NCBI GenBank assembly: GCA_050998515.1
Contig: JBPCQC010000079.1
Coordinates: 6,177 to 70,176 of the forward strand
Length of the DNA stretch: 64,000 bases
Direction of reading: 5' to 3'
From: Verrucomicrobiales bacterium
GTDB taxonomy: Bacteria > Verrucomicrobiota > Verrucomicrobiia > Verrucomicrobiales > V1-33
The notes beneath the pieces were generated by a model. It worked only from the letters and a program-made list of their open reading frames with translations. It had not been told where the DNA came from and did not search any database. The translations under genes and the position numbers were made by a program. Below, in pieces: positions 1-64,000 of the stretch; positions within the stretch are counted from its first letter, which is position 1, and every line of letters begins with the position of its first letter.

Positions 1-539
1 TAGGTGCCATCGGCGCCACCAAAGAGCGCCCGCTGGCGCGCCTGATTTTTGGTCTTGGCATCCTGCACGTGGGCGTCACCGCCGCGCAGTCGTTGGCCGA
101 GCACTTCGGCAGTCTCGATGCGCTGGCAAATTCGACTCCTGAGCAATTGCGCCAGGTTCCCGATGTTGGTGAGGTCGTGGCAAAAAGCATCACCCGGTTT
201 TTTAGCGACGCACGCAATCGCACGCTCGTGGACAAGCTTCGGGTGGCGGGGCTGACCATGACGGCAGGTGAAAAAGGGGAAAAACCTGCCGTTTCGTCCC
301 GCCTCGAAGGCAAGACCTGGGTTATTACCGGGACATTGAGCGAGCCGCGCCCGATTTTAGAGAATCTCATCCGCTCCCACGGAGGGAAGGTATCCGGAAC
401 CATCACAAAAAAAACCAGCTATTTGCTCGCGGGCGAAGATGCCGGCAGCAAACTCGAAAAGGCGCGCCGTTGGAACGTCGCGATTGTCAGCGAAGCAGAA
501 TTTCGCCGAATGATAAGCGAATCACGATCTGTCACCTGA
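1..539 (+). CDS. ligA: NAD-dependent DNA ligase LigA, C-terminal fragment (gene begins upstream of the window)
   Basis: Open frame from the window edge (codons in phase from nt 3). HhH region plus C-terminal BRCT-like domain (TWVITGTLSEPRP...YLLAGEDAGSKLEKA). Stop at 537-539. Confidence 0.85.
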   Translation, partial: GAIGATKERPLARLIFGLGILHVGVTAAQSLAEHFGSLDALANSTPEQLRQVPDVGEVVAKSITRFFSDARNRTLVDKLRVAGLTMTAGEKGEKPAVSSRLEGKTWVITGTLSEPRPILENLIRSHGGKVSGTITKKTSYLLAGEDAGSKLEKARRWNVAIVSEAEFRRMISESRSVT

Positions 540-586
540 GGGGAGGGAATGATTTTGCGGAGAAAGTGTGATCAGAGCGCCAGTCG

Positions 587-1720
587 TTACGGCGCGACGA
601 ACTTTACGCAAACTGGTTTGCCAACGCTGATTGGATCACTGTTAGGAGTGAGTTTTCCTGACTGCTCGTCGATTTTGAAAACCACTACATTGTTTGTGCC
701 CTGGTTCGCCGCCAGAAGCCAGCGGCCGGTTGGATCGATGCCAAAGTTGCGGGGGGTTTTTCCACCGCACGAGGTGGCTTCGATCAGCCTCAGCCAGCCC
801 GTGGTCGCATCGACCGCAAAAAGAGCAATGCTGTCATGTCCGCGATTTGATCCGTAGACCCATTTGCCATTGGGATGGGCTTCGACATGCGCGGTGGAGT
901 TGTTGCCGCTGAAGTCAGGTGGCAGCGTGCTGATCGTATGCGTCGGGGTAAGTGTGCCCTTCTCGCCGTTGTAGGTCAGCGTGGTGATTGACGAGTTCAG
1001 CTCGTTGATCGAATAGGCGTAGAGCCCGCCGGGATGAAAAGCGAAGTGCCGGGGTCCGGCACCCGCGGTCAATTTCACAAACGGCGGCTGCCCAACCTCG
1101 AGCGTCCCGAGGTTTGGAAGAATGCGATAGTTGAAGATTTTATCGAGGCCGAGATCGCAGACGAATGCGTGTTCGCCATTCGGGGAGACATTAATCGAAT
1201 GGGCGTGCGGGCCGTCCTGGCGCCTGGGGTTGACACTTCGGCCTTCATGCTGAAAAAACGACCCTCCTTCTCCGAGATGCCCGTCCGGTTGAATCGGCAC
1301 GCTCACGACGCTGCCTCCGCCGTAATTGGCCGCCAGGGCCACCTTGCCTGAGTGATCAACGCTCACATGGCAAGGACCCGCGCCACGCGTGGGTTGTTGA
1401 TTGAGTAATGCCAGCTTGCCGGACTTGGCGTCGATGACGAAGGAGCTGATCGCGCCGGCGGGATTCTGCGCGGTGCCCGACTCATTGACGGCAAAAAGAA
1501 ATTTCTTTCCCGGGTGAATTGCCAGAAAGCTCGGACTTTTGATCTCGGCGGCCAGTTCCGGTGCGGTGAGTTTGCCGGCTTCGGTGTCGAACATCGAGAC
1601 GTAGATTCCTTTGCTCGACTCGCTGTCGTAGGTTCCAAAATAAACCAGCATGCTTTCGGCGGGCGTGAAGGTTAAACACGCGGCAAAAGCCGCGAGTGCG
1701 AGAATAGGCCGCTTGCTCAT
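587..1720 (-). CDS. pgl: 7-bladed beta-propeller lactonase (6-phosphogluconolactonase YbhE/Pgl-like), secreted
   Basis: Track ORF 587..2689 trimmed to the internal ATG at 1718-1720, which precedes the signal peptide MSKRPILALAAFAACLTFTPAES. Strong similarity to E. coli YbhE/Pgl (GAGPRHFAFHPGGLYAYSINELNSSITT vs [28 protein letters not shown]). The upstream part of the track ORF is antisense to the L,D-transpeptidase gene. Confidence 0.8.
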   Translation of the reverse strand: MSKRPILALAAFAACLTFTPAESMLVYFGTYDSESSKGIYVSMFDTEAGKLTAPELAAEIKSPSFLAIHPGKKFLFAVNESGTAQNPAGAISSFVIDAKSGKLALLNQQPTRGAGPCHVSVDHSGKVALAANYGGGSVVSVPIQPDGHLGEGGSFFQHEGRSVNPRRQDGPHAHSINVSPNGEHAFVCDLGLDKIFNYRILPNLGTLEVGQPPFVKLTAGAGPRHFAFHPGGLYAYSINELNSSITTLTYNGEKGTLTPTHTISTLPPDFSGNNSTAHVEAHPNGKWVYGSNRGHDSIALFAVDATTGWLRLIEATSCGGKTPRNFGIDPTGRWLLAANQGTNNVVVFKIDEQSGKLTPNSDPISVGKPVCVKFVAP

Positions 1721-1804
1721 AACGGCACCCTTAACAGGAGAACCGATTGCGGTAAAGCCGAGAACCCGCCTTGCCGAACTGGTCGCTCCCGGCATCTTGC
1801 GCTG

Positions 1805-2812
1805 ATGCCATGCTTTTTCAAGGCCGCCCTCTGGCTGGTCGTGGCGTGGGCCGCTGGCCCAACGAACGGCGCCTCCGCCGCGTCGGCCGGCGGCCCATCG
1901 GCACGCGAACCAGCACCGGCCCCCTCGGACTACACTTTCGAAATCCTGCTGCGGCTGCAGATCTTTCTCGACGCGGAAAATTTCGGGCCTGGCCAGATCG
2001 ACGGAAAGGCCGGAGAGTTTACTCGCAAAGCCGTTGCGGCCTGGAACGTGGCGAACGGCTACGACGACACGGAGGATTGGCGCCCGGCCTTGCGGCAGTC
2101 GCAACGGCGCGTGAACGCCCTCTATGCGGCCTATCGGATCAAGGCGGGCGACCTCGCCTTCCTGAGCCCAAAGCTGCCGGAGAAACCGGCTGATCAGGCA
2201 GCTCTCGACTATCTTGGTTATCGATCTCTGGCTGAGTTCGTGGCCGAGCGCTATCACACCTCCGAGGGATCTCTTGCCAGGCTTAATCCGGGCCAGCCGC
2301 TCGCAACGCTCCGTGCTGGAGAGTGGTTGAAGGTTCCGAATGTGGAACCGTTTCGCCTCGAAGAACTCCGGCCGCAGCAAGCATGGAACGCCAACAACCC
2401 TTTGAGCGCCCGGAGCGTCCTCGTCGATACCGATCAGAAGACAGCTTCTTTTTATGATGAAGACGGGTATCTCTTCGCCTCTTTTCCCATCACTCCCGGT
2501 CAGACAAGATTTGTGCCACTGGGTGAGTGGAAGATGGAAGTCATGCTCGCGCTCCCCCAATATCGCTGGGACAAACAGATGCTCGAACAGGGCAAGAGAA
2601 GCAAAAATGCGAGCTTGCTGCCCGCCGGCCCCAATAGCCCGGTCGGCGTCATGTGGGCCGGTTTGAACAAGAGCGGCATCGGCTTGCACGGCACCGCCAC
2701 ACCGGAAACCATCGGCCGCAGCCGAAGCGCCGGCTGCATCCGCTTCGCTAATTGGGACGCCGTCCGCCTGCCCTCCCTTGTCCGGCCAGGTTCACGCGTG
2801 CTGATAAAGTAG
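1805..2812 (+). CDS. L,D-transpeptidase with peptidoglycan-binding domain (YkuD family)
   Basis: ATG at 1805 with signal-like N-terminus. PG_binding_1-like segment (GKAGEFTRKAVAAWNVANGYDD). YkuD catalytic motif GIGLHGT...SAGCIRF with His and Cys. Confidence 0.85.
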   Translation: MPCFFKAALWLVVAWAAGPTNGASAASAGGPSAREPAPAPSDYTFEILLRLQIFLDAENFGPGQIDGKAGEFTRKAVAAWNVANGYDDTEDWRPALRQSQRRVNALYAAYRIKAGDLAFLSPKLPEKPADQAALDYLGYRSLAEFVAERYHTSEGSLARLNPGQPLATLRAGEWLKVPNVEPFRLEELRPQQAWNANNPLSARSVLVDTDQKTASFYDEDGYLFASFPITPGQTRFVPLGEWKMEVMLALPQYRWDKQMLEQGKRSKNASLLPAGPNSPVGVMWAGLNKSGIGLHGTATPETIGRSRSAGCIRFANWDAVRLPSLVRPGSRVLIK

Positions 2813-2937
2813 TTTCAAACGGTGTCAGCATTCACGCGAAGTTGGGTTAGGCGTTGCCGGCTGTTGGAAGAGACGTGAAATCGTCCCAGTCCCAAGGAAC
2901 GCCGCTGCCGTCGAGGAACGAGACGAGAATCTGGCAC

Positions 2938-3759
2938 CTACTTTACGCTCCCCGTCTTCCGGTTCGTGCCTGGTTGCCCTCGCGCGGCGGGTGAATTCGG
3001 GTTCCAGAATCCATTTTCCTCGCCTGGTCCAAACCAGCCGACGGCATCCTTTTTGTTGTTCCCGCCGTAAAAGTTGGCTCCTTCTTCGTCGGTCGGCGGC
3101 TCAAGGGTTACGCGTCCATCTCCCCAGGCGATGATGGCGCGGCCATTCGCGCGGAAATGAGTGCTGGGCTGCAATTCGCCGCGCCGCCGCCCGCGCCGGT
3201 CCACCCAGTATCGCGGCTCGGTGAATGGATATTCTTGAACTCCGTCCGCTTGTGACAGCGCGGTGGTGGCAAACATCACGGTGCGTCCGAGATTCGGGAC
3301 ATCGCCGAGCGATGCTCCGCGAAAGCGATCATCGGGAGTGCCGCCTATGTATTCGGCATTGTAGCCATAACCACCGGCACCTTTTTCAAAGCTTTCGAGT
3401 ACGAACTTTTCCAGCAGTGGGCAAACGAGGATTGCCTTGCTGCCGCCAAAATAGGGTGAGAGGAATCCGCGTGCGGGATCGAATTCGTCTCCGACGCTGC
3501 CGCGACCGCCGTGCCACCGAACGAGATTGTCGCGACTCATGGCGGGACAGAAGTCACCGGCGTGGTCCGCTGCATAAGCCGCGTTCGCTCCTGCCAGGCC
3601 ATGCAACTGGACGATGGAAACGCCTGTGCCCCCCCGACGGCGTGTTTGCCGTCCCACTGCAAGCACCAGGCTGGCAAGCACGGCGAGTATCGCCAGGCTC
3701 ATGAGGATTTCGACCAGCGAAAAACCCAACGGCGCTGTCATTTGCCGGCGCGTTTTCAT
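2938..3759 (-). CDS. Prepilin-type N-terminal cleavage/methylation domain protein (DUF1559 / H-X9-DG-like pseudopilin)
   Basis: N-terminal GFSLVEILMSLAILAVLASL prepilin motif. C-terminal HFRANGRAIIAWGDGRV resembles the H-X9-DG box. Its ATG overlaps the stop of the upstream gene (ATGA at 3756-3759). Confidence 0.8.
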   Translation of the reverse strand: MKTRRQMTAPLGFSLVEILMSLAILAVLASLVLAVGRQTRRRGGTGVSIVQLHGLAGANAAYAADHAGDFCPAMSRDNLVRWHGGRGSVGDEFDPARGFLSPYFGGSKAILVCPLLEKFVLESFEKGAGGYGYNAEYIGGTPDDRFRGASLGDVPNLGRTVMFATTALSQADGVQEYPFTEPRYWVDRRGRRRGELQPSTHFRANGRAIIAWGDGRVTLEPPTDEEGANFYGGNNKKDAVGWFGPGEENGFWNPNSPAARGQPGTNRKTGSVK

Positions 3760-5546
3760 TGATCGCGCAGTGAAACAACCAACCTCACAAATACCGGAGC
3801 TTCAGAGCCGAAAAGCTCGCCGTCCGGGGATGAACCGGTCATCGGATGCCAGGTTCGAAGATTTTGTGAGAATTCGCCGCCATAGACCAGATCGCTGGCG
3901 CCGCTTCGCGGCTCCGGCAGCTCGAAGCGGATCCCGCCGGCTTCACGAGTGAATCTCGTTTCCGGTGCGGCACCTGGTTTCAGTGGGTCGGCCCCAAGAG
4001 CATATTCGAGCAGATTGGGAATTCCATCACTGTCGGGATCCGCGTCCGGTTGGGAATGCGGCGCCACCCACTCCCATTGCGCCTGCCATGAAGAATATGT
4101 AGTGGCCGATGAATTGAGCACCGCCACCGCATCGAGATCAAAACCACTGGTTTCGTAGGATGGATACGGATCATTGATTAAATTGCCCAAAGAATCCAAC
4201 GACCCAAGCGCCGGATCAATAGATCCCACGACATCGATGATCCGGACATGGGTGACGCTGGATTTGTTAAGCAGAGGGTTTTCCGATAGTTCGGCGAGGT
4301 CGAAAGGCGTTCCAAAGCCCGCCCGGAACTTTCCGGCAAGGTTGTCGAGGTTGCGCGTGTCGAGCGAACCATAAGATCCCACCTGGGTTCCGACCGGAGT
4401 GCACGAGACAGCGGGAAAACGGAAGAATTGCACGCCATCGGAACTGACCTCGACGAAGGCCAGTTCCAGAAATGTATCGCTAAGGCCATTTTCGAACACC
4501 GCGAAGTCGGCGCCGCTGCCATCGGCGATGGCCGGATCAAACGTGAGAACGATCGATCCTCCGTCCCCCAAACTCACACATGGATAGGGTCCCGGCGATC
4601 CGGGTTCCGGCTGCAATTCGGGATTATCGATGTCCGCCGGTCCCAGCGCACTTGCCGGGGTCCCATAGGTGACTGGGTCGCTCTGCGGATCACCCTTGAT
4701 CTCAGGGCCGCGAATGAGTGAAGAGGCGGTTGCCGCCCAGCCTTTGATCCGCGCATCGATAGCCGCAACCGCATCGGATGCGGGCTGCCCGGCCGGAGGC
4801 GAAAATGGTCCGGCGGCAAAAGCCACGGGTGACGCCACAAGCACCAATGTAACGGCGATGCGACGTCGCAACGTCAGGATCAGAGCACTGAATGCGAGGG
4901 CTGCGCTCAGCGGCTCAGGCACGGGCGCTGCCGCGACTGGCTCGGCTGGCCCCGTCCCGCCAAATGGTGCGTACACAAATCCGTCCCAGGAACCGTCGAC
5001 GAGCGGACGGGCCAAAACCCCGGTGCTCGATTCCACCCAACGCCCCGATTCTGTACCGTCATACGGATTGCCTAATGGAACCACGGTGGTCGCAGGCAGA
5101 ACAATGTGCCCGTTTTTAGTGAAATCGACCGAATCAAAATAGACTTCGTTGTTGACGAAATAGTCCCAAAATTCGCCGGTGGTGGGATCGAATCCCGGGC
5201 GGAAGCGTTCGGCGAGTCCGTTCTGGTCTGCATCGAAGGCCAGATCGGAGACAAACCCATTTTCGAGTCCTTGCGCTGTCAGACGTGGATCGGCCGCTAC
5301 GATGGCGGCCAGAAGGTCCCGGCCGGTTTTGCTCTGGCTCGAAGGCCAGCGGTATCCCCAGGCGAGGCCAGGCGTTCCGTCGCGCCAGTCAATGACGAGC
5401 ACTGCCTGCGCGATGCCCGTTTCTGGTGGTGGACCGACCCAGAACTGTAGGTCGGCGAGTGTGATGGCGGCCTGCGCCGCCGGTGCGAGGATGGTGGCAG
5501 CGGCCAACGCCGCGGCCGCCACCGTGCGAACGGTGAGCGATTTCAT
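3756..5546 (-). CDS. Secreted protein: N-terminal ~229-aa module with its own signal peptide and a PEP-CTERM-type sorting motif, fused in-frame to a ~370-aa secreted domain with a TSP3/dockerin-like C-terminus
   Basis: ATG at 5546 with GGAGGG upstream. Signal peptide MKSLTVRTVAAAALAAATILAPAAQA. Internal VPEPLSAALAFSALILTLRRR (PEP + TM + RRR) at aa 209-229 with no stop after it. The sequence continues IAVTLVLVASPVAFAAG (signal-peptide-like). C-terminal DADPDSDGIPNLLEYALGADP. The track start at 5663 is a 5-prime extension. Confidence 0.6.
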   Translation of the reverse strand: MKSLTVRTVAAAALAAATILAPAAQAAITLADLQFWVGPPPETGIAQAVLVIDWRDGTPGLAWGYRWPSSQSKTGRDLLAAIVAADPRLTAQGLENGFVSDLAFDADQNGLAERFRPGFDPTTGEFWDYFVNNEVYFDSVDFTKNGHIVLPATTVVPLGNPYDGTESGRWVESSTGVLARPLVDGSWDGFVYAPFGGTGPAEPVAAAPVPEPLSAALAFSALILTLRRRIAVTLVLVASPVAFAAGPFSPPAGQPASDAVAAIDARIKGWAATASSLIRGPEIKGDPQSDPVTYGTPASALGPADIDNPELQPEPGSPGPYPCVSLGDGGSIVLTFDPAIADGSGADFAVFENGLSDTFLELAFVEVSSDGVQFFRFPAVSCTPVGTQVGSYGSLDTRNLDNLAGKFRAGFGTPFDLAELSENPLLNKSSVTHVRIIDVVGSIDPALGSLDSLGNLINDPYPSYETSGFDLDAVAVLNSSATTYSSWQAQWEWVAPHSQPDADPDSDGIPNLLEYALGADPLKPGAAPETRFTREAGGIRFELPEPRSGASDLVYGGEFSQNLRTWHPMTGSSPDGELFGSEAPVFVRLVVSLRDQ

Positions 5547-6035
5547 GAATCCCAATTCCCTCCATGTTTGCGGGTGGGTTTTGTCGCGGCTGGCCCGCTT
5601 CGTTGTGAAACAGGATCGCGATTGAGTCGCCGCCGGCAGAAGTATTCGGGCTCCTGGCTCCAAGCCTTCGCCTCGGCCTTCACTCGACTCCTGGCGAGCG
5701 CGTCGGCTCGAGGCCAGCGTGCTCGTTCGGGATCAAATTGGCTTTGCCGCGGCCGTGAGGCCGCGTGAAGCGTTGTCACCAGTTACCGCAGCGCAGACTG
5801 CTCTGGATTTGCACCAGATTCCATCTGCCAGGGCGTGTGCGCCCATAATAGGGCGCGGGGGCAGCGCGTCAACTGCGCTTCGTGTTCAGTGGCCGTTGTC
5901 GGACCGCAGGCTTTCATCTGGCTTTGACCCTGCCGTGTCGCCGGCTTGCAGCCGGCAGCGCCAAGTTCGATCGGCTTCGCCCCAACGATGCAGACCACAG
6001 CTCCGCGAAGCGGCAGACTGAAAGTCTGCGGTACG

Positions 6036-7694
6036 ATGATTCAGCGCGTTTTTCTTCTTGAGCAAGCCGGGCGCAGTCGGCGAATGAACCGCATGCTTGA
6101 AGTGGACGCTGAACCCAAAAAGACGCCGCCAAACAGCCCGAGTGCCCTGCTGTTGACCGAACGCCTTTGGTCACGATTGCGCCCACGAGCGACCTTTCGT
6201 GTCGTTCGCGAGCTGTTCCCGCGGTTGTTGGCGGTCTGTTACATCATGGCTTTTGCCTCATGGGGCTTGCAATGCGACGGACTGACAGGCAGTGACGGAA
6301 TTTTGCCGGCAGCCAATTGGATCGAGGGAGTCAAGGATTGGGCTGGCGGCAGCTCCGCGAAGGCGTTTTGGGAAGTTCCCACCATCTTTTTATGGCACTA
6401 TTCAGACTCTTTCGCTCGATGGGTATGCTGGGGGGGTGCCGCCCTTGCATTGCTGGTGATAGCGGGATTCGCCCCAGGTCCGCTGTTGTTGACGCTTTGG
6501 CTTGCCTATCTCTCTTTGGTCAAAACGGGGGGCGTATTCATGAGCTACCAGTGGGATACGCTGTTGCTCGAGACCGGCCTGCTCGGCGCCCTCTTTGCGC
6601 CATGGCGATTATCAACCTGGCGTCCCGGCAAAAATTTTCCCGACGGCCCGTGGCTCGGAATCATCCTTCTCCACTGGCTGCTCGTTCGGTTGATGTTTTT
6701 TTCGGGTTTCGTCAAGCTCGCCAGCGATGATCCAACGTGGCGGAATTGCACGGCGCTGAATTTCCACTACGAGACGCAACCTCTGCCCACGTGGTTGGGG
6801 TGGTGGGCGCATCAACTGCCTGAATGGGCGCACGTCACGAGCTGCCGAATCACCTTTCTCATCGAGTTGGTGCTGCCCTTCGCTTTGCTGCTGGGTCGCT
6901 GGGGGAGGCTGGGCGGGTGTCTTGGATTCACCGCCTTGATGCTGCTCATCCTTCTCACCGGCAATTACACATTCTTCAACTGGCTGACAATCTTCCTGGC
7001 CCTGACGCTGCTGGATGATTCGTGGTGGCCGCATGTGGTCAAGCGGTGGCTGCGCCTCTCGAGAACGTCGCGGCAACCAGCATCAAGGCTGGCAGCAATA
7101 TTTACCTGGGCGGCTGGAATTCCATTGCTCTTGTTGAGCCTCGTCGCCACCACAATGGCGCTCGAAAAACCCAGCGCGAAAAAGCGTTCCCTGGTGCCGC
7201 AATGGGCGCGGCAGTTTTATGCCGCTGCCTCGCCCTTTGCCAGCGTGAACAGCTATGGGCTTTTTGCAGTCATGACCACCGAGCGCAACGAAATCGTCTT
7301 CGAGGTGAGTGCCGATGGCGCGCAATGGCATGAAGTCGAGTTCAAATGGAAGCCTGGTAATGTGCGCCGGGCGCCCGGGTTCGTCGCGCCCCATCAACCA
7401 CGCCTGGATTGGCAAATGTGGTTCGCGGCGTTTCACCCAGGTTTCGTGCCTCAACGAGATATGTCGAGTCCGCGCATGAACTGGTTCGGCCATTTTGTAG
7501 GCCGGCTGCTCGACCACAAAAAGCCGGTTTGGGAATTGTTGGAGCGTCCTCCGATAGCGATCGAAAGCATCAAGTTCGTGCGCTGCCAGTTCTACCGGTA
7601 TCGGTTTTCGGATTTATCGACGCGGCGCGCCACCGGCGCGTGGTGGACACGCGAATATCTGAGCCGCTATTCAGATACGTTTGCGAAGCCATAA
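6036..7694 (+). CDS. Lipase maturation factor (LMF1/TMEM112)-family polytopic membrane protein
   Basis: Multiple TM helices and LMF-family conserved blocks (WGLQCDGLTGSDGILP, FSGFVKLASDDPTWRNCTALNFHYETQPLPTW, RLDWQMWFAAF). The track ORF starts at TTG 5946. The first ATG is at 6036; later ATGs (6084, 6093) are also possible, so the start is uncertain. Confidence 0.7.
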   Translation: MIQRVFLLEQAGRSRRMNRMLEVDAEPKKTPPNSPSALLLTERLWSRLRPRATFRVVRELFPRLLAVCYIMAFASWGLQCDGLTGSDGILPAANWIEGVKDWAGGSSAKAFWEVPTIFLWHYSDSFARWVCWGGAALALLVIAGFAPGPLLLTLWLAYLSLVKTGGVFMSYQWDTLLLETGLLGALFAPWRLSTWRPGKNFPDGPWLGIILLHWLLVRLMFFSGFVKLASDDPTWRNCTALNFHYETQPLPTWLGWWAHQLPEWAHVTSCRITFLIELVLPFALLLGRWGRLGGCLGFTALMLLILLTGNYTFFNWLTIFLALTLLDDSWWPHVVKRWLRLSRTSRQPASRLAAIFTWAAGIPLLLLSLVATTMALEKPSAKKRSLVPQWARQFYAAASPFASVNSYGLFAVMTTERNEIVFEVSADGAQWHEVEFKWKPGNVRRAPGFVAPHQPRLDWQMWFAAFHPGFVPQRDMSSPRMNWFGHFVGRLLDHKKPVWELLERPPIAIESIKFVRCQFYRYRFSDLSTRRATGAWWTREYLSRYSDTFAKP

Positions 7695-7751
7695 TCTTCC
7701 CACCATTCGCGGGCTTGCTCTTGGGTCGCCGCTGCGGCTACCCTGCGCGCG

Positions 7752-10100
7752 ATGATTCGCCCATTTGTTGTATTCTTCGGTGTCCTGAACTCAGCGGGAC
7801 GGTTATTGGGTGGCGTAGAGTTGGCTGCCGATAAAATGCACGACATTGACGCGGCGATTGAGCGTCGCATTGAAGAGGGACGATTGCCTGGCGCGGTGGT
7901 GTGGATCGAACGTCGTGGTGAAGTTCATCATCGTGCATTTGGGTGGCGCAGCCTTATCCCGGAGGTGACGGCCATGACACCAGACGTCATTTTCGATGTG
8001 GCGTCGCTGACCAAAGTGGTTGCCACCACCCCCGCTATCATGAAGCTGGCCGAGCAGGGAAAAGTCGACCTTGAAGCTCCCGTTTCAAAATACATCGCGG
8101 AGTTTTCAGGCGATGGCCGCGAGGGCATCCCGGTGAAATGGCTGATGACACACAACTCCGGTCTGCCCCCCGGCATCAAGTTCGATGCCGAGTCGCCATG
8201 GTCAGGCTATGGCCAAGGAATCGCGCGCGCCTGTCGCGAACCGCTTATACACACTCCTGGAACGAATTTCGTCTACAGCGACATAAACTTTATCCTCCTT
8301 GGGGAAATCGTCCGGCGGGCCAGCGGGCAATCACTCGCTGAATTTATCCGGAAAAACGTATTTATCCCGTTAGGTATGAACGATACAGGCTTTCAGCCGA
8401 TCAAGAGCAGGCGCTCGCGGATAGCGCCCACCGAGGTCGAGCGTTCCCATCAGCCACTGCACGGGGTCGTACATGATCCAACCTCGCGGCGCATGGGCGG
8501 CATCGCGGGCCACGCCGGACTTTTCACGACGGCACATGATCTCGCTCGCTACTGCCGCATGCTGCTCAATAAAGGTATTCTCGATGGCCGTCGCGTGCTG
8601 GCCGAAGAGTCCGTTGCGCGCATGACCACCCAGCAGTCGCCGGCGGGACTCCCAGCGAAACGTGGACTTGGTTGGGATTTGCGTTCGCGCTTCACTCACC
8701 AGCGCGGCGACTTCTTCCCGGACGGCTCGTTTGGCCACACTGGCTGGACCGGACCATCGATATGGATCGATCCGGCCTCGCAGACGCTTGTCGTTTTTCT
8801 GACCAATCGCAACCATCCCACCGAAGCGGGATCAACCGGGATTCTGCGCCATAGAATCGGCACCTTCGCTGCTGAGGCCAGTGCCGGTTGGAAACGGGTC
8901 GTGCTGCCCGGACTGGCGTTGCCTTTGCCGGAAGGGATCGCTGCGCAATTGCCGGTTATCGGTAAAAGTTCTTCCAACGTCCTGAACGGCATCGATGTGC
9001 TCGAGCGCGACCATTTTGCGGTCCTGAAAAACCTGCGTGTCGGATTAATCACGAATCACACTGGGATCGATCGGCAGCGGCAACCTGCCATCGACATCCT
9101 CGCGAAGGCGCCTGGGGTGAAACTGGCTGCGTTGTTCAGTCCCGAGCATGGACTGCGCGGGGCACTGGACCAGGCCAAAATCAGGGATGCCACAGACGAA
9201 AAATCAGGGCTGCCCATCTTCAGTCTCTATGGCGAAAGCCGTGCTCCCACTGCCGCCCAGCTCGCTGGTGTGGACGCCCTCGTTTTTGATATCCAGGACA
9301 TTGGCTGCCGGTTTTACACCTATATCTCGACCATGGTTTTGGCCATGGAGGTTGCCGGGCGCGAAAAGAAGAAGTTCGTTGTGCTCGACCGTGTGAATCC
9401 GATCAACGGTTTGGACGTTGGCGGACCGCTGCGTGAGGGACCGGACACTTTCACCGCGGCGCATCGATTGCCGGTGAGACACGGAATGACCGCCGGAGAG
9501 ATTGCCCGGATGGTTGTCCAAGAGCGCAAATGGACTGTCGATCTGCACGTGGTGCGGTGCGAGGGTTGGAGGCGCTCACAGTATTTTGACGAGACCGGGC
9601 TTCCTTGGGTCAATCCTTCACCGAACATGCGAAGCCTGATCGCCGCCGTTTTGTATCCCGGGGTGGGTTTGCTCGAATTTACCAACCTCAGCGTGGGGCG
9701 AGGCACAGATTCACCGTTTGAATTGGTCGGCGCGCCCTGGATTGACGAAACTGCATTGTCCGCAGATTTTAATGCCGCTGGGTTGCGAGGAATTTCCGCT
9801 GTGCCAGTGCAGTTCACTCCGGCCGCCAGTGTTTACAACGGCCAGACTTGCCGCGGCCTGCGCCTGCTCTTAAAGGACCGCGGCGAGTGCGAGCCCGTGG
9901 CCATAGCCGCGGCCCTCGCCAGCGCGCTGTGTCGCTTGCATCCGAAAGATTATCAGACGACTAACCTCAATAAACTTCTGTGCCATGAACGCACCGCTGC
10001 TGCCATGAAGGCCGGCCGTCCTGCGCTGGAAATTCGCCAGCTTTGGCGCGCCGACGAACGCTCCTTTCTCCTCCGCCGCCGCAAGTGGCTCCTCTACTGA
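7752..10100 (+). CDS. Beta-lactamase-fold serine hydrolase (AmiE-like) fused to a DUF1343/NamZ-like exo-beta-N-acetylmuramidase domain
   Basis: N-terminal half has SxxK (SLTKVV), the YSD... and HTG motifs of PF00144. C-terminal half matches DUF1343 (LRVGLITNHTGIDRQ...LFSPEHGLRG...VFDIQDIGCRFYTYISTM). Confidence 0.85.
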   Translation: MIRPFVVFFGVLNSAGRLLGGVELAADKMHDIDAAIERRIEEGRLPGAVVWIERRGEVHHRAFGWRSLIPEVTAMTPDVIFDVASLTKVVATTPAIMKLAEQGKVDLEAPVSKYIAEFSGDGREGIPVKWLMTHNSGLPPGIKFDAESPWSGYGQGIARACREPLIHTPGTNFVYSDINFILLGEIVRRASGQSLAEFIRKNVFIPLGMNDTGFQPIKSRRSRIAPTEVERSHQPLHGVVHDPTSRRMGGIAGHAGLFTTAHDLARYCRMLLNKGILDGRRVLAEESVARMTTQQSPAGLPAKRGLGWDLRSRFTHQRGDFFPDGSFGHTGWTGPSIWIDPASQTLVVFLTNRNHPTEAGSTGILRHRIGTFAAEASAGWKRVVLPGLALPLPEGIAAQLPVIGKSSSNVLNGIDVLERDHFAVLKNLRVGLITNHTGIDRQRQPAIDILAKAPGVKLAALFSPEHGLRGALDQAKIRDATDEKSGLPIFSLYGESRAPTAAQLAGVDALVFDIQDIGCRFYTYISTMVLAMEVAGREKKKFVVLDRVNPINGLDVGGPLREGPDTFTAAHRLPVRHGMTAGEIARMVVQERKWTVDLHVVRCEGWRRSQYFDETGLPWVNPSPNMRSLIAAVLYPGVGLLEFTNLSVGRGTDSPFELVGAPWIDETALSADFNAAGLRGISAVPVQFTPAASVYNGQTCRGLRLLLKDRGECEPVAIAAALASALCRLHPKDYQTTNLNKLLCHERTAAAMKAGRPALEIRQLWRADERSFLLRRRKWLLY

Positions 10101-10145
10101 GGCCCCGGCGCCGTCCAATCCTCAAACGATGCTCAGAACCAATCC

Positions 10146-11114
10146 ATGAATGAAGACAAACGAAGCTTGCGCGTGGCGGCGGTGCAGTTTGAAAGCGCGC
10201 CCGGCGACAAAGAAGCTAACTTTCGCAAAATCGAATCGTTCGGCGAACAGGCCGCCGCACGGGGCGTTCGGTTGATCCTTTTACCCGAATGCTGTATTAC
10301 CGGTTACTGGTTCATCCGAAATCTTTCTGTCGAGCAGTTGGCTGCGCTCGCCGAACCGATTCCGGATGGCCCGAGCACGCGACGGCTAATTGAACTGGCA
10401 CGAAAGCTTGGGATGACGATTGGCGCCGGCTTCGTCGAGGCGGGGGCGCCAGGTGAATTCCACAACAGCTATGTGGTTGCAATGGCCGATGGCAGCTTCC
10501 AACGCCATCGCAAAATTCATTCTTTCGAACACGAATCGATTGTCAGCGGCTCCGAATTCACCGTCTTCGACATCCCGGACGGATTCCGCGTCGGTTTGCT
10601 GATTTGTTACGATTGCAACATCGTCGAAAATGTCCGTCTGACCGCGCTTGCTGGCGCGGAGATTCTGCTCGCGCCGCATCAAACCGGTGGCGTGCGCAGC
10701 AAAAATCCGCATCTCATGGGATTGATCGACCGTCGTCTGTGGGACCAGCGGCACAATGACCCCGCGTCGATCGAGGCAGAATTTCGCAGCGACAAAGGAC
10801 GAGGCTGGCTTATGCGCTGGCTGCCGAGCCGCGCGCACGACAACGGCCTCTTCCTCATATTCAGCAATGGCGTCGGCGTCGACGACGACGAGATTCGCAC
10901 CGGCAATGCCATGATTCTCGATCCCTACGGCCGCATCCTCGCTGAAACCTGGAAAGCCGCCGATGACATGGTGATCGCCGATCTCGATGCCAGTTTGCTC
11001 GCCGAAAGCACCGGCGGAAAATGGATTCGCGCCCGCCGCCCCGACCTCTACACCCCGCTCACCGTCCTCACGGGGAATGAATGCGAAACTCGCAAGCTGA
11101 AGTTTGAAGAGTGA
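10146..11114 (+). CDS. Carbon-nitrogen hydrolase (nitrilase superfamily)
   Basis: ATG at 10146. E-K-C triad context: VAAVQFES...LILLPECC (Glu), catalytic Cys in LLICYD. Confidence 0.85.
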   Translation: MNEDKRSLRVAAVQFESAPGDKEANFRKIESFGEQAAARGVRLILLPECCITGYWFIRNLSVEQLAALAEPIPDGPSTRRLIELARKLGMTIGAGFVEAGAPGEFHNSYVVAMADGSFQRHRKIHSFEHESIVSGSEFTVFDIPDGFRVGLLICYDCNIVENVRLTALAGAEILLAPHQTGGVRSKNPHLMGLIDRRLWDQRHNDPASIEAEFRSDKGRGWLMRWLPSRAHDNGLFLIFSNGVGVDDDEIRTGNAMILDPYGRILAETWKAADDMVIADLDASLLAESTGGKWIRARRPDLYTPLTVLTGNECETRKLKFEE

Positions 11115-11457
11115 GGCAGGCAAAATAGGCGGCTGATCAAGCAGTTCCGCAACATTTCGCAGCAGTTAAGGGACGGCTTAATCAATTGGCTTTGTCCGAC
11201 ATCATTGATTGCGTGGGGTGGGGAGCACACTGAGAGAAGCCATCCTTAAACGCATAAATGAGCGAATCGAGCGAAACCCGACTACCGCGGATGTACCAGC
11301 CGTTGTTCCGCATCTCGACGTAATCGTTTGGTTTCATGGTAGGTACACACTACGCGGTTTTGCCGCTGCTCTCCAACGCAATCTTCGGACGTACGTGCCC
11401 CCCGGCCCATCGCTTTTTTTATTGCGACTGGGCTTCGTACTTTTAATTTTCCGCTTC

Positions 11458-12354
11458 ATGAAGACACGAAGCCCGATTCTCTTCTCATTCGCGTCACTGA
11501 GTATGGCCGTGATCGCTTCGATCGCTTCCGCCGCTGACCCCGCGCTTTCGAATGTGCGTTCCGCCTTGTTGCTGGCGGCGTCGTTTGACAAGGGACTGGA
11601 TGCCGACTTCGCCATCGGCGATCCGAAGCTCTACACGGCGCCGACCGGCAACCGATCGCAGGCGCAACCCGGCCTGCCTGATGGCGAACTCGTCATTCAC
11701 GCAAAAAACGACGGGCACCATGGTGGTGCGTTACACTTTACGAAAAAAATGAAACCCGTTGTCTTCTTCAAAGGCGAGAAAAACCTCGGCTACAAGGCCG
11801 ACGGTTGGAGCGGCGCGGTGTCCTTCTGGCTGCGACTTGATCCGGACAAGGACCTTGAACCGGGCTACTGCGACCCGCTGCAATTTGTCGCGCAAGGCTG
11901 GGACGAAGGAAATATGTTCGTCGAGTTCAGCAAAGACCATTCGCCGCGACATTTCCGATATGCCATCCTGCCGGTGAAGAAGACCTGGAACCCGACCAAT
12001 CGCGGCTGGGAGGAAATTCCAGACAAGGAGCGCCCCATGGTGCCGGTGATCAAGCCGCCCTTCACGCGCGACCGGTGGACGCATGTTGTCTTCTGCTTCG
12101 CCAACGTCAACTCCGGCCGCAACGACGGCTCGGGCCGCCTATACCTCGACGGCAAAGAACAGGGCGCATTCAAAGAGTGGCCGCTCGCCTTCAATTGGGA
12201 GGTGAGCCAAAGCGCGTTGACCATCGGCCTGAGTTACATCGGTTGGTTCGACGAACTCGCCGTTTTCAACCGCCCTTTGACAGAGGCCGAGGTAAAAGTC
12301 GTGCGCGAGCTCAAAGACGGTGTGCGCAGCGTTGGAGCATCAACGTCGCCGTGA
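11458..12354 (+). CDS. Secreted concanavalin A-like lectin / LamG-domain protein
   Basis: Track ORF 11209..12354 trimmed to the ATG at 11458, which precedes the signal peptide MKTRSPILFSFASLSMAVIASIASA. LamG-like C-terminus (WTHVVFCF...GRLYLDGKE...WFDELAVFNRPLTEAEV). Confidence 0.65.
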   Translation: MKTRSPILFSFASLSMAVIASIASAADPALSNVRSALLLAASFDKGLDADFAIGDPKLYTAPTGNRSQAQPGLPDGELVIHAKNDGHHGGALHFTKKMKPVVFFKGEKNLGYKADGWSGAVSFWLRLDPDKDLEPGYCDPLQFVAQGWDEGNMFVEFSKDHSPRHFRYAILPVKKTWNPTNRGWEEIPDKERPMVPVIKPPFTRDRWTHVVFCFANVNSGRNDGSGRLYLDGKEQGAFKEWPLAFNWEVSQSALTIGLSYIGWFDELAVFNRPLTEAEVKVVRELKDGVRSVGASTSP

Positions 12355-12409
12355 CGATTTGGATTTGAACAGGAGGTCACGGAGGAAACGGAGGGTGGAA
12401 CGGGAAGTT

Positions 12410-12461
12410 GTAGCCGGGCCTCTGTGAGCCCGGTCGATCCGGCCTCCCAGAGGCCGGCTAC
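12410..12461. terminator. 14-bp inverted repeat (GTAGCCGGGCCTCTG ... CAGAGGCCGGCTAC) between convergent genes; likely bidirectional terminator hairpin
   Basis: Lies between the 3-prime ends of 11458..12354(+) and 12593..14062(-). Long GC stem but no clear U-tract. Confidence 0.35.
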
Positions 12462-12592
12462 AGCGCGCCGAGTGGCCAACCATCGGCTATTCTCTGCTAC
12501 GAAGAACTTCAGGCATCACCCATCGCGTCGCGAACGTCGCCATTAACTCTGTTTCCTCTGTTGCCTCCCGTGGGCAATTCCGGGGTACGCCC

Positions 12593-14062
12593 TCACGCGA
12601 GAACTTCCGTCACCGCCCTCGCTTCCTCGACTCCAGTAAGTCGCTGGTCCAGCCCCTGGAAGCGATAGGTAAACCGGCGGTCGTCAATCCCCATGCAATG
12701 GAGGATGGTGGCGTTGAGGTCGTTTACGTGGACGGGATTCTTGGTCACGTTGTAGCTGAAGTCGTCAGTTTCGCCGAATTCGATACCGGCTTTGACGCCG
12801 CCTCCGGCCATCCACATGCAAGAATTGCGCGGGTGATGATCGCGCCCGTAATCGTCTTTCGTCAGTGCACCCTGACTGTAGACGGTGCGGCCGAACTCAC
12901 CGCCCCAGACGACGAGCGTGTCTTCAAGCAATCCGCGCTGCTTGAGATCGATGACGAGGGCAGCGGTGGCCTGGTCGGTATCAAGGCACTGGTTTTTCAG
13001 CGCCGCCGGAAGGTTGCTGTGCTGGTCCCAGCCACGATGAAGGATCTGCACGACGCGCACGCCGCGTTCGATCATCCGCCGCGCGAGCAGCGCGCTGTGC
13101 GTGAACGATCCGGTGCGCTTCACGTCGGGCCCGTAAAGATCGAGAGTGGCCGGTGATTCGCTCGACAGTTCCGTCAGTTCCGGCACGGATCGCTGCATGC
13201 GGAACGCCATTTCGTATTGGGCGATGCGCGTCTGGATTTCCGGATCGCCGAAACGCTCGAAGCTCCGCGCATTGAGCCGGCTCAATGCATCGAGCATGGT
13301 GCGGCGGTCGCTCGTCTCGACGCCCGGAGGATTTTGAATGTAGAGGACCGGATCACCGGCCCCGCGGAGGGCGACACCGTTGTAAGTGGTCGGCAGGAAC
13401 CCGCTGCTCCACATGCGCGTAAAAAGCGCCTGGCCGTTGCCCGACGCAGGAAAAGTCGGTGTCAGCACGACGAACGCTGGAAGATCACCGCTCTCGCTGC
13501 CCAGTCCGTAAGCAAGCCACGAGCCGATGCTCGCCTTCCCGGGGACCTCGCTGCCGGTCATCACAAACGTGCAGGCCGGGTCATGATTGATCGCATTGGT
13601 ATGCACGCTTTTGATGAGCGCAATTTCGTCCACGATTTTCGCGGTATGCGGGAGCAACTCGCTGACCCAGCGTCCGCACTCACCAGCCTGACTGAATTTG
13701 AACTTCGACGGCGCCACTGGGAAGCGTGTCTGGCCGGACGTCATCGTGCTCAAGCGCTGGTTATTGCGGATTGAGTCCGGCAGCTCCTGGTCAAAGAACT
13801 TTTGAAGTTGCGGCTTGTAGTCCCAGAGATCGTGCTGGGCCGGTCCGCCGTTCATGTGAAGGTAAATGAGCCGCTTCGCCCGCGGTGGAAAATGCGGCAG
13901 CCCATCAAGCGCCCGGTGCACCGGGGAAAACCCGCCCGCCGCCCGTGCAACGCCGCGTTCGCCAAGCAGCCACGCCAGCGCCAGCCCGCCAACACGCACC
14001 CCGCATTTTCCGAAGAATTGCCGGCGTGTCTGCAGGAGTTGATGTTCGAAAAACGGGTCCAT
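12593..14062 (-). CDS. DUF1501 (sulfatase-like) protein with Tat signal
   Basis: ATG at 14060-14062. RRQFF twin-arginine motif. DUF1501 conserved blocks. Canonical downstream partner of a DUF1553 gene. Confidence 0.9.
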
Positions 14063-14325
14063 TGACGATCACCTGCCAGGCTTGCGCCGTTGCAGGTTCT
14101 CATAACCATGGTTCAGCTTGGGTATGAACACCACGGCGTTTTTGCTGCCCCGGCCTGGCAAGGCCTATTCGGACGGCTCGACTTCGGCAATGGAGCGCTG
14201 CTCGAATTGAGATCGGTGCCCTCCTTCCCGCGGGTCCCTGCCCTACCCGACAAGGAGATGGCAAACGGCTACGATGACACGGAGTGGGCCGCGTTTGAAA
14301 ACCGCTGTAGCAAAGCCAGCGACTG

Positions 14326-14660
14326 ATGGCTCCGTGGGAGATATGGACGTATGACTTTCCGGTCGAAGGACCGCATCCTTGTGTCATTTTCAGCAATTTG
14401 ACGCGCCTTGCACATCCGGCTTTCGATCGGGTCAACGTTTTGCTGTGCCGCACCCTCCGCGGTCCGCTACACCGAGAGCTGAGAGCAACGGAAGTCATCT
14501 AAACGGCGCCGATGGTCTCGACTGGGAAACCCTCTGTCGCGTAGATGCGCTGCACTTCATACTGAAGACCGGATTGCGCCAACGTCGCGGTCTGGTCTGC
14601 AATGAACGACGCAGACTCATTTCCCCTGACAACACCATTGACGTTCTGTCTTATCCTCTG
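14326..14660 (+). pseudogene. mazF/pemK-like type II toxin remnant (frameshifted and truncated)
   Basis: ATG 14326 to TAA 14500-14502 gives 58 aa: MAPWEIWTYDFPVEGPHPCVIFSNLTRLAHPAFDRVNVLLCRT..., aligning with the PemK/MazF N-terminal half (GEIWLVSLDP...RPVLIVTPAAFNRVTRLPVVVPVTS). The C-terminal-like segments (TSGFRSGQRFAV; RRLISPDNTIDVLSYPLSL) lie in another frame (track ORF 14379..14750). The upstream ORF 14090..14326 overlaps by TGATG and may be an antitoxin remnant. Confidence 0.35.
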
Positions 14661-14736
14661 TCCCTTCGGCTAGACAGGGGACCTAATACTCACGCGGACA
14701 CGATGAAACTCCAGAAGCACACTTCGAAATGCGCAC

Positions 14737-17700
14737 TCACTGCCGGGTGATCGTTTCATCAAGGTTCAGAAGGAGATTCGCGACCATCGTCCAGGCGGCG
14801 AGTTCGGGTGCGAGCAGGCCGCGGACTGGTTTTGATTCTCCCTGTGCGATCAGTTTCGCGGCGGCTTCTGGGTGCGCCTGGTATCGTGTTAGATGCCTGG
14901 CGAATGTATCCTGGACCACAGCCACCTCCTCTGGATCCGGGTTGCGCGCGAGGACGGTGCGGTAGGCGAAGCTGATGCGGTCGGCGGTCGTCACACCGCC
15001 TTCTTTCATGAGCCGCTCGGCGAGGGCGCGGGCGGCCTCGATGTGCTGGACGTCGTTCATGAGTTGAAGCGCCTGGAGGGGCGTATTGCTCCGTTCGCGG
15101 CGGGTGCAGAATTGCTCGCGATTGGGCGCGTCGAAGTTCGCCATGAATGGGGCGGGTGCGGTGCGCTTCAAAAATGTGTAGAGGCTGCGGCGATAAAGCG
15201 CGTCGCCGTGATCCTGCGTGTATTTCGCGGTGTTGCTCCCGACGAACCCGACCGGCTCCCAGATGTTCGGTGGCTGATAGGGATTAACGCCTTTGCCGCC
15301 GATTTTCAGGTCGATGAGCCCGCTGGTGCAAAGGGCATTGTCGCGGATTTCCTCCGCATCAAGCCGGAGTCTCGGCCCGCGCGTGAGCACTCGGTTGTCT
15401 GGATCCACCTTCAGCAATTCCGGTGTGATGCGCGACGATTGCCGGAACGTCTGCGAGGTGACGAGCCTTCGCGCGAGCGCTTTCACGTCCCAGCCCGATT
15501 CGCGAAACGTGACCGCGAGCCAATCGAGCAGCTCGAGATGGCTCGGAGGATCGCTCTGCGTGCCAAAGTCGCCGGACGATTTCACGAGGCCGGTTCCGAA
15601 GAACTGCTGCCAGAACCGATTGACGGCGACCCGTGCGGTCAGCGGCTGATTCTCTGCCACGAGCCACTTCGCGAGATCGAGCCGCGTCGGGCTTTCCGTA
15701 TTCGCGAGAGGCGGGAGAAATGCGGGAACGCGACGCGCCACCGGTTCGCCGGGTTTGTCATACTGCCCGCGCATCATCACGTGCGCCTGCCGTGGTTGGG
15801 GCAGGTCCTTCATGACGAAAGTTGCGGGAATCGCTGCGTCAAAATCACCGCGCTTCGTTTTGAGAGCGGCGAGTTCGGCATGCAGCGGAGCAAGTTTGGG
15901 CTGCGTCTCTGCGCAGACGAATCCGAGATAATGTTCGCGCAGCCGCTTGAGCTGTTCGGTCGTGAGATCCTTCGCCGGCTTCTTCAGCAACTCTCGAATC
16001 TCCGCTGGCAGTTCCTTCGGGGCTTTGCCGGCGTTTGCCGCTATCCACGCGCGCAACGATCGTTTGGGATCGGCGGCGGGATCCATGCGACCGGCCGCGC
16101 CGGCTTTGTCCCACGTCACCGTTCCGTCGAATTGCGTGAACGCCATGCCGGTGATTTTGTCGCCGGATTGCAAGCCGAGCTTCACCGCCTCGACTTCGAG
16201 CCGCACCCATTTTCCGGCTTCGGGCAGACCGCCCATGTTGACCCGCTCGGTCGTATCAGCCGCGCCCCATTGAATGGCGTCGTAGTCGCCCCAAACCGCG
16301 CGGTGCAGCCAGCCGACTTTGTGAAACTGGAGCATGATTGTCCGCGGCACATCGTCAGGCTCGAGAAAAACGTGCGCGAAAACTTTGCCTTCAACAGGAA
16401 TCTCCAGCGGTGGCGAGGCGCCTTCGTAGACATCCTGCGCGAGGCCTTTCGCCTGCCGCCGAAGCGCGCGCTTCCCGCTAAAGACGCGGCCAGTCGCTGA
16501 CTCGACCCACTGCGTCGGCTGGCCTGGACTCGCGGTGAATTTCCCGCCTGCAGGAGCGTCGTCCTCAACCCAGACGCTCCCGACCACCTGCGCGAGCGGA
16601 CGCGGCTCGGCCTCCGCAGGATCAGAATAAGCGACCGCCTGGACTTGGTCACCTAACGTTTTCTCAGCGGCGGTAATCCGCTCGGAAAAATCATCGAGCT
16701 GTCTGCGTTGCGCGGGCGAGATGAGTTGCACTGTCGGCCCGCTCAACAGGGTGTTGCCATCCAGCGCTGGGTCGGCCGCGCTGTAGAAGAACGCATAGAG
16801 AGAATAAAATTCCTTTTGCGAAATGGGATCGAATTTGTGGTCATGGCAGACCGCGCAGCCGGCGGTCAGACCGAGCCACGTCTCGGCGGTCGTTGCTGTC
16901 CGATCGACCGCGTAGCGGAAGAGCCACTCGGCATCGATCGAGCCGCCCTCCCCGGTCGTCACGTTGCAGCGATTAAACCCTGTCGCGACGAGCTGCTCCT
17001 GCGTCGGATGCGGCAACAGATCGCCGGCGAGTTGCTCGATGGTGAAGGCATCGAACGGCACGTTGCGGTTAAACGCAGCAACCACCCAGTCGCGGTACGG
17101 CCACATCGAGCGCTCGTTGTCCAGATGCATCCCGTGCGTGTCGCCGTAGCGAGCGACGTCGAGCCAGTGTCGTGCCATCTGCTCGCCATAATGCGGCGAC
17201 GCCAGATAGCGCTCGACCATCTTTTCAAACGCCTCATCCGAAACGTGCGCCACGAATTCCTCGATGTCGTTGATCGTCGGCGGCAGACCGGTCAGCGCAA
17301 AGGCAACGCGCCGGATGAGTGTCTCGCGATCGGCCTCGGGAGATGGTGACAGTCCCTTCTCCGCTTGCTTTGCTTGCACAAACGCATCGATTGAATTTGA
17401 GCTGCCCCATTCGGCAAGGACACCTTCTTCCGTTCGGCGCTGACCTCGGTCCTCTGTTTTCTGTCTTCTGATTTCCGGCACAGCTGGTTTCATCGGCGGG
17501 ATAAACGCCCAATGCCCCTTGAACACCGCGCCTTGTGCAATCCAATCGCGGAGCAGCGCGATGTATTCTGGCTTGAGCTTCTTGTTCGCTTTTGGAGGCG
17601 GCATCACGTCGTCCTCATCGCTCGAGGTGATGCGGCGGATGACTTCGCTCTGTTCCGGCTTGCCAGCCACGACGGGAACGATCCCATCGATCGCCGAAAA

Positions 17701-17877
17701 AAGCCCGTCACGGGTGTCCAGCCGCAGATCCGCCTTGCGCTTCGCCTTGTCAGGGCCGTGACAAGCGAAGCAGTGCTCCGACAGGATCGGCCGAACGTCA
17801 CGGTTGAAATCGATCATTTCCGTGGCGGCGGGCGCGGGCGTAATCATCGTCCATGACACGACCTTCGCGGCTGTCAT
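14737..17877 (-). CDS. PSCyt1/DUF1549/DUF1553 (PSD-family) protein
   Basis: Track ORF trimmed to the ATG at 17877 ([18 protein letters not shown]). Planctomycete-type cytochrome-c domain ([22 protein letters not shown]). DUF1549 and DUF1553 blocks. Paired with the DUF1501 gene downstream. Confidence 0.9.
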
Positions 17878-17982
17878 CGGGCCGAGTGAGACGTGCAGAA
17901 ATGGGAGATGTTTCAAAGGGCGCAACACGCCCCAAGATAAACCACAATTGTGCCTACATAAATCGTTTGATTCAGCGATTGC

Positions 17983-18105
17983 GAATCTGATGGATTGGGG
18001 AGCACACGCGCCATCGCGTGTCCGAATCGGCGCCTCGCCGATTCGATTTCGAATTCCGGTCGGCGCGTGCGCCGACCACCGCACACGGGGGCGCGTGCGC
18101 TCCCC
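17983..18105. repeat. REP-A palindromic intergenic element, copy 1 (single unit)
   Basis: GAATCTGATGGATT + GGGGAGCACACGCGCCATCGCGTGTCCGAATCGGCGCCTCGCCGATTCGATTTCGAATT... ends in GGCGCGTGCGCTCCCC, the inverse of the left end (16-bp TIR, 1 mismatch). Several internal hairpins. Second copy at 55811-56000. Confidence 0.7.
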
Positions 18106-18184
18106 AGAAACTGTCTAATTCCGACTCGATAGAACGCAAAACAGGCTTGTCAGGCCGGATTGGGAATTACATTCTCCCACCACC

Positions 18185-21100
18185 ATGTCCATCTTTGGTC
18201 GCGCGCTCGCGGAATGTCGACATCATTGCGACGATATGCTGTCGCCCCTTCAGGACTGCGGTTTTCTTCGCCTTCCACCCAGGGCGGCACTGCGTTTGCC
18301 CTGGGCTGAGATATTTCGCCCCGTTGGGGCACGGCTCCGATCTCGTGGGTCCAGTTTACTTTCGCGTCCCCGCGCGTGTTTGGCGGCTGCTGCCCTGGTG
18401 CTCGCGGTGCATCCGATCTATTTTGCTTCGATTGACATTCTTCCGCCGGGGCATCGACCGATTCCGCCGGGCGTGCATGCGCTGGTGGGAGGCACGGTGG
18501 TGGCCAAGCCGGGCGAGGTGATCGTTGGGGGGACAGTGTTGATTCGCGACGGCTTCATTGAAGGAGTTGGAAAGGACATTGCGGTCCCTGCTGACGCTCG
18601 GGTGTGGGAGATGAAGGGGCTTACGATTTACGCCGGGTTCATGGATCCTTACCTGACACTCGGAACTCCCACTCCGCCTGCGAAAACGACCCAGAGCGAA
18701 CCGATTGCCGAGGCCGGCGATCTACTGACGGCGGGAGGGATTCAGTTCTTTGGAGTTCCGGGTGCGGAGGTGGACCCGGGCAACACTGGTCCCGGTTCCG
18801 AGATTTCATTGATCACACCGGAACTGCGCATGGCGGAGAAATATGCGCCGAGCGCGAAATTACTCGAGGGGCTGCACCAGCTCGGATTCACGAGTGCGAA
18901 TGTGATTCCTGAAAAAGGAATCGTACGCGGCACGAGCGTCTTCGTGGCGTTGTCCGAGGCGAATCCAAATAGTGTCATCATCAAAGCGGAAGTTTTTCAG
19001 CACGTCGCCTTCGCTGCGGAAAGCGTCGCGTCCCTCCCGGAGGGTGAGAGACAGAATCCTTATCCGCGGTCGCTGATGGGAGTCATTGCGGCGGTGCGCC
19101 AGACGTTCTTTGACGCCGATTTTTATGCGCGCGATCACGCGGATTATCGTCAAAACCCAGTTGGGCGAAAGCGTCCGGAGTTCAATCCGTCCCGCGAGGC
19201 GCTCGGCCCCGCGGTGGCGAAAAAGATGCCTGTGGTCATCGAGGCAGGAAGTGCCTTGATGGTTGATCGCGCGGCGCGAGTGGCGCGGGAACTGGGGTTG
19301 AACTTCCATCTCGTTTCCTCCGGTCAGGAATGGCGCCGCCCCGACCTCGCAAAAACGACGCAGGCTGCCTTCATCGTCCCGCTCGATTTTCCCGAAATGC
19401 CGAAGCTGCCGGAGGAAGACGATTGGTCGCAGGTGACGCTCGATCAACTTCGCGCCTGGGATTGGTTTCCGGAGAATCCTGCCGTCCTGCGGCGCGAAGG
19501 ACTCGAGGTGGCCGTGACGACCTTTGGACTCAGCGATCGTAAACAGTTTCGGAAAAAGCTCCGACTCGCGCTGGACGCCGGATTTTCCGAAGATGACGCA
19601 CTGGCGGCCTTGACAACCGTGCCGGCGAAGCTGTGCGGGTTGGAGAAGCAACTGGGCAGCATTGAAAAGGGCAAGATAGCCAACCTCACTGTGGTTAGCG
19701 GGAGCTATTTCGTGCCGGAGAATCGAGTTCGCGAAGTTTGGATCGATGGACGGATGTATCCGCTGAAGCCACCATCGGAGCCTGCCCTAATTGCCGGCGA
19801 AAAAGCGCCAGAGGTAAAAACGCCGGTCGCGCCACAAGAACTTGAGTTGATCAAACCCAAGCCGCCCAAACCCGAATCGGAGAAGTCGGAATCGGACAAA
19901 AAAGCACAAACTGAAACTTCTGCCGCGACCCCGCAGCCAGACCTGAAACTCACGGACGAAGAACGTGAATTGCGCCGAAAACGCGTGGCGAGGTCTCCGC
20001 TCGAGGGGAGGGGAGTGCTGGCTGAAGCACCGGCGGTGCTGGTGCGCGGCGGCACGATCTGGACAAGCGGACCGAAGGGGCGCCTCGAGAATGCCGATTT
20101 CCTGGTAGTGGGCGGAAAAATTGTGGCTGTCGGCGGGAAACTTGAGATGCCCGAAGAACAACGCGAGACTGGCGTGACGATTGACGCCGCCAACTACCAC
20201 ATCACGCCAGGCCTGATCGACGTCCACAGCCACAGCATGATTCTGGGCGCGGTAAATGAAGGAACCATTCCTTCCACGGCAATGGTGCGGATTGGCGACG
20301 TGGTGAACTCGGAAACGCCGAATATTTATTGGCAGCTCGCGGGCGGTTTGACGACCGCCAGTCTCTTGCACGGCTCGGCGAACCCGATCGGCGGCCAGAA
20401 TGCGATCATCAAACTCCGCGATGGCGCCTCGCCGGAAATGTTGAAATTTGATGGCGCGCCGCCCGGCATCAAATTCGCGCTGGGGGAAAACGTGAAGCAA
20501 TCGAATTGGGGAGACCGAAACGTGACGCGCTTTCCGCAATCCCGCATGGGTGTGCAGACGTTTCTGGCCAACCGGTTCGCGGCGGCTCGGCGATATTTAA
20601 AGGAGAAACGGCAGGCGGAGGCGCGGCCGGTTCGCCGTGACCTCGAGTTGGAAGCTTTGGGCGAGATCCTCGAAGGTCAGCGCTGGATCCATTGCCACTC
20701 GTATCGGCAGGACGAGATACTCGCTTTTCTGCGCCTCATGGAGAGCTTCGGTATCAAAGTCGGAACTCTACAACATGTGCTCGAAGGCTACAAAGTTGCG
20801 GACGAAATTGCGAAGCACGGTGCAGGCGCTTCCGCTTTCGCGGATTGGTGGGCTTACAAATTCGAAGTGTTCGACGCCATTCCTTACGCCGGAAGCCTGA
20901 TGCGCGATCGCGGAGCCCTGGTCTCATTCAACTCGGACTCCTCCGATCACGCCCGTCGCATGAACCTGGAAGCGGCCAAGGCAGTGAAATATGGCGGGAC
21001 ACCGGAAATCGACGCGCTCAATTTCGTCACCATCAATCCCGCCAAACAACTTCGCATCGATCAGCGGGTGGGCTCGCTTGAATCCGGCAAAGATGCCGAC

Positions 21101-21382
21101 TTCGTCCTCTGGTCGAAATCACCACTCGCGTTCGACACGGTTTGTCTGCAGACGTGGATCGACGGCAAAAAATACTTCGACCGCGAAAAGGCCGATGAAC
21201 GCGCCGCGGCTCTGGAAAAAGAACGCCGGGAATTGATCGACCACGCCAAAAAGGTGATCCAAAGGACGAAGTCAAAAGACAGCGATGACCCTGGATCCGA
21301 GGAGAAATTCTTCCGCGTCTGCCTCGAACATGAGTTCGACGGTCAAGACCGCCATTGCCTCGATGATGAGGATCATCAGTAA
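18185..21382 (+). CDS. Large two-domain amidohydrolase-family protein (metal-dependent hydrolase)
   Basis: Two amidohydrolase-type segments (GTVLIRDGFIEGVG...; ...HITPGLIDVHSHSMILG with the HxH metal motif; C-terminal NSDSSDHARR...DADFVLW). The N-terminus has no clean signal peptide, so the start is uncertain. Confidence 0.8.
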   Translation: MSIFGRALAECRHHCDDMLSPLQDCGFLRLPPRAALRLPWAEIFRPVGARLRSRGSSLLSRPRACLAAAALVLAVHPIYFASIDILPPGHRPIPPGVHALVGGTVVAKPGEVIVGGTVLIRDGFIEGVGKDIAVPADARVWEMKGLTIYAGFMDPYLTLGTPTPPAKTTQSEPIAEAGDLLTAGGIQFFGVPGAEVDPGNTGPGSEISLITPELRMAEKYAPSAKLLEGLHQLGFTSANVIPEKGIVRGTSVFVALSEANPNSVIIKAEVFQHVAFAAESVASLPEGERQNPYPRSLMGVIAAVRQTFFDADFYARDHADYRQNPVGRKRPEFNPSREALGPAVAKKMPVVIEAGSALMVDRAARVARELGLNFHLVSSGQEWRRPDLAKTTQAAFIVPLDFPEMPKLPEEDDWSQVTLDQLRAWDWFPENPAVLRREGLEVAVTTFGLSDRKQFRKKLRLALDAGFSEDDALAALTTVPAKLCGLEKQLGSIEKGKIANLTVVSGSYFVPENRVREVWIDGRMYPLKPPSEPALIAGEKAPEVKTPVAPQELELIKPKPPKPESEKSESDKKAQTETSAATPQPDLKLTDEERELRRKRVARSPLEGRGVLAEAPAVLVRGGTIWTSGPKGRLENADFLVVGGKIVAVGGKLEMPEEQRETGVTIDAANYHITPGLIDVHSHSMILGAVNEGTIPSTAMVRIGDVVNSETPNIYWQLAGGLTTASLLHGSANPIGGQNAIIKLRDGASPEMLKFDGAPPGIKFALGENVKQSNWGDRNVTRFPQSRMGVQTFLANRFAAARRYLKEKRQAEARPVRRDLELEALGEILEGQRWIHCHSYRQDEILAFLRLMESFGIKVGTLQHVLEGYKVADEIAKHGAGASAFADWWAYKFEVFDAIPYAGSLMRDRGALVSFNSDSSDHARRMNLEAAKAVKYGGTPEIDALNFVTINPAKQLRIDQRVGSLESGKDADFVLWSKSPLAFDTVCLQTWIDGKKYFDREKADERAAALEKERRELIDHAKKVIQRTKSKDSDDPGSEEKFFRVCLEHEFDGQDRHCLDDEDHQ

Positions 21383-21394
21383 TGGCGTGCGAGA

Positions 21395-21595
21395 ATGAGC
21401 AAACAGAATAAGCTGCTCGAAAAGGTGTTGAGTGGAAAAGCCGGGGCTGGCATTCGATTTGGCGATTTATGTTCACTGCTCACCCATCTTGGCTTCACTC
21501 TGCGTATCCGAGGCAGTCACACAACTTTCGCCGGCAAAACTTCGAAGACATCAACTTGCAAGCAGCTGGGAAAGACGCGAAACCTTACCAAGTGA
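21395..21595 (+). CDS. hicA: HicA-family mRNA interferase toxin (YcfA-like); probably frameshifted at the (CA)3 tract 21518-21523
   Basis: SGK...LGFTLRIRGSH matches the HicA core up to the catalytic His. Taking a +2 frame after GSH gives NFRRQNFEDINLQAAGKDAKPYQVRQVRDVLRRGNS*, which aligns with the E. coli HicA C-terminus (…IKEPLRKAILKQLGLS) and ends TCATGA, overlapping the hicB ATG (21630-21633). Confidence 0.65.
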   Translation: MSKQNKLLEKVLSGKAGAGIRFGDLCSLLTHLGFTLRIRGSHTTFAGKTSKTSTCKQLGKTRNLTK

Positions 21596-21629
21596 GACAA
21601 GTTCGGGACGTTCTGAGGAGAGGCAATTC

Positions 21630-21875
21630 ATGAAACGATACAAAGCGAAAGATTACGAAATTCGAATCTGGTGGAGCGAGGAAGACGACGCCTTTCTGGC
21701 GCAGGTGGTGGATATGCCAGGCCTCATGACACACGGCGAGACACCTGAGGATGCGGCACGAGAGAACTACGTGGCACTCGAGTTGGCGCTCGATTGTTTG
21801 CGCGAAGACGGCAAGACACCGCCAGCGCCCGGCAGCCGCAGAGTTCATCACGCGAGCGCCGCACACGCTCCGTGA
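21630..21875 (+). CDS. hicB: HicB-family antitoxin (single HicB-fold domain, no DNA-binding domain in frame)
   Basis: ATG 21630 with GAGGAGAGG upstream. MKRYKAKDYEIRIWWSEEDDAFLAQVVDMPGLMTHGETPEDAARENYVALELALDCLREDGKTPPAP is the typical HicB/UPF0150 fold. The track ORF 21432..21875 is a 5-prime extension. Confidence 0.7.
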   Translation: MKRYKAKDYEIRIWWSEEDDAFLAQVVDMPGLMTHGETPEDAARENYVALELALDCLREDGKTPPAPGSRRVHHASAAHAP

Positions 21876-22039
21876 GGTCAACAGCCCGGAGCGTCGCTCA
21901 GTCAAATCAGGTGCTTTTGCGATGCCCGTATCCCATCCTCTCGAAGGCAAGACTGGCGAGGAGCTTTTGCAACTCGGGGAGTTGATCTGCAAAGAGCGAG
22001 ACACTGCTTATCAGGCTTCCCCACGATTCGCAGCCCGAA

Positions 22040-23362
22040 ATGTCCGACAATCTGCTAATGAGTAGACGATTTGCCAACCCAGCCTTGTTATTACCAGCGT
22101 TTTTGGTTGCCGCGCCGACCATCGGCGCGGAATCGCTGCTTCTTTCCGGAGCCACCGTGCACACGGTGTCAGGCGAAACAGTTTCGCCTGGGCAGGTGTT
22201 AATTAAGGATGGGAAAATTGCCGCCGTGGGTGCGAGCGTCGAGGTCAATGGCGCCAAGGTGATTGATTTGAAAGGGCAGCATCTTTATCCGGGTCTCATT
22301 GCGGCGGATTCCACCCTCGGACTCAGCGAGATCAGTGCGGTTCGCGCGACCCGTGACGACACGGAGGTGGGGCAATACACGCCGGACGTTCGCGCGTGGA
22401 TGGCGGTCAACCCGGATTCAGAGTTGATTCCAGTGTCGCGGGCAAATGGCATCACTCATGCCAACGTGATTCCGCATGGCGGCATTGTCGCCGGGCAATC
22501 TGGAATCGTGAAACTCGAGGGCTGGACGATTGAAGACATGACGACCAAATCGCCCTCCGGCCTCCATGTATTCTGGCCGGGCATGGAATTGGACACCCGT
22601 TCGAAAGAAGAATGGAAAGATAAGTCTAAATGGAGGTCGCTCGCTGACCAGGCGAAGGAGCGCCGGGCCAAAGTGAAGGAGTTGGCCGAGTTTTTTCTCG
22701 AAGCGAAGGCCTACGCGAAGGCCAAGGGCTCCGCCGCGGACGGCAAATTCGAAACCGTTCCTGCGTGGGAAGCCATGCTGCCATTCGTTAGAGGCGAGAT
22801 TCCGTTGGTGGTGCACGCGGATGAACTACGACAAATCCGGGCGGCGTTGATCCTGGCGGAGACGAATGGCTACCGCATGGTTCTTGTGGGCGGGCGTGAT
22901 GCCGGAGAGCTTGCCGATCAGATCGCGCGTCTCCATGTGCCCGTGGTCTTTGACTCGGTTTTTACGCTTCCGCCGCAAGATTCAACGGGCTACGACGTGC
23001 AGTTCAAAGTGCCGCTGAGGTTGCATAAAGCGGGGATCAAGATCGCGTTCAGCGAGGACGGCCGCTTCGGGGCCTCGTCCCTGCGAAATCTTCCCTATGT
23101 GGCTTCGCAGGCGGTCGCGTTTGGTTTGCCCCGAGAGATCGCGTTGAAAGGGATTACGCTTTTCCCCGCTGAGATTCTGGGTGTGCACGACCGGCTGGGA
23201 TCAATCGAGCCGGGGAAGGAGGCTTCGCTGATCGCGGTCGACGGCGACATCCTCGATCTGAGATCAAACGTGAAGAGGATGTGGATCAGTGGAAACGAAG
23301 TGAGCCTCGAAAGCCGCCATACTCGACTTTACGAGAAGTTCCGCCAGCGCCCCAAAAAGTAA
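22040..23362 (+). CDS. Amidohydrolase-family protein, secreted
   Basis: ATG 22040, or 22058 for MSRRFANPALLLPAFLVAAPTIGA (signal peptide). Amidohydrolase blocks (VLIKDGKIAAVG, LIAADSTLGLSEI, ...IAVDGDILD). Confidence 0.85.
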   Translation: MSDNLLMSRRFANPALLLPAFLVAAPTIGAESLLLSGATVHTVSGETVSPGQVLIKDGKIAAVGASVEVNGAKVIDLKGQHLYPGLIAADSTLGLSEISAVRATRDDTEVGQYTPDVRAWMAVNPDSELIPVSRANGITHANVIPHGGIVAGQSGIVKLEGWTIEDMTTKSPSGLHVFWPGMELDTRSKEEWKDKSKWRSLADQAKERRAKVKELAEFFLEAKAYAKAKGSAADGKFETVPAWEAMLPFVRGEIPLVVHADELRQIRAALILAETNGYRMVLVGGRDAGELADQIARLHVPVVFDSVFTLPPQDSTGYDVQFKVPLRLHKAGIKIAFSEDGRFGASSLRNLPYVASQAVAFGLPREIALKGITLFPAEILGVHDRLGSIEPGKEASLIAVDGDILDLRSNVKRMWISGNEVSLESRHTRLYEKFRQRPKK

Positions 23363-23492
23363 CCTCGCACGGGGGCGGGCGGGGACGACCGGCGGTCCCG
23401 TGACCGCCATGACACAAAGGTATACTTTTTTCGATTCGGGGTTATATGGGCGATCTCCCGGAAATGCACCGCTACACTGCAAGCTGGCGCGA

Positions 23493-24152
23493 ATGAATAA
23501 ACACGCCCGGAAGATCATTTGTGGGTTGCTGGCTGCCTTCTGGGCCGAAGCCGTGTCCGGCGCGACAGTGAAAACGGCCGCGTACGACAACCCGGCAGAA
23601 TACGATACCGGAGTCAGGATCGATTCCAGCCAGTTCCTGGGGCAGGCGTTCGTGGCCGCATACACAATTAACCTCACCAAGGTGAGTCTTTTCCTCGTCA
23701 ATCTCAGTGGGACTGCGGCCGCGATCACTGTAGAGGTGCGAGAAGATGCCAGCGGCGTTCCTGGTGCCTTTCTCGGCAGTGCCACGCTGACAACCACAAA
23801 TACTACCGCTCGATTCATCGATTTTGATTTTATACCCGGCGCCGTTGCTTTGAGTGCCGGGGCTCTTTATTACCTAACCACCTCGAATCCCTCTCCTGCC
23901 AGTGAAGGCTATATTTGGGAGGCCAATCGCGTGCTGGGGGGAGAAACCGGATATCCAGATGGCAGCGCTTTTTTCAGTACCAACCAGGGCACTTCGTGGA
24001 TGCCGCTGAATAGCGGGATCAACAACTTCGATGTGGGCTTTCAGGTCTGGGGAGAAGGTATTCCGGAACCCAGCACAGTGATGTTTCTCGCCATTGGCAC
24101 TCTGGCACTCGTTTTAGGCGCCACGGGCCGCGCCCGAAACGTAACGCGCTAG
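23493..24152 (+). CDS. PEP-CTERM sorting-domain protein
   Basis: ATG 23493 with signal peptide MNKHARKIICGLLAAFWAEAVSG. C-terminal GIPEPSTVMFLAIGTLALVLGATGRARNVTR (PEP + TM + basic tail). Confidence 0.75.
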   Translation: MNKHARKIICGLLAAFWAEAVSGATVKTAAYDNPAEYDTGVRIDSSQFLGQAFVAAYTINLTKVSLFLVNLSGTAAAITVEVREDASGVPGAFLGSATLTTTNTTARFIDFDFIPGAVALSAGALYYLTTSNPSPASEGYIWEANRVLGGETGYPDGSAFFSTNQGTSWMPLNSGINNFDVGFQVWGEGIPEPSTVMFLAIGTLALVLGATGRARNVTR

Positions 24153-24194
24153 CTCAGGAGAATCTCCATGCGGCCTTGCCGGACCCCCAAAAAA

Positions 24195-27100
24195 TCAAGG
24201 CCCGGTTACCCGCACCCGCATGAACTGGCGAAGGGGGTCAGGTGGAGCGATCCGCCACGTAACGGTCTCGGTGCCGTCACCGTTCGGAACAACGGTGGCT
24301 GGCGCTCCTCCAGGCAGCCAGGAGGTGAGATCGCTGGAGTGTTGGAAGACGAAGGCCAAATCGGTTGTCCCAGCGCGTCGGCGCAGCGTGAGTCCGCTGG
24401 TGGTGCCGGGAGAAGCGGGCGAGACGGTAGCGAGATCCGACTTGTCGAGCGGGTTGGTGGCGGACGCGTATTCCAGAATATTGATGACGCCATCGCCATC
24501 GGCGTCGGCGTCCGGTGCCTGATCGGCCAGAGGAGTGCCGGCGGCGTCAAAATAACGCAACTTCCAAGTGCCATAAGTCGAGACCCCCGAACCTCCGGGA
24601 TCGGTGCTGGCCTCCCAGTCATTGGGGTCGTTTGGCTCGCCTCCTTGATAGACAAGACTATAGCCATCATCAGCGCGATCGGGCCAGGGGCTCGAGTCGC
24701 CGTAAATAAAATCCGCAATCACGGTGCCGTCTTTGGCGTTGAGCACAATGTGCTCGCCGCCGTCGTCGAGTTCACCCTGATATTCCCCGAGCACTCGAAA
24801 TGTAGTGCCGTAGCGCGAGGTGAATCCGTCGAGGTTTTCCACGACCACCACGCTGGTGCCCGGCAGCAGCAGGTTTTGCAGGCTCGGTTCTGACGTGAAA
24901 TCGAGACCATTGGTGAAGTTGATTCCCGTAAGGTCGATGGGCGTGCCGCCGGTGTTCGTGAGGCGGATGAACTCGAAGTTATTCGAGTTGGTATGCCCCG
25001 CTGCCTGTTCCACCAAAGTTGGCGGGCTCGGATGGTAAAGCACTTCGCTAATTTGCAGGTTGGTTGCCGCGGCCGCATTCGCACCGGGGAAGTAGAATAA
25101 CCTGGTGGGTGCGCTAAAGCGCGAACCGTTGGGCACCGATCCAGTGCCGCCGCCGCCTTGCGTGGGCGGGTCGCTGGGTGTCGCAGGATCATAAGTCCGC
25201 ACAAACAACTGAGTCGGCTGATTGAGCGTGATCTCGCCCGTATATTCGATGGCTTGCGGCGATATCTCTGGGCCGCCCGAATCGGGCGTCGGTCCACCTA
25301 CCAATTTAAACTGCATTAAGAGGTCGCTGCTCGTATTCGAGCCACCGTTCATGGCGTGAATCGCAAGAACGTTCGGGCCGACCTGGAGACGATTGATATG
25401 GGCTGTGACGTCGATCGGTTCGTAGCTGACGGCGGCGCCGTCATCGTGCGTGCCCGTCGCAAGTGAGTTCCAGGCGAGGGTGGCTGGCTGCAGGCGCGAG
25501 GCAATCTGCTGGCCATTGAGAAACGCGACGAAGCCGTCGTCATAGCGCGCCTCGAGCCTCATGAAGCCGAGGTCCTGAATGTTTTCAGCTGTGGCCGTAA
25601 ATGGAATCCGGATGTAGCAAGTCGCGTTCACCCCGAACATGGTGTTGTTTGTTCCGGCCACAGGAAAAGTCGGAGTGCTCCACCGGATGTTGATGAAGGG
25701 AACGTAATTTACGCCGGCAGCGTTGTTGTCGTAACCCACGCCTTGCGTACCGCTTGTCCAGGTCGAGTCATCGAATGGCTCGTTCAGACCGCGCCAGGTC
25801 GTCCCGATTTGAGTGTCCATTTGCAGATTAGGAACCGTTGCACGCGCCGCGGTGTTCTCCGCCAGCAACGTCACCGTGGCCACTGGCTGTCCGTGCGTGG
25901 TGTCAAAGAGCCGTGGATCGCTGCCGTCGGTGGTGTAGTAGATTTTCACGCCAGGCCTCGCCGTGCTCGGCGAAGTCAGCGCGGTTGTGCTGCCGATCGG
26001 CACCGGCCCGTCCGCGAGACTTGCAACCGCCGGCCGCGTGAACTGCCCGTCCATGAAATTCAGGCGGCTCTGCCACCAGTTCTTCAACCATTGGATCTCT
26101 CCCGCGTAGGTGCCATTGGTGCCCGGAGTGGTGGGGCTGGCGCCGCGCGGCGAAGTACCCCAGCGGGTGATGTTGCGCTGAACCGGCGTCTGCGCCAAAG
26201 GCACACCCGGAGGGGCAACCACCGCCGCCATTTGGTCGATAACAGCGTGGACATACGCGGTCGAGAGCGGACCCAGCCGCAATTCATGCAACCGGTCGAT
26301 CCATCGCTGCCAGAAGTTGGAATCGATGAACATTTCGTTGTACCAGGGGTAGTGGAAAAAATCGGTGCCGAGATCGCTATTGTCGCCCCGCCAGGTTACC
26401 GGGTTCAGGTCACGTCCGTCGGTTGAACCTTCGGCGCGGTCGAAGTCCCAGATCGGACCTGGCTCGAGCCGTCCGCCCCGGCGCTTGAACATGTAAGCGG
26501 ACAGTCGCAGGGCATCGACGTTTTTTGCTGCCACGTTGAGGATCAGATGGTCTACGGCGGCGTCGGGATCTATGTACTTCGAGTATCCATTCACCGGATC
26601 ATAAAAGTCCGGTGCATTGAGCGCGGCCCACATCGCATTCATATAGTTCGTAATCCAGGTCTTCTGCTGGGCGGTCACTGCCGTCTGGTCCGGGCTCGTC
26701 GCCACGCCCTGCGGATAAACAAAACCAATCTGCTGACCGTTTGACATCGTGAATGGATTGTCGTTGCCGTCCAAGCGGTCGATTTTCAAAATGTAACCAC
26801 CGGTGATGCGCGGCTCGGTGTTGTCGGTTGGCAGCAACTCCTGCACGTCGACGCGTTTTTCGTCACGGTCGATTTTTTCCTGGAAGCTGTAGACACCGAA
26901 ATAATCAGACTGCTCAAGAACTGCGTCATCGGTATTCAGGTAAACTTCGACGAAGCGGGTGCGGGACGCCCAACGGCCCGCATCTCTACTCAACTGATAG
27001 ATGAGGTCATTGTGCATCAGTGAACGGTCAAAACTGTACGGCGCGTGCAGGATCCAATCTGCTTCCGCGGGCATGCCTAAGGGAGAGATGTTTCGATCCA

Positions 27101-28109
27101 GTTCGTTTTCATCCCGCGCCTCAACCGCCATTGAAAACTTCGGATCACCGGCCGTGCTCGAGCCGCGTCGCTCGATGGTGCCGGGCACTGCGATCACCGG
27201 CGCCGCCGTGACATCGCTGACACCGCCAGGGCTGCCCGGTTCGAAAATCAGGAGCGCCGTTTGATGGGTGGTGTCGTTCGCCGGCGTGCCGACGTCCCAT
27301 TTGTGAATAACCACAAAGGGTATCGTGGACTGTACGTTTGGCGCCCCAACAGCAGCGAGCTGCAAATAGGTTTCACTCGCCACCGGTCCATCCGGACGCC
27401 CGGGCTCGAACGCGCGGGCCCGAACCCGCGTGGTGGCGGAAATCGCAATTGGCGTGCCGTCATACAATGCCGAGGCCGCCGTTGGCACGCTGCGGTTGGT
27501 TGTGTAACGAATCGTCGCTGTGGGAGAAGCCACGCTCAAAGTCAGCGCAATCGGTGCGGAAAACGTTTTGCTGGACACTGAAAACTGAACCGCCTCGGCC
27601 GGAGCGGACGTGCCCGCGTTGGCCGCGCCCGGCGTCGGAGTATTAAAGAACGTTGCGGTGCCGTTGAGCAGGCCGTAGGAGCGATCGGGCGTTTGTGTCG
27701 GGAAGTCCAGGTATTGGTGGACCACCACCGAACCGCCGGGGACTAGCAGGGAGATGTCCTCGCCATTATTCGATAGCCCGAAATTTGTATGCAGTTCCTG
27801 GCCTGTGACCGCGCGATCCTTTCCGGAGGCGAAAACCACCAAATACCCTCCCGCTGGAATGCTCACCGCCGGAAACGTCCAACGGGTGGGGCGATCCACA
27901 GGATCATCAGTGAGGTGGTAACCGTCCAGATTGACTGGGACGCCATCAGGATTGTGAATTTCGATCCAGTCGGTGAACTCACCGTCTACGTCCGCAAGAT
28001 TGGCCACGTTATCGGCTAAAAACTCGTTGATGAGCGGAGCGCCAAAGACCGGATTTAAAAGAAGGCACAGGGCGGGAACAATAATTGCCGAAGCGAAACG
28101 GAGATTCAT
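24195..28109 (-). CDS. Giant secreted CotH-kinase-family protein with two lamin-tail domains (LTD-CHB_HEX_C-like-CotH-LTD) and a TSP3/dockerin-like C-terminal module
   Basis: ATG 28107-28109 with signal peptide. N-terminal LTD (LINEFLADNVANLADVDGEFTDWIEIHNPDGVPVNLDGYHLTDD). CotH block (GDPKFSMAVEARDE...WILHAPYSFDRSLMHNDLIYQLSRDAGRWASRTRFVEVYLN...FGVYSFQEKIDRD). Second LTD (LQISEVLYHPS...FEFIRLTNTGGTPIDLTGINF). C-terminal DADADGDGVINILEYASATNPLD. Confidence 0.85.
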   Translation of the reverse strand: MNLRFASAIIVPALCLLLNPVFGAPLINEFLADNVANLADVDGEFTDWIEIHNPDGVPVNLDGYHLTDDPVDRPTRWTFPAVSIPAGGYLVVFASGKDRAVTGQELHTNFGLSNNGEDISLLVPGGSVVVHQYLDFPTQTPDRSYGLLNGTATFFNTPTPGAANAGTSAPAEAVQFSVSSKTFSAPIALTLSVASPTATIRYTTNRSVPTAASALYDGTPIAISATTRVRARAFEPGRPDGPVASETYLQLAAVGAPNVQSTIPFVVIHKWDVGTPANDTTHQTALLIFEPGSPGGVSDVTAAPVIAVPGTIERRGSSTAGDPKFSMAVEARDENELDRNISPLGMPAEADWILHAPYSFDRSLMHNDLIYQLSRDAGRWASRTRFVEVYLNTDDAVLEQSDYFGVYSFQEKIDRDEKRVDVQELLPTDNTEPRITGGYILKIDRLDGNDNPFTMSNGQQIGFVYPQGVATSPDQTAVTAQQKTWITNYMNAMWAALNAPDFYDPVNGYSKYIDPDAAVDHLILNVAAKNVDALRLSAYMFKRRGGRLEPGPIWDFDRAEGSTDGRDLNPVTWRGDNSDLGTDFFHYPWYNEMFIDSNFWQRWIDRLHELRLGPLSTAYVHAVIDQMAAVVAPPGVPLAQTPVQRNITRWGTSPRGASPTTPGTNGTYAGEIQWLKNWWQSRLNFMDGQFTRPAVASLADGPVPIGSTTALTSPSTARPGVKIYYTTDGSDPRLFDTTHGQPVATVTLLAENTAARATVPNLQMDTQIGTTWRGLNEPFDDSTWTSGTQGVGYDNNAAGVNYVPFINIRWSTPTFPVAGTNNTMFGVNATCYIRIPFTATAENIQDLGFMRLEARYDDGFVAFLNGQQIASRLQPATLAWNSLATGTHDDGAAVSYEPIDVTAHINRLQVGPNVLAIHAMNGGSNTSSDLLMQFKLVGGPTPDSGGPEISPQAIEYTGEITLNQPTQLFVRTYDPATPSDPPTQGGGGTGSVPNGSRFSAPTRLFYFPGANAAAATNLQISEVLYHPSPPTLVEQAAGHTNSNNFEFIRLTNTGGTPIDLTGINFTNGLDFTSEPSLQNLLLPGTSVVVVENLDGFTSRYGTTFRVLGEYQGELDDGGEHIVLNAKDGTVIADFIYGDSSPWPDRADDGYSLVYQGGEPNDPNDWEASTDPGGSGVSTYGTWKLRYFDAAGTPLADQAPDADADGDGVINILEYASATNPLDKSDLATVSPASPGTTSGLTLRRRAGTTDLAFVFQHSSDLTSWLPGGAPATVVPNGDGTETVTWRIAPPDPLRQFMRVRVTGP

Positions 28110-28272
28110 TGAGGTGCGGGGGATTGGGGGGCGGATAACTAAGCACAGATGCGGCGAATTGTAACAAAAATGTCACAGATTTCTTCCCCAATTGGCCTCA
28201 AATAGTGGCCTCCGCCGGCCTGAAATGTCTGGCGGGCCAGAAAACATCGACAGCGACTCATCAAATCAGCCG

Positions 28273-28974
28273 TTATTTTTGTCCGTAATAGGCTTGCGGA
28301 CCGTGCTTTCGGAGATGGTGTTTTTGCAAAAGGTGATCAGGTAACGGGAGGGCCGTGGGATTAAGAAACCAGGTCCCCAGCGCCATTTGTGCGCAAATCT
28401 CGAGTGCCATGTTGTTACGGACGGCCTCGAGCGGTGTTTTGCCCCAGGTGAATGGTGCGTGATACGCCTGCAGGACAGCCGGCATGGCAGATGGGTCGAG
28501 ATTCTGCGCGCGAAAAAGCTCGACGATCGCGCGGCCAGTATGGCCTTCGTAGTCAGCGGCCGCTTCGGCCGGGGTGAGTGCTCGGCAAACTGGCACTGAG
28601 CCGTGAAAATGATCGGCGTGTGTGGTTCCCATGCAGGGTAATTCCCGTCCCGCTTGGGCGAACATGGTGGCGTGCACGCTGTGAGAATGGCAGATGCCAG
28701 CAATGCCATCAAAAGCGCGATACAATTCGAGATGACTTGGCGTGTCCGAAGAAGGCCGAAGGGAGCCCTCAATCGCCGCGCCATCGGCCAGCGACACCAC
28801 AACCATGATGTCTGGGGTCAACTCTTCGTATGCGACGCCGCTCGGCTTAATCACCATTAATCCCCGACTGCGGTCAAGCCCGCTGACATTCCCCCAGGTG
28901 AGCTTGACCAGCCCTGCGGTGTCAAGCAGCAGGTTCGCTTTGAAAACTTCCTCTTTGAGATCATCAAGCGTCAC
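28273..28974 (-). CDS. araD: L-ribulose-5-phosphate 4-epimerase (class II aldolase/adducin family)
   Basis: GTG start (V/M TLDDLKEEVFKANL). Near-colinear identity with E. coli AraD blocks (LTWGNVS..DR, VIKPSGV, PSSDTP.H..LY, H.HS.HAT, TTHADHF.G, LRKHG..AYYGQ). Confidence 0.9.
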   Translation of the reverse strand: MTLDDLKEEVFKANLLLDTAGLVKLTWGNVSGLDRSRGLMVIKPSGVAYEELTPDIMVVVSLADGAAIEGSLRPSSDTPSHLELYRAFDGIAGICHSHSVHATMFAQAGRELPCMGTTHADHFHGSVPVCRALTPAEAAADYEGHTGRAIVELFRAQNLDPSAMPAVLQAYHAPFTWGKTPLEAVRNNMALEICAQMALGTWFLNPTALPLPDHLLQKHHLRKHGPQAYYGQK

Positions 28975-29064
28975 AAGCCCGGAAATCAGTAATCAGTGAT
29001 CGGCCTCCAGTGACCCATTGACGTTGACCTGGAACCGGCGACAAGGCGCGAATAACCAACGGCG

Positions 29065-29898
29065 TTACAGAGCCAGCGATTCGACCCAGCCGACCTCGAT
29101 AAATGAATCGATGTAAATGGATACGACTTGCTGGCTGTAAATGCGGTTCGCTGAATCAATCCAGCTTTGCGCTTCGCTTTTGTTTCCTTTATGAAACTCG
29201 AGCGCGGCCTTGGACAAATAGTAAACCGGAGCATCATCGATGTAACTGAATGTTGCGGCCAGCTTCTCTGCATCCGCGATTTTGTCCTGTTTCAGGAAAC
29301 AGATGACGAGTTTGAATTGAATGAGTTTTCTGGTGCCTTCGTCGATTTCTTCTTTGAGCAGGGCTTCGAGGTCCTGCTGCGCTTTTGCCCAGTGATGCTC
29401 GACGAACTCGATTTCGGCGAGATTAAATCTGGGATGAAAACTCTTCGGGTTGAGCTCCATCGCCCGCTTGAAACACTCGCGCGCCTTGTCAAAGGACCGC
29501 ATTTTGGTGTACACCGCGCCCTTCAGGTTATGGACCATAAACAGGTTGGGAGCGATCTGTTCCGCTTCACTCAGTTTTTGCAGCGCCTCCTGTAATCGAA
29601 TGCCCGCAACAAACTGCGAGGCTTCATTGACATTGCGCCGCACCTTCTCCACCTGCTCCGGTTTGAGATTTTTAAGGATCTCGAGTGTAGGATCCGGTTC
29701 CTCCTTGGCCTTGATTTTTTTCACCTCGGGCGTAGCGGGGAGGTTCACGGCGGGCGCGGGCGCGGGCGTTATTTTCACAGAGCCGTCGTCAAGCGGGCGC
29801 GACTCTTTCAAATCGATGTTTGCACCCGCAGGCTTGTTTTGAGCCGCGAGCGGCAGAGCGATGACGGCGAAGAGAGTGGGAATAATGAAGCGTTTCAT
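29065..29898 (-). CDS. Secreted TPR-repeat protein
   Basis: ATG 29896-29898 with signal peptide MKRFIIPTLFAVIALPLAAQ. TPR-like helical repeats through the C-terminal half. Confidence 0.75.
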   Translation of the reverse strand: MKRFIIPTLFAVIALPLAAQNKPAGANIDLKESRPLDDGSVKITPAPAPAVNLPATPEVKKIKAKEEPDPTLEILKNLKPEQVEKVRRNVNEASQFVAGIRLQEALQKLSEAEQIAPNLFMVHNLKGAVYTKMRSFDKARECFKRAMELNPKSFHPRFNLAEIEFVEHHWAKAQQDLEALLKEEIDEGTRKLIQFKLVICFLKQDKIADAEKLAATFSYIDDAPVYYLSKAALEFHKGNKSEAQSWIDSANRIYSQQVVSIYIDSFIEVGWVESLAL

Positions 29899-29965
29899 GA
29901 TCTAAAAAAGCAGAGGCTGGGGACTGAAAACTCGCCAACTTAGCGCTGCTGCCTGCTGAAAGTCA

Positions 29966-30571
29966 ATGAACTCGCCGCCCTCAATTGCGAGTGGCCCTGG
30001 ATCGGTCTGCCTTTTCGGAGGCAGTTTTGACCCCGTGCATTGCGGTCACGTTGCTTTGGCAGAAGCCGCTTATCAACGTCTCGGCCTCGATTCCATCGTC
30101 TTTGTTCCATGCCGGCAGTCGCCGTTCAAGGTCCGATGCCCCATCGCGTCGGCCGAGGAGCGTGTGGCCATGCTTCGGCTGGCTGTCGAGAACCTGCCAT
30201 GGGCGCTGGTTTCAACCTGCGAACTCGAGCGGCAGGGGCCATCCTTTGCCTGGGAGACTGCGCAGCATTTTGCGGGCCTTTTGCCGCCCGGCACCCGGAT
30301 TTTCTGGCTGCTTGGCGCGGATCAGTGGGTATCGGTCGACAGATGGGCCAGGCCGGACCTGCTGAAGCAACTCCTGAGTTTTGTCGTCTTTCCGCGCGGC
30401 GACATCGATGTGACTGCGAAACCCGGTTTCTCGCACACCATGGTCGAGGTGAGGCACCACGCCTCCTCCACCATGATCAGAGAGGCCGTCGCTGCGAGAA
30501 GATCCATCCATTCCCTCGTGGCGGGAAAAGTGGCCGAATATATTGCGGAACGCGGGTTGTACCTGGCTTAA
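29966..30571 (+). CDS. nadD: Nicotinate-nucleotide adenylyltransferase
   Basis: ATG 29966. GGSFDPVHCGH (H/TxGH) motif, LLGADQW motif and a C-terminal SSTMIR-type motif. Confidence 0.85.
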   Translation: MNSPPSIASGPGSVCLFGGSFDPVHCGHVALAEAAYQRLGLDSIVFVPCRQSPFKVRCPIASAEERVAMLRLAVENLPWALVSTCELERQGPSFAWETAQHFAGLLPPGTRIFWLLGADQWVSVDRWARPDLLKQLLSFVVFPRGDIDVTAKPGFSHTMVEVRHHASSTMIREAVAARRSIHSLVAGKVAEYIAERGLYLA

Positions 30572-30736
30572 TGCCGCTACAACACCTGCCGCTGACTTGG
30601 GGACCGGGCGCAACCATTCGAGCTGTTCCCGGGACCGGCAATAGAGTACGCTCGCCACAGCAGCAATGAGCAGAAATGCCGCAAAGGCGAAAAGCACCTT
30701 TTCCGCGGTTGAACGCGGTAGATTTGTCGCCATCCC

Positions 30737-31420
30737 TTACTTCTTTTCCGCCGCTTCGATTTCCTTCGCCTTTTCCAGATCCGCTTGCGCTTCAGGTTTT
30801 TTCCCGAGGTTTATGTAACAGACGCCTCGGTTGTGAAAGGCGAGATGGTTGGTCGGATTGAGCGCAATCGCTTTTGAATAATCGTCGATGGCCTCGCCGT
30901 ATCGCTTGAGCCGGGTGAGCGAACGGGCTCGTTTGACCCATCCGTGTTCAAAGGAGGGGTCGCAGGTGACCGCTGAGGTGAAATCGGCCAGCGCCTTGTC
31001 ATGCTCCTGCAGGCCTTCATGGGCCAGCCCGCGGCTGTGAAAGGCGACGGCCAAATCAGGATCAATGGCCAACGCTCTCTCATAGTCCGCTATGGCTTGT
31101 TTGAACATCCCCTGCTTGGCGCGCGCCACCCCTCGGTTTACATAGGCCGGCGCGTACTTTCTATTTAAGGAAATCGCTTTGTCGAAATCGACCACCGCCT
31201 CGAGCCAGCGACCGGATTGCAGTTTCAACAATCCGCGATTGCAAATCTTGTTCACTTCATCAGAGGTTTCGGTTTTTTTCTTTCGCGAGGAGCTCTCTGG
31301 TTTGGCTTCAATCTTTTGCGCCTTCCCTGTCTCATCAAAAATCATGACGGTACTTCGAGCCTCGCTGGCGGCAAAAGCGGCTGCCAGTGCATACACCAAG
31401 TGAAGTTGCGTTCGTGACAT
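30737..31420 (-). CDS. Secreted TPR-repeat protein
   Basis: Track ORF 30737..31840 trimmed to the ATG at 31420 (MSRTQLHLVYALAAAFAASEA, signal peptide). Four TPR units (AYVNRGVARAKQGMFKQAIADYERALAIDP...). The longer track N-terminus is antisense to the next gene. Confidence 0.75.
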   Translation of the reverse strand: MSRTQLHLVYALAAAFAASEARSTVMIFDETGKAQKIEAKPESSSRKKKTETSDEVNKICNRGLLKLQSGRWLEAVVDFDKAISLNRKYAPAYVNRGVARAKQGMFKQAIADYERALAIDPDLAVAFHSRGLAHEGLQEHDKALADFTSAVTCDPSFEHGWVKRARSLTRLKRYGEAIDDYSKAIALNPTNHLAFHNRGVCYINLGKKPEAQADLEKAKEIEAAEKK

Positions 31421-31460
31421 GGTGAGAGAATGTAAACAGGTTTGTCTCGCTCTGCCATTG

Positions 31461-32564
31461 ATGAATCTCTGCTCCAGATTTCGATTTTTGTCGGCATTGG
31501 TGGCATTGCCCTGGATCGTCTTTGGCGAGCCGGTTGGGGCAACTCGCGGCGAACATGTCGTGCCGCCGGTCCGGCTTTCGCCGGCGCGACCGCCGCCGGC
31601 TGCGTCGCCTGGCTCGAATGAAGAGGTGCCGAGTTTGCTGCCCGAGATCAACCCTCCCCGCGCGGCGCCGGCCATGCCGCCTTTGCCGCCCGGTGTGCCG
31701 CCGCTGGGCTTGCCCAGCGATGGAGAAGCCGCGCCCGAATTTCCTGGCTTGCCCGACTTGCCGGCCACCGCATTGCCTGCGGCGCCGGAGTTCGACCCGG
31801 CAGCGATGCCGGCCCCGGAGAGAGACCAGGAAAAAGGCACCGTTGTGCCCTCCTCACCGCCAACCCCCGGATTGCAGATGCCGGGGTTCGCGAAGTGGCA
31901 CCGCAGCCCTCGCGAAGCGCGCGAGATCGCCGCTCACGAACACCGCTGCCTGCTCCTGGTGATGACGGCGAGTCAGTCGATCGCCGACGCACAAGGACAA
32001 CCGTTGAGGAGCGCGTCTCAAGCCCTGAATGAGGAAGTTTTTGCGACGACCGAATTCAATGATTTTGCCCTGCAGCATCTGGTCTTAAGCTTTGTCGATT
32101 ACTCGCGGAGCCCCTCACTTAACGATGCTGAAATCAAGCGCGAGGAAGCTCTCAAGCAGATGAAGGAACGCCTGAATGTGCGTGGATTTCCCACGGTGAT
32201 TCTTTTTGGTCCCGACGGAAAGGAAATCAACCGCTGGGGTGGTTACGCGCTCGATCCAAAGACCGGCAAAGGACGCGCACCGCACTATCTGAAGGATCTG
32301 AAAGAGGCGGTGCTGGACCATGAGGCGGGGCTCTTCGCGACTCAACGGCGGCGCGAAAAACTGAGTGAGCAAGGCTATCGCGATTGGACGAGCCTCCAGG
32401 GCAGTCGTGTTTTTGCCAAGCTGATCGAATTCGATGCCCAGCGAGCGGTGTTGCGGGATGAAAGTGGCGAGGAACGGAAAGTGGAACTTCGGCACCTCGA
32501 TATCGCGGACCGCGAAATCATCGCTCGAAAGCGCCTCGGGAAAATCCCGACTTGGGCGCCTTAA
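31461..32564 (+). CDS. Secreted proline-rich protein with thioredoxin-fold domain (no CxxC) and C-terminal SHD1/SH3-like segment
   Basis: ATG 31461 (MNLCSRFRFLSALVALPWIVFG signal peptide). Pro-rich linker. Thioredoxin-like block with cis-Pro context (NVRGFPTVILFGPDGKEINRWGGY). Confidence 0.6.
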   Translation: MNLCSRFRFLSALVALPWIVFGEPVGATRGEHVVPPVRLSPARPPPAASPGSNEEVPSLLPEINPPRAAPAMPPLPPGVPPLGLPSDGEAAPEFPGLPDLPATALPAAPEFDPAAMPAPERDQEKGTVVPSSPPTPGLQMPGFAKWHRSPREAREIAAHEHRCLLLVMTASQSIADAQGQPLRSASQALNEEVFATTEFNDFALQHLVLSFVDYSRSPSLNDAEIKREEALKQMKERLNVRGFPTVILFGPDGKEINRWGGYALDPKTGKGRAPHYLKDLKEAVLDHEAGLFATQRRREKLSEQGYRDWTSLQGSRVFAKLIEFDAQRAVLRDESGEERKVELRHLDIADREIIARKRLGKIPTWAP

Positions 32565-32602
32565 CCAGGTCGGTGGGGCGGGACCCGGTCGGCCCACAAA
32601 AA

Positions 32603-34423
32603 CTATGGACGCCGACCGAACTTCCTGGCCAATTCCGGGAACGACATTTGAACCAACGTTGGACGTCCGGTGGGATCGCAATAAGGCATGTCGCAGGCAA
32701 GGAGGCGGTCCAACAAAGCCTCGATTTCAGCCGGTGCGGTTAGGGAAGTGCGGGGCACAGCGCGGGCGCAAACAGCGGTTGTCAGGCTATCGAGATCGAG
32801 CAGAGCACGCGCTCCGGATTCGCCGCCATGGGCGAGGTCGTCGAGCAAGCCGGTCAGAAAAGCGGCCGGGTCATGATCCCGCAAGGCGGCCGGCAACGCT
32901 TCAAGTTTTATGGTGTTCGCGCCAAACTCCTCGACGGCGAACCCGAGTCGCCGAAGCGATGCCGAGTGTTCGCGGATCAGCGCAAAATCTCGCGGGGTCA
33001 GATGCATGGTTAGAGGAACCAGCAGCGGCTGCATGGGGACCGCACCGCCCGAGAGTTGTTGTCGCATCGATTCGTAAAGGACCCGTTCGTGTGCGGCGCG
33101 CAGTTCCATCAGGACCAGACCTTCCTCGCTTTCAAGGAGCGCATAGTTCTGTCCCACCCGCCCGCAGATGCGAAACGGTCGAGACGACGTGGCGGGCGCG
33201 ACGCCCGCAGGAGGGTCGGAGCGGGCCTGGCCAAGCTCGAATTTCCGCTGGGCGCCTTCGGTTCCGGGACGGAGCACCGGGCCCGCAGCGACTGTGGCTG
33301 GTGGCGGGACGAAAGCTTGCGGCGCCGGGGTGGAGGGAGCAGACAGTGCGCCGGTGGATTCCCGAGGTGAATCGATTGCTGCGGGGCGAGCGGGCGTTGA
33401 AACGCCGGAAGGACGTCCTGCGGAGTGACTCGATGGCGTCCTCAATCTTTCGTGAATGAGCGCCGCCAAGGTAGCCTGCACCCCAAGGCCGTCCCGAAAA
33501 CGCACTTCCTTTTTTGATGGATGAACGTTCACGTCGACCGCGGCAGGGTCCATTTCCACGAAAAGAAAACAGAGCGGATGCTGGCCGCGAGCCAGGGTGG
33601 CTCCGTATGCGGTGCGCAAGGCGTAATGCAGGACCGGGCTCTCGACCGGACGGCCGTTGATGAAAATCAGAGTGAGGGATCGATCGCTCCGGCTGCGCCC
33701 CGGGAATCCCACCCATCCCCAGACGCGCAGTCCACCGCGCTCGTTTAGCGGCAGTTCGATCAGGGCCTCGGCGACCTCGAGCCCGACCAGCCCTGCGATT
33801 CGAGTGCGCAATGAGCCTCCCGCCGCCAGTTGAAATGCCAGGCGGCCGTCGTGAACCAGCGTGAAGCCGGCCGTTGGGTGAGCCAGGGCATGGACACGGA
33901 CGGTCTGGTCGATGTGGCCAAATTCGGTGTTCTCACTGCGCAGGAATTTTCTTCGCGCCGGCACATTCGAGAACAAACCGCGGACCTCGATTACGGTTCC
34001 TGGAGCAATGCCTGAGTCGCGGACATCGAGAAGCTTCCCGCCTTCAACGCGGACTTCGGTCCCTGCCAGGGCGTGCGCTTCCCGGGTCTGAAGGGTGAAA
34101 GTAGAGACGCTGGCGATGCTTGGCAGTGCTTCGCCGCGAAAGCCGAGGGTCCGGATCGTGCCCAGGTCATCGGCCGTGCGCAATTTGCTCGTGGCGTGGC
34201 GTTCCAAGGCCAGCAACGCATCCTCACGATTCATCCCGCAGCCGTCATCGCTCACGCGCATCAGCGCAATTCCCCCACGGTCCACGCGCACCTCGATATT
34301 CCCCGCGCCGGCATCGAGGCTGTTCTCGATCAGCTCCTTGATCACCGACGCTGGGCGTTCGACCACTTCGCCCGCCGCCACCTGGCTGGCGACGAGATCC
34401 GGGAGCACGCGAATTTTTCCCAT
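32603..34423 (-). CDS. mutL: DNA mismatch repair protein MutL
   Basis: GHKL ATPase N-terminus (VIKELIENSLDAGA..I.V.....G...I.V.DDG.GM), transducer domain, C-terminal dimerization/endonuclease region (DQHAAHERV-like AHERVLYE). Confidence 0.95.
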   Translation of the reverse strand: MGKIRVLPDLVASQVAAGEVVERPASVIKELIENSLDAGAGNIEVRVDRGGIALMRVSDDGCGMNREDALLALERHATSKLRTADDLGTIRTLGFRGEALPSIASVSTFTLQTREAHALAGTEVRVEGGKLLDVRDSGIAPGTVIEVRGLFSNVPARRKFLRSENTEFGHIDQTVRVHALAHPTAGFTLVHDGRLAFQLAAGGSLRTRIAGLVGLEVAEALIELPLNERGGLRVWGWVGFPGRSRSDRSLTLIFINGRPVESPVLHYALRTAYGATLARGQHPLCFLFVEMDPAAVDVNVHPSKKEVRFRDGLGVQATLAALIHERLRTPSSHSAGRPSGVSTPARPAAIDSPRESTGALSAPSTPAPQAFVPPPATVAAGPVLRPGTEGAQRKFELGQARSDPPAGVAPATSSRPFRICGRVGQNYALLESEEGLVLMELRAAHERVLYESMRQQLSGGAVPMQPLLVPLTMHLTPRDFALIREHSASLRRLGFAVEEFGANTIKLEALPAALRDHDPAAFLTGLLDDLAHGGESGARALLDLDSLTTAVCARAVPRTSLTAPAEIEALLDRLLACDMPYCDPTGRPTLVQMSFPELARKFGRRP

Positions 34424-34545
34424 GATGATGCCAAAGATGCCGCTCGAACGAGTGGGTTTCCCCTCAATTCTCCAAAAAGAATGAATTTTCCATGAATTTT
34501 GTTCGCATATCTAAAGGTTTTCGCGCACTGTGCATAACTAGTAGC

Positions 34546-34890
34546 ATGATTGATTCGACGCCCAATGCCGTCCGCCATTTGCGCGAGTTGCTTGCATCGC
34601 GCAACTCGCCCCCATCCCACGGTCTTCGCCTCTCAGTTGACCGGGGAGGGTGTGCCGGTTTGCAGTACTTGATGAACGTCCGTGCGCCAGAACCTGGCGA
34701 TGTCGTCATCGAACGTGACGGCGTGCGCCTCTTTATCGACCCCGATTGCGCGCCCTTGTTGCGCGGATCCCGGCTCGATTACGAGGAGTCGCTGACCGAC
34801 GCGGGGTTCAAAATCGATAATCCGAACGCCGTGCGGAGCTGCGGGTGCGGCACATCTTTCGAAACCGCTTCTCCACCTCGCTCGTCCTGA
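34546..34890 (+). CDS. Iron-sulfur cluster insertion protein (HesB/IscA/ErpA family)
   Basis: ATG 34546. GLRLSVDRGGCAGLQY...F(I)D and C-terminal CGCG(TS)F, the three conserved Cys of A-type carriers. Confidence 0.85.
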   Translation: MIDSTPNAVRHLRELLASRNSPPSHGLRLSVDRGGCAGLQYLMNVRAPEPGDVVIERDGVRLFIDPDCAPLLRGSRLDYEESLTDAGFKIDNPNAVRSCGCGTSFETASPPRSS

Positions 34891-34922
34891 CCAAACTCCC
34901 GAACGTTTAGCCCACCATCGAG

Positions 34923-35720
34923 ATGTCGCTTCACGTCACGTTGATGAACGCCAGCCGGAGCCACTACGGGAAATCCGGGAAAGCTCTTTCTCGGAAGCAA
35001 AGCGACCCCTGGCTGTTCTGGTGGACGATCGCCATCTTTGTGCTTCTGGGCCTGGCGACCTTCAGTTGGTTTTTCAGCCTGTATGTTTTCCGCCATCCCG
35101 AAAATCCGAAGAACTACCGCCTTTTAAGCAGGGTCGGGAAACTCGAACCCCTCACGAAATTCAACGAGCAAACCGTGCCGCAGGGCAAATTTCTCACACC
35201 AAAGGAAGCCTACGCGAAGTTTTTCAACTATACAAACGATGAGCTGACTGCCCAGAATGGCCTCTTTAAACGCAATTACATTCAGAACTACGCCGAGCAG
35301 CAGCCCGTTTATATCAAGGGTGAATATCGCATCTACAAAGTGACTGAACTCAGCCCCCGCGATGCCTTTCCCTCGGGTCTCATCGTGCGCGCGAAGGCCA
35401 GGGAACTGCCGAATGTTTCAATCGAGTTTGTCCTTCCCGCTGACCAATTACCCAAGGGGCGGCCGCCCTACGGGGACGATCTCATTTTGAAAACCAACGA
35501 TAATTTCGCGTCAATTTTGCACGTGAGTCGTTTGTCTGAAGACAGCCTCTGTTTGACCGTGGTGCCGCTGACCTATTGGAGCTATCCGGTAAGCCACGAG
35601 GAATTTATCTCCCTCACCCCGCCCGCGAAGCTCAATCTCGATTCGCGCTGGCCCGTCACCGACGACATTCCCACCCCCGAGGCGGAAAAAGGCCGCGTGG
35701 CCGGTGTTCCCGGCCAATGA
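34923..35720 (+). CDS. Hypothetical N-terminally anchored membrane protein
   Basis: ATG 34923. One TM helix (WLFWWTIAIFVLLGLATFSWFFSLYVF) followed by a ~200-aa soluble domain. No recognisable motif. Confidence 0.5.
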   Translation: MSLHVTLMNASRSHYGKSGKALSRKQSDPWLFWWTIAIFVLLGLATFSWFFSLYVFRHPENPKNYRLLSRVGKLEPLTKFNEQTVPQGKFLTPKEAYAKFFNYTNDELTAQNGLFKRNYIQNYAEQQPVYIKGEYRIYKVTELSPRDAFPSGLIVRAKARELPNVSIEFVLPADQLPKGRPPYGDDLILKTNDNFASILHVSRLSEDSLCLTVVPLTYWSYPVSHEEFISLTPPAKLNLDSRWPVTDDIPTPEAEKGRVAGVPGQ

Positions 35721-35794
35721 GCCGCGCGGCAAGCGCGGCACGAATTCCGAAACAAGCCGCCGCAGAAAGAAATTTCATTGCCTCTTCGCCGCCC

Positions 35795-36577
35795 TTATTC
35801 GACCAACTCCGGACTGTAGGGCCACAGTCTGGTGATGCCCTCCTTTTTGACCCAGCCGACGCGATCGCCTGGCAACTCGGCGTAGAGCCAGGAATCTCGT
35901 TCCGCCCGCAGTGAAATCTCGCTGCCGGGGGGCAAGTCGATCACCACCCCTGCGGTGTCGGTGGGGGCGGAGAGGGCGGCGACCCCAGGCGCAACGACGA
36001 TGACCCGACTGTTCAGGCGTTCATCGTTGAGCCGTCCCCACATCCCGGCAAGTGCGAAAAGCCCAGCGCCTAAAAAGAGCGTGAAGCCACCCCACAGCCA
36101 GGTGCGCCACCTCGGTCGAGGAGTCAGAAAAATGATGGCGGCGAGACAGACCGCTGACGTCCACATAGTGCCGATGGCCAGAAGCTGCCAGTGACTGTGT
36201 TTGAACAACCTCGCGAACCACGCCAGAGCGCTCGCTTCAAATTCGAGAAAGCCGGCCCGGCTTCGCACCACTCGCAAGTTTTGCCTTGCGGCCCTGTCGG
36301 TAGGATCAAGCAAAACCGCCCGCCGATACCACAGCGCAGCATCCCCGAGTTGGTCGAGTCGAAAGAACGTATTGCCGAGATTGAACAGTAAATCGCTCGA
36401 GATCTTCCTGTCCTTCTCGATGACGGCGAGGAAGGCGTCGCGAGCTCGAGGGAACTCTTTTTTTTCGAAGGCGAGGACGCCTTGGTGGTAGTGGGCATTG
36501 GGGACCTGTGCAGTCGCTGGAGCGAACCCCATGGATAACACCGCAAACAGGGGCGCGAGAAATCTCCGGTAGGTCAT
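35795..36577 (-). CDS. batE: BatE-like protein (TPR + TM helices + C-terminal SH3b-like domain)
   Basis: First ATG at 36577 (the track start 36583 is TTG). Signal peptide MTYRRFLAPLFAVLSMGFAPATAQ. TPR region. Two TM helices. SH3-like tail (DSWLYAELPGDRVGWVKKE). Last gene of the bat operon. Confidence 0.75.
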   Translation of the reverse strand: MTYRRFLAPLFAVLSMGFAPATAQVPNAHYHQGVLAFEKKEFPRARDAFLAVIEKDRKISSDLLFNLGNTFFRLDQLGDAALWYRRAVLLDPTDRAARQNLRVVRSRAGFLEFEASALAWFARLFKHSHWQLLAIGTMWTSAVCLAAIIFLTPRPRWRTWLWGGFTLFLGAGLFALAGMWGRLNDERLNSRVIVVAPGVAALSAPTDTAGVVIDLPPGSEISLRAERDSWLYAELPGDRVGWVKKEGITRLWPYSPELVE

Positions 36578-36610
36578 CAACAACTCTGGTAAAGCAGGCA
36601 GCCCTCGAGA

Positions 36611-38440
36611 TCAACGCTCCAACCGGGAAAGGGTGGCGACAACTTCCTTTTGTTCTTTCGAGGAGATGGGTGCGGCGGCTTCAGCCAGTCCAGCGTAACT
36701 GAGGCGGGTTTGGCGGGCCAAAATCTGTTCGAGCTCGCCGTTAAGCCCGCTCGCGGTGCCGGCCCGCCCATGGTAGAATTCCCGGGAATCGACGAATTCG
36801 CGGGCGAGAGCATAAAAGTCGCGCGCGGCCAATCCGGGACGCTTCATTTGGCGCAAGATAACCAGGGAGGCTCTTGGATGGCCGATTCGGCGGCGGCGTG
36901 TCTCCTCTGCGCTCAGCCGCAACCGTCGCTGCAGTCCCATGCCAGCGAAGGTTAAAACAAGAGCGGCAGGCACCGCCTGAATGCCCCAAAATACCGCGGC
37001 GTCGGATTTTCGCGGGGTCAGGTTGCGCAGTTCGGCGCCTTCCGGCCTCACCGTGAGGATGTCCGCAAGACGCTCCTCCGGAATCGCCGCTTCGGATATC
37101 GCGAAATCTTTGGTCGGTGCTTCATCGCTTCCTGCTGGCGCCGCTTTCTCCTCGGGCGTCATTTGCAGCGGAATCGCATTCGATTGCACGGTCACGTATT
37201 TTTTTTGATCGAGGTCAAAATAGGAGAGCTGAAACGGCGGGACCTGCTGAGCCATTTTTTGAGGGATGATCACCTGGCTGAAACTGACGACGCCGGGCTC
37301 GAGTCCCAGCGAGCGATTTTCCTGCGTTTGCTTGGGCGGATAGATTTTCCAGCCTTCCGGTGAGGCCAGAAGGGGCGCCGCAACGCTGTCGAAGTTCCCC
37401 TGGCCTGCCACGGTGAGGTCGACGGCGAGCGGGTCACCCATTCGCACTTGCGGCGGTTGATTGAGACGGGCACTGAGGGTGAATTTCCCGACCGCACCCG
37501 AGAAATCAGCCGGCCGGCCTTCCGTTGGGAGCGGCTTGATGGTGATCTTGAGCACGTTGCTTTCGAGGTGGATTTGTCGGGTGATAGTGCGCTGAAAAAA
37601 CGATGGAAATCCGGGAGTTGGGGTGCGGGCACCGCTCCCTTCGGAAGGAAAATCGACCACGCAGTCCAACGTGGCGGGGCCAAGGTTCAAGAGACCCTCC
37701 TTAATGGCGGAAAGTGAGCTGCTGAAGACAATTGATTGGTACCGTTCGCCCTTGGCCTCGACCAACTCTCCCTGAAGCGGCTGAGCGAAACGTTTCACGA
37801 CAAAGTTGTCACGCGGCAACTTCGGAGGCTCGTAATTGCGCAGTTGGGTGCGTCGGTGAAACAAAGCGGTCACCTTCAAGGGCACCACTTCGCCCACGAA
37901 GATCTCCGGCTGCTCGACCTGCAGGGTGAGCAAAGGTTCATAGGAATGCCGCGGACCGACCCCTTCCTGCACCTGCAAGGTTTTTTCAGGCACCGACAGG
38001 GCCTGGCCGTTGACGATCACCTGCTGCCCCGGAATGGTAAAAAGCCCCGGGTTAGCCGCAAAAATCTGCCAGACGAACTCGGTTTGCTGCCGCAACACAC
38101 CGTTCGTCAAGCTCATGGAATTGCGGGAACTCGGCCCGTTGAATTCAAGACCCGGGACAGCAAGATTGGTGGGCAACTGTTGGATCTGGTGGCCGTTCTC
38201 GATCGTGAGCGAATATTCAGCGGTCTGACCCGCGCCAATGACCGGCGGCGAAACTGTGGCCGTTACCTGGGCTCGAACGGATGAGATGGACGCCATGAGG
38301 GCGGCGACTATTGGGAGGAAGGCAATTATGGACGGGCGCAATGATGGTGGACGCGACGCCTCGTCGCGTCTGGCGAATTCACTGAACGCGACGGGGGCGC
38401 CGCGTCCACCTTTCCAAATGTTGGGAGGACCGTTTCCCAT
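36611..38440 (-). CDS. batD: BatD-like oxygen-tolerance protein
   Basis: First ATG at 38440 (the track start is TTG). N-terminal hydrophobic segment IIAFLPIVAALMASISSVRAQ. Large periplasmic region, then a C-terminal TM helix plus a cytosolic TPR-like tail, typical of BatD. Confidence 0.75.
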   Translation of the reverse strand: MGNGPPNIWKGGRGAPVAFSEFARRDEASRPPSLRPSIIAFLPIVAALMASISSVRAQVTATVSPPVIGAGQTAEYSLTIENGHQIQQLPTNLAVPGLEFNGPSSRNSMSLTNGVLRQQTEFVWQIFAANPGLFTIPGQQVIVNGQALSVPEKTLQVQEGVGPRHSYEPLLTLQVEQPEIFVGEVVPLKVTALFHRRTQLRNYEPPKLPRDNFVVKRFAQPLQGELVEAKGERYQSIVFSSSLSAIKEGLLNLGPATLDCVVDFPSEGSGARTPTPGFPSFFQRTITRQIHLESNVLKITIKPLPTEGRPADFSGAVGKFTLSARLNQPPQVRMGDPLAVDLTVAGQGNFDSVAAPLLASPEGWKIYPPKQTQENRSLGLEPGVVSFSQVIIPQKMAQQVPPFQLSYFDLDQKKYVTVQSNAIPLQMTPEEKAAPAGSDEAPTKDFAISEAAIPEERLADILTVRPEGAELRNLTPRKSDAAVFWGIQAVPAALVLTFAGMGLQRRLRLSAEETRRRRIGHPRASLVILRQMKRPGLAARDFYALAREFVDSREFYHGRAGTASGLNGELEQILARQTRLSYAGLAEAAAPISSKEQKEVVATLSRLER

Positions 38441-38445
38441 GGCGA

Positions 38446-40509
38446 CTACCAATCCTTAAATGTGCCTTCCGGCACCGCCTTGTCCGCGAGTGGCCGAACA
38501 TAATCCTCGTCGGTCAGCGCGCGCAGCAGGGCGCGCGCCTCGTTTCGGCTAAAGCCCGTGGTCTTGTCCCGCCGGTTGTCACCCTGGGCCATTTGTTGCG
38601 CCCGTTTCTTCTTCGCGTCTCCCGATTCTCCCTGGCCAGCGTTGCTTTTCGCCTCGAGCTTGCCTTCGGCGTTTTGTTCCCCGCGGCGTTCCTTTTCATT
38701 TCCTTCAGGCGGCGTTTGGTTGGGATCCTCCTTGCCGCCTCCTTTTTGGCCGCCTTCCTGCGGTTTACTTCCCTCGCCAGGATTTTGTCCCTCTTCTCCC
38801 TTTCCTTCCTCCCCCTCCTCCTCTTCTCCTTCTCCCTCGTCTTCACCTTCTTCGTCACCTTGCTCTCCTGAATTTCCCGATTCCCCCTCTTCGCCCTGTT
38901 GGCCGTTGGGTTGCTGCTCGCCTTGCTGACCGCCCTGTTGCTTGTTCTTCTTGCCCGCTTTGCTTTTTTGTCTCAGCTGCTCGCGATATTTCTTCAATTC
39001 TTCCAGGTATTTCTTTACCTCGTCACGGTTGTGCTGGGCGTCACCGTTCCCGGGAGCGAGGGCAAGCGACGCGTCATAATGCTCGACGGCCGTGGTCAGA
39101 ATGTCGATCATCCGGGTGATACGTCCCTTGCCTTTCGGCAGCGATTGCGCTTTGCCTGCCAGGGCGTTGGCGAGGTTGTATTCCGCCTGGGCCTGATTGG
39201 ACGGGGTCTTCGAGATCAGGGCCCGTCCAAATGACTCGATCGCGGCATCGAAATCCTTAAGCCGATAGGCGGCGGCGGCGCGGCCAAATTCCAATTGGGC
39301 CAGCCGTTCGTCGGAAGGTTTCTTTTCAATTGAGTCGCCGAAGGCGTCGAGCGACTCTTCGTATTGCTGCGCTTGGTAAAGCTGCCACGGGTTTTGTGCG
39401 GCGCGAGGTTTTTGAGCCACAGCCGCACTGAGATTGGTGGCGCCGGTAACGAGCACGAGACCGGCCCACGCTACCGCCGGTCTTGACATCATCGAAGGCG
39501 TCCAGAAGCGCAGCCGCCGACCCATTTTCACGACAAAGGCCGCTGCAAAACACAGGAGAGCGGGAACCAAAGCCCATCGATAACGCTCGATTGGCTGGCG
39601 CTTGTCCTTTTGCGCCTGCGTGCGTGAACGGTCTAATTTGGAAAGAATCACCTGAATACGCCCTTGTAGAACACTCGTACTGCTAAGATTGAGATAAAGC
39701 CCCTGCGTTTCTTTAGCCACACCCTCCAAAGCCTTGTCTTCGAGACGAGAGCGCACCGGCCGCCCTTTTTCGTCTCGCAAAAATCCGCCCGGCCGGCGCG
39801 AGTTGAAGTCTGGCAGCAGGGTCCCTTCACGCGTGCCTACGCCGACAGCCACGATAATAATATTGTGGTCCTTTGCTTTTTTGGCGGCCTCGATGGCTCG
39901 ACCCTCGGTCTCGTCACCATCGGTGAACATAATCAAAGCATGGCTGGCACTGCCGGACTTGTCAAAAGCCTCGATGGCAAGCTCGATCGGTTCCGCGAGG
40001 TTCGATCCGCCGCGGGGAATCAGTTCCTCGTCGAATTGGGCCAGAGTTTCGAGAAGCGCGTCATGGTCGGTGGTGAGAGGCGCCTGGAGAAACGAGCGCC
40101 CGGCAAAGGCGATCAGCCCAATCCTGTCGCCCGGCAACGCCGCGATGAGGTCCTGTGCCGCCAGCTTGGCTCGAGTCAGCCGATCAGGGGTTAGATCAGT
40201 CGCCAGCATCGAGCGCGAAGTGTCCAAAGCGATGATGATCGAGCGCCCCTGGCCGCTGACCTCCCGTTCGGTGTAGCCCCACTGAGGCCGGGCCCAGGCG
40301 GCCACCAGCAGGAGCAGGCCGAGAAGTTCGAGCAAAAAGACGAACGCATCGCGGCCGCGCCAGCCTCCCTGTTTGAGGCTCGAAAGCAAGCGCGGGCCCG
40401 CCACCCGCGCCAGCCGCCGCCGCCCCATTCCATCAGCGATGATTTTCACCACCGCGAGCGGAATGAGCAGCAGCAAAAAGAGAAAAGCGTCGGCGTTGGC
40501 GAATTGCAT
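38446..40509 (-). CDS. batB: BatB-BatC fusion: N-terminal TM + vWA domain, central TM, TPR region, ~150-aa poly-acidic E/G/Q-rich tail
   Basis: ATG 40507-40509 (MQFANADAFLFLLLLIPLAVV). vWA MIDAS context (IIIALDTSRSM...TDG). TPR (AAAYRLKDFDAAIESFGRAL). Tail GEEGESGNSGEQGDEEGEDEGEGEEEEGEEGKGEEG. Confidence 0.8.
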   Translation of the reverse strand: MQFANADAFLFLLLLIPLAVVKIIADGMGRRRLARVAGPRLLSSLKQGGWRGRDAFVFLLELLGLLLLVAAWARPQWGYTEREVSGQGRSIIIALDTSRSMLATDLTPDRLTRAKLAAQDLIAALPGDRIGLIAFAGRSFLQAPLTTDHDALLETLAQFDEELIPRGGSNLAEPIELAIEAFDKSGSASHALIMFTDGDETEGRAIEAAKKAKDHNIIIVAVGVGTREGTLLPDFNSRRPGGFLRDEKGRPVRSRLEDKALEGVAKETQGLYLNLSSTSVLQGRIQVILSKLDRSRTQAQKDKRQPIERYRWALVPALLCFAAAFVVKMGRRLRFWTPSMMSRPAVAWAGLVLVTGATNLSAAVAQKPRAAQNPWQLYQAQQYEESLDAFGDSIEKKPSDERLAQLEFGRAAAAYRLKDFDAAIESFGRALISKTPSNQAQAEYNLANALAGKAQSLPKGKGRITRMIDILTTAVEHYDASLALAPGNGDAQHNRDEVKKYLEELKKYREQLRQKSKAGKKNKQQGGQQGEQQPNGQQGEEGESGNSGEQGDEEGEDEGEGEEEEGEEGKGEEGQNPGEGSKPQEGGQKGGGKEDPNQTPPEGNEKERRGEQNAEGKLEAKSNAGQGESGDAKKKRAQQMAQGDNRRDKTTGFSRNEARALLRALTDEDYVRPLADKAVPEGTFKDW

Positions 40510-40510
40510 C

Positions 40511-40537
40511 TGAATTGCGGATTGCGGATTGCGGAGC
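40511..40537. repeat. Heptamer tandem array (ATTGCGG)x3, left flank of the four-helix-bundle gene
   Basis: TGAATTGCGGATTGCGGATTGCGGAGC immediately after the batBC start. Confidence 0.7.
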
Positions 40538-40549
40538 TATCGGAGGGTT

Positions 40550-40846
40550 CTATTTCGAGGAACGCGCTGTGCGAATTGAAGCAACGATGATGGAAAGAAT
40601 TTCTTCGCCTTCTCGGTGCAAATCAGCCAGCCTCTCCGGCTTCATTAGTCCTGCCTCGCAGAGCAGTTCGAACCAATTAAGGGTTTCATCCGCCTCTTCT
40701 TCAACGATTCCCAACTTGGCGATGAAGTCGGCCTTCGATTTTCCGCGACAAGCTGAGCGGTAGTTTGCGCCCACGGACGTCGCGGCCTTTAGCAACTGGC
40801 GACAGATTACTTCTGTGCTTCGGCGCGGCGGTAGCGCGTCCAGCAC
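40550..40846 (-). CDS. Four-helix-bundle protein (23S rRNA intervening-sequence protein family), N-terminally truncated
   Basis: GTG start. QLLKAATSVGANYRSACRGKSKADFIAKLGIVEEEADETLNWFELL matches the family core (QLRRAA.SIPSNIAEG..R.S..DF..FL.IA.GS..E...). The first helix (~35 aa) is missing. Flanked by inverted GGATTGC heptamer arrays. Confidence 0.55.
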   Translation of the reverse strand: MLDALPPRRSTEVICRQLLKAATSVGANYRSACRGKSKADFIAKLGIVEEEADETLNWFELLCEAGLMKPERLADLHREGEEILSIIVASIRTARSSK

Positions 40847-40932
40847 CTTGATGACGCGCCGCGAACTGCTTCGTCCGTTCTTTGTGCTGTTCAGTCTTTG
40901 AGTTCATGATTCGCAATGGTGTGCCGAACCTC

Positions 40933-40967
40933 GAATTTCCCAATCCGAAATCCGCAATCCGAAATTC
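40933..40967. repeat. Heptamer array in inverted orientation (CCGAAAT/CCGCAAT), right flank of the four-helix-bundle gene
   Basis: GAATTTCCCAATCCGAAATCCGCAATCCGAAATTC is the reverse complement of the 40511-40537 motif family. Confidence 0.7.
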
Positions 40968-42065
40968 TCATGCAGGAATCTCCCGCATGAGAGTTTGCCT
41001 CAGCGCCATGCCGATGGCCGCGGTGAAAAATGCCGCGCCGACAAACCATTCGAACAGCTCGTCACGTTCGACCAGGGTCTGCCTTTTGATCTCAGTTTTC
41101 TCGAGCCTGTCAATCGTCCCAAAAATCCGCTCGAGGCCGCTGGTATCCTGGGCCCGAAAAAACTGGCCTCCAGTCATGTCGGCAATCCTCTTCATGATTT
41201 CGGTGTCGAATTCCTGCCTCATCCCGGGCAGGTAACGACCGGATCGATCAGGCAGCGGAATGCGGTGATAGCCTTCCGTGCCGACAGCGATGGCGTAAAC
41301 TTTGATGCCGAGATTCTGGGCAAAACGTGCCGCATCCAGCGGCGCAATATTCCCGGAGTTATTCGAGCCGTCGGTTAACAGCACGATCACCTTGCTCTTC
41401 ACGTCCTTGTTGCGGCTGTCAAGGCGCCGGGTCGCGGCAGCGATTCCCGAGCCGATGGCGGTGCCGTCCTCGACGGCTCCCATTCTGACCTGTTCCTCGA
41501 GCGTTTTACGCAGCCACTGGTGGTCGAGCGTAAGCGGACTGGCCACATAGGGCCTTCCGGCAAAGGCAACCAGGCCGATCCGATCGCTCGGGCGGCCGGC
41601 GATAAAATCGCGGCACACCCTTTTCGCGACCGACATGCGATTGACCGTCTGCCCGCCGCTGGTGAAGTCCTCGATCGACATCGAAAGCGAGACATCGATG
41701 GTGAGCATGACTTCGATGCCGCTGCTGGTGATATTTTCCTGCGTGCGCACATGCTGGGGACGGGCCAGCGCGGCGATGCCGAGCGCGAGCGTGAGGTACG
41801 GCAACGCCGCCGAAAACATCCCGAGCGCGGATCGTCCCGGCCGGGCGATCTGTCGCAGCAGGTGGAGTGAGGAAAATGTCACCGCGGGTCCAGCGCCGCG
41901 TGCCCCCCGCAAAAATGCCAGCACCGGCAACAACGCGAGCAGCCAAAACCAGGCTGGCTCCGCAAACTGGCATTCCCTTACGTAGCGCCAAAAGCTCTCA
42001 ATACGGAACGGGAAGTCCACAGCGCTTTGGGTTGAATGAGAAAGCATCCGCCTGTGACGGCGCAT
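40968..42065 (-). CDS. batA: BatA-like protein (TM + vWA domain)
   Basis: ATG 42063-42065; the family-typical start lies near FAEPAWFWLLALLPVLAFL. vWA MIDAS (MLTIDVSLSMSIED...LLTDGSNNSG). C-terminal TM. Confidence 0.8.
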   Translation of the reverse strand: MRRHRRMLSHSTQSAVDFPFRIESFWRYVRECQFAEPAWFWLLALLPVLAFLRGARGAGPAVTFSSLHLLRQIARPGRSALGMFSAALPYLTLALGIAALARPQHVRTQENITSSGIEVMLTIDVSLSMSIEDFTSGGQTVNRMSVAKRVCRDFIAGRPSDRIGLVAFAGRPYVASPLTLDHQWLRKTLEEQVRMGAVEDGTAIGSGIAAATRRLDSRNKDVKSKVIVLLTDGSNNSGNIAPLDAARFAQNLGIKVYAIAVGTEGYHRIPLPDRSGRYLPGMRQEFDTEIMKRIADMTGGQFFRAQDTSGLERIFGTIDRLEKTEIKRQTLVERDELFEWFVGAAFFTAAIGMALRQTLMREIPA

Positions 42066-42810
42066 TGGCCGGAAGGGGCGGTGGCCCGGGAGGAAGCATC
42101 GGATTGCGGATTGCGGATTTCGGATCTCGGATTTCAGGCGCCACGCCCTGAACTGCCCGAAGGTCTGCTGCCGGCTCTGGCATTTCGAGTTCGTTCGATT
42201 GAACGAGAATTACAGGCAAAGGAGGCGGAGGAGGCGAAGCGGGATTTCGGATTTCGGAGGGCGGAGTGGGGATTTTCAATTCAGGATTCGGCATTCTCCA
42301 GTCCGGCGCATTTTGATCTTGCTCGACGGCGGCAATGGCTTGCTCGACCAACATCATCCGCTCGGCGCGGGCGGATTCGATGCGCCCATATTTTATGCGG
42401 TCACAGCCGCGCAGAACCGGTTCGAATGTGCGCAAAAAGGGGAGGGGAGGAGGACCGCCGCCGCCATTGCGGCCAATCATCTCATCGGTGGTTCGATAGC
42501 GAGCGAGCAGCCCTCTGGCCCTTTGCAGATAATGCCGGAGGCTTTCGCTGACCGCCCCGGCCAGTTCTGCCGAATCAAGAGTTCCGGCCAGCGCCTTTAA
42601 CTCTCCCAATTCGCGCAACGCCGCGGTGCCTGCACTCAGCGGCAACGGGGGCAGGCGCGGGTGCCGCCGGATCCAACGCACCCAGGCAATCAACGCCAAA
42701 AATAAACCGACCGCCACAATCGCTCCGAACACTGACCAGACGATCACCCGCGCTGGATCGGGCGGCTCGACGGGTGGCGCAATATCGCGAAGTTCAGGAA
42801 AGGGAGGCAC
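41998..42810 (-). CDS. DUF4381-like small membrane protein of bat operons, with a 3-prime extension running through heptamer repeats
   Basis: GTG start (MPPFPELRDIAPPVEPPDPARVIVW + TM helix). The last ~100 codons translate GGATTGC/GGATTTC repeats (…SEIRNPASP…PEIRDPKSAIRNP…) and overlap batA by 68 nt, so the effective end is questionable. Confidence 0.5.
   Translation of the reverse strand: MPPFPELRDIAPPVEPPDPARVIVWSVFGAIVAVGLFLALIAWVRWIRRHPRLPPLPLSAGTAALRELGELKALAGTLDSAELAGAVSESLRHYLQRARGLLARYRTTDEMIGRNGGGGPPPLPFLRTFEPVLRGCDRIKYGRIESARAERMMLVEQAIAAVEQDQNAPDWRMPNPELKIPTPPSEIRNPASPPPPPLPVILVQSNELEMPEPAADLRAVQGVAPEIRDPKSAIRNPMLPPGPPPLPANAPSQADAFSFNPKRCGLPVPY
42101..42138. repeat. Heptamer array (GGATTGC/GGATTTC) at the batA 5-prime end / DUF4381 tail
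   Basis: GGATTGCGGATTGCGGATTTCGGATCTCGGATTTCAGG. Confidence 0.65.
42241..42295. repeat. Heptamer array (GGATTTC variants) inside the DUF4381-like ORF tail
   Basis: GGGATTTCGGATTTCGGAGGGCGGAGTGGGGATTTTCAATTCAGGATTCGG. Confidence 0.6.
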
Positions 42811-42830
42811 GGGCGCAAGGTAGAATGCAG

Positions 42831-42858
42831 AATGCAGGATGCAGAAGGAAATTTAGGC
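42831..42858. repeat. Related heptamer array (GAATGCA)x3-4 between the DUF58 and DUF4381 genes
   Basis: TAGAATGCAGAATGCAGGATGCAGAAGG. Confidence 0.55.
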
Positions 42859-42875
42859 CGTTCTGCGGTTTGCGT

Positions 42876-43781
42876 TTACCTGCTTCCTCGCTTTTCCCTG
42901 CGGCGGAAAAAGCCATGCAAGGCCGCCTGGTAGTCTTCACCGGCCCGGACGTCGATTTTGTCTATCGAGAGTGATTTGAAGGCGCGGTCGAGGTTTTCCT
43001 GCCACGCGGTGCGCAAAGCGGTGTAATGGCTGCGCACCCGAGCCTTGGCTGTGTTGACGACGATTTCCTCACCCGTCTCAGGATCGGCCAGGCGCAGCCG
43101 GCCGGCATTGGGCAGGGCCAGCTCGGCCGGGTCGGAGACCTGGATCGCGACCACGTCATGTCGAATGGCCGCCGTCCGCAGCGCCGCCTGAACGTTTTCA
43201 CACTGAAAATCAGAAATGACCAGAACCAGACAACGCCGGCTGGTGTGACGGCTGATGAGATCAAGCGCAGGCTTCGGATCCGTGCCGCGCCCGAGAGCCC
43301 GCGCGTAAAGGATGTCACGCACCATGCGAAGCGTCTGCCGGCGGCTCTTCGCCGGAGGCAGGAACAGCTCGACCTGATCGGAAAAAAGCACCAGTCCGCA
43401 CTTGTCCTGGTTGTAGATCGCGGAAAAAGCAAAGACCGCCGCCACCTCCGCGGCCAGTTCACGCTTCGATTGCTCGAGGCTCCCATAAAGGCCCGAACCG
43501 CTGACATCGACCGCCAGATAAACCGTCAGCTCGCGCTCCTCGACGTACTTGCGGATAAACGGTGTCCCTTGCCTCGCCGTGACGTTCCAGTCAATCGACC
43601 GCACTTCATCGCCGGGCTGGTATTCCCTGAAATCATCGAAGTCGATCCCCTGGCCCTTGAACACCGAATGATATTCCCCGCCCGCCTTCGAGCGCACAAT
43701 GCCGCGCGTGATCAGTTCGATGCGCCGAACCTTTTTGAGGAGTTCGGTGATTGAATCGGGCTCGGGAGATACGGTGGCCAT
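42876..43781 (-). CDS. DUF58 protein (MoxR-associated vWA-like)
   Basis: First ATG at 43781 (track start TTG 43787). DUF58 block (GEYHSVFKGQGIDFDDFREYQPGDEVRSIDWNVTAR). Confidence 0.85.
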   Translation of the reverse strand: MATVSPEPDSITELLKKVRRIELITRGIVRSKAGGEYHSVFKGQGIDFDDFREYQPGDEVRSIDWNVTARQGTPFIRKYVEERELTVYLAVDVSGSGLYGSLEQSKRELAAEVAAVFAFSAIYNQDKCGLVLFSDQVELFLPPAKSRRQTLRMVRDILYARALGRGTDPKPALDLISRHTSRRCLVLVISDFQCENVQAALRTAAIRHDVVAIQVSDPAELALPNAGRLRLADPETGEEIVVNTAKARVRSHYTALRTAWQENLDRAFKSLSIDKIDVRAGEDYQAALHGFFRRREKRGSR

Positions 43782-43924
43782 CGGCAATGCTATGATTGGT
43801 AATTGTTAAATGCCAATATGCTTTGCCTTCTCGGGCGGCTTGAGATGATTTCGCGCACAATTACCACTGAAGAATTGCTAGACAGCACCTCCGTCAATTG
43901 CGACGGGCAAATTCAAGCTTGTAA

Positions 43925-44180
43925 ATGCCATCCGCAGGCTTGCGAACGCCCCATACGAGCCTGCGAATGGCAGAAACAAGTCTGAAATCGCCATCCGCAG
44001 GCTTGCGGACGCCAAATACAAGCTGCGGAGGGCGTATGCAGGCTTGCGGACGCGAAAAACGAACCTGCGGACGACACAAACTGACTCGTCGCCCGCAGAG
44101 ACCCACTCAGGAACCGCAAAAACAGGTTTGCGATTGCCGAAAGCGAGTGTGCAAGCGGGGATGACCTGCTTGCGACTGGT
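43925..44180. repeat. Iteron-like array of a ~16-nt motif GCAGGCTTGCGGACGC (three direct copies plus several inverted/partial copies at irregular spacing)
   Basis: CCATCCGCAGGCTTGCGAACGCC at 43928-43950. CCATCCGCAGGCTTGCGGACGCC at 43991-44013. ATGCAGGCTTGCGGACGCG at 44036-44054. Inverted AGCCTGCGAATGG at 43957-43970. CCTGCGGACGA at 44064-44074. Confidence 0.6.
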
Positions 44181-44337
44181 TACTTCGGCTTTGCCGATCC
44201 CTTTCCTGGGAGGGGTATGCGCTCCCGAACCGTAGTGGCAGGCCGTTGCTTCGCCGTGCCATCTTTAACAAAGCGGCCGTTCACCGCGCTCCGTTCTCCG
44301 ATTCTACTTTGTGGCTTCTTGCTGATGATCTCCTTTC

Positions 44338-44366
44338 TTGGGTGATGTCTCCTCCACTTTATATTG
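44338..44366 (+). promoter_or_regulatory. Candidate sigma70-type promoter for the methyltransferase gene (TTGGGT-17-TATATT)
   Basis: -35 TTGGGT at 44338-44343, 17-nt spacer, -10 TATATT at 44361-44366, 25 nt upstream of ATG 44392. Sequence match only. Confidence 0.35.
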
Positions 44367-44391
44367 GGGCTCGATTCTGATCAAGCACAAC

Positions 44392-46087
44392 ATGCAGGCC
44401 ACTGAGGTCGAAAACTCGCCTTGTCATCGGTGGTCCGAACCCGCACAATTCCGTTTAATGGGAACGCTCTATTACGGCGACAATCTCGATATTCTGCGCC
44501 GCTACATCGAGGACGAGTCGGTCGACCTCGTTTACCTCGATCCGCCGTTCAACTCAGCGCAAAACTACAACGCCTTCTTTCAGGAAAAGGACGGGACCGC
44601 GGCGGCGGCGCAGATCAGCGCTTTCGAGGACACGTGGGAGTGGAATCAGGAGGCCGAGCACGTTTACGGCGAGCTGATTACCCGGGCAGGCAAGGTCCGT
44701 GAGGTGATGGAAGCCTTCATGACCTTTCTCGGTCGCAACGACATGATGGCCTACCTCGTCATGATGGCCCCGCGTCTGGTCGAGCTGCGCCGCGCCCTCA
44801 AGAAAACCGGCTCCCTTTACCTGCACTGCGACCCGACGGCTTCCCATTACCTGAAGCTGCTGCTGGATGCGGTGTTTGGAATTGACGGCTACCGCTCTGA
44901 AATTGTGTGGAAAAGGACGACAACTCACAACGATTCCAAGCGATGGTCCGACAACACCGACACAGTTTTCTTCTATACAAAAAGCAGAGGCAATTCGGAA
45001 TCGTTTACTTGGAACCCGCAGCACGACCAATATAGTGAGGACTACCTCGCCGATAAATATCGTTACGATGATGGCGACGGCCGGGGATCTTACCGGCTCG
45101 ACAACATGACGAGTCCGAACCCAAGGCCGAATATGATGTACGAGTGGAAAGGGCACGCATCACCGGAGAAAGGTTGGCGGTACTCGAAAGAAACAATGGC
45201 GCAGTTAGATGCCGAAGGACGTATCTGGTACCCTTCGAGTAAGGACAAGCGTCCTCAGCTGAAGCGCTACCTCGCGCAAGGCAAAGGTCCTGTCATGGGC
45301 AACCTGTGGACCGACATCAACCCCATCAATTCCCAAGCTCAGGAGCGTCTTGGTTATCCGACCCAAAAGCCCGTAGCCTTGCTCGAGAGGATCATTAAAG
45401 CGAGCTCCGACGAAGGCGACGTAGTGCCTCGATCCCTTCTGCGGGTGTGGTACGACAATTGACGCCGCGGAAAAACTAGGTCGGGATTGGATTGGGATCG
45501 ACATAACCTATCTGGCGATTGCACTGATCAAGAACCGGCTCAAAAGCTCGTACGGCGAGGGCATTCACCTGAAAACGGTGGGAGAGCCGGTCAGTCTCGC
45601 GGATGCGCAGCAGTTGGCGAATGATGACAAATTCCAATTCCAATGGTGGGCGCTGGGGTTGGTAGGCGCGCGCCCGGTGGAGGAAAAGAAAGGCGCCGAT
45701 AAAGGGGTGGACGGCAAGATTTTGTTTAGGGAAACACCCAAAGACCCGAAGTCGCAACAGATCATCTTTTCCGTTAAAGGCGGCGGAGTGAGTGTAAAGG
45801 ACATTCGCGATCTGCGCGGCACCGTCGAGCGAGAGAAGGCGCTCATCGGAGTGCTGGTAACGATGAAGAAGCCGACCAAGGACATGCTATCGGAGGCGGC
45901 CTCGGCTGGTTTTTACGAAAGCACCGTCTGGCAGAAACAGTATCCGAAGCTGCAAATCCACACCGTGGCGGAATTGCTCGATGGCAAGCAGGTCCAGCGC
46001 CCGCCAACCCGGGCGCTGGATGAGACTTTCAAGAACGCGCCGAAGGCACAGAAAAAAGGGGACGAGCAACTGGAGCTACTTCAATGA
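44392..46087 (+). pseudogene. Beta-class N6/N4 DNA methyltransferase fused to a C-terminal Mrr-type PD-(D/E)xK restriction-endonuclease domain, interrupted by a 1-nt frameshift
   Basis: Motif IV DPPF (VDLVYLDPPFN). ...GYPTQKPVALLERIIKASSDEGDVV, then the frame breaks at 45427-45428 (GTGCCTCGAT; one C too many). The +1 frame continues LDPFCGCGTT (motif I) uninterrupted into track ORF 45578..46087, whose product matches Mrr_cat (WALGLVGA...DKGVDGKILF...QQIIFSVKGGGVSVKDIRDLRGTV...GVLVT...). Track pieces: 44338..45462 and 45578..46087. Confidence 0.75.
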
Positions 46088-46542
46088 TCATTGGCGTAAA
46101 TGCGACAAAAGAGGCGATCTTCTTTGCGGAGACGGACACAGCTGGACAAACTTTTTCAATTAAGATCAAACGGTTGGCATTTAACCTGACGGAAACTGAG
46201 GGGCTATTAGATCTGTTCCAAAGCGTCTCCACTCTTCTCTCTGGATATGACCCGGCCAGGTTGACAGCCGTGGCAATATTGCGATGCTGTGGGGGCCAAC
46301 GAGCGTCATCGGTTGAGGCGATCAAAGCTGAAGCCGTCACCGAGTTGGCGATTCGCAAAAAGGCGATCAAGGTCCTCGGTGTGACTCCTCACAGCTTGAA
46401 GAAAGCGTTGCAGTGTGAGGGAGGGCAAAAATGGCGACCACGCGCCAAGCAGCTCTTTAATTCAAACGGTCAACACTCCTATTGGAGTCAAGGCGCGGAT
46501 GGAGCTGTCGCAGCGGCATATAAGGCGAGTCCTCCTCATTGA
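46084..46542 (+). CDS. Hypothetical protein (152 aa), translationally coupled to the flanking genes
   Basis: ATG overlaps the upstream stop (ATGA at 46084-46087) and its stop sits 1 nt before the kinase ATG. No recognisable domain. About 50% GC, below the window background. Confidence 0.5.
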   Translation: MIIGVNATKEAIFFAETDTAGQTFSIKIKRLAFNLTETEGLLDLFQSVSTLLSGYDPARLTAVAILRCCGGQRASSVEAIKAEAVTELAIRKKAIKVLGVTPHSLKKALQCEGGQKWRPRAKQLFNSNGQHSYWSQGADGAVAAAYKASPPH

Positions 46543-46543
46543 G

Positions 46544-47581
46544 ATGTCGTTACCGCGGAAATTTACGAATGTGCGGCAGTTGGGGCCTGGAAAAAACGCT
46601 AAAGTCTTTTCCGCGACGAACAGTTATCTTCAACGAGAGGTCTTTCTAAAAGTTTACCCAATTCCGGCGAGTGATTCATTGTCAGCCCTTAAAGAACCCC
46701 AACTCCTACAGGAGCTTGAGCATCCGAACCTCACGAAAATCTACAGCGCTGACCCTTCCACCGACGATCAAATCCTTTTGGAGATCGAACTGATTGATGG
46801 AGGATCGTTCAAAGACATCATAGACGAAGCCGTCAAAACTGCCACGTGGCCTGCCGTTCACTACTGTCTCGACCTGATTCAAGACGCCGCTGCTGGGTTG
46901 AGCCACCTCCACGCTCACGGTTATGTGCATCGTGATATAAAGCCCGCCAATCTTGTCGTGAAACGCTCACGGGGCCGGCCTCACGGCCTCGTAACCGATC
47001 TTGGCTTTGCAAGCAAACTGAACGATTCCGGGCGAGCATTCGCCAGCCAACACTCGAGGTTGTATCGACCTCCGGAGGTTTGGTCGGGTGCCGGGTATTC
47101 AGTGGCCAGTGACGTGTATCAGCTCGGATTGGTGTTGTTTCAACTTCTCGGCGGCAGCCTAGACCATTCGCTAGCCAACCTGTCAGATAGTGACCTTTTT
47201 ACACGAGTGGCGGCATCGAAATTGGTGGTGGTGGACTCAGTCGGCGCGCACGTTAGCGATTCGTTGCTGCGAGTCATACGGGCATGCATCTGTGGTGAGA
47301 ATCAACGAATCAGCTCGATTAGTGACCTCGTGGTGGGGTTAAACAATGTAAAAGCAAAGCATCCCAATTGGCGCCTCACTTGGGGACCCCATGGATTCCG
47401 CCTTGACCGAAAAGATGCGTCCGGCATGAAGATCAAAGTGGAAGTCAAATCCGCCGGGCATACGCATACCGTGCAGCGCAGCAAAGGCCGGGGCAACTTT
47501 CGGGCGATCGGTGATGCAGGTCAGTTCACGCATCGCAACTTGGGACGCTGCCGCAAATTCCGTCAGTTTATTGAGTTGTAA
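46544..47581 (+). CDS. Hanks-type Ser/Thr protein kinase
   Basis: ATG 46544. Gly-rich loop LGPGKNAKVF, Lys in VFLKVY, catalytic loop HRDIKPANLVV, DLGFA (DFG variant), YRPPEVW (APE-like). About 50% GC. Confidence 0.75.
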   Translation: MSLPRKFTNVRQLGPGKNAKVFSATNSYLQREVFLKVYPIPASDSLSALKEPQLLQELEHPNLTKIYSADPSTDDQILLEIELIDGGSFKDIIDEAVKTATWPAVHYCLDLIQDAAAGLSHLHAHGYVHRDIKPANLVVKRSRGRPHGLVTDLGFASKLNDSGRAFASQHSRLYRPPEVWSGAGYSVASDVYQLGLVLFQLLGGSLDHSLANLSDSDLFTRVAASKLVVVDSVGAHVSDSLLRVIRACICGENQRISSISDLVVGLNNVKAKHPNWRLTWGPHGFRLDRKDASGMKIKVEVKSAGHTHTVQRSKGRGNFRAIGDAGQFTHRNLGRCRKFRQFIEL

Positions 47582-47616
47582 TCCTTTGGCTTGTGCTGCG
47601 GACGGTCGAGGAGAAG

Positions 47617-47849
47617 TCACTGGAGCGGAGTAGCAGCGAGCCGCGCCTTCAAAAAGCGAATCCGGCTTCGCTGAAGCATGACGATTGCAATCAAAGCCAG
47701 CGTAAGCAGGGGCCAGATAATGCAGAATATCCAGATGTTGATCGCTTCGTAAGAGATTCCCAGCAGCCGGGCACCATCGAATAGGATTTCCACGCACCAT
47801 GTAAAGATGGCCTGGGTCAGCGGCGCCGGTTGTATAAGGTCGTGCTCGA

Positions 47850-47853
<4 letters not shown>
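47617..47853 (-). CDS. Possible small two-TM membrane protein, GTG start overlapping the moxR stop (GTGA)
   Basis: 78 codons, hydrophobic (IFTWCVEILF...; IWIFCIIWPLLTLALIAIVML). No ATG start, atypical codons for this genome and ~52% GC, so this may be non-coding. Confidence 0.25.
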
Positions 47854-48839
<986 letters not shown>

Positions 48840-48916
48840 GGGGCGGGAACCTAGGAGAGGATTGCTAAAAAGCAAAAGCGTTGAGCCAAAGCAATCCGCG
48901 GCGTAGAGTGAGGGGC

Positions 48917-49594
48917 ATGAAACTCGCTCTGCCAGGCTGTTTTTTCCTCCTGACCCTCTCCCTTCCGGCGGGATTGGTTTTTGAATCAGCTCATATCAAG
49001 TCAGCGGCGCGGCCGGCGGAAGCGCAGCACGAGGTGAGAATTCCCTTCACGGCTCAGGGGTCGCAATCGATAAGCATTCAGCGCATTGACTCGACCTGCG
49101 GCTGTCTCAGCGCTAAAGCGAACAAGGAAACTTTCGCTGCTGGCGACAAAGGTTATATCACCGCGATTTTCAAGCTGGGGGGTTTCGAAGGGGAAGTGAC
49201 CAAGAGCCTTTATGTCATTACCGATGATCCCGAGCATCCCAAAAAGCATCTCACCGTCAGCATCATGGTGCCGAAGCTTTTCGAAATCACTCCCGAGGTG
49301 ACCTCATGGACGTTGGGTGAAGAGCCGGCCGCCAAAACGGTGTCCTTCAAAGTGCTTCAGGAGAAGCCAGTTGAAATCACCGGGGTTACTTCCACGCGCG
49401 ACAACTTCAAAGCGGAATGGAAGGAAGTCGAGAAAGGCCGGCTGTATGAAATCACGCTGACGCCGACGAGCACGGCTCAGCCGGTTCTCGGCGCCTTGCG
49501 GATCGAAACCACCAGCGAACTGCCCCGATATCGACATCGCATGTGTTTTTTTAATGTCTTGCGCCCGCAGCCGGCACGAACGGCGATTCGATGA
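48917..49594 (+). CDS. DUF1573 domain protein, secreted
   Basis: ATG 48917 (MKLALPGCFFLLTLSLPAG). DUF1573 hallmark (IDSTCGCLSAKANKETF). Confidence 0.8.
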   Translation: MKLALPGCFFLLTLSLPAGLVFESAHIKSAARPAEAQHEVRIPFTAQGSQSISIQRIDSTCGCLSAKANKETFAAGDKGYITAIFKLGGFEGEVTKSLYVITDDPEHPKKHLTVSIMVPKLFEITPEVTSWTLGEEPAAKTVSFKVLQEKPVEITGVTSTRDNFKAEWKEVEKGRLYEITLTPTSTAQPVLGALRIETTSELPRYRHRMCFFNVLRPQPARTAIR

Positions 49595-50028
49595 AACGCG
49601 CTTTCGCGCAGGCAGCCCTCCTGCTCGTGCTCAGCGCGGCGGCGGCTGTGCTTACTTACATCTTTCATCCTCGCGCACCCGCACTCTACTTGTATCAAGA
49701 GCCGCTGGGCCCCGACGAAATCAACTTCCCTCTGGCGCATCAGCTAGAGCAACAGGGCGGTGTCTTGTGGATCGACGCCCGGGCGCGTTCGGAGTTTGAA
49801 AAACATCACATCCCCGGCGCCTATCTCCTTAACGAGGAGGAGTGGGACCAACTCGCTTTCGAAATAGTTGATGTCCTCAGTTCGAACAACAAACCGATCG
49901 TCATTTATTGCGATGCCCAAAGATGCGAGCAATCGAACCGCATCGCGGAAAAACTGCGGGACCTGGGCAACCAGGATGTTCGTGTCCTGAAAGGCGGCTG
50001 GCAGGCCTGGAAAAATGCCCCCAAGTGA
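49591..50028 (+). CDS. Rhodanese-domain protein (membrane/periplasm-anchored)
   Basis: ATGA overlap with the upstream gene. N-terminal TM. Rhodanese fold (WIDARARSEFEKHHIPGA...PIVIYCDAQRC). Confidence 0.8.
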   Translation: MKRAFAQAALLLVLSAAAAVLTYIFHPRAPALYLYQEPLGPDEINFPLAHQLEQQGGVLWIDARARSEFEKHHIPGAYLLNEEEWDQLAFEIVDVLSSNNKPIVIYCDAQRCEQSNRIAEKLRDLGNQDVRVLKGGWQAWKNAPK

Positions 50029-50088
50029 GCCGCTCGAACAACAGCTGAGGCTTGTATTCCCTCTGGCTCCTCCCTAATTTACCTGCCA

Positions 50089-53000
50089 ATGAAAAGAACC
50101 CTGCGCGTTCGATGCTGCGCTGGCTGGCAGGTTAGGACCGTATTTGCGACGGCCCTGATTGGTCAGGTTAGTCTCGTCGATGCCGCGGAACCGGCCAACC
50201 GTAAATCGATATCCGGCCTAACCTCTGAGGCCCAGCTCTTCGAAGAACTGCCGCCTGCCAGGACCGGAGTTGTGTTCGAGCATCGTATCGTTACCGAGCA
50301 CCTTCTGGCCTATCTCTATGATTCGGGCTACGCTTGCGGCGGAGTTTGCCTGGGCGACGTCAACGGTGACGCCAAACCCGACATTTTTATCGTCAGTGGT
50401 CCCGATGACAATGCCCTGTTTTTTAATCGGGGCGGTTTCTTATTTGAGAAAGCGCCTGCCAGCACTGTCCTGGCCGACCATGGAGCTTGGGGCGTGAGTG
50501 CTGCCATGGCCGACGTGGATGGCGATGCCGACCTCGACATCTTTGTCACCAACTACGAAGCCTCGAACCGGCTTTGGCTTAATGACGGAACTGGTTCGTT
50601 TGCCGATGTTAGTGTCAAAGCCGGCATCGACTTTTCCGGGGCGAGCCATACGCCTTATTTCGGTGATTTTGATGGCGATGGCGACCTCGACCTTTTCGTG
50701 CTGACCAATCGGCTTTTTTCTCCCTTTGGCCGGCCTGATGGTCCCGCCTCCGAGCTGGGTCCTGATGGCAAACCGCGCGTGAAGGATCAGTTCGCGGCAT
50801 ACCTCCGGGTCGTCCGACCGGAAACGGAAGTTCCCGGTCCCGCAGGCGGGCCTCCGACGCCAGAGCCGTTTTTACTTGAATACGGTCATGAGGACCGGCT
50901 TTACCGCAACGACGGCGCAGGTTCGGACGGCGCGCCGGTTTTCAAAGACGTGACCAGGGGAAGCGGAATCGACGGCATTCCGGGCCACGGTCTCTCCGCT
51001 TTGGTATGGGACATCAACGGCGATGGCCGTCAGGATATCTATGTGGCAAATGACTACACCGAAGTCGATCGAGTGTGGCTTAATATTCCGGCGGAAGAGG
51101 GCGGCTTCAAATTCCGTGACGCCGCTGACGAAATGCTTCCCTACACCACCTGGTCGTCCATGGGCAGCGACGTCGCAGACGTCAACGGTGACGGCCGCCT
51201 CGATTTCATGGTCGCGGACATGGCCGGCACCACCCATTTCAAGGCCAAGACAACCATGGGCGAAATGAGCGGCTGGAGACGATGGGTGCTTGAGAATGGC
51301 TGGCCAAGACAAGCCATGCGCAACATGCTTTTCATTGACTCAGGGGTCGGGCGCTTCGAAGAGGTCGCCTTCATGGCCGGCGTCGCCCGCTCTGACTGGA
51401 CTTGGGCGGTGAAATTCGGCGACTTCGATCTCGATACCCGGCCGGACATTTTCATCACCAACGGCGCCGCTCGCGTCTTTTCGGATTCGGATATCCTGGT
51501 TGATCCGGCCAAGCTCGTCGGCCGCACCGAGTGGGACTTCTTCAAGGACAAACCGGAAATGCGCGAGAAAAAGCTCGCGTTTCGCAACGACGGCGGGCTG
51601 CGCTTTACCAATGTCGCGCGAGATTGGAATCTCGATCGCGAAACGATGAGTTACGGCGCCGCGACCGGCGACCTCGATGGGGATGGAGATCTCGACATCG
51701 TCGTGTGCAATCTTAAAGAAAATGTTTCGCTCTATCGCAACCAAGCATCCGCTTCAGGATCTCACTGGTTCAACGTGCGGCTGGAAGGTCAAAAAAACCG
51801 CAATGGGTGGGGCAGCCTGGTAACGATCCGACTGAACGATGGTGCACCACTGGTGCGCCTGATGAACCCGCAAACTGGATTTCAGTCCGGCAACGACCCG
51901 GTTTTGCATTTTGGCCTGGGGAAGCATCAACGCGTTGCCAGTGTGGAAGTGCGTTGGCCCAGCGGGCTTGTCCAAACGTTGGGCGCCCAAGCCGCGGACC
52001 GTCTGCTGGTCGTGCGAGAGGCCGAACTCGCGAAGCCGGCTTCCGCTCCCGTCCCAACCGAAGAAAAACCAGCGCCGAAATTTACTGAAGTAGCGGCCCG
52101 GATCGGGCTCGCTTTCCAGCATCGTGAAAAGTGGTTTGATGATTACAAGCGGGAATTCCTGCTGCCTGCCAGGCTGTCCCAGCTCGGCCCCCCCGTGGCG
52201 GTGGCGGATGTGAACGGCGATAGCTTGGACGACATTTTTGTCGGCGGCGCGTCGGGTCAGGCAGGCGTCCTTTTTTTGCACCAGCCCAATCATACTTTCA
52301 AGCCACTGGATGACGGGCCCTGGAATGCCGACTCGGCCAGTGAAGACATGGGTGCGCTGTTCTTTGACGCCGATCGTGATGGCGATCTCGACCTCTTCGT
52401 CGCCAGTGGCAGCAACGAGTGGGATCACGGCGACGCTCACTATGCCCCTCGTCTTTACCTCAACGCCGGCAACTCCCGCGAACCGGTTACCTTCGTGAAA
52501 GCTGCCGCCGGCACCCTGCCAGACTGGCGCGAATCTTCCTCTTGCGTCGTTGGCGGCGATTACGATCGAGACGGCGATGTCGATCTCTTCGTGGGAGCGC
52601 GTTCGATTCCGGGCCACTATCCTTTAACGCCGAAATCAATGCTCCTTCGCAATGACGGGATCGCAGTCGGCGAGCCAAAATTTTCTGAGGCCACCAGCGC
52701 AGTGCCAGGACTCGCTCAAGCGGGCCTCGTCACCAGCGCGCTGTGGTCAGATGTGGATGGCGATGGCTGGATCGACTTGCTCGTGGCTTCTGAGTGGGGA
52801 CCGGTGCGACTTTTCTCGAACCGGGCTGGAAATTTATTTGAAGTCACTGAAGAAACCGGTCTCGAACAGCGCCAGGGATGGTGGAATTCAATTACCGGGG
52901 GCGATTTCGATGGGGATGGAGATACCGATTACGCTGCCCTTAATGTCGGCTTGAATACGAAGTACGGACATCCCTCCGCGCAGAAGCCCGTCCTGCTCTA

Positions 53001-53889
53001 CCGCGGAGACATGGACGACAATGGCGTGGCCGACCTCATTGAAGCCAAAGCCGGCATCGAGGGTGAATTGCCTGTGCGCGGGCGCTCATGCAGCAGCACC
53101 GCCATGCCCTTCATCAAAAACAAATTCGGGACCTATAAAGCCTTCGCGTCCGCAAACCTGGCGGGGATTTACAGTGCACAACGGCTGGGTGACGCCGCCA
53201 GGGTCAGCGCCACCGAATTCGAAAGCGGGATTCTGTTCAATCAATCGAAACCCGGTCAGCCTTGCTTTTCATGGAAGCCACTGCCAGATGCGGTGCAGCT
53301 CTCCCCTGGATATGGCGCCGTCGCAGCGGATCTTTTTGGCGACGGCCGGCCGGCACTAGCCGTGGCACAGAATTCTTACACCCGGGAGCCGGAAACCGGT
53401 CTGTGGCGCGGCGGTCTGGGCTGTCTGTTGCGCTCAATGGCGCCCAACGCTCCCTTGGCCGCAGTTGAACACAGCCTTGGCGGTTTTATGGTTGCCGGTG
53501 ATGGAAAGGGGCTCGCCTTGGCCGACCTCAATGGCGACGGCTGGGCTGACCTGGTCGCCACCCAGAACAATGACCAGATCCTTGCTTTTAGGGCGCTTGC
53601 CCCTCCGGATCGCAGACCTTTGCAAGTCCGCCTTGCCGGTGGCCCCGGAAACCCGCAGGCGATTGGCGCACGCATCGAATTGCGCGATGGATCCAAAATT
53701 CTCGCGACGGCTGAGCTTTACGGAGGTTCCGGATATCTTTCACAGTCCTCTGCCGCCGCTTTTTTCACCTGCCCGCCAAAGAAGAATAATCTTAAGCTCG
53801 CCATCCGCTGGCCCTCCGGCGACTCCACCACGGCCCAAGTCGATCCCGCGAGCTCCGACGTTATCGTGCTGCATCCCGCAAAACGCTGA
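50089..53889 (+). CDS. CRTAC1-family protein: tandem FG-GAP/VCBS beta-propeller repeats, each followed by an ASPIC/UnbV domain
   Basis: Repeated DxDGDGxxD FG-GAP signatures (DVNGDAKPDIF, DVDGDADLDIF, DFDGDGDLDLF ...). Two ASPIC/UnbV blocks (GSLVTIRLNDGAPLVRLMNPQTGFQSGNDPVLHFGLG; ARIELRDGSKILATAELYGGSGYLSQSS). Confidence 0.9.
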   Translation: MKRTLRVRCCAGWQVRTVFATALIGQVSLVDAAEPANRKSISGLTSEAQLFEELPPARTGVVFEHRIVTEHLLAYLYDSGYACGGVCLGDVNGDAKPDIFIVSGPDDNALFFNRGGFLFEKAPASTVLADHGAWGVSAAMADVDGDADLDIFVTNYEASNRLWLNDGTGSFADVSVKAGIDFSGASHTPYFGDFDGDGDLDLFVLTNRLFSPFGRPDGPASELGPDGKPRVKDQFAAYLRVVRPETEVPGPAGGPPTPEPFLLEYGHEDRLYRNDGAGSDGAPVFKDVTRGSGIDGIPGHGLSALVWDINGDGRQDIYVANDYTEVDRVWLNIPAEEGGFKFRDAADEMLPYTTWSSMGSDVADVNGDGRLDFMVADMAGTTHFKAKTTMGEMSGWRRWVLENGWPRQAMRNMLFIDSGVGRFEEVAFMAGVARSDWTWAVKFGDFDLDTRPDIFITNGAARVFSDSDILVDPAKLVGRTEWDFFKDKPEMREKKLAFRNDGGLRFTNVARDWNLDRETMSYGAATGDLDGDGDLDIVVCNLKENVSLYRNQASASGSHWFNVRLEGQKNRNGWGSLVTIRLNDGAPLVRLMNPQTGFQSGNDPVLHFGLGKHQRVASVEVRWPSGLVQTLGAQAADRLLVVREAELAKPASAPVPTEEKPAPKFTEVAARIGLAFQHREKWFDDYKREFLLPARLSQLGPPVAVADVNGDSLDDIFVGGASGQAGVLFLHQPNHTFKPLDDGPWNADSASEDMGALFFDADRDGDLDLFVASGSNEWDHGDAHYAPRLYLNAGNSREPVTFVKAAAGTLPDWRESSSCVVGGDYDRDGDVDLFVGARSIPGHYPLTPKSMLLRNDGIAVGEPKFSEATSAVPGLAQAGLVTSALWSDVDGDGWIDLLVASEWGPVRLFSNRAGNLFEVTEETGLEQRQGWWNSITGGDFDGDGDTDYAALNVGLNTKYGHPSAQKPVLLYRGDMDDNGVADLIEAKAGIEGELPVRGRSCSSTAMPFIKNKFGTYKAFASANLAGIYSAQRLGDAARVSATEFESGILFNQSKPGQPCFSWKPLPDAVQLSPGYGAVAADLFGDGRPALAVAQNSYTREPETGLWRGGLGCLLRSMAPNAPLAAVEHSLGGFMVAGDGKGLALADLNGDGWADLVATQNNDQILAFRALAPPDRRPLQVRLAGGPGNPQAIGARIELRDGSKILATAELYGGSGYLSQSSAAAFFTCPPKKNNLKLAIRWPSGDSTTAQVDPASSDVIVLHPAKR

Positions 53890-53940
53890 GATCGCGGGAA
53901 CGGAGGCGGCGGCTCCCGCTAAAAAAAAGTGCGTTTTTTC
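53890..53940 (+). terminator. Candidate rho-independent terminator after the CRTAC1 gene
   Basis: GCGGGA-N14-TCCCGC stem followed by A8 then GCGTTTTTTCCC. Confidence 0.4.
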
Positions 53941-53949
53941 CCAAATTGG

Positions 53950-53979
53950 TTGACAGCTCCCCAAACCTGTTGCTAGTCT
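53950..53979 (+). promoter_or_regulatory. Candidate sigma70-type promoter for the PEP-CTERM gene (TTGACA-18-TAGTCT)
   Basis: Perfect -35 TTGACA at 53950-53955; -10-like TAGTCT at 53974-53979; 22 nt upstream of ATG 54002. Confidence 0.35.
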
Positions 53980-54001
53980 CGCCCAAAGTCGAAAAATATT
54001 A

Positions 54002-54862
54002 GTGTTCCTTTCTATGAAAAACCCATCTCTCCTCATGCTGGCTGTCGGCGCCACGAGCTTTAGCTCCCTGCAGGCGGTCACCTTCTCGACCTTCAGCGGC
54101 GTAGGTGACACGCCGGTCACACTGCAGACGTTCGGCTCCCCGCCCGGGCCTTCCATTGATCCCAACGGAGGAGCTACAGGTGTAGGGGACGCCGGCCTCG
54201 TGGTTACCCCGGCGGTCAATGGCCAGAACAATTATGCGGTATTTGACGGCACTGACACTGGCACTTTCACATCATCCAGTTTTAACTTCCAGTTCAAGGT
54301 TGGCCTGGGAACGACCCCGGGCACTGCCGACGGAGTCTCATTTGCTTATTTGCCGACCGCAACCTATGGCACCACTGGCAGTCTGGTTGGTCCCGTCTTT
54401 GGCGCCGCGGAGGACCCGGCCGCCCTTGGCGTGCTCGGGATCGGCTTGGATACCTGGAGCAATCAAGGTGCGTTTGATGATCCAGCGCAGCCCACCGGTT
54501 CAAACTACAGCGAGGTGAGTCTTTTCTACGACAACGTCCTCATCAGCCGGGTCAACGACACACGGCTTCTTGTGGGCGGTTTCGCGATTGATAATGGCGA
54601 TTGGCATACCGCCAGCGGCGTAGTCGATTACCTCAACGACACCGTCACCATGGACATCGATGGGGTGGTCATGTTTGCCGCAGTGCCGGTGCCAGGCCTG
54701 GCTTCAGTTGAAAGCCGGATTGCCTTCGCGGGCCGCACCGGCGGTGAAAACGAGGTCTTCAACGTTGACAATGTAGCCGTGCGATGGATCCCCGAACCCG
54801 GCTCGGCCGTGCTCGGTCTTCTTGGTCTTGGATTGATCCTGCGCCGCCGAAGCGTTCGCTAA
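54002..54862 (+). CDS. PEP-CTERM sorting-domain protein
   Basis: Signal peptide MKNPSLLMLAVGATSFSSLQA. Canonical C-terminus VRWIPEPGSAVLGLLGLGLILRRRSVR. Confidence 0.8.
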   Translation: MFLSMKNPSLLMLAVGATSFSSLQAVTFSTFSGVGDTPVTLQTFGSPPGPSIDPNGGATGVGDAGLVVTPAVNGQNNYAVFDGTDTGTFTSSSFNFQFKVGLGTTPGTADGVSFAYLPTATYGTTGSLVGPVFGAAEDPAALGVLGIGLDTWSNQGAFDDPAQPTGSNYSEVSLFYDNVLISRVNDTRLLVGGFAIDNGDWHTASGVVDYLNDTVTMDIDGVVMFAAVPVPGLASVESRIAFAGRTGGENEVFNVDNVAVRWIPEPGSAVLGLLGLGLILRRRSVR

Positions 54863-54893
54863 GCAGCAATCGGAAGCGCACTAAAACCTTTGA

Positions 54894-54929
54894 GGCGGAT
54901 CAGCCATCGCTGATCCGCCTTTTTATTTG
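54894..54929 (+). terminator. Rho-independent terminator (10-bp stem GGCGGATCAG/CTGATCCGCC, loop CCATCG, then TTTTTATTTG)
   Basis: Perfect GC-rich hairpin plus U-tract 32 nt after the PEP-CTERM stop, between convergent genes. Confidence 0.7.
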
Positions 54930-54970
54930 TGACCGTCGTCTGTGTTTGCCCGCTTGCGCATCGGGGTTTG

Positions 54971-55693
54971 TCAGGCCCGCGCGGCTTCACCATATCTACT
55001 GGCCACCACTGCCCAATTGATCACGTTGGAGATGGCCTTCAGATAGTCCGGGCGCCGGTTTTGATATTTTAGATAGTAGGCGTGTTCCCAAACGTCGATG
55101 GCTAACAATGGGGTAAGATTACCGGCCAGTGGAGTGTCCTGGTTGGGCGTCGTCGCGATGGCGACTTTCTTTTCGGATGGTTGAAAAACGAGCCACACCC
55201 AGCCGCTCCCAAAGAACTTCGCGCCGGCATCCTGCAGCTTGGTTAGGAGTTCGTCTTTCGTGCCGAATGTTGATTCGATGCTCTTGAGCAGCTCACCCTT
55301 GGGCTCGCCTCCCTTGGCTGATAGGTTTTCCCAAAACAGCGAATGGTTGTAATGGCCGCCTCCCTGGTTGCGGACGGCCGCGCGAACTTCCTCGGGAACA
55401 TTATCGAGATTCGAAAGCAGCGTCCGCAATTCCTCGTGCGTCCCTTTGAATTTCTGGTCCGTCTTCCCCACCGCCTCGTTTAGCTTCGCCACATAACTGG
55501 CGTGATGCTTGTCGTGATGGATGGACATGGTCTGTGCGTCGATGTGCGGCTCGAGCGCGTCCGGCGCGTAAGGCAGCGGAGGCAGCTTGAATGGCCCTGC
55601 TGGGGGTGGATCGGCGCCGCGGGTAGCGACGGGCAAGAGGGAGGCGGCGCCTGCGGCAAGCCCGGTCCCGATAAGAGCGCGACGAGTGATCAT
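54971..55693 (-). CDS. Fe/Mn-family superoxide dismutase with Tat signal peptide
   Basis: ATG 55693 (MITRRALIGTGLAAGAASLLPVATRGA). SOD metal ligands and motifs (HHDKHH, ...WEHAYYLKYQNRR). Confidence 0.9.
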   Translation of the reverse strand: MITRRALIGTGLAAGAASLLPVATRGADPPPAGPFKLPPLPYAPDALEPHIDAQTMSIHHDKHHASYVAKLNEAVGKTDQKFKGTHEELRTLLSNLDNVPEEVRAAVRNQGGGHYNHSLFWENLSAKGGEPKGELLKSIESTFGTKDELLTKLQDAGAKFFGSGWVWLVFQPSEKKVAIATTPNQDTPLAGNLTPLLAIDVWEHAYYLKYQNRRPDYLKAISNVINWAVVASRYGEAARA

Positions 55694-55810
55694 GATTGAT
55701 GTACGGTTTAGGAGTTCGATTGAAACGGTGCATCGATCATTACGGCGGCCAGGCGATTTCGGCAACGCTGACCGTGAAGGGAATAAAATGGTATGGGTTC
55801 CGTCGGTGGT

Positions 55811-56000
55811 GAATCTGATGGATTGGGGAGCACACGCGCCATCGCGTGTCCGAATCGGCGCCCTCGCCGATTCGATTTCGAATTTTGGTCGGGGAGCACA
55901 CGCGCCACCGCGTGTCCGAATCGGCGCCCTCGCCGATTCGATTTCGAATTTTGGTCGGCGAGGGCGCCGACCACTGCACGCGAGGGCGCTCTCTCTCCCC
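55811..56000. repeat. REP-A palindromic intergenic element, copy 2 (core unit duplicated in tandem)
   Basis: Same left flank GAATCTGATGGATT and the same 70-nt core as 17983-18105, here repeated about 1.9 times. Ends ...CGAGGGCGCTCTCTCTCCCC. Confidence 0.7.
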
Positions 56001-56015
56001 GGAACCCACCCGCCC

Positions 56016-57173
56016 TCAGCACTTCAGCCCGGTCCATGCCGCATTCTTGCGGCTCGACTCGACAACCGCCTCGATAAACGCCATGCCACGGATCCCATCG
56101 TCAATCTTGGGATAATCGAGTTCGATCTCAGTGGGCTCGCGGTTCTCCAACCGGGCGCGGATGTGACCGGCGAAATTCTTGTAAATGTTGGCAAATGCTT
56201 CGAGGTAGCCTTCAGGGTGCGCGGGTGGGGTGCGCGAGGCGGCCGCGGCGTTTTTGCCCAGGTAGCCGTTGGCGGTACGATACAGTTGTATCGGCTGATC
56301 GAGCCATTTCACGAGCATCGTGTTGGGTTCCTTCTGGTGCCATTCGAGGCCGCCGGTTTCGCCATAGACGCGGATATTCAGGTTGTTTTCTTCGCCCACG
56401 GAAATCTGCGAACTGTGGAGAACTCCCTTGGCGCCGTTGTCGAAACGCAAGAGCACGTTTACGTCGTCATCAAGCTGCCGTCCTTCCACGAAGCTTGTGA
56501 TGTCCGCCGCGAGTTCCTTGATTTTCAACCCGGTGATATACTCGGCCAGATTCTCCGCATGCGTCCCGATATCTCCCACACAGCCTCCCGCCCCTGATCG
56601 CTTCGGATCGGTCCGCCAGCCGGCCTGTTTTTGCCCGCTCGCTTCGAGCGGGGTCGCCAGCCAGCCCTGTGGGTATTCGACCACGACTTTCCGGATCTTG
56701 CCAAGCTTGCCGGCGCGAATCATATCGCGCGCTTCTTTGACCAGCGGATAACCAGTGTAATTATGCGTGAGTCCGTAAAGCTGCCCCGTTTCTTTGACCA
56801 ACTCCCCAAGCTGCTTTGCTTCATCCATGCTAAAAGTCGCCGGCTTGTCGCTCAGCACATGAAAGCCGCTCTCGAGGGCCAGCTTTGCCGGCGGAAAATG
56901 CATGTGATTCGGTGTAACGATGGCCACAAAATCCATGCGCTTGTCATCGCCCAGCGCTTTTTCTTTTTGTATCATCTCCTCGAACGTCCCGTAGCAGCGA
57001 TCCGACGGAAGAAACAGGTCGGCTCCGGAAGCTTTCGATTTCTCCGGCTCAGAAGAAAACGCGCCACAAACGAGTTCAACCTGCTGGTCAATCGCGGCGG
57101 CAATTCGGTGCACCGCGCCAATAAAAGCGCCGCGCCCGCCGCCAACCATCCCATAACGAATTTTTCGGCTCAT
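56016..57173 (-). CDS. Gfo/Idh/MocA-family NAD(P)-dependent oxidoreductase
   Basis: Rossmann N-terminus (IRYGMVGGGRGAFIGAVH). Gfo/Idh/MocA C-terminal domain. Confidence 0.9.
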   Translation of the reverse strand: MSRKIRYGMVGGGRGAFIGAVHRIAAAIDQQVELVCGAFSSEPEKSKASGADLFLPSDRCYGTFEEMIQKEKALGDDKRMDFVAIVTPNHMHFPPAKLALESGFHVLSDKPATFSMDEAKQLGELVKETGQLYGLTHNYTGYPLVKEARDMIRAGKLGKIRKVVVEYPQGWLATPLEASGQKQAGWRTDPKRSGAGGCVGDIGTHAENLAEYITGLKIKELAADITSFVEGRQLDDDVNVLLRFDNGAKGVLHSSQISVGEENNLNIRVYGETGGLEWHQKEPNTMLVKWLDQPIQLYRTANGYLGKNAAAASRTPPAHPEGYLEAFANIYKNFAGHIRARLENREPTEIELDYPKIDDGIRGMAFIEAVVESSRKNAAWTGLKC

Positions 57174-57327
57174 GGTAAATCAGTGCTATTCGAGTCCGCG
57201 ACATTGACCAGACCGCGGCTCGCGGGCAAGAGGAAATTGGTTGCGTCGCGCGAAACACCTTCAGGGTGAATAAAGCAACGGGGCACGGGCGTCCCGCCCG
57301 TGGCGCTGAACGCAATCAGAAGACCCT

Positions 57328-58536
57328 TCACGTGCCCAGCAAAAGCCGCGCCGGATTCTCGATACATTCCTTAATGCGGATCAGAAAGGTGACGGCGTCC
57401 TTGCCGTCCACCACACGATGGTCGTAGCTTAGCGCGAGATACATCATTGGACGGACGATGACCTGGCCGTCGCGAGCGACAGGGCGTTCCTGGATGGTGT
57501 GCATGCCAAGGATGCCGCTCTGCGGTGGATTTAAGATCGGCGTCGAAAGCAGGCTGCCGAAGATGCCGCCATTGGTAATGGTGAAGATGCCGCCCTGCAG
57601 GTCTTCGAGCTGAACCTTGCCGTCTCTCGCTCGCGCAGCCACATCGCCGATGGCGCGCTCGATCTCGGAAAAACTCTTCTGGTCGCAATCGCGGATGACC
57701 GGCACCATCAGTCCCCGTTCGGTGCTCACAGCCACGCCGATGTCGAAAAAATGGTTTTCGACGATGTCGTCACCATCGATTCGGCTGTTCACCTGCGGAA
57801 CACTTTTGAGGGCGTCGACCGCAGCTTTCACAAAAAATGACATGAGGCCAAGCTTGATGCCGTGTTTGGCGATGAAGCTTTCCTGCAAATCTTTGCGCAA
57901 TTTCATGACTGCCGACATGTCCGCCTCATTGATTGTGGTCAGCATCGCGGCGGTATGCTGCGCGTTGACCAGTTGCTGAGCGATTTTTCGCCGCATCGGT
58001 GACATGCGGCGACGAGTGGTGCGGCCGTCATGGGCGCGTGCCGCGGGTGCCAGCTCCGGGCTGTCTGAGGAGGCAGCACGCGGGGCGGGTTCCGGCACTG
58101 GTGCGACGACATCGTTCCCGGCGGCCGCGGCAGGTGCGGCCTTGGTGGGCGCTTCGGGCGCAACCGGCGTTTCCGGTGCGGACGGTTTTTGGTGAGAGGC
58201 GATCTCCCCTTTACCCGGCCGGGTCGATTCTTTGGCGCGCGCTCCGCCCTTTTCTTTCGGTGCGGCGGGTGGCGCCGACTCGGCAGGAGCGCTCGCTCCG
58301 ATTGGTCCTGGCTCAATGCTCCCAACCACCGCGCCAATCGGCACTTCCTGGCCAGCGGGTATTTTGATTTTGAGGACCCCGGTCGAGTCGGCAGTGAGAT
58401 CAGTGGCAACTTTGTCGGTCTCCAAAGTCAGCAGCACATCGCCGACGCCTACCGAGTCTCCATCTTTCTTGTGCCAGTTCGAAATCAGCGCCGTGGAAAT
58501 GGATTCGCCCACCGCAGGAATCTTGATCTCAGCCAT
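57328..58536 (-). CDS. sucB: Dihydrolipoyllysine-residue succinyltransferase (2-oxoglutarate dehydrogenase E2)
   Basis: Lipoyl domain ([10 protein letters not shown]). Ala/Pro-rich linker. Catalytic domain near-colinear with E. coli SucB ([28 protein letters not shown]...[10 protein letters not shown]). Confidence 0.85.
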
Positions 58537-58624
58537 AAGGCGACAGTAAGCCCGGCTCCCGGGCTGGCAAGCGTGGCGAAGGTTTCCGCAGCCTGTCGAA
58601 CTTACGCGAATTTAATCGCACCCC

Positions 58625-58740
58625 CACGTGACGCAGGCGTCACGCCTGTGCCTACCTCAGGCATCTTGCCTGAGAATGCCGCAGGATGGGTGTCCCAGCC
58701 AGGATGGCCGGGATACGCACAGGCAAGGTGCCCGCGTCAC
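58625..58740. repeat. REP-B palindromic intergenic element, copy 1
   Basis: GTGACGCAGG...GGCATCTTGCCTG...CCAGGATGGCCGG...CAGGCAAGGTGCC CGCGTCAC, with outer and inner inverted repeats forming a ~115-nt imperfect hairpin. Second copy at 63717-63812. Confidence 0.65.
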
Positions 58741-58845
58741 AAGCACTATGTCCGACAGACTGCTCAAACCTTCGCCCCAAATTAACCCAGGGGTTGGAAA
58801 CCTCCGTTACGGGAAAGTTTCAAACCTGCGAAACCTGCGTAGCCT

Positions 58846-60243
58846 ATGGCCATTCTCGACATGCCATACTGGCTTTTCGGTCTTTTCGGATTAGTGTTCG
58901 CCTCGTTGGCCATGGGAGCGGAGCGGCCCAACATTGTCTGGATTGTGGGAGAAGACATGGGGCCGGAGCTCGGGTGCTACGGTGATGCGCAGGCGGTGAC
59001 GCCGAACATGGATCGATTGGCAAAACAAGGCGCGCGTTTCACCCGTTGTTTCACACACGCCGCGGTGTGCGCCCCCAGCCGGCACGGCTTGATTACAGGC
59101 CGCTATCCCATTGCCACGGGAGCGCATCACATGCGCTCGACGCTCGTCAATTCTCTGGTGACGTTCACCAAACTCCTGCGCGACGCAGGTTATTTCGTGG
59201 CTTGGCCCGGCAAAACTGACTTCAACTTCAAAGAGCCGCCGGACTTCGCGGACGCGCGTGTCAACTGGCTTAAAGCGAGGCCGCCACGGCAGCCCTTTTT
59301 TGCCTACATCAATTTTACGCAGTCGCACGAAAGTCAGGTCCGAAACGATGGGGATAAATATGGCGCTCACACCCGACGCTTGGCGGCTGACCAGCGGCAT
59401 AATCCCGCAAAAATGGAATTGCCGCCATTCTGGCCCGACACGCCTGTCGTCCGGCGCGAACTGGCGAATTATTACGATCTTGTCACGTCGGTTGATTATG
59501 ACGTTGGTGATGTGCAGAAATATCTCGAAGACCACGGGTTGGTGCAAAACACCGTGGTATTTCTTTTTGGTGATCACGGTCGCGGCATGCCGCGGTTCAA
59601 GCGGTGGTGTTATGATACTGGCAGTCATGTTCCGCTTATTGTGCGATGGCCCGGAAAAATCGAGCCGGCGAGCGTGCGCGAGGACCTGGTCGCCTTTGTC
59701 GACTTGCCTGCCACGGTGCTGGCGCTGGCGGGGGTCGGTGTGCCGAAAAGTTTTGACGGCCAGGTCTTCCTCGGCCCGAAGGCGGGACCGGAAAGGAAAT
59801 ACGTGTTCGCTCATCGCGACTTTATGGACGAAACTTTTGACCGCATTCGCAGCGTGCGTGACCGGCGGTTTCACTACCTGCGCAACTTTCATCCCGAGTT
59901 GCCTTACGCGCAGAAGATTGAGTATATGGAACGGGGGAAGACTATGCAGGTGTGGCGGGAGTGGCATGCCTCGGGCAAGCTCGATCCGGCCCAGTCGGCG
60001 TTCTTCGCTGCCAGAAAACCAGCAGAGGAGCTCTATGACACAGCCAACGATCCGTTTGAACTCCACAATCTCGCTGCCGATCCGAACCACGCCGCGAAAC
60101 TGGCGGAATTGCGATCGGCCTGTGATGAGTGGCTTACGGAGACAAAAGACCTGGGTGCCATTCCGGTCGATGAATTGATTGGAGGCGGCGTGATTGCTCC
60201 GCGCGATCCCGCCTACGAAAAACGACGGGCGCGGCAGAAGTAG
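58846..60243 (+). CDS. Sulfatase (formylglycine-dependent arylsulfatase family), secreted
   Basis: Signal peptide. C-x-P-x-R FGly motif (CAPSRHGLITGRYP). Sulfatase metal-binding blocks. Confidence 0.9.
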   Translation: MAILDMPYWLFGLFGLVFASLAMGAERPNIVWIVGEDMGPELGCYGDAQAVTPNMDRLAKQGARFTRCFTHAAVCAPSRHGLITGRYPIATGAHHMRSTLVNSLVTFTKLLRDAGYFVAWPGKTDFNFKEPPDFADARVNWLKARPPRQPFFAYINFTQSHESQVRNDGDKYGAHTRRLAADQRHNPAKMELPPFWPDTPVVRRELANYYDLVTSVDYDVGDVQKYLEDHGLVQNTVVFLFGDHGRGMPRFKRWCYDTGSHVPLIVRWPGKIEPASVREDLVAFVDLPATVLALAGVGVPKSFDGQVFLGPKAGPERKYVFAHRDFMDETFDRIRSVRDRRFHYLRNFHPELPYAQKIEYMERGKTMQVWREWHASGKLDPAQSAFFAARKPAEELYDTANDPFELHNLAADPNHAAKLAELRSACDEWLTETKDLGAIPVDELIGGGVIAPRDPAYEKRRARQK

Positions 60244-60315
60244 CGCTGGCACAAGCAGAGATCTCCTCTTGGCAATCCTCCTGAAAGCGTCCGTATCCAA
60301 TCGCCTTGCCTGTGT

Positions 60316-61338
60316 TCACCAATCAGCGGCGGGTCTTGCTCGCGATCCGCTTGAACAACTGAGCCGCGTCGGTTGCGGTGGGCAGGGGTGGGGGAGTGGC
60401 GCGGTTCGCAAAATCAGCCAGCGGCTTCCATCCGTGCTCTCTTCGGATTGGGCGGGAGCCGCCCAATCGATGCGGCCTTCCTGGATCCACTGTTGCAGCG
60501 TGGCGCCACTTACCGGCGAGTAGACCGTTCCATCCGGTCCCAACACTTTGAAATAGACCTTACGGTCGAGTTCGGGTTGGCCGTCTCCGAGCGTGTCTTT
60601 CAGCTTCTCTTTCGCTTGTGAGAAGGCATCAGCGATGGCGCCAGCCTCCTGCCGCCCCGTCGACAAGAATTCGCCAATCTGCCCCTCCGGAAATGGCATG
60701 GTTCCAATTTGGAAATCCGCGAGAGTTGGGAACGATTGGTTTGAAGCGGCTGCTTCCACCGGCGCGGCGGCGGTCTGGTAGGACGTGGCAGCGGTTTGGT
60801 ACCCATTAACCACCCAATCGAGTTTCCCGGTTTTCAAGTCGAGCAAAAGCCCGTGCAACGGTGTGTGGGTACCGATGAGCGGGCTCGAGCGGACAAAGTC
60901 CACCGCCTTTGTCACGTTTTGCCGCTCGCTGGCAAAGAGGCCGAAGAATTCATTGAAGTTCTCCGGAAGTCGTCCGCGGTCGACCCCGAGTTCGCGGAAG
61001 CGGTCGGTCAATTGCATCACGTTGGTTTTACAAACGAGGCAGTCGGTGTGCCCGAGAATGGCGATTTCCTTTCCGCCTTTGACCGCGCACGCCAGGGCGA
61101 TCGAGCGCATGGTGCTGCTCACCGGACCCGTGATGATGTTGCCCGCGTTGCGCAACCAGATGAATTTCTCCGCCGGTATACCCAGGGCCCTGGGAACGAG
61201 CTCGTTGAGCCGCGGATCAATACAAGTCAGGGCAACAACCGGCAAAGAATGCTCGAACGCCGAAAGATCGCAGGTCACGGTTTCGCCGGTGGCGGACGCG
61301 CGATGGTTTTCCTGAATGATCGATTCGAAAAGGCTCAT
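60316..61338 (-). CDS. Beta-class carbonic anhydrase domain fused to a C-terminal DUF4339-like domain
   Basis: First ATG at 61338 (the track start 61344 is TTG). Beta-CA zinc ligands (CIDPR..., HTDCL). C-terminal YFKVLGPDGTVYSPVSGATLQQWIQEGRI fits the DUF4339 pattern. Confidence 0.75.
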   Translation of the reverse strand: MSLFESIIQENHRASATGETVTCDLSAFEHSLPVVALTCIDPRLNELVPRALGIPAEKFIWLRNAGNIITGPVSSTMRSIALACAVKGGKEIAILGHTDCLVCKTNVMQLTDRFRELGVDRGRLPENFNEFFGLFASERQNVTKAVDFVRSSPLIGTHTPLHGLLLDLKTGKLDWVVNGYQTAATSYQTAAAPVEAAASNQSFPTLADFQIGTMPFPEGQIGEFLSTGRQEAGAIADAFSQAKEKLKDTLGDGQPELDRKVYFKVLGPDGTVYSPVSGATLQQWIQEGRIDWAAPAQSEESTDGSRWLILRTAPLPHPCPPQPTRLSCSSGSRARPAADW

Positions 61339-61406
61339 TTCCAATCGCTACCATAACGAGGCCCTTCTCCCTAACAATGTTTCCAGCGGAACTGTCTGGC
61401 TGCGGC

Positions 61407-62975
61407 TCACCCTTTTTTCTTTTCCACGCGTTCAGCAGCATCGTGCTCGATCGCCTGGCGCAACGCGGGCACCTGCTCGACGAGCTTTGCGAAGCTGACG
61501 CCGGTCAGGCTTTCGAGGATGGGCGGCAACTGGCTCATAATTTGGGTGATATCTCCGGTCAGTTTGCTGGCACCCCCGCCGGGACCGTCGCCCGAATTGA
61601 TGATGACCATGCGCTCGGTTTTCGAAAGTGGTTCGCTGATTTTTCCGGCCACCTCGGGAAGGATGCGAACGATCATTTCGATGACCGCAGCCTGGTTGTA
61701 GAGCTTGAACGATTCGGCTTTGGTGCGCATGGCTTCGGCGGTGGCCTTGCCTTGGGCTTCGATGATCGCGGCTTCCGCCAGGCCGCGCGCCTTGTTCGCT
61801 TCGGCGTCGGCCAGGCCGACCGCTTTTGAAACCTCCGCATTGGCAAATCCCTGGGCTTTGGCCGCATTAGCCGCCCCGGTCGCCTCCGCCTCGAGCTGAA
61901 ATTTGCGTGCATTGGCCAGCGTTTCCACCTTGTAGCGTTCGGCATCCGCAGGCTTCTGGACGTCAGCTTCGAGTTCGCGTTGCTTGCGCATGATTTCCTG
62001 CTGTTGCAACTCGATCTGCTTTTGTTTCTCGATGATGTTGACCTGCACCTCTTCGGCCTTTACGAGCTGGCCGGTCTTGTATTTCTGAAGATCGTAGGCG
62101 AGATCGGCCTCGGCCTTCTTCTGATTCACCGCCGCCTGGTATTGCGCCACGTTGCTTTGATAGTCGCGCTGGGCCTCGGCGATCTTGGTGTCCGCAATAA
62201 ACTTCGCCTCCTGTCCGGCCTGTGTCGCCTGGGCAGACTTGATCATCGCGTCCCGGTCAGCTTCGGCCTGCGCGATCTGCGCATCCCGTTTTACTTGCGC
62301 GATGCGCGGTTTGCCTAACGCATCGAGATAGCCCTGAGTGTCCCGAATGTCGCGGATCGTGAAACTGACGATTCCGAGACCCATATTCGCCATGTCACCG
62401 GCGGCCACTTCCTGGACCTTCGAGGCAAAGGCATCCCGGTTTTGATAAATCTCCTCGACCGTCATCGTCCCTAGAATCGCGCGCAGGTGGCCTTCGAGCG
62501 TCTGCATCGCGATGTTCTTGATGTCCGCGGTTCCTTTGCTCAAAAACTGTTCGGCCGCCGTCGCGATGGAAATGTCGTCGCCCTTCACTTTGATCTGCGC
62601 CACGCCGTCGACTTTCACCGGCACGCCCTTGCTGGTATAAACTTCGGGCGTCTGCACATCGATGGTGAGGAGTTCGAGGGAAAGGATGTCCACCTTTTCC
62701 ACCACCGGCATGACGAAAGTGCCGCCGCCTTTCACGATGCGGAAGCCACGTGCGCTCGTTGTTCCGTCCGCTTCGCGATAGCTATGTTTTCGACCGGAAA
62801 CAACCAGCACCTCGTTCGGGCCGACCTTGGTGTAGCGGGTGGCCCACACCATCCCGAAAAGGAAGATCACCACCAGCAAAGCCACGATGGCAAGGGCCGC
62901 CATGCCCCAGCCGGCGGGCATGTCTATTGCTAAAATGAGGGAGGTGGGATTTAGGGAAGGCATCTTTTCGATCAT
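61407..62975 (-). CDS. Flotillin / SPFH (band 7) domain protein (YqiK/FloT-like)
   Basis: ATG 62975 overlaps the nfeD stop (ATGA). N-terminal TM. SPFH domain. Long Ala/Glu/Gln coiled-coil. The track start at 63284 is an extension. Confidence 0.85.
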   Translation of the reverse strand: MIEKMPSLNPTSLILAIDMPAGWGMAALAIVALLVVIFLFGMVWATRYTKVGPNEVLVVSGRKHSYREADGTTSARGFRIVKGGGTFVMPVVEKVDILSLELLTIDVQTPEVYTSKGVPVKVDGVAQIKVKGDDISIATAAEQFLSKGTADIKNIAMQTLEGHLRAILGTMTVEEIYQNRDAFASKVQEVAAGDMANMGLGIVSFTIRDIRDTQGYLDALGKPRIAQVKRDAQIAQAEADRDAMIKSAQATQAGQEAKFIADTKIAEAQRDYQSNVAQYQAAVNQKKAEADLAYDLQKYKTGQLVKAEEVQVNIIEKQKQIELQQQEIMRKQRELEADVQKPADAERYKVETLANARKFQLEAEATGAANAAKAQGFANAEVSKAVGLADAEANKARGLAEAAIIEAQGKATAEAMRTKAESFKLYNQAAVIEMIVRILPEVAGKISEPLSKTERMVIINSGDGPGGGASKLTGDITQIMSQLPPILESLTGVSFAKLVEQVPALRQAIEHDAAERVEKKKG

Positions 62976-63559
62976 GGCTGCATTTTGCTTACATAAAACT
63001 GAGATCCAACAATGCGGGTGATCCGGACGGCCTGGCCTGCGCTCAAGGGCATCCCGGTTTCTTCGCGAGCCGGCGCAGAATAGCGTGATCCGCTCTGCAC
63101 ATAAGCAATCTCGCCCACCCCATTTTCCGGAATCGGGCTGATGACGTTGGCCATCATTCCAACCAGGCTCGCCACCCGCGATTCGCTCGAGCTCTGAGTT
63201 TTGCTGAAAACTTGCCGAAAGAGCCAGACCACTGCTCCCGCTGCGAAAAAGGCGCAGACTGCCGCCAGCGGCGCGCTGATCCACGGACTGCTCGTCGCCT
63301 TGATCTTTGAAAAAATCATCCCGAAGCCACCGAACGCGGTAACGAACGAAGCAATCACGGTAGGACTGAAGACCGAAAATCCCGGCATGTCATAACCGGC
63401 TTCGGCATGGCCGCCGGTGCCGAGATCATGGGCGTCGTGACCGGCCACATCATGTCCGCCGACATCATGGCCACCGAAGACGTCCGCCATGAAGGCGCTG
63501 ATCAGGGTGAAAACCAGCCCGAAGCCCAAACAGCCAAGGTAAACCAGGAACAGGTCCAT
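62972..63559 (-). CDS. NfeD-family membrane protein (YqiJ-like) paired with flotillin
   Basis: ATG 63557-63559. Multi-TM N-terminus with His/Gly-rich loop. C-terminal OB-fold-like segment. Classic nfeD-flotillin operon. Confidence 0.8.
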   Translation of the reverse strand: MDLFLVYLGCLGFGLVFTLISAFMADVFGGHDVGGHDVAGHDAHDLGTGGHAEAGYDMPGFSVFSPTVIASFVTAFGGFGMIFSKIKATSSPWISAPLAAVCAFFAAGAVVWLFRQVFSKTQSSSESRVASLVGMMANVISPIPENGVGEIAYVQSGSRYSAPAREETGMPLSAGQAVRITRIVGSQFYVSKMQP

Positions 63560-63716
63560 AAAACCGCATTACAAAGGGATTGCGCGCCCTGAGCAAGAGA
63601 ATTCAACGTAACAGCGACACTCCTGTCGCTGATTGAATCAGGCAAGGTGGTTGCGATAAGGGATTTCGCTCAATGCAATGCCATGGGCGAGACCAGCCTG
63701 TCGGACTTTGACGCCG

Positions 63717-63812
63717 GTGACGCAGGCATCTTGCCTGTGCGTACGCCGGCCATCCTGGCCGGCCGCCGTCGGGCGGCATGATCTCAGGCAAGATGCCCGA
63801 GGTACGCGCAGG
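63717..63812. repeat. REP-B palindromic intergenic element, copy 2 (central part inverted relative to copy 1)
   Basis: GTGACGCAGGCATCTTGCCTG TGCGTACG CCGGCCATCCTGGCCGG CCGCCGTCGGGCGG ... CAGGCAAGATGCC CGAGGTACGCGCAGG. Confidence 0.65.
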
Positions 63813-64000
63813 TTTTTCGCCAGGTGTCCCGCCGGGGGAAAAGAATCAGGAAAAAGTCAAGCGCCAGGGGCGAGACGCCCGTGCCCCTTTCAAACTGCCT
63901 GGCGGGCAGGAGCCAACCAAATTCACTCGATGATCCGTAAGTATTTCACCCCTTGTTGCCACCAATCTCGAAACGGACCGCGGGTCAGGCTGTTCATGGC

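Follow-up and report, generated by a model that had tools for sequence, protein, structure and literature searches.

The window examined here, a 64,000-nucleotide stretch of the genome of a Verrucomicrobiales bacterium, carries a bat operon in which DUF58, DUF4381, and BatD lie around batA and batB/C, all co-oriented. On the minus strand, batA (40968 to 42065; NCBI product of 350 aa, BatA N-terminal domain PF07584 plus VWA) is the upstream host gene and a batB/C-like gene (38446 to 40509; 687 aa, VWA plus TPR by domain matches) is the downstream one. Between them lies a cassette of 470 nt (40505 to 40974, minus strand) in which inverted heptamer arrays enclose a four-helix-bundle (4HB) gene (PF05635, TIGR02436). 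A sequence-only reading had placed a gene of this family inside a bat operon, between inverted heptamer arrays, and the family, the placement, and the bounds were all borne out.

An inverted-repeat search defined arms of 31 nt at 40505 to 40535 and 40944 to 40974, which are 87% complementary and spaced 408 nt apart. The 5' arm (40937 to 40974, minus strand) is built of GT-rich heptamers (GAATTTC, GGATTGC, GGATTTC, and GGATTGG), and on its outer side a TGCAT extension overlaps with the stop codon of batA (TGA, 40968 to 40970). The 3' arm (40505 to 40537, minus strand) is a CA-rich array, CTCCGCAATCCGCAATCCGCAATTC, with an outer extension that includes the batB/C-like start codon (ATG, 40509 to 40507), located 4 nt past the array. 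Heptamer-array patterns matched 13 times, whereas 100 shuffles gave 3.7 matches on average and never more than 8, and a further count of such patterns was also above chance (23 matches versus 9.5). On one Smith-Waterman scale, the window arm pair scored 21 and none of 71 displaced control pairs scored above 13. In folding predictions for a 491-nt RNA, the paired arms formed a terminal stem in both the MFE and the centroid structures (z = -2.15), and the isolated arms were predicted to form a 32-bp interrupted duplex (-44.8 kcal/mol). A scan of 40300 to 41200 gave no sigma-70-like promoter, no direct repeat was seen outside the arms when the sequence was read by eye, and at Rfam gathering thresholds the window gave no rRNA match. 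The cassette is the only copy in the 64 kb.

The 4HB gene extends from an ATG at 40907 to a TAG stop codon at 40550 to 40552 (40550 to 40907, minus strand), and its annotated or callable part is a 98-aa ORF alone (40550 to 40846, GTG start). This ORF matched PF05635 at 52.3 bits (cutoff, 33.8); repairing the frame raised the score to 60.1 bits and widened the match to profile positions 7 to 105. The gene also matched TIGR02436 (83.5 bits; cutoff, 24) and PDB entry 2RLD (E = 1e-16), and its nearest protein relative is 69% identical; the database protein P0001, from a Verrucomicrobiales MAG, is named “four helix bundle protein.” The first helix had been taken to be missing. Upstream of the 98-aa ORF, its frame does close after 19 more codons, but the helix is still encoded: MNSKTEQHKERTKQFAAR, read from ATG 40907 in the adjacent frame, is helix 1 displaced by 2 nt. 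It aligns with the invariant R11 and R18 and the near-invariant T12, F15, and A16 of 24 full-length homologues, and residues 1 to 18 and 18 to 119 fall in different frames by tblastn. The frameshift site (40854 to 40862, minus strand) reads gcggcgcgtc, where homologues require gcggcgcgCGtc. The simplest reading of the 2-nt shift is that a GCGGCGCG run has lost one CG, and the identical sequence is present at this site in a second assembly (L001). In place of an intact four-helix ORF of about 115 to 130 aa, the window has one in which residues 1 to 18 are cut from the remainder. Since helix 1 is out of frame, this copy is a pseudogene, and the proposal that the gene is decaying holds.

The insert is absent from close relatives at the batA-batB junction: where BatA is 70 to 73% identical, the spacer is just 39 to 75 nt. 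Both points on which the sequence-only reading could have failed, the PF05635 match and the junctions of relatives, went its way. At this junction, one relative (L095) has a solo (CCCCTTA)x4 array, of a different unit and without a 4HB gene. Three solo arrays occur at other bat-operon junctions in the window, all given on the plus strand. CGGATTG x4.9 (42100 to 42133) falls within the part of the DUF4381 ORF that encodes its C-terminal tail, close upstream of batA; GGATTTC x2.4 (42242 to 42258) runs on as a degenerate array to about 42274; and AGAATGC x3.6 (42817 to 42846) lies in the DUF58-DUF4381 spacer. Together with the array in L095, these imply that arrays can exist, or persist, independently. 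On the operon sense strand, the array at 42100 to 42133 has the polarity of the cassette 3' arm, and it is predicted to be able to pair with the 5' arm (-47.5 kcal/mol).

Elsewhere, orthologous insertions persist while the neighboring proteins diverge down to 55 to 67% identity. In these insertions, dN/dS of the 4HB gene was 0.09 to 0.29, and the arms were 84 to 100% identical at pS values of 0.3 to 0.77, a comparison in which alternative registers raise the identity between periodic arms. Judged from substitution patterns, the orthologous copies show purifying selection on both the ORF and the arms.

Arms were also scored in 79 homologous loci, which come from about ten phyla. Inverted arms flanked the 4HB gene and scored above every displaced control in 71 of the 79 (median, 21; control maximum, 13), and in 21 loci the cassette's own partner arm was the best of 78 possible partners, where about 1 was expected. 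Homologues on viral contigs, down to 37% identity, had arms in 6 of 7 cases. Read on the 5' side of either strand, the units follow the consensus GA-N-T-K-Y-N, with GA and the T at position 4 invariant; the information of the heptamer consensus is 8.4 bits, compared to 3.7 to 4.3 in controls. Arms most often have 4 or 5 units (full range, 2 to 11), and the GT-rich arm lies 5' of the 4HB gene in 66 of the 71 loci (polarity, 66:5). Median element length across the 71 cassettes is 469 nt, and a median of 11.5 nt separates the end of the 3' arm from the next start codon. The class is a 4HB ORF of about 120 aa, S23p/Avd-like, between inverted arrays of 4 to 5 tandem heptamers each. The window cassette has the same composition, with a GT-rich array 5', its complement 3', a 4HB ORF, a length of about 450 to 500 nt, and a short spacer. 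Its units GATTGCG and GATTTCG fit the class consensus, and its polarity is that of the 66 loci.

The recurrence of the ORF and arms as a unit between unrelated genes in many bacterial phyla fits the cassette behavior that had been proposed. The sites are non-rRNA and mostly between protein-coding genes, among them PSD1-DUF1501, ABC ATPase-permease, CysD-CysN, and Rieske-cytochrome b, and none of the 80 homologous 4HB loci checked lies in rRNA. Where both neighbors share a strand, the cassette is co-oriented with them in 46 of 55 cases, a proportion (84%, with neighbors called by a longest-ORF heuristic) close to that of any resident gene in strand-biased genomes. Arms of the AATG[AT]C type occur in a second 4HB subfamily (3 of 4 independent contexts) but not in the first (0 of 71). 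L006 and L046 each contain two cassettes, separated by about 1.5 kb, with different heptamers that are matched by their own complements. From such sequence comparisons, the arm sequence is seen to follow the cassette and not the host.

ORF-bearing rRNA intervening sequences (IVSs) have been known since about 1990, and those of 23S rRNA occur not only in Coxiella burnetii but also in Leptospira and others. Our cassette and the Coxiella 23S IVS (helix 45) have in common the PF05635 four-helix bundle, called S23p in the latter. In the Coxiella IVS, an S23p ORF is accompanied by tandem GACAGAT heptamers and by a terminal stem of 28 bp, which RNase III cleaves within the repeats (PMC4990558). The cassette likewise has terminal inverted repeats with a long enclosing stem (31 nt, 87%; 32 bp predicted) and tandem heptamers of the Coxiella type between the stem base and the ORF. 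The size class (428 to 444 nt in Coxiella, 470 nt here), the sense orientation of the ORF to the host transcript, tandem heptamers before the ORF with a strain-variable copy number, and ORF decay in some lineages are further likenesses (PMC4990558). The two differ in that the host here is a batA/batB mRNA spacer and not an rRNA helix (9, 25, or 45), in the heptamer (GATTGCG type versus GACAGAT), and in RNase III excision, which was demonstrated in Coxiella and is putative for the cassette. The layout matches that of Coxiella in its S23p ORF, tandem heptamers, and terminal stem, and we read the cassette as an IVS-type element. On balance, its design appears to be that of an ORF-bearing 23S rRNA IVS, but sited between co-transcribed protein genes, and we lean toward regarding 40505 to 40974 as a decaying copy of a widespread, conserved IVS-type cassette in an operon spacer. 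We found no published description of a cassette of 4HB gene plus palindrome outside rRNA.

Heptamer repeats themselves have been described between genes, as GGGAATC in Xanthomonas, GGGGATT in Nostoc, and TAACTGA in Beggiatoaceae (PMC4692102, PMC4679880). They resemble the cassette arms in having a period of 7 and about 4 units and in being intergenic, mostly between co-oriented genes; convergent pairs are frequent in Xanthomonas (70 to 75 cases), and the Beggiatoaceae arrays abut start codons (PMC4692102, PMC4679880). When rotated, GGGAATC and GGGGATT fit the GA-N-T core. These microsatellites were treated as stand-alone G-quadruplex or regulatory repeats, whereas in the cassette the arrays form the two arms of a palindrome that carries a gene, and terms for an enclosed 4HB or S23p gene are absent from both texts (PMC4692102, PMC4679880).

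As an IVS-type element, the cassette would have come in as one unit and, having no promoter of its own, would be transcribed as part of the bat operon. Its arms would pair in the bat transcript into an interrupted stem of about 30 bp with the ORF looped out, which would place the batA stop codon beside the batB start codon. By analogy with the Coxiella IVS, such a stem would be a likely RNase III substrate, and it may also let ribosomes couple batA to 4HB to batB, so that the operon would tolerate the insertion; in the window genome, the cassette would now be a pseudogenized passenger. This analogy suggests an RNA-level role. Against it, an RNase III cut between two cistrons could do harm instead of being neutral. 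The G·U asymmetry test, the one most specific for sense-RNA pairing, also failed, with no G·U enrichment among arm mismatches on the 4HB sense strand (49 sense-wobble versus 80 antisense-wobble; p = 0.008). The invariant GA..T core, the 66:5 polarity, and the preferred 4 to 5 units are unexplained by the stem alone and point to sequence-specific recognition by some factor.

The 4HB protein may itself be that factor, although we hold this to be doubtful. The heptamer arrays would then be its candidate binding sites; family members are reported to form homopentamers, which would contact 4 to 5 GA.T units of single-stranded RNA or DNA, one per subunit. The protein, and not the stem alone, would control the processing, translation, or movement of the cassette, and the scattered solo arrays would mark its footprints or further targets. 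TRAP, which binds GAG repeats, and RAYT, which acts on REPINs, are analogues. The GA plus T4 core that is invariant across phyla, the fixed polarity, and the modal 4 to 5 units in both arms fit such a module, as do a heptamer flavor that follows the 4HB subfamily and not the host, arms conserved beyond synonymous saturation, and purifying selection on the protein. Xanthomonas S23p is a homopentameric toroid (PMC4990558), and in Xanthomonas about 186 arrays of GGGAATC, of which 70 lie in convergent pairs (PMC4692102), fit the GA-A-T core. However, 3 of the 7 positions are free to vary between loci with about 60% identical proteins, and the unit count is broad. The link between subfamily and heptamer comes from just four independent second-subfamily loci and could be explained by common descent of the whole cassette.

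More doubtful still is a DNA-level mobile element (MITE or transposon), with the arrays as terminal inverted repeats, a recombinase acting in trans, and the 4HB gene as cargo. The sequence-only reading had called the insert MITE-like, and its small size, inverted termini, and intergenic location agree with this, as do its presence or absence between the window genome and relatives, the occurrence of one cassette type in unrelated operons and phyla, and the lack of a sense-strand G·U signature. We nevertheless dropped the term. No target-site duplication was detectable across the 71 cassettes (own-flank longest common substring, 3.01; cross-locus, 3.03), none of the inspected loci has a transposase beside it, and termini vary between cassettes of one genome. 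The supposed cargo is the sole constant component and is under purifying selection, and orthologous insertions outlast the divergence of their neighbors, unlike active MITEs. MITEs are also non-coding with many near-identical copies, whereas the window has a single copy with a conserved ORF. RAYT/REPIN systems similarly place a small gene between inverted short repeats that are also dispersed through intergenic regions, but the 4HB protein does not belong to the Y1 transposases, its flanking repeats come as tandem heptamers instead of single palindromes, and 4HB genes are multicopy. It is very unlikely that slippage-prone heptamer microsatellites merely happen to lie on both sides of an ordinary small resident gene. 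Arrays without a 4HB gene do occur in the window, in L095, and in the fetched loci (0.14 per kb), as well as alone between genes in Xanthomonas, Nostoc, and Beggiatoaceae (PMC4692102, PMC4679880). Beside 4HB genes, however, array density is 2.07 per kb, a 15-fold enrichment, and complementary pairs with a 66:5 polarity recur across loci. The arms mirror each other in unit order (e.g., L020, L051, and L079), singleton unit variants have a mirrored counterpart in 47 cases and face the majority base in the other arm in 39, and two heptamer types in one genome each have their own partner. The enrichment, complementary pairs, mirrored units, and cassette-specific partners largely refute coincidence. 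Scarcely credible is a remnant of a diversity-generating retroelement in which an Avd accessory gene outlived its reverse transcriptase. PF05635 is an Avd-resembling family with a related four-helix-bundle fold (PMC10053308), and Avd is small, basic, and pentameric according to the literature. The cassette, though, is heptamer-flanked and found in unrelated operons, it has no pair of template/variable repeats (TR/VR) and its arrays are not such repeats, its immediate neighbors are all bat genes, PADLOC gave no match, and no reverse transcriptase is among the genes called beside any inspected homologue.

The origin and purpose of ORF-bearing rRNA IVSs, the function of the very large 4HB family, and the excess of intergenic 7-nt repeats have been three unexplained and unconnected matters. 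The window locus and its 70-plus relatives present the IVS design (ORF, heptamers, and terminal stem) as a portable unit, located in our sample at non-rRNA sites, usually operon spacers, with a conserved repeat core and polarity. Thus, everyday operons of bacteria that can be grown, with Roseithermus sacchariphilus MEBiC09517, Roseivirga seohaensis SW-152, and Nostoc linckia among the cultivable carriers, become a place to test the question. In annotation, such cassettes split operons, produce read-through C-terminal tails, and account for low-complexity peptides of the “IRNP/RIADCG” type in predicted proteins. If a pentameric 4HB ring does read the 4 to 5 heptamers on one arm of its own palindrome and so govern how the cassette is processed, translationally coupled, or copied, which we regard as improbable, then ORF-bearing 23S rRNA IVSs, orphan 4HB genes in operons, and the intergenic heptamer excess of Xanthomonas, Nostoc, and other bacteria would be one unrecognized class of element. 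The orphan 4HB genes inside operons that such a class would take in number in the thousands.

In the window, the minus-strand bat (aerotolerance) operon encodes DUF58 (42876-43787), DUF4381 (41998-42810), BatA (40968-42065), a VWA+TPR BatB/C-like protein (38446-40509), BatD (36611-38452), and a TPR protein. The database start call for BatA differs from the ATG at 42065. A gap of 458 nt separates the batA stop from the start of batB and holds a 98-amino-acid ORF (40550-40846) that NCBI names "four helix bundle protein" (P0001, from a Verrucomicrobiales MAG). In the sense direction, GAATTTCGGATTGCGGATTTCGGATTGGG lies before the ORF and CTCCGCAATCCGCAATCCGCAATTC after it. A repeat search of the window recovered these arrays as inverted arms of 31 nt (40505-40535 and 40944-40974; 87% complementary), and the heptamer-array patterns exceeded those of all 100 dinucleotide shuffles. 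The sequence-only reading had thus placed and described the cassette correctly, and the PF05635 match that it had named as a check was obtained, at 52.3 bits where the cut-off is 33.8.

That reading had also held that the four-helix-bundle (4HB) protein lacks its first helix. This was wrong, as helix 1 is encoded but frameshifted. The frame next to the ORF encodes MNSKTEQHKERTKQFAAR from an ATG at 40907, and tblastn with the repaired protein placed residues 1-18 and 18-119 in two separate frames. Aligned with 24 full-length homologues, the repaired N terminus carries the invariant R11 and R18 and the nearly invariant T12, F15, and A16, and the repair extends the Pfam match from profile positions 26-105 to 7-105. 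At the frameshift the DNA is gcggcgcgtc, whereas an in-frame family member needs gcggcgcgNGtc, and this is most simply read as the loss of one CG from the CG run at 40854-40862. The identical sequence is present at this point in another assembly of the organism (L001). A programmed frameshift was considered and rejected, as the homologues are all in a single frame. The 4HB copy in the window is a pseudogene, and the earlier description of a decaying gene was accurate.

Of the first two homologues that we examined, one separates PSD1 from DUF1501 and has inverted heptamer arrays of GGAGTGC type on both sides; the other separates an ABC ATPase from its permease and has inverted arrays of GGAATGC type, again on both sides. 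Each has the orientation of its operon. All survey figures refer to a sample of 80 loci from species-representative genomes, covering Verrucomicrobiota, Planctomycetota, Acidobacteriota, Chloroflexota, Nitrospirota, Cyanobacteria, Bacteroidota, delta-proteobacterial lineages, and others. Arm pairing was scored by local Smith-Waterman alignment, with flank windows anchored on the tblastn match. At 71 of 79 loci, the inverted match between the upstream and downstream flanks (median score, 21) was higher than in every one of the 71 displaced pairs used as controls (median score, 9; maximum, 13). For 21 loci, the own partner was the best among all 78 partners, with about 1 expected. Arrays were 15-fold denser beside the gene than elsewhere in the same loci (2.07 versus 0.14 per kb). 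RNA duplex folding of 210- to 250-nt flanks was uninformative, since global duplexes gave −124 kcal/mol for own and displaced pairs alike, and a strict period-7 detector, which misses imperfect arrays, found both arms in just 24 of 83 loci.

The architecture of these elements is general. The GT-rich arm is on the 5' side at 66 of 71 loci, which holds for either strand because the arms are inverted repeats. After phase alignment, the dominant unit is G-A-[T/a/g]-T-[G/T]-[C/t]-N (GA in 70 to 71 of 71 loci, T4 in 66 of 71), with 8.4 bits of information compared to 3.7 to 4.3 bits in letter-shuffled controls. Counted as strict GA-phased units, arms most often have 4 to 5. Elements have a median length of 469 nt (470 nt for the window cassette), and the next start codon follows the 3' arm at a median of 11.5 nt. 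None of the 80 loci was in an rRNA. Six of seven homologues on viral contigs had the same arms, at identities down to 37%. The cassette survey detected no signal of a target-site duplication, and the proposal that the element is MITE-like was not borne out.

A distant 4HB subfamily (...ANYCEA...) bears on whether the arms belong to the cassette or to the genome. This matters, as genome-specific repeat families could mimic the difference between own and cross-locus pairing. Second-subfamily cassettes were found at L006 421-1077, at L046 546-1016, and around 700-1300 in L105, L108, and L110. L006 and L046 each have a cassette of both kinds: the second, with AATGACT-type arrays, is some 1.5 kb upstream of the first, which has ATTTCGG. 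Three more, unrelated loci of this subfamily (CysD|CysN, epimerase|RibBA, and ABC ATPase|permease) have AATGACG or AATGTCT arms, with 30/30 perfect complementarity in two of them, and their arrays extend into the 4HB start codon. At least two copies of AATG[AT]C in the 5' arm were present in 3 of 4 independent second-subfamily contexts and in 0 of 71 loci of the first subfamily (Fisher p = 6e-5). Unlike units also occur in mirrored order between the two arms, e.g., in L020, L051, and L079; our register-shift test was biased by the prior choice of the best register, and we cite only the mirrored-variant counts, with caution. These results place the arms with the cassette rather than with the genome: ORF and arms are passed on as a single unit and must also have entered their sites as one. 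The cassette reading of the window locus is upheld, with arrival as a unit probable.

Seven locus pairs have both neighbor genes in common, with neighbor-protein identities of 55 to 92%, and are therefore orthologous insertions. In these pairs, the 4HB gene has a dN/dS of 0.09 to 0.29 at a dS from 0.4 to saturation, and the arms are 84 to 100% identical, with the caveat that periodic sequences align easily. Both protein and arms are maintained, and cassettes can persist at one site through long divergence. The sequence-only reading had proposed aligning batA-batB junctions from relatives. In the closest available bat-operon relatives (BatA 70 to 73% identical), the insert is absent and the spacer, 39 to 75 nt long, has no 4HB gene, so the window cassette was either gained in its own lineage or lost in others. 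This comparison comes from a protein search and contig look-ups; a metagenome scan with BatA gave relatives of just 27 to 39% identity. One relative without a 4HB gene (L095) has a solo (CCCCTTA/C)x4 array at 2908-2952, directly before the batB start codon.

Within the 64 kb, period-7 arrays are confined to the bat operon and comprise the two arms and three solo arrays. The DUF4381 ORF has two of the solo arrays in its tail (42100-42133 and 42242-42258, extending to about 42274), and the third is in the DUF58-DUF4381 spacer (42817-42846). All three are of the GA-N-T type, lie at or near other bat gene junctions, and have the sense-strand polarity of the cassette 3' arm. The 5' arm (within 40930-40980) could pair with the solo array upstream of batA (within 42090-42145) at least as well as with its own 3' arm (−47.5 compared to −44.8 kcal/mol); pairing with the solo array would loop out the entire batA gene. 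The solo arrays may be scars, targets, or independent elements. The domain match of the DUF4381 ORF (41998-42810) is limited to residues 6-95, and its tail runs for well over 100 residues through heptamer arrays (SEIRNP... and PEIRDPKSAIRNP), overlapping the batA start. In a relative (L092), a tail of comparable length is built of different repeats. Forward/reverse array pairs only 5 to 30 nt apart, too close to enclose an ORF, occur in L085 (92-170 and 1686-1763), L028 (121-187), and L067 (4266-4305) and resemble the cassette arms in an "empty" hairpin form.

Several other features were seen along the way. In the window, an imperfect 20- to 21-nt tandem repeat of about 3 copies lies upstream of the bat operon (43997-44073). 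The plus-strand ORF at 44338-45462 has, as read from its translation, an LDPPFN motif, which we take to be typical of N6/N4 DNA methyltransferases; a second same-strand ORF (45578-46087) follows after 115 nt, and the two may be a split or two-part gene. There is also a cobalamin riboswitch (5642-5822, minus strand; 39 bits) and an Acido-Lenti-1 RNA motif hit (18278-18331, plus strand; 37.2 bits against a gathering score of 37), the latter unexpected in a Verrucomicrobiales MAG. Three Acidobacteriota loci have a tRNA-Sec gene immediately upstream of the 4HB cassette (L027 2279-2373, L031 2274-2368, and L039 2321-2415). On viral contigs L100 and L101 (about 2830-2900), the ORF right after the 3' arm begins with MSSRIAQALTKLFDRHRIVFWYDAKQELR, which presumably resembles PglZ-type N termini of BREX systems.

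The predicted cassette RNA (40495-40985) has a terminal stem in both its minimum free energy and centroid structures (z = −2.15). A scan of 40300-41200 turned up no promoter-like site, the cassette had no Rfam match even at an E value of ≤1, and PADLOC returned none. In the Coxiella 23S rRNA intervening sequence (IVS), three to four tandem heptamers precede an S23p ORF, and RNase III cleaves the 28-bp terminal stem at the first repeat (PMC4990558); ORF, heptamers, and stem are shared by the window cassette. Given the stem, the absence of a promoter-like site, and the Coxiella parts, we read the element as a putative IVS-type cassette carried in the operon transcript. A terminator function was rejected given the 400-nt loop and the absence of a T-run after the 3' arm. 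PF05635 resembles Avd, as noted in a DGR paper; a DGR remnant was considered for the cassette and rejected.

In the IVS-type model, the arms would pair into a stem and loop out the ORF, setting the batA stop, in the outer 5' arm, beside the batB ATG, in the outer 3' arm. Such a stem could plausibly serve as an RNase III substrate, as a means of handing ribosomes over from the upstream gene to the 4HB gene and on to the downstream gene, or as both. The hand-over idea would fit the many 4HB ORFs that run on through the 3' arm as C-terminal tails in the homologue alignment, the 3' arm abutting the next start, and the second-subfamily arrays that contain the 4HB start. Our test for sense-RNA pairing by G·U versus A·C mismatches was negative (49 versus 80), with the bias running the opposite way. 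The conserved GA..T core, fixed polarity, and 4 to 5 units point to a factor that recognizes the repeats by their sequence; the obvious candidate would be the pentameric 4HB protein, though this is speculation.

Two papers, one on Xanthomonas and Nostoc (PMC4692102) and one on Beggiatoaceae (PMC4679880), describe stand-alone heptamer arrays, and in neither is an enclosed 4HB gene mentioned. No account of 4HB genes outside rRNA as palindromic heptamer cassettes in operons was found in the full texts searched, a collection without most subscription-journal papers, and an earlier description may exist. The copy in the window is dead and in itself of modest importance. Its value is as a way into a conserved cross-phylum class of elements that connects rRNA IVSs with orphan 4HB genes and with the heptamer repeats of bacteria.

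Follow-up and report, generated by a model that had tools for sequence, protein, structure and literature searches.

A Mobile Gene Pair Encoding a RuvC-Fold Protein and a Hanks-Type Kinase, a Candidate Defence Module, Inserted in a Verrucomicrobiales Bat Operon

The Bat operon in the 64,000-nucleotide stretch of Verrucomicrobiales DNA analyzed here (the window) is interrupted by about 4.07 kb of composite foreign DNA, inserted directly after the ancestral start codon of the DUF58 gene. The insertion severs the translationally coupled moxR-DUF58 junction and brings in two unrelated cargoes; nowhere but in this window do these share a + strand transcription unit. The first, a solitary β-class DNA methyltransferase fused to a restriction-endonuclease-fold domain, is broken as assembled. 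The second is a cassette of two genes, conserved and mobile, in which ORF2 is followed by a Ser/Thr kinase; the two proteins co-evolve. The explanation we favor, with a probability of roughly 0.55, is that the ORF2-kinase cassette in this foreign insert is an abortive-infection or toxin-antitoxin-like defence module and the methyltransferase is a decaying neighbor.

The Insertion

Both flanks of the insert are Bat genes on the − strand. To the right is moxR, the first gene of the operon (47850–48839/48875; Pfam AAA_3, 6e-62, plus AAA_lid_2; the database copy of this MoxR ATPase has 329 residues), and to the left is the DUF58 gene (42876–43787; DUF58, 6e-74). BatA, BatB, and BatD are also encoded on the − strand, and the genes in the gap between moxR and DUF58 lie on the + strand, forming the opposite-strand island described in the initial annotation. 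Compared with the Bacteroides aerotolerance operon, moxR-DUF58-batA-batB-...-batD, all genes are present, intact, and in canonical order. The differences are the 4-kb insert that breaks the coupled moxR/DUF58 junction and a second, small insert, a 23S_rRNA_IVP gene, between batA and batB.

The conclusion that DNA was inserted rests on comparison with a close relative, L177, the MoxR of which is 86% identical, and on base composition. In L177, moxR and DUF58 overlap by 4 nt (GTGA); that is, they are contiguous in a relative, as the initial annotation had anticipated. The whole operon is colinear between the two: window 49568..47847 aligns with L177 7270..8993, and window 43733..42886 aligns with L177 9074..9921, leaving 4.03–4.1 kb of extra DNA in the window. 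Colinearity with L177, and with L176, reaches the moxR stop codon. At the junction, the window and L177 are identical through GTGATCG, a relic of the ancestral DUF58 start still present at 47853–47847, and diverge beyond it. Comparison of the N-termini shows that the insertion gave DUF58 a new start codon and N-terminus. The GC content of the insert is 0.543, the lowest of any 4-kb stretch in the 64 kb (window mean 0.587, sd 0.014). The low GC reported earlier is thus real, but the right-hand 1.8 kb (0.529) is down by about 6–7 points rather than 10. GC3 is 0.54 for ORF2 and 0.57 for the kinase versus 0.65–0.76 for native genes, and the pair is absent from L177. Horizontal acquisition of the insert is supported.

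Since the source is a metagenome-assembled genome, and the frameshift described below amounts to one extra base, the island could be read as a chimeric contig, an artefact of assembly or binning, and the frameshift as a sequencing error. We regard this as very improbable: on either side of the insert the window is again colinear with L177 in the same operon, the junction retains the opening 7 nt of the ancestral DUF58 start, and a chimeric join is not expected to re-enter the same operon 4 kb on. An error at the frameshift alone is possible, and the main conclusion is unaffected by it.

The left end of the insert (43788–44391, 604 nt) is non-coding; the promoter region for the + strand genes probably lies here. 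The repeat array noted earlier at this border was recovered. The sequence YTGCGRANGVC occurs 11 times in the window versus 4.1 expected, a count reached in 0 of 100 shuffles, and seven copies lie within 150 nt (43927–44075), on both strands. Direct and inverted copies produce four to five consecutive imperfect hairpins (43899–44190), with fold z-scores of −7.2 and −7.05 for the two strands. An Rfam search with this region gave no match, and the motif was not found in 179 loci (L001–L179). A consensus scan also picked out a promoter-like − strand site, TTGGCA-18-TAGCAT (43787–43816), within the insert, a short distance 5′ of the new DUF58 start; this predicted site may now drive DUF58-BatA-BatB-BatD.

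At the right end, the last ~270 nt of the span that had been assigned to + strand genes is instead occupied by a − strand ORF of 78 codons (47617–47853), for which a single membrane helix is predicted. The ORF uses the ancestral DUF58 start, overlapping the moxR stop, and continues into inserted DNA. It has no match in Pfam, PADLOC, NCBIfam, or PHROGs, nor by tblastn in any collected locus. If real, which is uncertain, it is a chimeric or captured ORF.

The Methyltransferase Gene, Broken as Assembled

The initial annotation described a full-length methyltransferase with a C-terminal Mrr_cat nuclease domain. Neither point holds. The ORF list and three-frame translation place motif IV (DPPFNS) and the target-recognition region of a β-class N6/N4 DNA methyltransferase in a 5′ part (+ strand, 44392–45462), and motif I (LDPFCGCGTT) and a restriction-endonuclease-fold domain (NA-iREase1/Mrr_cat) in a 3′ part in the next frame (+ strand, 45428–46087). 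A +1 frameshift at 45427/45428, before the SAM-binding motif I, separates the two parts. Frame 1 ends with GDVVPRSLLRVWYDN and a premature stop at 45460–45462, and motif I and the nuclease-fold domain read on in frame 2. Intact homologues read straight through, as GDVVLDPFCGCGTT. Removing one base, the C at 45427/45428, restores a 564-residue fusion that matches N6_N4_Mtase at 7e-42. The methyltransferase is probably inactive because of this frameshift. An internal GTG at 45578 could yield a stand-alone C-terminal domain of 169 residues. That domain scores higher against the inactive family NA-iREase1 (8e-11, 42 bits) than against Mrr_cat (4e-5, 24 bits).

Homologues are found on plasmids as intact, single-piece, solitary methyltransferases. 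Those of Mesorhizobium japonicum pMLa (WP_044552088) and a Microbacterium plasmid (WP_165137960) are β-class N6/N4 enzymes with a C-terminal restriction-endonuclease fold. They share 44–48% identity with the whole repaired protein, the same domain order, and a conserved GxDG...SVKGG; unlike them, the window gene is split. Its GC3, 0.69, is host-like and differs from that of ORF2 and the kinase.

The ORF2-Kinase Pair

ORF2 (+ strand, 46084–46542) encodes 152 residues, and its start overlaps the upstream stop (ATGA at 46084–46087). The kinase ATG (46544) lies 1 nt past the ORF2 stop, so that the translational coupling noted earlier is borne out.

The predicted fold and sequence of ORF2 indicate a RuvC-fold protein (RNase H-like) that has lost the RuvC acidic active-site residues. 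One of five AlphaFold models, built from 10 sequences, was confident (pLDDT 87). In a Foldseek search of the PDB with this model, the top 25 matches were Holliday-junction resolvases (RuvC, plant MOC1, phage, and poxvirus), the best being 7xhj (TM 0.74, E 6e-8), with RuvC structures at TM 0.66–0.74. At the sequence level the resemblance is faint. The Pfam RuvC score is 18.7 bits, under the 22.2 cut-off; no family in Pfam, NCBIfam, PADLOC, or PHROGs is matched above its curated threshold; profile alignment to E. coli RuvC is not significant (hhalign probability 0.3%); and no PDB chain matches by sequence. One family member is annotated as a RuvC subunit by one source. ORF2 shares with RuvC-like resolvases its size and fold order (β-β-β-α-β-α-β-α...) but lacks acidic residues at the β1 end, the β4 end, and the last helix, as judged by sequence and secondary-structure register rather than superposition. 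The position equivalent to RuvC D7 is N, S, A, H, R, T, or C across the family, which has an invariant motif of its own, SSVEAIKAE. Most family members have no kinase and form a monophyletic clade, and some of these sit behind rpsU. Somewhere, then, the fold serves a role that does not depend on the kinase. ORF2s linked to a kinase are diverse and branch deep in a neighbor-joining tree.

The kinase (+ strand, 46544–47581, 345 residues) starts downstream of the GTG at 46415 that had been proposed. Its identification as a Hanks-type Ser/Thr kinase stands (Pkinase, 8e-32). The kinase domain spans about residues 1–257, and about 258–345 form a family-specific, strongly basic β-sheet domain. All catalytic motifs are kept, and the lysine, HRDIKPAN, and DLG do not vary within the family; judged by these motifs, the kinase is catalytically competent. 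The family is rare and patchy, with ~70 clusters among 5.8 billion proteins and a large score gap to all other kinases. The likeness to defence kinases claimed earlier is supported: the best PADLOC matches are mad6 (4e-35) and PD-T4-6 (7e-31), and the top NCBIfam match is MAD6 (3e-30; 105 bits versus a cut-off of 460). These likenesses are hardly higher than that to generic Pkinase (111 bits).

In each of the 12 lineages examined (the window, L001, L004-6, L007-9, L010, L091, L110/112/122, L171/172, L173, L174/175, L180, and L181), the gene directly 5′ of the family kinase encodes an ORF2 homologue. These lineages span several phyla and comprise Verrucomicrobiales, Nitrospira, and unclassified metagenome contigs; family kinases are also recorded in a Chthoniobacteraceae MAG, the locus of which is outside this count. 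Pairwise identities of ORF2 and kinase correlate (r = 0.90, 36 pairs). No copy of the pair was found on 72,556 plasmids. Neighbors differ from lineage to lineage: DarT1-NADAR and PDC-M19A/B in L112; an HmaA/HmaC remnant in L004/L005; Cas1, Cas2, SbcCD-like genes, SNase, DUF4145, and a resolvase in L171; VapBC in L010; PIN, Uma2, and DUF763 in L173; and two hicAB copies, ParE, a XamI restriction-modification system, and IS91 in L180, where repeats and IS elements flank the pair. Housekeeping contexts occur too: in L174 the pair lies among genes such as ribonucleotide reductase, and in L007 among PQQ paralogues.

Alternative Readings

The initial annotation proposed that the methyltransferase::Mrr fusion, the 152-residue protein, and the kinase form one compact restriction-modification-like or defence system, in which methylation would mark self and the kinase and nuclease would strike unmodified invaders in the style of Pgl/BREX type 2 or MADS (methylation-associated defence system). 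In its favor, the three genes lie on the same strand, each start codon overlapping or abutting the stop before it; MADS and Pgl do combine a kinase with a methyltransferase; and the best profile matches of the kinase are mad6/MAD6. Yet tblastn and gene tables place no methyltransferase-nuclease-fold relative near the kinase in any of the 11 other independent lineages. ORF2 and the kinase are together in every one of these lineages and all three genes in none, which largely refutes a three-gene module. The frameshift before motif I, the differing GC3, and the solitary plasmid homologues also speak against it. MAD6 and PglW, like the window kinase, stand beside a DNA methyltransferase, but they are much larger multidomain proteins (profiles of 612–659 and ~1400 positions); the scores fall far under the cut-offs (PglW, 46 bits versus 990), no further mad or pgl gene is present, and the methyltransferase is not a conserved neighbor. 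We thus consider a three-gene system quite unlikely and infer that the methyltransferase is a decaying neighbor in the same small defence islet and no component of the system.

A role for the pair in housekeeping is also improbable, though slightly less so. Here, a RuvC-like structure-specific DNA-binding protein, regulated by or targeting a Ser/Thr kinase, would serve DNA repair, recombination, or replication, and the presence of the pair on a mobile fragment here would be a matter of chance. The fold of ORF2, the basic kinase tail (probably nucleic acid-binding), the conserved chromosomal places of kinase-less ORF2 relatives, such as downstream of rpsU, and the ribonucleotide reductase adjoining some pair loci would suit such a role. 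A housekeeping gene should, however, be syntenic and vertically inherited, whereas the pair is rare and patchy, has different neighbors in every lineage, has foreign GC in the window, is missing from L177, and in L180 sits between repeats and IS elements. The strongest competitor, still rather unlikely, is a plain type II toxin-antitoxin pair, selfish and with no dedicated anti-phage role, in which the kinase would be a growth-arresting toxin and ORF2 the proteinaceous antitoxin that binds it. A small upstream gene coupled to a larger downstream enzyme with 1–4 nt of spacing or overlap, co-inheritance and spread across phyla, and the surrounding VapBC, HicAB, ParE, and DarT-NADAR modules agree with an addiction module. 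But ORF2 relatives commonly occur without any kinase, as a dedicated antitoxin rarely would; no DNA-binding autoregulatory domain like those typical of antitoxins is recognizable in ORF2; and the 72,556 plasmids searched, a setting in which addiction modules are common, carry no copy. This reading also overlaps the favored one, since a toxin-antitoxin pair can at the same time act by abortive infection.

Proposed Function

We read the ORF2-kinase cassette as a putative defence module on the basis of its neighbors elsewhere (DarT-NADAR, HicAB, ParE, VapBC, Cas1/Cas2, XamI, and the Hma remnant) together with the defence-kinase matches. Among described kinases, its kinase invites comparison with Stk2 of Staphylococcus epidermidis and PD-T4-6 of E. 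coli. These, like the window kinase, are stand-alone Hanks-type kinases of ~300–350 residues, cytoplasmic, without PASTA or other sensor domains, and found in defence-type settings; matches of the PADLOC PD-T4-6 profiles to the window kinase domain range from 7e-31 to 1e-10. In contrast, Stk2 and PD-T4-6 are single-gene systems, whereas the window kinase family always has the RuvC-fold partner, and the PD-T4-6 profiles end near residues 270–275 and do not cover the basic C-terminal domain.

The proposed mode of action of the kinase is borrowed from Stk2. Infection reportedly triggers phosphorylation by Stk2 that leads to growth arrest, i.e., abortive infection, as Depardieu and colleagues are said to have described in 2016. 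We suggest that the catalytically dead RuvC-like ORF2, the basic kinase tail, or both would bind a nucleic-acid structure made during infection, candidates being branched replication or recombination intermediates. Alternatively, ORF2 might keep the kinase inactive until a phage factor displaces ORF2. The freed kinase would then phosphorylate host or phage proteins and stop growth, as described for Stk2.

The gene arrangement matches no described system, as the initial annotation had held. The ORF2-kinase cassette, the conserved core of the island, is an undescribed two-gene system that travels between phyla, usually amid phage-defence and toxin-antitoxin genes.

Insertion into the Bat operon

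The minus strand of the window carries a complete Bat operon in the canonical order. It includes moxR, encoding a MoxR AAA_3 ATPase (47850–48839, with the ORF extending to 48875; Pfam AAA_3, 6e-62), a DUF58 gene (42876–43787; Pfam DUF58, 6e-74), a DUF4381-like gene listed between DUF58 and BatA, batA (40968–42065; Pfam BatA/VWA), batB, with TPR repeats (38446–40509; Pfam VWA and TPR), and batD (36611–38452), the last assigned by colinearity with the comparison locus L177, whose gene matches PF13584. The DUF58 gene does not directly follow moxR. The two genes are separated by 4.06–4.07 kb, and the long ORFs in this DNA are on the plus strand.

For comparison, the closest MoxR relatives on long contigs were taken, their gene neighborhoods were read, and their sequences were then aligned with the window by blastn. 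In L177, whose MoxR is 86% identical, the gene order is rhodanese, DUF1573, moxR, DUF58, BatA, BatB, BatD, and the DUF58 start overlaps the moxR stop by 4 nt (GTGA). Window and L177 are colinear on both sides of the gap: window positions 49568–47847 match L177 7270–8993 on the right, and 43733–42886 match 9074–9921 on the left. Therefore, about 4.03–4.1 kb is extra in the window. The first seven bases of the ancestral DUF58 start (CCGTGATCG) survive in the window at the junction; past them, the sequences diverge.

The extra DNA could have entered the lineage of the window or been precisely lost from L177. The evidence fits insertion. The GTGA overlap is intact in L177, and in the window the relic GTGATCG is joined to foreign sequence; on these grounds, a deletion in L177 was rejected. 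The operon continues past the insert, which makes a chimeric assembly unlikely. No other 4-kb stretch of the window has as low a GC content as the insert (0.543; window mean 0.587, sd 0.014). The insert was also searched for features that could account for its entry, namely terminal repeats (inverted or direct), an integrase, or a transposase, and none was found. The initial annotation had proposed that an island splits the Bat operon, and the overlapping genes and two-sided colinearity of L177 bear this out.

Synteny between the window and a second relative, L176 (MoxR 87% identical), breaks off exactly at the moxR stop, L176 position 8990 corresponding to window position 47850. Beyond this point lie unrelated genes encoding a 1043-aa secreted PPDK_N protein, a 741-aa kinase, and HrpA, and no DUF58 gene is present in L176 within 8 kb. 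As the break falls at the same base as the window's insert, the moxR/DUF58 junction looks like a recurrent breakpoint. It may be such a breakpoint or an integration site; with three genomes compared, this is an observation and not a conclusion.

A 78-aa ORF (47617–47853, minus strand), translationally coupled to moxR, now starts at what was the DUF58 start codon and encodes one hydrophobic helix; neither the libraries searched nor the fetched loci contain a relative. The insertion may have created it as a chimera, or it may be a small membrane protein that arrived with the insert. The DUF58 protein of the window has had its N-terminus replaced, the new start being TTG at 43787 or ATG at 43781, and a pair of promoter-like hexamers, judged by consensus match only, lies in insert DNA directly upstream.

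The left end of the insert is 604 nt of non-coding DNA, from which the DUF58 gene (with its new start) and the methyltransferase gene diverge. Within 150 nt, it holds seven copies of YTGCGRANGVC in both orientations; the earlier description of the array as iteron-like is a fair one. The whole window has 11 copies versus 4.1 expected, a count reached by no shuffle. Between 43890 and 44190, the copies form four or five consecutive imperfect hairpins (fold z about -7 on either strand). Rfam finds no family in the segment 43000–48500, array included, and the array is found neither elsewhere in the window nor in the other loci searched (L001–L179). The simplest guess is that it is a cluster of putative regulatory protein-binding sites.

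Two further features of this operon were observed. A 98-aa gene of the 23S_rRNA_IVP (four-helix-bundle) family (40550–40846, minus strand) sits in the 40510–40967 interval between batA and batB. As batA and batB are 14 nt apart in L177, it is a second small insertion in the window's Bat operon; its GC content is 0.535 versus 0.60 in the flanks. A 23S_rRNA_IVP gene is likewise inserted between two ribonucleotide-reductase genes in L174, one of the loci with relatives of the kinase discussed below. Separately, a strong strand-compositional anomaly within batB (38500–39000; AT skew down to -0.70, GC skew -0.28) corresponds to a long, low-complexity linker of BatB rich in Glu, Gly, Lys, and Gln.

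The methyltransferase gene

The first gene of the insert, labelled METHYLTRANSFERASE, extends from 44392 to 46087 on the plus strand. In the ORF list it appears as two ORFs in different frames, 44338–45462 and 45578–46087. The three-frame translation indicates why: frame 1 reads SSDEGDVV and then runs to a stop, and the motif I expected of a beta-class methyltransferase, LDPFCGCGTTIDAAEKLGRDWIGIDI, follows in frame 2. That is, a +1 frameshift at 45427/45428 leads to a stop at 45460–45462, ahead of motif I, and the reading frame is interrupted. Removing one C at 45427/45428 restores a 564-aa protein that belongs to the N6_N4_Mtase family (Pfam, 7e-42; 144 bits versus a cut-off of 26.7), with DPPFNS (motif IV) at residues 50–55 and DPFCGCGTT (motif I) at residues 347–355. 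Its C-terminal domain matches NA-iREase1, an inactive family, at 8e-11 (42 bits) and Mrr_cat at 4e-5 (24 bits; cut-off 21). The motif of this fused domain is GxDG...S-V-K rather than the (E/Q)-x-K of the PD-(D/E)xK type.

Intact, one-piece homologues were found by tblastn on plasmids of Mesorhizobium (pMLa), Microbacterium, Bradyrhizobium, and Rhizobium, the pMLa protein being 44% identical over residues 26–554. They align through GDVVLDPFCGCGTT uninterrupted, and the C-terminal GxDG...SVKGG is conserved in the alignment. On the plasmids, they are solitary methyltransferases amid many toxin-antitoxin genes and have no partner endonuclease; likewise, no separate cognate endonuclease gene accompanies the methyltransferase in the window. 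A programmed frameshift was considered and rejected: a slippery run is absent both from the site, GTG-CCT-CGA, and from the homologues. Read from the assembled sequence, the window copy cannot make its SAM-binding half in frame, and nuclease activity of the fused domain is doubtful. The initial annotation took the gene for a full-length methyltransferase::Mrr fusion. It was correct as to domain architecture, but as assembled the gene is split between two frames at 45427/45428.

The conserved ORF2–kinase pair

Downstream lie ORF2, encoding a 152-aa protein (46084–46542, plus strand), and a gene for a Hanks-type Ser/Thr kinase (46544–47581, plus strand). Both proteins have 100% identical counterparts in a metagenome-assembled Verrucomicrobiales bacterium, encoded on a 70,176-bp contig. 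The neighborhoods of relatives of each were read, and uncalled genes were confirmed by profile search. In every kinase-family locus read, an ORF2 relative is directly upstream, with a 4-nt overlap or 1–8 nt of spacing. The pair occurs in 12 lineages (the window, L001, L004–L006, L007–L009, L010, L091, L110/L112/L122, L171/L172, L173, L174/L175, L180, and L181), whose taxonomic labels, where present, are Verrucomicrobiales and Nitrospira. Outside the loci read, a member of the kinase family is also found in a Chthoniobacteraceae genome. Pairwise identities of the two proteins are correlated (Pearson 0.90, Spearman 0.78, over 36 non-independent pairs). The two genes are intact in the window and are inherited together.

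Neither the methyltransferase nor the 78-aa ORF has a relative in any fetched locus other than the window. The GC3 values of ORF2 and the kinase gene are 0.54 and 0.57, that of the methyltransferase gene is 0.69, and native genes range from 0.65 to 0.76. Constant pairing, absence of the methyltransferase elsewhere, and differing GC3 together make the two-gene cassette the conserved functional unit. The methyltransferase is a separate passenger, although its stop overlaps the ORF2 start in the window. The initial annotation, largely right as a whole, had joined all three genes in one candidate defense module; only ORF2 and the kinase co-occur in the other loci, and the three-gene interpretation is not supported.

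In a neighbor-joining tree, the kinase-linked ORF2s are deep and diverse. Most ORF2 family members from soil and peat metagenomes (L092–L170) lack a kinase, and these kinase-less relatives fall into one derived clade. In seven loci, they lie just downstream of rpsU, encoding ribosomal protein S21 (for example, after L141 424–918). A separate role, possibly a housekeeping one, is thereby suggested for the RuvC-fold family.

The ORF2 protein

Searches of ORF2 against Pfam, NCBIfam, PADLOC, and PHROGs returned nothing above a curated threshold; the sole library signal is a sub-threshold match to Pfam RuvC (18.7 bits versus a cut-off of 22.2). It follows that current defense-finding tools cannot detect the pair. 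Ten relatives were found by a word-indexed search and 120 by a profile search of 1.84 billion representatives. An AlphaFold model built on the 10-sequence alignment has a pLDDT of 87 and a pTM of 0.85, one of five runs being confident, and its strands and helices follow one another in the order of RNase H-like folds. When the model was compared with the PDB by Foldseek, the first 25 matches were Holliday-junction resolvases (bacterial RuvC, plant MOC1, phage, and poxvirus), the best being 7xhj (TM 0.74, E 6e-8). Thus, the predicted fold is RuvC-type RNase H-like. Sequence methods do not see this kinship: a PDB search with the ORF2 profile gave a chance nanobody match only, and hhalign against E. 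coli RuvC gave a probability of 0.3%.

The register of catalytic residues was judged by eye from secondary structure against E. coli RuvC (1hjr, sequence verified). The position equivalent to RuvC D7 is N in the window's ORF2 and S, A, H, R, T, or C in its relatives. The end of β4, the site of E66, reads I-L-(K/R)-C, and the last helix, the site of D138 and D141, has no invariant acidic residue in the family. The invariant motif of the family is SSVEAIKAE. Judged by this register and by its sub-threshold Pfam match, ORF2 does not qualify as a RuvC resolvase; it is most probably a RuvC-fold protein but not a RuvC-type nuclease.

The kinase

The true start of the kinase gene is ATG 46544, 1 nt past the ORF2 stop, giving a protein of 345 aa that scores 111 bits against Pfam Pkinase (cut-off 31.7). 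In all 50 family members compared, the catalytic lysine (K36) and the HRDIKPAN and DLG motifs (H129-R130-D131, K133, N136, D152, and G154) are conserved without exception, as befits a competent kinase. The family is sharply bounded: about 70 clusters are 41–60% identical over the full 345–350 aa, and scores drop from >180 bits for members to 85 bits for generic kinases. A scan of genome contigs with the kinase alignment and the generic pattern HRD[IV]KPAN found only unrelated kinases of 25–34% identity.

The last ~88 residues form a family-specific domain, modeled with a pLDDT of 91 as a five-stranded antiparallel sheet with one helix before it and one after. Throughout the family, this domain is strongly basic (median pI 10.4, net charge +8); the kinase domain, in contrast, is neutral. 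Among the library matches, defense kinases rank highest, namely PADLOC mad6 (4e-35), PD-T4-6 (7e-31), and NCBIfam MAD6. As the mad6 and PD-T4-6 scores are not clearly above generic Pkinase and fall far under NCBIfam cut-offs, this likeness is resemblance, not membership.

Genomic surroundings of the pair

Several loci place the pair among genes of defense or toxin-antitoxin type. L112 has DarT1 with a NADAR antitoxin and the candidate system PDC-M19A/B; L171 has Cas1, Cas2, an SbcCD-like pair, SNase, DUF4145, HTH genes, and a resolvase; L010 has a PIN toxin with a small upstream gene; L173 has Uma2, PIN, and DUF763; and L181 has GMT-wHTH and DUF5131. In L180, from Nitrospira, the 3.5-kb segment that holds ORF2 and the kinase gene is bracketed by the two copies of a 509-bp direct repeat (97.6% identical; ~1400–1908 and ~4965–5472), each with its own hicAB, and ParE, an IS91 transposase, and a XamI restriction-modification system are close by. 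In L004 and L005, a 159-aa ORF upstream of the pair (L005 266–745; L004 1–450) joins an HmaA N-terminus to an HmaC C-terminus. In L005, it covers profile positions 1–96 of HmaA (a helicase; PADLOC, 1e-30) and 898–940 of HmaC. This ORF is the scar of a large deletion, a decayed Hma defense system. The neighbors in L174 and L007 are mostly housekeeping genes. In the near-identical contigs L007–L009, the pair and a DUF1016_N fragment lie between paralogous PQQ_2 β-propeller genes (5465–6745 and 9735–11015), which may be another insertion, between duplicated genes.

No ORF2 relative was found in viral contigs by an alignment-based scan, and neither 72,556 plasmids nor 50,697 phage records yielded a tblastn match to ORF2; for the kinase, the plasmids gave just two weak generic matches. 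Judged by context, the neighbor pattern has the look of defense and toxin-antitoxin cassettes.

Comparison with known systems and proposed mechanism

The pair was compared with three kinase systems. Pgl/BREX type 2 combines PglW with PglX, PglY, and PglZ; here, the PglW score is 46 bits versus a cut-off of 990, the methyltransferase is N6_N4_Mtase and not PglX-type, and the insert has no PglY or PglZ. For MADS (mad1–8), the MAD6 score is 105 bits versus a cut-off of 460, and the other insert proteins match no mad family. The PD-T4-6 profile matches (7e-31) cover the kinase domain only and are no better than generic Pkinase; PD-T4-6 is a single-gene defense, and the family kinase here never stands alone. 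From single-gene kinase defenses, the pair is distinguished by a junction-resolvase fold stripped of its acidic residues and by the highly basic extra kinase domain. Literature searches found no relevant report of a defense pair of kinase and RuvC-like protein. The pair is apparently an undescribed two-gene kinase cassette within kinase-mediated defense or toxin-antitoxin systems.

We propose that ORF2 and the kinase are a kinase-based abortive-infection or toxin-antitoxin-like module. For the explanation as a whole, defense or abortive-infection role included, the odds are slightly better than even (about 0.55). As both the acid-stripped resolvase fold and the basic kinase domain point to nucleic-acid recognition, the proposed trigger is an infection-specific DNA structure, that is, branched or otherwise abnormal DNA from a replicating phage. 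The RuvC-derived pseudo-nuclease ORF2 would recognize such DNA, aided by the basic C-terminal domain of the kinase. Recognition would switch on the Hanks kinase, and phosphorylation of host or phage targets would abort the infection. Alternatively, ORF2 would simply hold the kinase in check, and a phage factor would end this by removing ORF2. The gene order and coupling, with a small upstream ORF2 and then the kinase, fit a type II toxin-antitoxin module. The specific proposal of a two-gene anti-phage system in which a structure-specific DNA sensor is coupled to a protein-kinase effector is a tentative one, less likely than not.

The locus is a clean natural case in which foreign DNA entered precisely where two genes were translationally coupled and the downstream DUF58 gene survived by acquiring a new start. 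It is likewise a clean example of a small composite defense-type islet in an operon junction. To our knowledge, kinase-based phage defense is known from few systems only (Stk2, PD-T4-6, PglW, MAD6), and how those kinases sense infection is mostly unknown. Here, the partner of the kinase has a fold that points to DNA junctions as its specific type of ligand, which gives a testable idea of how a defense kinase may be triggered and makes the cassette worth an experimental test.

What the first reader, a model, noticed from the sequence alone, without database searches (positions are those of the whole stretch)
44392..46087. Single-polypeptide methyltransferase plus Mrr-like endonuclease broken by a one-base insertion at 45427-45428
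Reading through GDVV, the frame yields PRSLLRVWYDN* in frame and LDPFCGCGTT (canonical motif I) in the +1 frame. The +1 frame then runs without stops into the Mrr_cat-like domain (track ORF 45578..46087). Removing one C from GTGCCTCGAT restores an approximately 565-aa MTase-REase fusion. This is either a sequencing indel, a genuine inactivating mutation (self-toxicity control) or a switch; the site is CC, not a long homopolymer.
Basis: seen in the sequence. Interest (0 to 1): 0.6.

Follow-up and report, generated by a model that had tools for sequence, protein, structure and literature searches.

The report
Frameshifted solitary DNA methyltransferase pseudogene
A DNA methyltransferase gene that normally carries a nuclease-like tail in one protein is broken here by one extra C; this is most likely an ordinary dead copy of a very common gene, sitting in a small acquired block of defence-type genes.

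The parts
44458..45462 (+). 5' piece of the broken methyltransferase gene (334 aa, NCBI MGI8603620.1). It carries motif IV DPPF, the central variable (TRD-like) region and the region up to just before motif I. The last 12 codons (PRSLLRVWYDN*) are out-of-frame read-through.
45426..45428 (+). Site of the one-base insertion (GCC). Removing any one of these three bases restores GDVVLDPFCGCGTT. Homologue DNA has GTGCTCGATCC here.
45425..46087 (+). 3' piece in the +1 frame (220 codons, no stop). It carries motif I DPFCGCGTT, the last methyltransferase helices, a linker and the Mrr/MspJI-like PD-(D/E)xK-fold domain. Invariant residues, in 564-aa numbering, are E430, D436, D440 and K462, with S460 in the SVK motif.
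45578..46087 (+). The only ORF with a start codon (GTG) in the +1 frame. It is 169 aa and NCBI annotates it as 'restriction endonuclease' (MGI8603621.1). It lacks motif I.
46084..46542 (+). Neighbouring 152-aa RuvC-fold protein. Its ATG overlaps the TGA of the methyltransferase gene (ATGA). It forms a conserved pair with the kinase in other contigs.
46544..47581 (+). Neighbouring Ser/Thr protein kinase, 345 aa (MGI8603623.1). Its closest defence-library models are mad6 and PD-T4-6.
43788..47849 (.). A 4062-nt lower-GC block that separates the DUF58 gene (42876..43787, minus strand) from moxR (47850..48875, minus strand). These two genes abut in relatives. The block holds all the features listed above.

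Best explanation
This is a recently inactivated copy (a pseudogene) of a widespread, solitary, single-chain gene. The N-terminal 390 aa or so form a beta-class, Type III Mod-like amino-methyltransferase. Its DPPF motif IV predicts N6-adenine specificity. A flexible linker joins it to a C-terminal Mrr/MspJI-like PD-(D/E)xK-fold domain. One extra C after codon V345 shifts the frame just before motif I (the AdoMet-binding loop). The 334-aa product therefore lacks motifs I-III and cannot methylate. The downstream piece has no start codon before GTG 45578, so motif I is not translated from any ORF. The gene lies in a 4-kb horizontally acquired block, together with a RuvC-fold protein and a Ser/Thr kinase, inserted between moxR and its DUF58 partner. 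Shown: the frameshift, the family, the fold, intact relatives, reproduction in a second assembly and the insertion context. Inferred: that the mutation is real in the cells, that it is recent, and that losing the gene is tolerated because it has no separate restriction partner.
Against: Read pile-ups could not be inspected. If the Logan run is the same read set that produced the MAG, a systematic sequencing error is not excluded. The 220 codons after the shift have no stop and keep every family-invariant residue. That fits a very recent mutation, but it fits an intact gene equally well. No closer relative than 74% identity exists in the collections, so the age of the lesion cannot be estimated.
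Confidence: 0.8

Rival explanations
1. Sequencing or assembly indel: the gene is intact in the organism, and the extra C is an error in the MAG consensus.
For: The source is a metagenome-assembled genome. The downstream frame is perfectly preserved, with no stop in 220 codons and all invariant residues kept. Another MAG-derived family member, P0024, also looks frameshifted.
Against: A contig from a different assembly pipeline (Logan, SRR33880242) is 100% identical over 4106 nt, including the extra C. The site is CC in a non-repetitive context, not a homopolymer. No other broken gene was found among five candidate pairs in 64 kb.
Confidence: 0.12
2. A stable split arrangement with functional pieces: the 169-aa Mrr-like domain, translated from GTG 45578 and translationally coupled (ATGA) to the RuvC-fold gene and the kinase, works as a free-standing component of a small defence module, while the methyltransferase part is dispensable.
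For: GTG 45578 opens an ORF that holds the whole nuclease-like domain, and NCBI calls it a gene. There is a 4-nt ATGA overlap with the next gene. The neighbouring kinase matches defence-kinase models mad6 and PD-T4-6.
Against: No stand-alone family of this domain was found. Every short representative examined begins inside the last methyltransferase helix (IDITxLAxxLIKxRL), so these are fragments of fusions. The RuvC-fold plus kinase pair occurs in other contigs without this methyltransferase or nuclease domain. Family members are solitary.
Confidence: 0.05
3. A programmed +1 ribosomal frameshift, or a phase-variable switch, that restores the full-length enzyme in a fraction of translations or cells.
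For: The two frames overlap by 38 nt (45425-45462), so a +1 shift within that window would give a full-length product. CGA follows the CCU codon and could be a slow codon; this is inference only.
Against: There is no homopolymer or simple repeat at the site. tRNA re-pairing from CCU to CUC is poor, and a shift there would give P in place of L346, which is invariant in alignment A1. The 99 nt downstream fold no better than shuffled sequence (z = 0.08). There is no Rfam match. The frameshift was seen in none of the aligned or listed relatives.
Confidence: 0.03

Closest known systems
Beta-class N6-adenine/N4-cytosine DNA methyltransferases (Pfam N6_N4_Mtase PF01555), especially Type III Mod subunits (EcoP15I Mod, PDB 4zcf; Mod 6k0w) and M.MboIIA, M.RsrI and CcrM
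   Same: The motif order is IV (DPPF) ... variable middle region ... motif I (FCGCG), typical of the beta class. The Pfam match is 7e-42, and the best sequence matches among solved structures are Mod subunits.
   Different: No Res partner lies next to the gene in the window or in the homologue loci examined. The protein carries an extra C-terminal PD-(D/E)xK-fold domain that the solved methyltransferases lack. In the window, motif I is out of frame.
Mrr_cat / MspJI-type nuclease domains (AF1548 1y88, AspBHI 4oc8, MspJI 4f0p, Type ISP LlaBIII 4xqk)
   Different: The Q/E position is serine in the window and in most relatives, and Q only in one subclade. The domain is fused behind a methyltransferase rather than to an SRA, winged-helix or helicase module. 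Activity is unknown.
NA-iREase1 (PF22722, NACHT-associated inactive restriction endonuclease 1)
   Same: It is the best-scoring Pfam model for the C-terminal domain (42.3 bits against a cut-off of 27).
   Different: No NACHT protein is involved. Here the domain is fused to a methyltransferase.
Type IIG / IIL / IIC single-chain restriction-modification enzymes (for example MmeI and BpuSI; recalled from general knowledge, not tested here)
   Same: A methyltransferase and a PD-(D/E)xK-fold domain share one polypeptide, and the gene is solitary.
   Different: From my own knowledge, the characterised enzymes have an N-terminal nuclease and a gamma-class N6_Mtase. Here the order is reversed and the methyltransferase is beta class. 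No cleavage activity is known for this family.
Methyltransferase of Streptomyces phage RedBear (gp49, QYW07895.1) and related Likavirus phages
   Same: It is a full-length relative (100% coverage, 54% identity) that keeps motif I and the E...D...D...SVK residues of the C-terminal domain.
   Different: It is intact, phage-borne, lies next to a serine integrase and is annotated only as methyltransferase.

Membership tests
N6_N4_Mtase (PF01555), beta-class amino-methyltransferase | Pfam profile score above the gathering cut-off | tested here: met
   144.3 bits against 26.7, residues 44-373 of the repaired protein
N6_N4_Mtase (PF01555), beta-class amino-methyltransferase | Catalytic motif IV (D/S)PP(Y/F) placed N-terminal to motif I | tested here: met
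   DPPF at residues 50-53, invariant in the alignment
N6_N4_Mtase (PF01555), beta-class amino-methyltransferase | AdoMet-binding motif I (FxGxG) in the same reading frame as motif IV | tested here: not met
   DPFCGCGTT lies in the +1 frame and no start codon precedes it. It is in frame in 118 of the 120 listed homologues.
Mrr_cat (PF04471) / PD-(D/E)xK nucleases | Restriction-endonuclease-like alpha/beta fold | tested here: met
   [not shown]
Mrr_cat (PF04471) / PD-(D/E)xK nucleases | Pfam score above the gathering cut-off | tested here: met
   24.1 bits against 21, a marginal pass
Mrr_cat (PF04471) / PD-(D/E)xK nucleases | Complete catalytic constellation D ... (D/E/Q)xK | tested here: inconclusive
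   D436, D440 and K462 are invariant and E430 is invariant upstream, but the (E/Q) position is S in the window and most relatives, and Q in one subclade
Mrr_cat (PF04471) / PD-(D/E)xK nucleases | DNA cleavage activity | not testable with these tools
   This needs purified protein from an intact homologue
NA-iREase1 (PF22722) | Pfam score above the gathering cut-off | tested here: met
   42.3 bits against 27
NA-iREase1 (PF22722) | Association with a NACHT NTPase | tested here: not met
   The domain is fused to a methyltransferase. No NACHT protein appears in the window block or in the homologue loci.
Type III restriction-modification (Mod + Res) | An adjacent res gene (helicase-nuclease) | tested here: not met
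   None in the window or next to P0004, P0011 or P0017
Single-chain RM enzyme (Type IIG/IIC) | Methyltransferase and nuclease domains in one translated polypeptide | tested here: not met
   Met in the family but not in the window, where the frameshift separates them
Single-chain RM enzyme (Type IIG/IIC) | Restriction of unmodified DNA | not testable with these tools
   No characterised member was found in three literature searches
Programmed frameshift / phase-variable methyltransferase | A slippery sequence or simple-sequence repeat at the shift site | tested here: not met
   The site is GTGCCTCGAT. No tandem repeat lies there.
Programmed frameshift / phase-variable methyltransferase | Frameshift conserved in relatives | tested here: not met
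   Relatives are in one frame

The most novel reading that the evidence does not exclude
The family as a whole may be an uncharacterised kind of self-contained restriction-modification or DNA-surveillance enzyme. It combines a Mod-like beta-class methyltransferase with a C-terminal Mrr/MspJI-like domain. It has thousands of solitary copies in soil bacteria, on plasmids and in temperate Streptomyces phages. Its architecture is reversed relative to known Type IIG/IIL enzymes, and the invariant E-D-D-K constellation would be catalytic. On this reading the window shows one disarmed copy. A lesser variant is that the freed 169-aa nuclease domain now works with the RuvC-fold protein and the kinase downstream.
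Probability: 0.2. Interest if true: 0.5.

Novelty: new member of a known kind. Interest (0 to 1): 0.2.

Why it matters
The practical consequence is for annotation. The public record lists the two pieces as separate, apparently functional genes ('site-specific DNA-methyltransferase' and 'restriction endonuclease'). They are halves of one broken gene, so no methylation or restriction should be inferred for this organism from them. The methyltransferase-plus-Mrr-like family itself is very large and solitary, is shared with phages, and has no characterised member that I could find. Testing an intact member would show whether the nuclease-like tail cuts DNA or only binds it.

Tried and rejected
1. 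Programmed frameshift or switch: rejected. There is no repeat or slippery site, no structure downstream (z = 0.08), no Rfam hit, and the frameshift is not conserved in relatives.

2. Stand-alone family of the C-terminal domain: the 169-aa ORF was searched against 1.84 billion representatives (3131 hits). The 20 short hits inspected all start inside the last methyltransferase helix, so they are fragments.

3. A three-gene system of methyltransferase, RuvC-fold protein and kinase: rejected as a conserved unit. The RuvC-fold plus kinase pair recurs in other contigs without the methyltransferase, and the methyltransferase recurs without the pair.

4. A generally error-prone assembly: five other overlapping same-strand ORF pairs were scanned with Pfam, and none is a split gene.

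5. Flanking direct repeats or att sites for the 4-kb block: none found. No integrase or transposase lies in the block.

6. Literature on the fusion: searches for NA-iREase1 and for Mrr_cat with N6_N4_Mtase or methyltransferase found no characterised member. A search on MADS was swamped by plant MADS-box papers.

7. A closer relative or an empty site for this species: the genome-contig scan with MoxR returned relatives of 70% identity or less. The protein clusters of the window's genes have no other member except the Logan contig.

Full report
**Observation**

The +1 frame is open from 45425 to the stop at 46087. It begins CLDPFCGCGTTIDAAEKLGRDWIGIDITYLA....

Deleting each base in turn showed that removing any one of 45426-45428 (G, C or C) gives GDVVLDPFCGCGTT and a single ORF running to 46087. 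At the DNA level, four homologues read GTG/GTC CTC/CTG GAY CC. The closest, L001, reads GTGCTCGATCC where the window reads GTGCCTCGATCC.

- The start supported by all homologues and used by NCBI is ATG 44458 (MGTLYYGDN). The repaired protein is then 542 aa, not about 565.
- The inserted base cannot be pinned down more closely than 45426-45428.

**What the gene is**

The repaired protein matches Pfam N6_N4_Mtase at 7e-42 (residues 44-373, spanning the frameshift). It also matches NA-iREase1 at 8e-11 (residues 430-530) and Mrr_cat at 4e-5 (24.1 bits against a cut-off of 21). PADLOC places the N-terminal part among Type II and Type III methyltransferases. The best sequence matches among solved structures are Type III Mod subunits (6k0w, EcoP15I Mod), M.MboIIA, M.RsrI and CcrM.

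Motif IV is DPPF, near the N-terminus. Motif I (FCGCG) follows a variable middle region. This is the beta-class order, and from general knowledge of amino-methyltransferases DPPF points to N6-adenine.

A search of 5.8 billion protein clusters returned the maximum of 8000 scored candidates, all at E ≤ 1e-10. The 120 listed hits are almost all 530-620 aa and carry both domains. The best is 74% identical. Motif I is in frame in 118 of the 120.

The window protein aligns colinearly with these homologues and keeps every invariant residue on both sides of the shift.

**The C-terminal domain**

1y88 is classified with Mrr_cat (PMC3424549). MspJI-type domains are described as Mrr-like with a PD-QxK site (PMC12707154). 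'Mrr-like' is therefore correct at the level of fold and family.

Whether the domain is an active endonuclease is not settled. E430, D436, D440 and K462 are invariant. However, the (E/Q) position of (E/Q)xK is serine in the window and in most relatives, and Q only in one subclade. Pfam's best-scoring model for the domain is one named for inactive REases.

Full-length relatives (100% coverage, 47-54% identity) are carried by temperate Streptomyces phages, next to a serine integrase. Others sit on rhizobial and actinobacterial plasmids. All are annotated simply as methyltransferases.

The neighbours of three homologues on long contigs are unrelated to each other and include no Res or REase gene. 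The family is therefore solitary. I found no characterised member in the literature.

**Real mutation or error?**

Read pile-ups are not available, but one independent check was possible. The kinase two genes downstream has a cluster-mate from a Logan assembly of run SRR33880242. That 4106-nt contig (L093) is 100% identical to window 44328-48433, with no gaps, and includes GTGCCTCGATCC. A different assembly pipeline thus reproduces the extra C.

Two further points argue against an error:
- The site is a CC dinucleotide in non-repetitive sequence.
- Five other candidate split-ORF pairs in the 64-kb window are ordinary neighbouring genes.

I cannot tell whether the Logan run is the MAG's own read set, so a systematic read error is not fully excluded. 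I put it at about 0.12.

**Consequences of the shift**

In the +1 frame, the first ATG, GTG or TTG after 45425 is GTG 45578. Motif I therefore cannot be part of any separately translated C-terminal product, and the 334-aa N-terminal product lacks motifs I-III. Neither piece can be a methyltransferase.

NCBI annotates the two pieces as independent genes: MGI8603620.1 'site-specific DNA-methyltransferase' and MGI8603621.1 'restriction endonuclease'. That annotation is misleading.

A stable two-gene arrangement is not supported. A full HMMER search with the 169-aa ORF found 3131 representatives. The 20 short ones I read all begin inside the last methyltransferase helix (IDITxLAxxLIKxRL...), so they are fragments of fusions.

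A programmed +1 shift or a phase switch is also unsupported:
- No repeat or slippery site is present.
- No downstream structure is present (z = 0.08).
- There is no Rfam match.
- Relatives do not share the frameshift.
- A shift at CCU would replace the invariant L346 with proline.

The absence of any stop or invariant-site change in the 220 downstream codons suggests that the lesion is recent.

**Context**

The source is a Verrucomicrobiales MAG. The methyltransferase is followed, with an ATGA overlap, by a 152-aa protein and then by a 345-aa Ser/Thr kinase starting at ATG 46544.

The kinase's best defence-library matches are mad6 and PD-T4-6, well below the equivalog cut-offs.

The RuvC-fold plus kinase pair recurs at 53-60% identity in other metagenomic contigs, without this methyltransferase. 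The adjacency here therefore reflects an islet of defence-type genes, not a conserved three-gene system.

All three genes lie on the + strand between moxR (47850..48875, minus strand) and the DUF58 gene (42876..43787, minus strand) of a Bat/MoxR operon. In 68 related loci where both genes were found, DUF58 follows moxR with a median gap of 6 nt and a maximum of 2134 nt. In the window the gap is 4062 nt. GC is 0.51-0.565 inside the block against 0.59-0.62 outside. The block is therefore an insertion into an otherwise tightly coupled gene pair. No flanking repeats or recombinase were found.

**Verdict**

The best explanation, at about 0.8, is a genuine and recent inactivating mutation in a dispensable, horizontally acquired, solitary methyltransferase gene. 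'MTase-REase fusion' in the sense of a working restriction enzyme, and 'self-toxicity control', are not shown.

This is a new (dead) member of a known, annotated but experimentally uncharacterised family, so interest is low. The more interesting open question is at the family level: what the conserved Mrr-like tail does in thousands of solitary and phage-borne methyltransferases.

Noticed in passing
[not shown]
   Followed up: partly
window 43788-47849; L012-L091: The moxR-DUF58 junction, which is normally contiguous (median gap 6 nt in 68 loci), is split here by a 4062-nt lower-GC block on the opposite strand. This should interrupt co-transcription of the Bat/MoxR operon. No att-like repeats or recombinase were found.
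   Followed up: partly
L048 8957-11122: Another Verrucomicrobiota MAG has a different 2.1-kb insertion at the same moxR|DUF58 junction. It carries a ParE/RelE-like small ORF and a near-duplicate of the first 27 codons of DUF58 (MIPREILKKIRPIEIRTNRIVTETLAG) at its edge. This suggests that the junction is a recurrent insertion site.
   Followed up: partly
window 43899-44140: Degenerate direct repeats lie in the intergenic region upstream of the methyltransferase. There are 62-63-nt units with 20-21-nt sub-periodicity, and the core GCAGGCTTGCGGACGC occurs three times here with at most one mismatch (2 of 100 shuffles gave as many matches window-wide at 3 mismatches). There is no Rfam match. Their function is unknown.
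   Followed up: no
window 47617-47853 (-): A 78-aa hydrophobic ORF overlaps the moxR stop codon by 4 nt. It is also called as a gene in the Logan contig. tblastn found no match downstream of moxR in any of the 68 related loci. It may be part of the inserted block or spurious.
   Followed up: no
P0024 (Chthoniobacteraceae MAG, 482 aa); P0153 (203 aa): Other family members also look damaged. P0024 diverges into unrelated sequence inside the nuclease-like domain, which looks like a frameshift. P0153 joins the first 25 or so methyltransferase residues directly to the nuclease-like domain, which looks like an internal deletion.
   Followed up: no
alignment A1 columns 170-300 and 401-454: P0017 is about 80% identical to the window at both ends but has a different middle segment, which suggests a swapped target-recognition region. 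Several relatives have low-complexity inserts of up to about 50 aa between the methyltransferase and the nuclease-like domain, which suggests a flexible linker.
   Followed up: no
L093 (Logan SRR33880242), equal to window 44328-48433: The independently assembled contig stops at 44328, just upstream of the methyltransferase start and next to a 19-nt tandem repeat at 44316-44353. At the other end it stops inside moxR at 48433. These ends may mark graph branch points caused by strain variation or repeats.
   Followed up: no

Follow-up and report, generated by a model that had tools for sequence, protein, structure and literature searches.

At positions 46084-47581 of the window (the whole 64,000-nucleotide stretch of Verrucomicrobiales DNA analysed here), the gene for a 152-aa RuvC-like protein and the gene for a Ser/Thr kinase form a two-gene cassette, which is previously undescribed; a literature search for a defence system consisting of a RuvC-like protein and a kinase found nothing relevant. 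We tentatively propose, with slightly less than even confidence, that the cassette acts as a mobile conflict module, with the RuvC-like protein, predicted to be catalytically dead, sensing or regulating and the kinase serving as the effector. The features of the locus are listed in Table 1.

Table 1. Features of the cassette, the island and the flanking host operon (positions in the window)
Feature	Coordinates	Strand	Description
DUF58 gene	42876..43787	-	Left flank of the island; host Bat/MoxR operon; Pfam DUF58, E 5.8e-74
16-mer GCAGGCTTGCGRACGC	43934..44053	+	Three exact copies, starting at 43934, 43997 and 44038
Methyltransferase, N-terminal part	44392..45424	+	Frame 1; beta-class N6/N4 DNA methyltransferase, DPPF motif first
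Frameshift site	45423..45427	+	One extra base (GTG-C-CTC-GAT) between DVV and LDPFCGCGTT
Methyltransferase, C-terminal part, with REase-like domain	45425..46087	+	Frame 2; holds motif I (LDPFCGCGTT)
152-aa RuvC-fold protein (predicted)	46084..46542	+	Conserved upstream partner of the kinase
Hanks-type Ser/Thr kinase domain	46544..47353	+	Residues 1-270; all catalytic residues present
Kinase C-terminal domain	47354..47581	+	Residues ~271-345; clade-specific, strongly basic
78-aa ORF	47617..47853	-	Directly after the MoxR stop codon; hydrophobic stretch
MoxR-type AAA+ ATPase	47850..48875	-	Right flank of the island; Pfam AAA_3 (6.3e-62) and AAA_lid_2

Gene organization and genomic island

The overlapping and abutting stop and start codons reported in the first-pass annotation were confirmed in the sequence. 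The ATG of the 152-aa ORF (46084-46086) overlaps the upstream TGA (ATGA, 46084-46087), and its own stop (TGA, 46540-46542) is followed, one base further on, by the ATG of the kinase ORF (46544-46546; TGA-g-ATG, 46540-46546), which ends at 47581 and encodes 345 aa.

Together with a frameshifted methyltransferase gene, the two genes are the sole gene content of an island of ~3.8 kb with a GC content of 0.52-0.56, compared with ~0.59 in its surroundings in the window. The island splits a MoxR-DUF58 (Bat) operon, and its genes lie on the strand opposite to that operon, in which DUF4381, BatA-VWA, VWA-TPR and BatD are found downstream of the DUF58 gene on the same strand. The right edge of the island is marked by the 78-aa ORF, which gave no Pfam match and probably belongs to the host operon. 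Upstream of the methyltransferase gene, in a possible operator or promoter region, the copies of GCAGGCTTGCGRACGC are embedded in imperfect repeats of ~63 nt (four matches in the window, where 0.21 would be expected; none of 100 shuffles reached four). Direct repeats flanking the island were looked for as the mark of an integration site and none was found; Rfam and tRNA scans over the island were both negative.

The 152-aa protein

Homologues of the 152-aa protein (42-58% identity, E-values of 1e-25 to 1e-47) conserve the N-terminus MI[IFL]G[VI]NATK exactly from the ATG at 46084, and the divergence of the gene at codon positions 1, 2 and 3 (0.39, 0.28 and 0.67, respectively) follows the pattern expected of a coding sequence under purifying selection. 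Judged from its sequence, the ORF is a real gene, and its family comprises ~120 clusters at 50% identity. The refuting outcome named for this ORF in the first-pass annotation, a lack of conservation or coding signal, was thus not observed. S75 and S76 of the protein are likewise conserved. Structure prediction, suggested in the first-pass annotation for this protein and for the C-terminal domain of the kinase, was carried out for both. The AF2 model of the 152-aa protein (pLDDT 87.2, pTM 0.84) was compared with the PDB by Foldseek, and the top 12 matches were all RuvC (E 1.6e-7, TM 0.65-0.74). At the sequence level, the protein scored 18.7 bits with Pfam RuvC, under the cut-off of 22.2, and 15 bits with NCBIfam against a cut-off of 163; the family profile found a genuine RuvC (P0220) over nearly its full length (E 8e-4), and a PDB sequence search with the same profile gave no meaningful match.

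In the HMMER alignment to P0220, the catalytic Glu, His and Asp correspond to L66, Y133 and Q136, respectively. The GIDPG motif corresponds to GVNAT, with N6 opposite the catalytic Asp, a position taken from a hand extension of the same alignment. The family consensus likewise lacks the acidic catalytic tetrad (D, E, D/H, D). The 152-aa protein is predicted to have a RuvC fold with all four nuclease positions non-acidic and not to cleave DNA. For this mapping the database sequence P0220 was used in place of an E. coli RuvC sequence, with which hhalign of the family gave only a local match of 23 residues. The RNase-H-like RuvC fold and the size (~150 aa) are in common with the RuvC Holliday-junction resolvase (PF02075; PDB 7xhj, 6lw3, 1hjr), whereas the 152-aa gene is partnered by a kinase, not by ruvAB, and the catalytic positions of its product are non-acidic. 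A phage origin of the protein was unsupported, the RuvC-like alignment having found no relatives on viral contigs (IMG/VR) and no family in PHROGs.

The majority of the RuvC-like relatives belong to a standalone subfamily ('GVSPTK') without a kinase, the contexts of which are ordinary chromosomal ones; SRAP/YedK follows directly in 13 loci, and ribosomal protein S21 precedes the gene in seven. Since most relatives stand alone in such contexts, the fold has a role independent of the kinase, for which DNA repair is a candidate. Variable neighbours, adjoining gene fragments and the presence of two copies on one contig raised the possibility that the standalone genes form a small mobile element. 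This was not supported; in blastn of the flanks, similarity was mostly bounded by the gene itself or ran into the syntenic S21 gene, and no conserved element ends were found around the standalone genes.

The kinase and its C-terminal domain

The kinase matched Pfam Pkinase over residues 8-253 with 111 bits (cut-off 31.7; 8.3e-32), which places it in PF00069. In agreement with the first-pass annotation, all catalytic motifs are kept, namely VFLK (K36, 46649-46651), HRDIKPAN (from 46928) and DLG (46997-47005), and K36, H129/R130/D131/K133/N136, D152/G154, P177-E178 (YRPPE motif) and D190 are invariant in 56 members of its clade. From these residues, an active, catalytically competent kinase is predicted. 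The clade is discrete (~60 clusters), scores dropping from 287 bits to 85 bits between it and other kinases, and is not a housekeeping one. Motifs specific to the clade include HARLYRPPEVW and, in the C-terminal domain, DLGRCRxFR. Searches of viral data gave a generic kinase match only (PHROGs) and found neither protein of the pair on viral contigs (IMG/VR).

The C-terminal domain was predicted confidently to fold into a four- or five-stranded antiparallel sheet followed by a helix, its basic charge was present in every clade member checked, and a search for a known fold resembling it gave no match. A word-indexed search with the alignment of this domain was empty and is uninformative, as even the parent kinases were missed. 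The genome-contig scan with the kinase alignment, which used generic motifs (HRDIKPAN), returned only unrelated kinases of ~30% identity and no orthologues. The dead-RuvC family and the basic C-terminal domain are both without a specific model in Pfam, NCBIfam, PADLOC v2 and PHROGs.

Pairing of the two genes

The RuvC-like gene was found upstream of the kinase gene in 13 of 13 loci (the window and 12 others; ~11 independent contexts), and in all of them the distance from the RuvC-like stop to the kinase start was between -4 and +8 nt. The pairing holds for clade members that are just 41-48% identical to the window kinase, and this tight coupling is far beyond chance. Pairwise identities of the two proteins also co-vary (r=0.91, Mantel p=4e-4; 10 loci). 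In an all-versus-all BLAST of the flanks, no third gene was common to the loci, and the conserved unit is the RuvC-like gene and the kinase gene only. Of the tight three-gene unit proposed in the first-pass annotation, the coupling of the 152-aa gene with the kinase gene stood, whereas membership of the methyltransferase-REase gene, frameshifted here and absent from the other loci with the pair, was not supported. In two divergent loci, a weak DUF4145/HEPN-like protein recurs near the pair.

The pair shows a patchy distribution, in Verrucomicrobiota and Nitrospira. Elsewhere it is accompanied by toxin-antitoxin (TA) type genes (PIN and MazE-PIN pairs; DarT-NADAR plus GT4-conflict), by Cas1-Cas2, SbcCD-like and SNase genes and a resolvase, and by gene fragments (a Uma2 fragment and a DUF1016 fragment). 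Ordinary metabolic neighbourhoods were also found, with ribonucleotide reductase (L092) and PQQ genes (L087). The association of the pair with defence islands is qualitative, as it is drawn from ~11 contexts of which several are ordinary metabolic ones.

The upstream methyltransferase gene

The N-terminal part of the methyltransferase matched N6_N4_Mtase in Pfam (E 6.5e-25) and MTase_II/III in PADLOC, and its reading frame (44392-45462) loses register after ...SSDEGDVV; a downstream ORF (45578-46087) runs to the TGA at 46085-46087. Deletion of one base yielded a 564-aa protein, residues 26-554 of which align in a single piece to intact plasmid methyltransferases. Because removal of one base restores this single-piece alignment to intact homologues, the gene is interrupted in the window, representing either a pseudogene or an assembly error.

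The first-pass annotation had taken the gene as an intact methyltransferase-nuclease, which neither the frame nor the REase-like domain bears out. The domain has the motif D92/D96...S116-V-K118, in which the Ser of SVK, kept in three homologues, replaces the acidic or Gln residue of (D/E/Q)xK, so that a PD-(D/E)xK-type catalytic motif is lacking. In Pfam, its best match was NA-iREase1 (8.2e-12), an 'inactive REase' family, versus Mrr_cat (6e-6). The intact homologues of the methyltransferase are solitary plasmid genes without a kinase nearby, and tblastn found no methyltransferase homologue in 203 kb from 22 loci with the RuvC-like/kinase pair. Given the frameshift, the match of the domain to an inactive family, the solitary position of the homologues and the negative tblastn search, the earlier suggestion that the kinase controls the nuclease is not supported. 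In terms of these comparisons, the methyltransferase is best regarded as a bystander to the pair, without a conserved link, and not as a partner.

Comparison with known systems

Stk2 and PD-T4-6-type kinases resemble the window kinase as Hanks-type kinases of ~300-350 aa with intact catalytic residues on accessory DNA. Stk2, once triggered, phosphorylates many targets, and such action is plausible for the window kinase. These systems are, however, single genes, whereas an obligate RuvC-like partner accompanies the window kinase, which also carries a basic C-terminal domain specific to its clade. The window kinase matched the PADLOC PD-T4-6 models with an E-value of 6.6e-31; this match is uninformative, as three unrelated control kinases of housekeeping type (PASTA, TPR and Streptomyces kinases) reach E 1e-90 to 1e-130 with these models.

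The best PADLOC/NCBIfam match of the window kinase was the MADS kinase MAD6 (4.2e-35; 105 bits), with similarity extending slightly past the kinase core, and a methyltransferase adjoins the kinase in the window. The 105 bits are nevertheless to be compared with an NCBIfam cut-off of 460, and the control kinases outscore the window kinase on the mad6 model. In the MacSyFinder model for MADS, an eight-gene operon, MAD6, MAD7 and MAD8 are jointly mandatory (10.1101/2023.03.30.534895). No MAD7, MAD8 or other MADS component was found in the island. Assignment of the kinase to PD-T4-6 or MADS was rejected after the control with ordinary kinases and the comparison with the cut-offs. PglW is the kinase of BREX type 2, which is a methylation-based system; the window kinase reached 46 bits with PglW (BREX type 2/Pgl), for which the cut-off is 990, and no pgl genes were found near the kinase.

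With HipBA, the cassette has in common the translational coupling of a Ser/Thr kinase gene to a small gene in front of it, mobility, a patchy distribution and co-location with TA pairs. HipB is a repressor of the HTH type and HipA a kinase of another family, whereas the window kinase is of the Pkinase type and its partner has a predicted RuvC fold without a known antitoxin domain.

Discussion

The genes of the locus might together be one restriction-modification-type system, with the methyltransferase-REase, the 152-aa protein and the kinase as components and the nuclease under control by phosphorylation. The ATGA overlap and the common strand of the three genes agree with this, as does the occurrence of kinases in methylation-based systems (MADS and BREX type 2). 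The kinase clade, while not a housekeeping one, proved to be unrelated to restriction-modification loci, which was part of the refuting outcome named in the first-pass annotation. In addition, the methyltransferase is frameshifted here, solitary where intact and present in none of the other loci with the pair, the REase-like domain lacks the acidic/Gln residue and is closest to the inactive-REase family, and the MAD6 and PglW scores are far under the cut-offs. This explanation is largely refuted and very improbable.

Two other explanations take the pair by itself, and each is considered unlikely. As a type II TA or addiction module, the kinase would be a toxin that arrests growth, similar in function to HipA, with the RuvC-fold protein as its antitoxin, so that the pair would stabilise the mobile DNA carrying it, with any anti-phage effect secondary. 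The layout of such modules, in which a small gene closely precedes that of a larger enzyme, was found in all 13 loci, and the strict co-divergence of both proteins, the adjoining TA pairs (PIN, MazE-PIN, DarT-NADAR) and the patchy taxonomic distribution agree with this model. The putative antitoxin, however, lacks an HTH, RHH or AbrB DNA-binding domain, most of its family lives without a kinase, which is unusual for antitoxins, and the kinase comes from the Pkinase family, not the HipA family. Alternatively, and with similarly low probability, the pair could serve accessory DNA-damage or replication-stress signalling, in which the RuvC-like protein would recognise host DNA that is stalled or branched, upon which the kinase would phosphorylate repair or cell-cycle proteins, with no invader involved. 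The position of the standalone subfamily immediately before the gene of the abasic-site sensor SRAP/YedK, the Holliday-junction resolvase fold and the strongly basic kinase tail point in this direction. Yet the kinase-linked pair itself has no conserved link to repair genes, and its sporadic occurrence in distant phyla, in islands, is more in keeping with a mobile, accessory function than with a core signalling pathway.

We therefore return to the mobile conflict module as the preferred, if tentative, explanation. Here the cassette would be a self-contained, horizontally mobile, translationally coupled unit of the RuvC-like protein and its dedicated kinase, acting in conflict either against phage (abortive infection) or in a TA-like manner. 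The predicted dead RuvC-like protein would be the sensing or regulatory subunit, most plausibly either binding branched or otherwise unusual DNA or restraining the kinase, and the kinase, once released or activated, would phosphorylate host or invader proteins. The basic tail may help to tether the kinase to nucleic acid or to its partner. Fold and charge suggest that the RuvC-like protein or the kinase may bind DNA, and the genomic context makes an abortive-infection kinase plausible. In favour of the module are the strict pairing and co-divergence of the two proteins, the discrete kinase clade, the TA and defence-type neighbours of the pair elsewhere and the island in the window; against it stand the qualitative nature of the defence-island association, the kinase-free majority of the RuvC-like family, the lack of a specific PADLOC match for either protein and their absence from viral contigs. 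A more specific version, which we regard as rather doubtful, is that the dead RuvC-like protein would be a structure-specific sensor of Holliday junctions, of forks or of intermediates in phage recombination, gating the kinase via the basic C-terminal domain.

For annotation, PADLOC PD-T4-6 and mad6 matches on kinases alone are not evidence of defence, and the methyltransferase at this locus should be described as an apparent bystander rather than as a partner of the pair. To our knowledge, only a few systems of bacterial immunity rely on kinases (Stk2, PD-T4-6, KKP, and the MADS and BREX type 2 kinases), and for most of these the activation of the kinase is poorly understood. A kinase predicted to be active, tied to a nuclease-fold protein that appears to have lost its chemistry and has probably kept its recognition of DNA shape, would offer a concrete trigger mechanism. 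If the structure-specific sensor is real, the pair would be a two-protein bacterial analogue of the eukaryotic DNA-structure-activated kinases, serving as an immune or stress switch, and the RuvC-like proteins of the standalone subfamily, which is much larger, would represent a junction-binding factor of soil bacteria that has so far gone unrecognised.

The RuvC-like protein and its kinase

The 152-aa ORF, whose conservation the first-pass annotation had singled out for checking, is a genuine conserved gene: it has ten close relatives in the databases, its N-terminus is precisely conserved among them, and its divergence at the three codon positions is 0.39/0.28/0.67. The product is covered by no family in Pfam, NCBIfam, PADLOC or PHROGs. 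The AlphaFold2 model was confident (pLDDT 87, pTM 0.84) and has the secondary-structure order of RuvC; its top twelve Foldseek matches in the PDB were all RuvC resolvases (E 1.6e-7 to 6e-6, TM 0.65-0.74). The family profile, run against 1.84 billion representatives, recovered 120 clusters only and reached a genuine RuvC, the database sequence P0220 (Pfam RuvC, 3e-35), at E 8e-4. In the alignment with P0220, the catalytic Glu (AIEKIF) lies opposite L66 (AILKCS), and the last-helix His and Asp (HHASDAAA) opposite Y133 and Q136; with the alignment extended by hand, GIDPG lies opposite GVNAT, placing N6 at the first Asp position. Divergent family members keep these substitutions (position 6 is N, S or T, never Asp). 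The protein thus has the RuvC fold and, with the RuvC catalytic residues replaced, should be unable to cleave DNA.

The kinase scored 111 bits with Pfam Pkinase (cut-off 31.7), and by its motifs it is a bona fide Hanks-type kinase; the earlier claim that all catalytic motifs are kept was borne out, K36, HRDIKPAN (H129-N136), DLG (152-154) and YRPPE being present and invariant across 56 relatives. The kinase clade is discrete (~60 clusters, 345-350 aa, 41-60% identity), the next score falling from 287 to 85 bits. A C-terminal domain of ~75 aa past the kinase core is common to the whole clade; residues 256-345, modelled alone with 35 sequences, gave a confident fold (pLDDT 92) of a helix, a four- or five-stranded antiparallel sheet and a terminal helix. 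This domain is strongly basic throughout the clade (window, pI 11.7 and net +11 over 72 aa; family median, pI 10.6 and net +8).

The best PADLOC matches of the kinase were mad6 (4e-35) and PD-T4-6 (~1e-31), and the best NCBIfam match was MAD6 (105 bits against a cut-off of 460). Three ordinary kinases (PASTA, Streptomyces and TPR-kinase) served as a control on the same PADLOC library: with PD-T4-6 they gave E 1e-90 to 1e-130, with mad6 1e-68 to 1e-81. The matches of the window kinase therefore reflect the kinase domain only, and automated PADLOC-DB v2 calls of PD-T4-6 or mad6 on kinases are unreliable without supporting context. Unlike MADS, which requires MAD7 and MAD8, the window locus has neither; with the BREX-type PglW model the kinase reached 46 bits against a cut-off of 990.

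Conservation of the gene pair

All retrievable kinase-clade loci were examined, namely L001, L004/5/6, L087/88, L089, L090/91, L092/93, L094, L095, L114/L116/L126 (the same element as L175-179) and L180, and in every one a homologue of the 152-aa protein is encoded directly 5' of the kinase. Stop codon of the RuvC-like gene and ATG of the kinase gene are -4 to +8 nt apart (13/13 loci), with an ATGA overlap in 5 of the 13, and the pairwise identities of the two proteins are correlated (r=0.91, Mantel p=4e-4, 10 loci). No further gene recurred in the flanks of the pair-bearing loci, and a tblastn search with the methyltransferase found no relative in 203 kb from the 22 loci with the pair. Because the partner always adjoins the kinase, the identities co-vary, and neither the methyltransferase nor any other gene recurs, the functional unit is the RuvC-like/kinase pair.

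The first-pass annotation had read three genes as one coupled unit. Its coordinates and motifs were correct, the overlapping ATGA and the TGA followed by ATG being re-found in the sequence, and the RuvC-like and kinase genes do belong together; the methyltransferase does not, and its ATGA junction is peculiar to the window genome. The dead-RuvC/kinase cassette is strictly conserved and undescribed; literature searches turned up no description of such a module.

Features of the locus and of related loci (window positions, except where a handle of another metagenome or database locus is given)
Feature	Position	Strand	Remarks
Bat-type operon	36611-48875	-	order: MoxR, small ORF, DUF58, DUF4381, BatA-VWA, VWA-TPR, BatD
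DUF58	42876-43787	-	Bat-type operon, beyond the island
~63-nt imperfect tandem repeats	43899-44081		exact GCAGGCTTGCGRACGC copies at 43934, 43997, 44038
One-base frameshift	45423-45427	+	between ...DVV and LDPFCGCGTT of the DNA methyltransferase
ORF ending at 46087	45578-46087	+	stop TGA 46085-46087, overlapping ATG of 152-aa ORF
Palindrome CAATGATCATTG	46079-46090		12 nt, perfect, GATC-centred
152-aa ORF (RuvC-like)	46084-46542	+	stop TGA 46540-46542
Kinase ORF, 345 aa	46544-47581	+	ATG one base past stop of 152-aa ORF
78-aa ORF	47617-47853	-	starts right at MoxR stop; hydrophobic membrane-like stretch IWIFCIIWPLLTLALIAIVML; no Pfam match
MoxR AAA+ (AAA_3)	47850-48875	-	first gene of Bat-type operon
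DUF4145/HEPN-like, 218 aa	L090:8149-8805		RNxxxH-type motif; adjoins pair
DUF4145/HEPN-like, 218 aa	L094:5454-6110		RNxxxH-type motif; adjoins pair
Standalone RuvC-like gene	L156:1066-1476		example from L096-L174
RuvC-like gene (standalone type) and different Pkinase	L172:1592-2690		Pkinase follows after 113 nt; truncated by contig end

The adjoining methyltransferase and the island

The N6_N4_Mtase frame from ATG 44392 ends out of frame (SSDEGDVV-PRSLLRVWYDN, then stop), and motif I (LDPFCGCGTT), the remaining methyltransferase and the REase-like domain lie in another frame from ~45425. Deletion of one base restores a 564-aa protein. In tblastn its residues 26-554 align without a break, at 44-46% identity, to intact 'site-specific DNA-methyltransferase' genes (543-574 aa) on plasmids of Mesorhizobium, Microbacterium and Bradyrhizobium; of these plasmids, one record each from Mesorhizobium and Microbacterium was inspected, and in both the gene stands alone, with neither a kinase nor a RuvC-like gene beside it. 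Since the remaining long ORFs of the window are intact, the frameshift is probably real, marking a genuine pseudogene and not assembly noise. The REase-like C-terminal domain matched NA-iREase1, an 'inactive restriction endonuclease' family, better than Mrr_cat (8e-12 and 6e-6, Pfam), and in the window domain and two homologues the motif reads D...S-V-K, the conserved Ser occupying a position that is acidic or Gln in Mrr-type enzymes. What had been called an MTase-nuclease gene is thus probably a decaying, solitary-type gene beside the pair.

The GCAGGCTTGCGRACGC repeats sit in the 550-nt gap 5' of this gene (4 matches in the window, 0.21 expected by chance) and may be operator/promoter repeats or an insertion relic. 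The palindrome, which straddles the ATGA where the methyltransferase remnant meets the RuvC-like gene, is probably not significant: chance alone would give ~16 of its kind in 64 kb.

The Bat/aerotolerance-type operon is complete but split between MoxR and DUF58 by an island of ~3.8 kb (~43.8-47.6 kb), in which the pair lies. Because this plus-strand island of lower GC (0.52-0.56 vs ~0.59 around) lies within a minus-strand operon, an insertion is indicated.

RuvC-like genes without the kinase

A metagenome scan with the RuvC-like alignment gave 164 loci, and only 4 of the best 80 had the kinase; the others, which share 40-45% identity with the window protein and have GVSPTK at the N-terminus, make up a standalone subfamily in variable chromosomal contexts that no Pfam family covers. 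Directly downstream of the RuvC-like gene is SRAP/YedK in 13 loci of this subfamily, and 7 have ribosomal protein S21 upstream; on one contig there are two copies, ~16 kb apart (L103, L107). Every clade kinase examined comes with the partner, but not every member of the partner family comes with the kinase; the kinase clade was recruited to one branch of that family. Because most partner relatives occur without a kinase, the dead-RuvC fold has a kinase-independent function, possibly on DNA that is damaged or branched. Two other kinases were seen near RuvC-like genes, the ordinary Pkinase of L172 and a 940-aa kinase-TPR gene of L121 (~900 nt away, opposite strand); in soil bacteria rich in kinases this may be coincidence, or it may be a further RuvC-like/kinase link of independent origin.

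In strains that are almost the same (L152/L158 versus L149/L151, DNA 99% identical), similarity is lost ~11-32 nt before the standalone RuvC-like gene reaches its stop codon; similarly, L087 differs from L088 in a ~1.3-kb segment that begins just past the kinase. On their 3' side these genes appear to have a hotspot of recombination or insertion.

Possible function of the pair

The neighbours of the pair include PIN (L089), MazE-PIN_3 (L180), DarT-NADAR, DUF488 and a GT4-conflict glycosyltransferase (L175-179), Cas1-Cas2, an SbcCD-like pair, SNase, a resolvase and a DUF4145 protein (L090), a DUF4145/HEPN-like protein, Uma2 and PIN (L094), an HTH_17 excisionase-like gene (L005) and a DUF1016 fragment (L087); some neighbourhoods are ordinary, e.g. 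ribonucleotide reductase in L092. Where the host is named, it is Verrucomicrobiales, Chthoniobacteraceae or Nitrospira. Qualitatively, the pair looks like a cassette of accessory DNA that moves horizontally and tends to have TA and defence genes nearby. The DUF4145/HEPN-like gene, downstream of the pair in one and upstream in the other of the two most divergent loci (L090 and L094), is absent from the window and may encode an accessory effector in that subclade.

The small, inactive protein with a DNA-junction fold would be a sensor or regulator, translational coupling would fix its stoichiometry with the kinase, and the kinase, predicted to be active and bearing a basic tail, would be the effector; the architecture fits such a pair. 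With this gene company, we tentatively favour a conflict module, either anti-phage abortive infection or TA-like, as the leading possibility. A plain addiction module of kinase toxin and antitoxin appears rather unlikely, although TA genes accompany the pair at some loci. An accessory role in DNA-damage signalling appears equally unlikely. The first-pass proposal that phosphorylation controls the nuclease is very hard to sustain: the genes adjoin in the window, but the methyltransferase frame is broken and the pair occurs elsewhere without it.

If the pair is a conflict module, the RuvC-like protein may detect aberrant DNA structures made by invaders, or restrain the kinase until displaced, and the kinase would then phosphorylate host or invader proteins. 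The cassette would be a kind of kinase-based conflict system undescribed in this RuvC-like plus kinase form, and its interest would rise if the idea of a DNA-structure-gated kinase is true.
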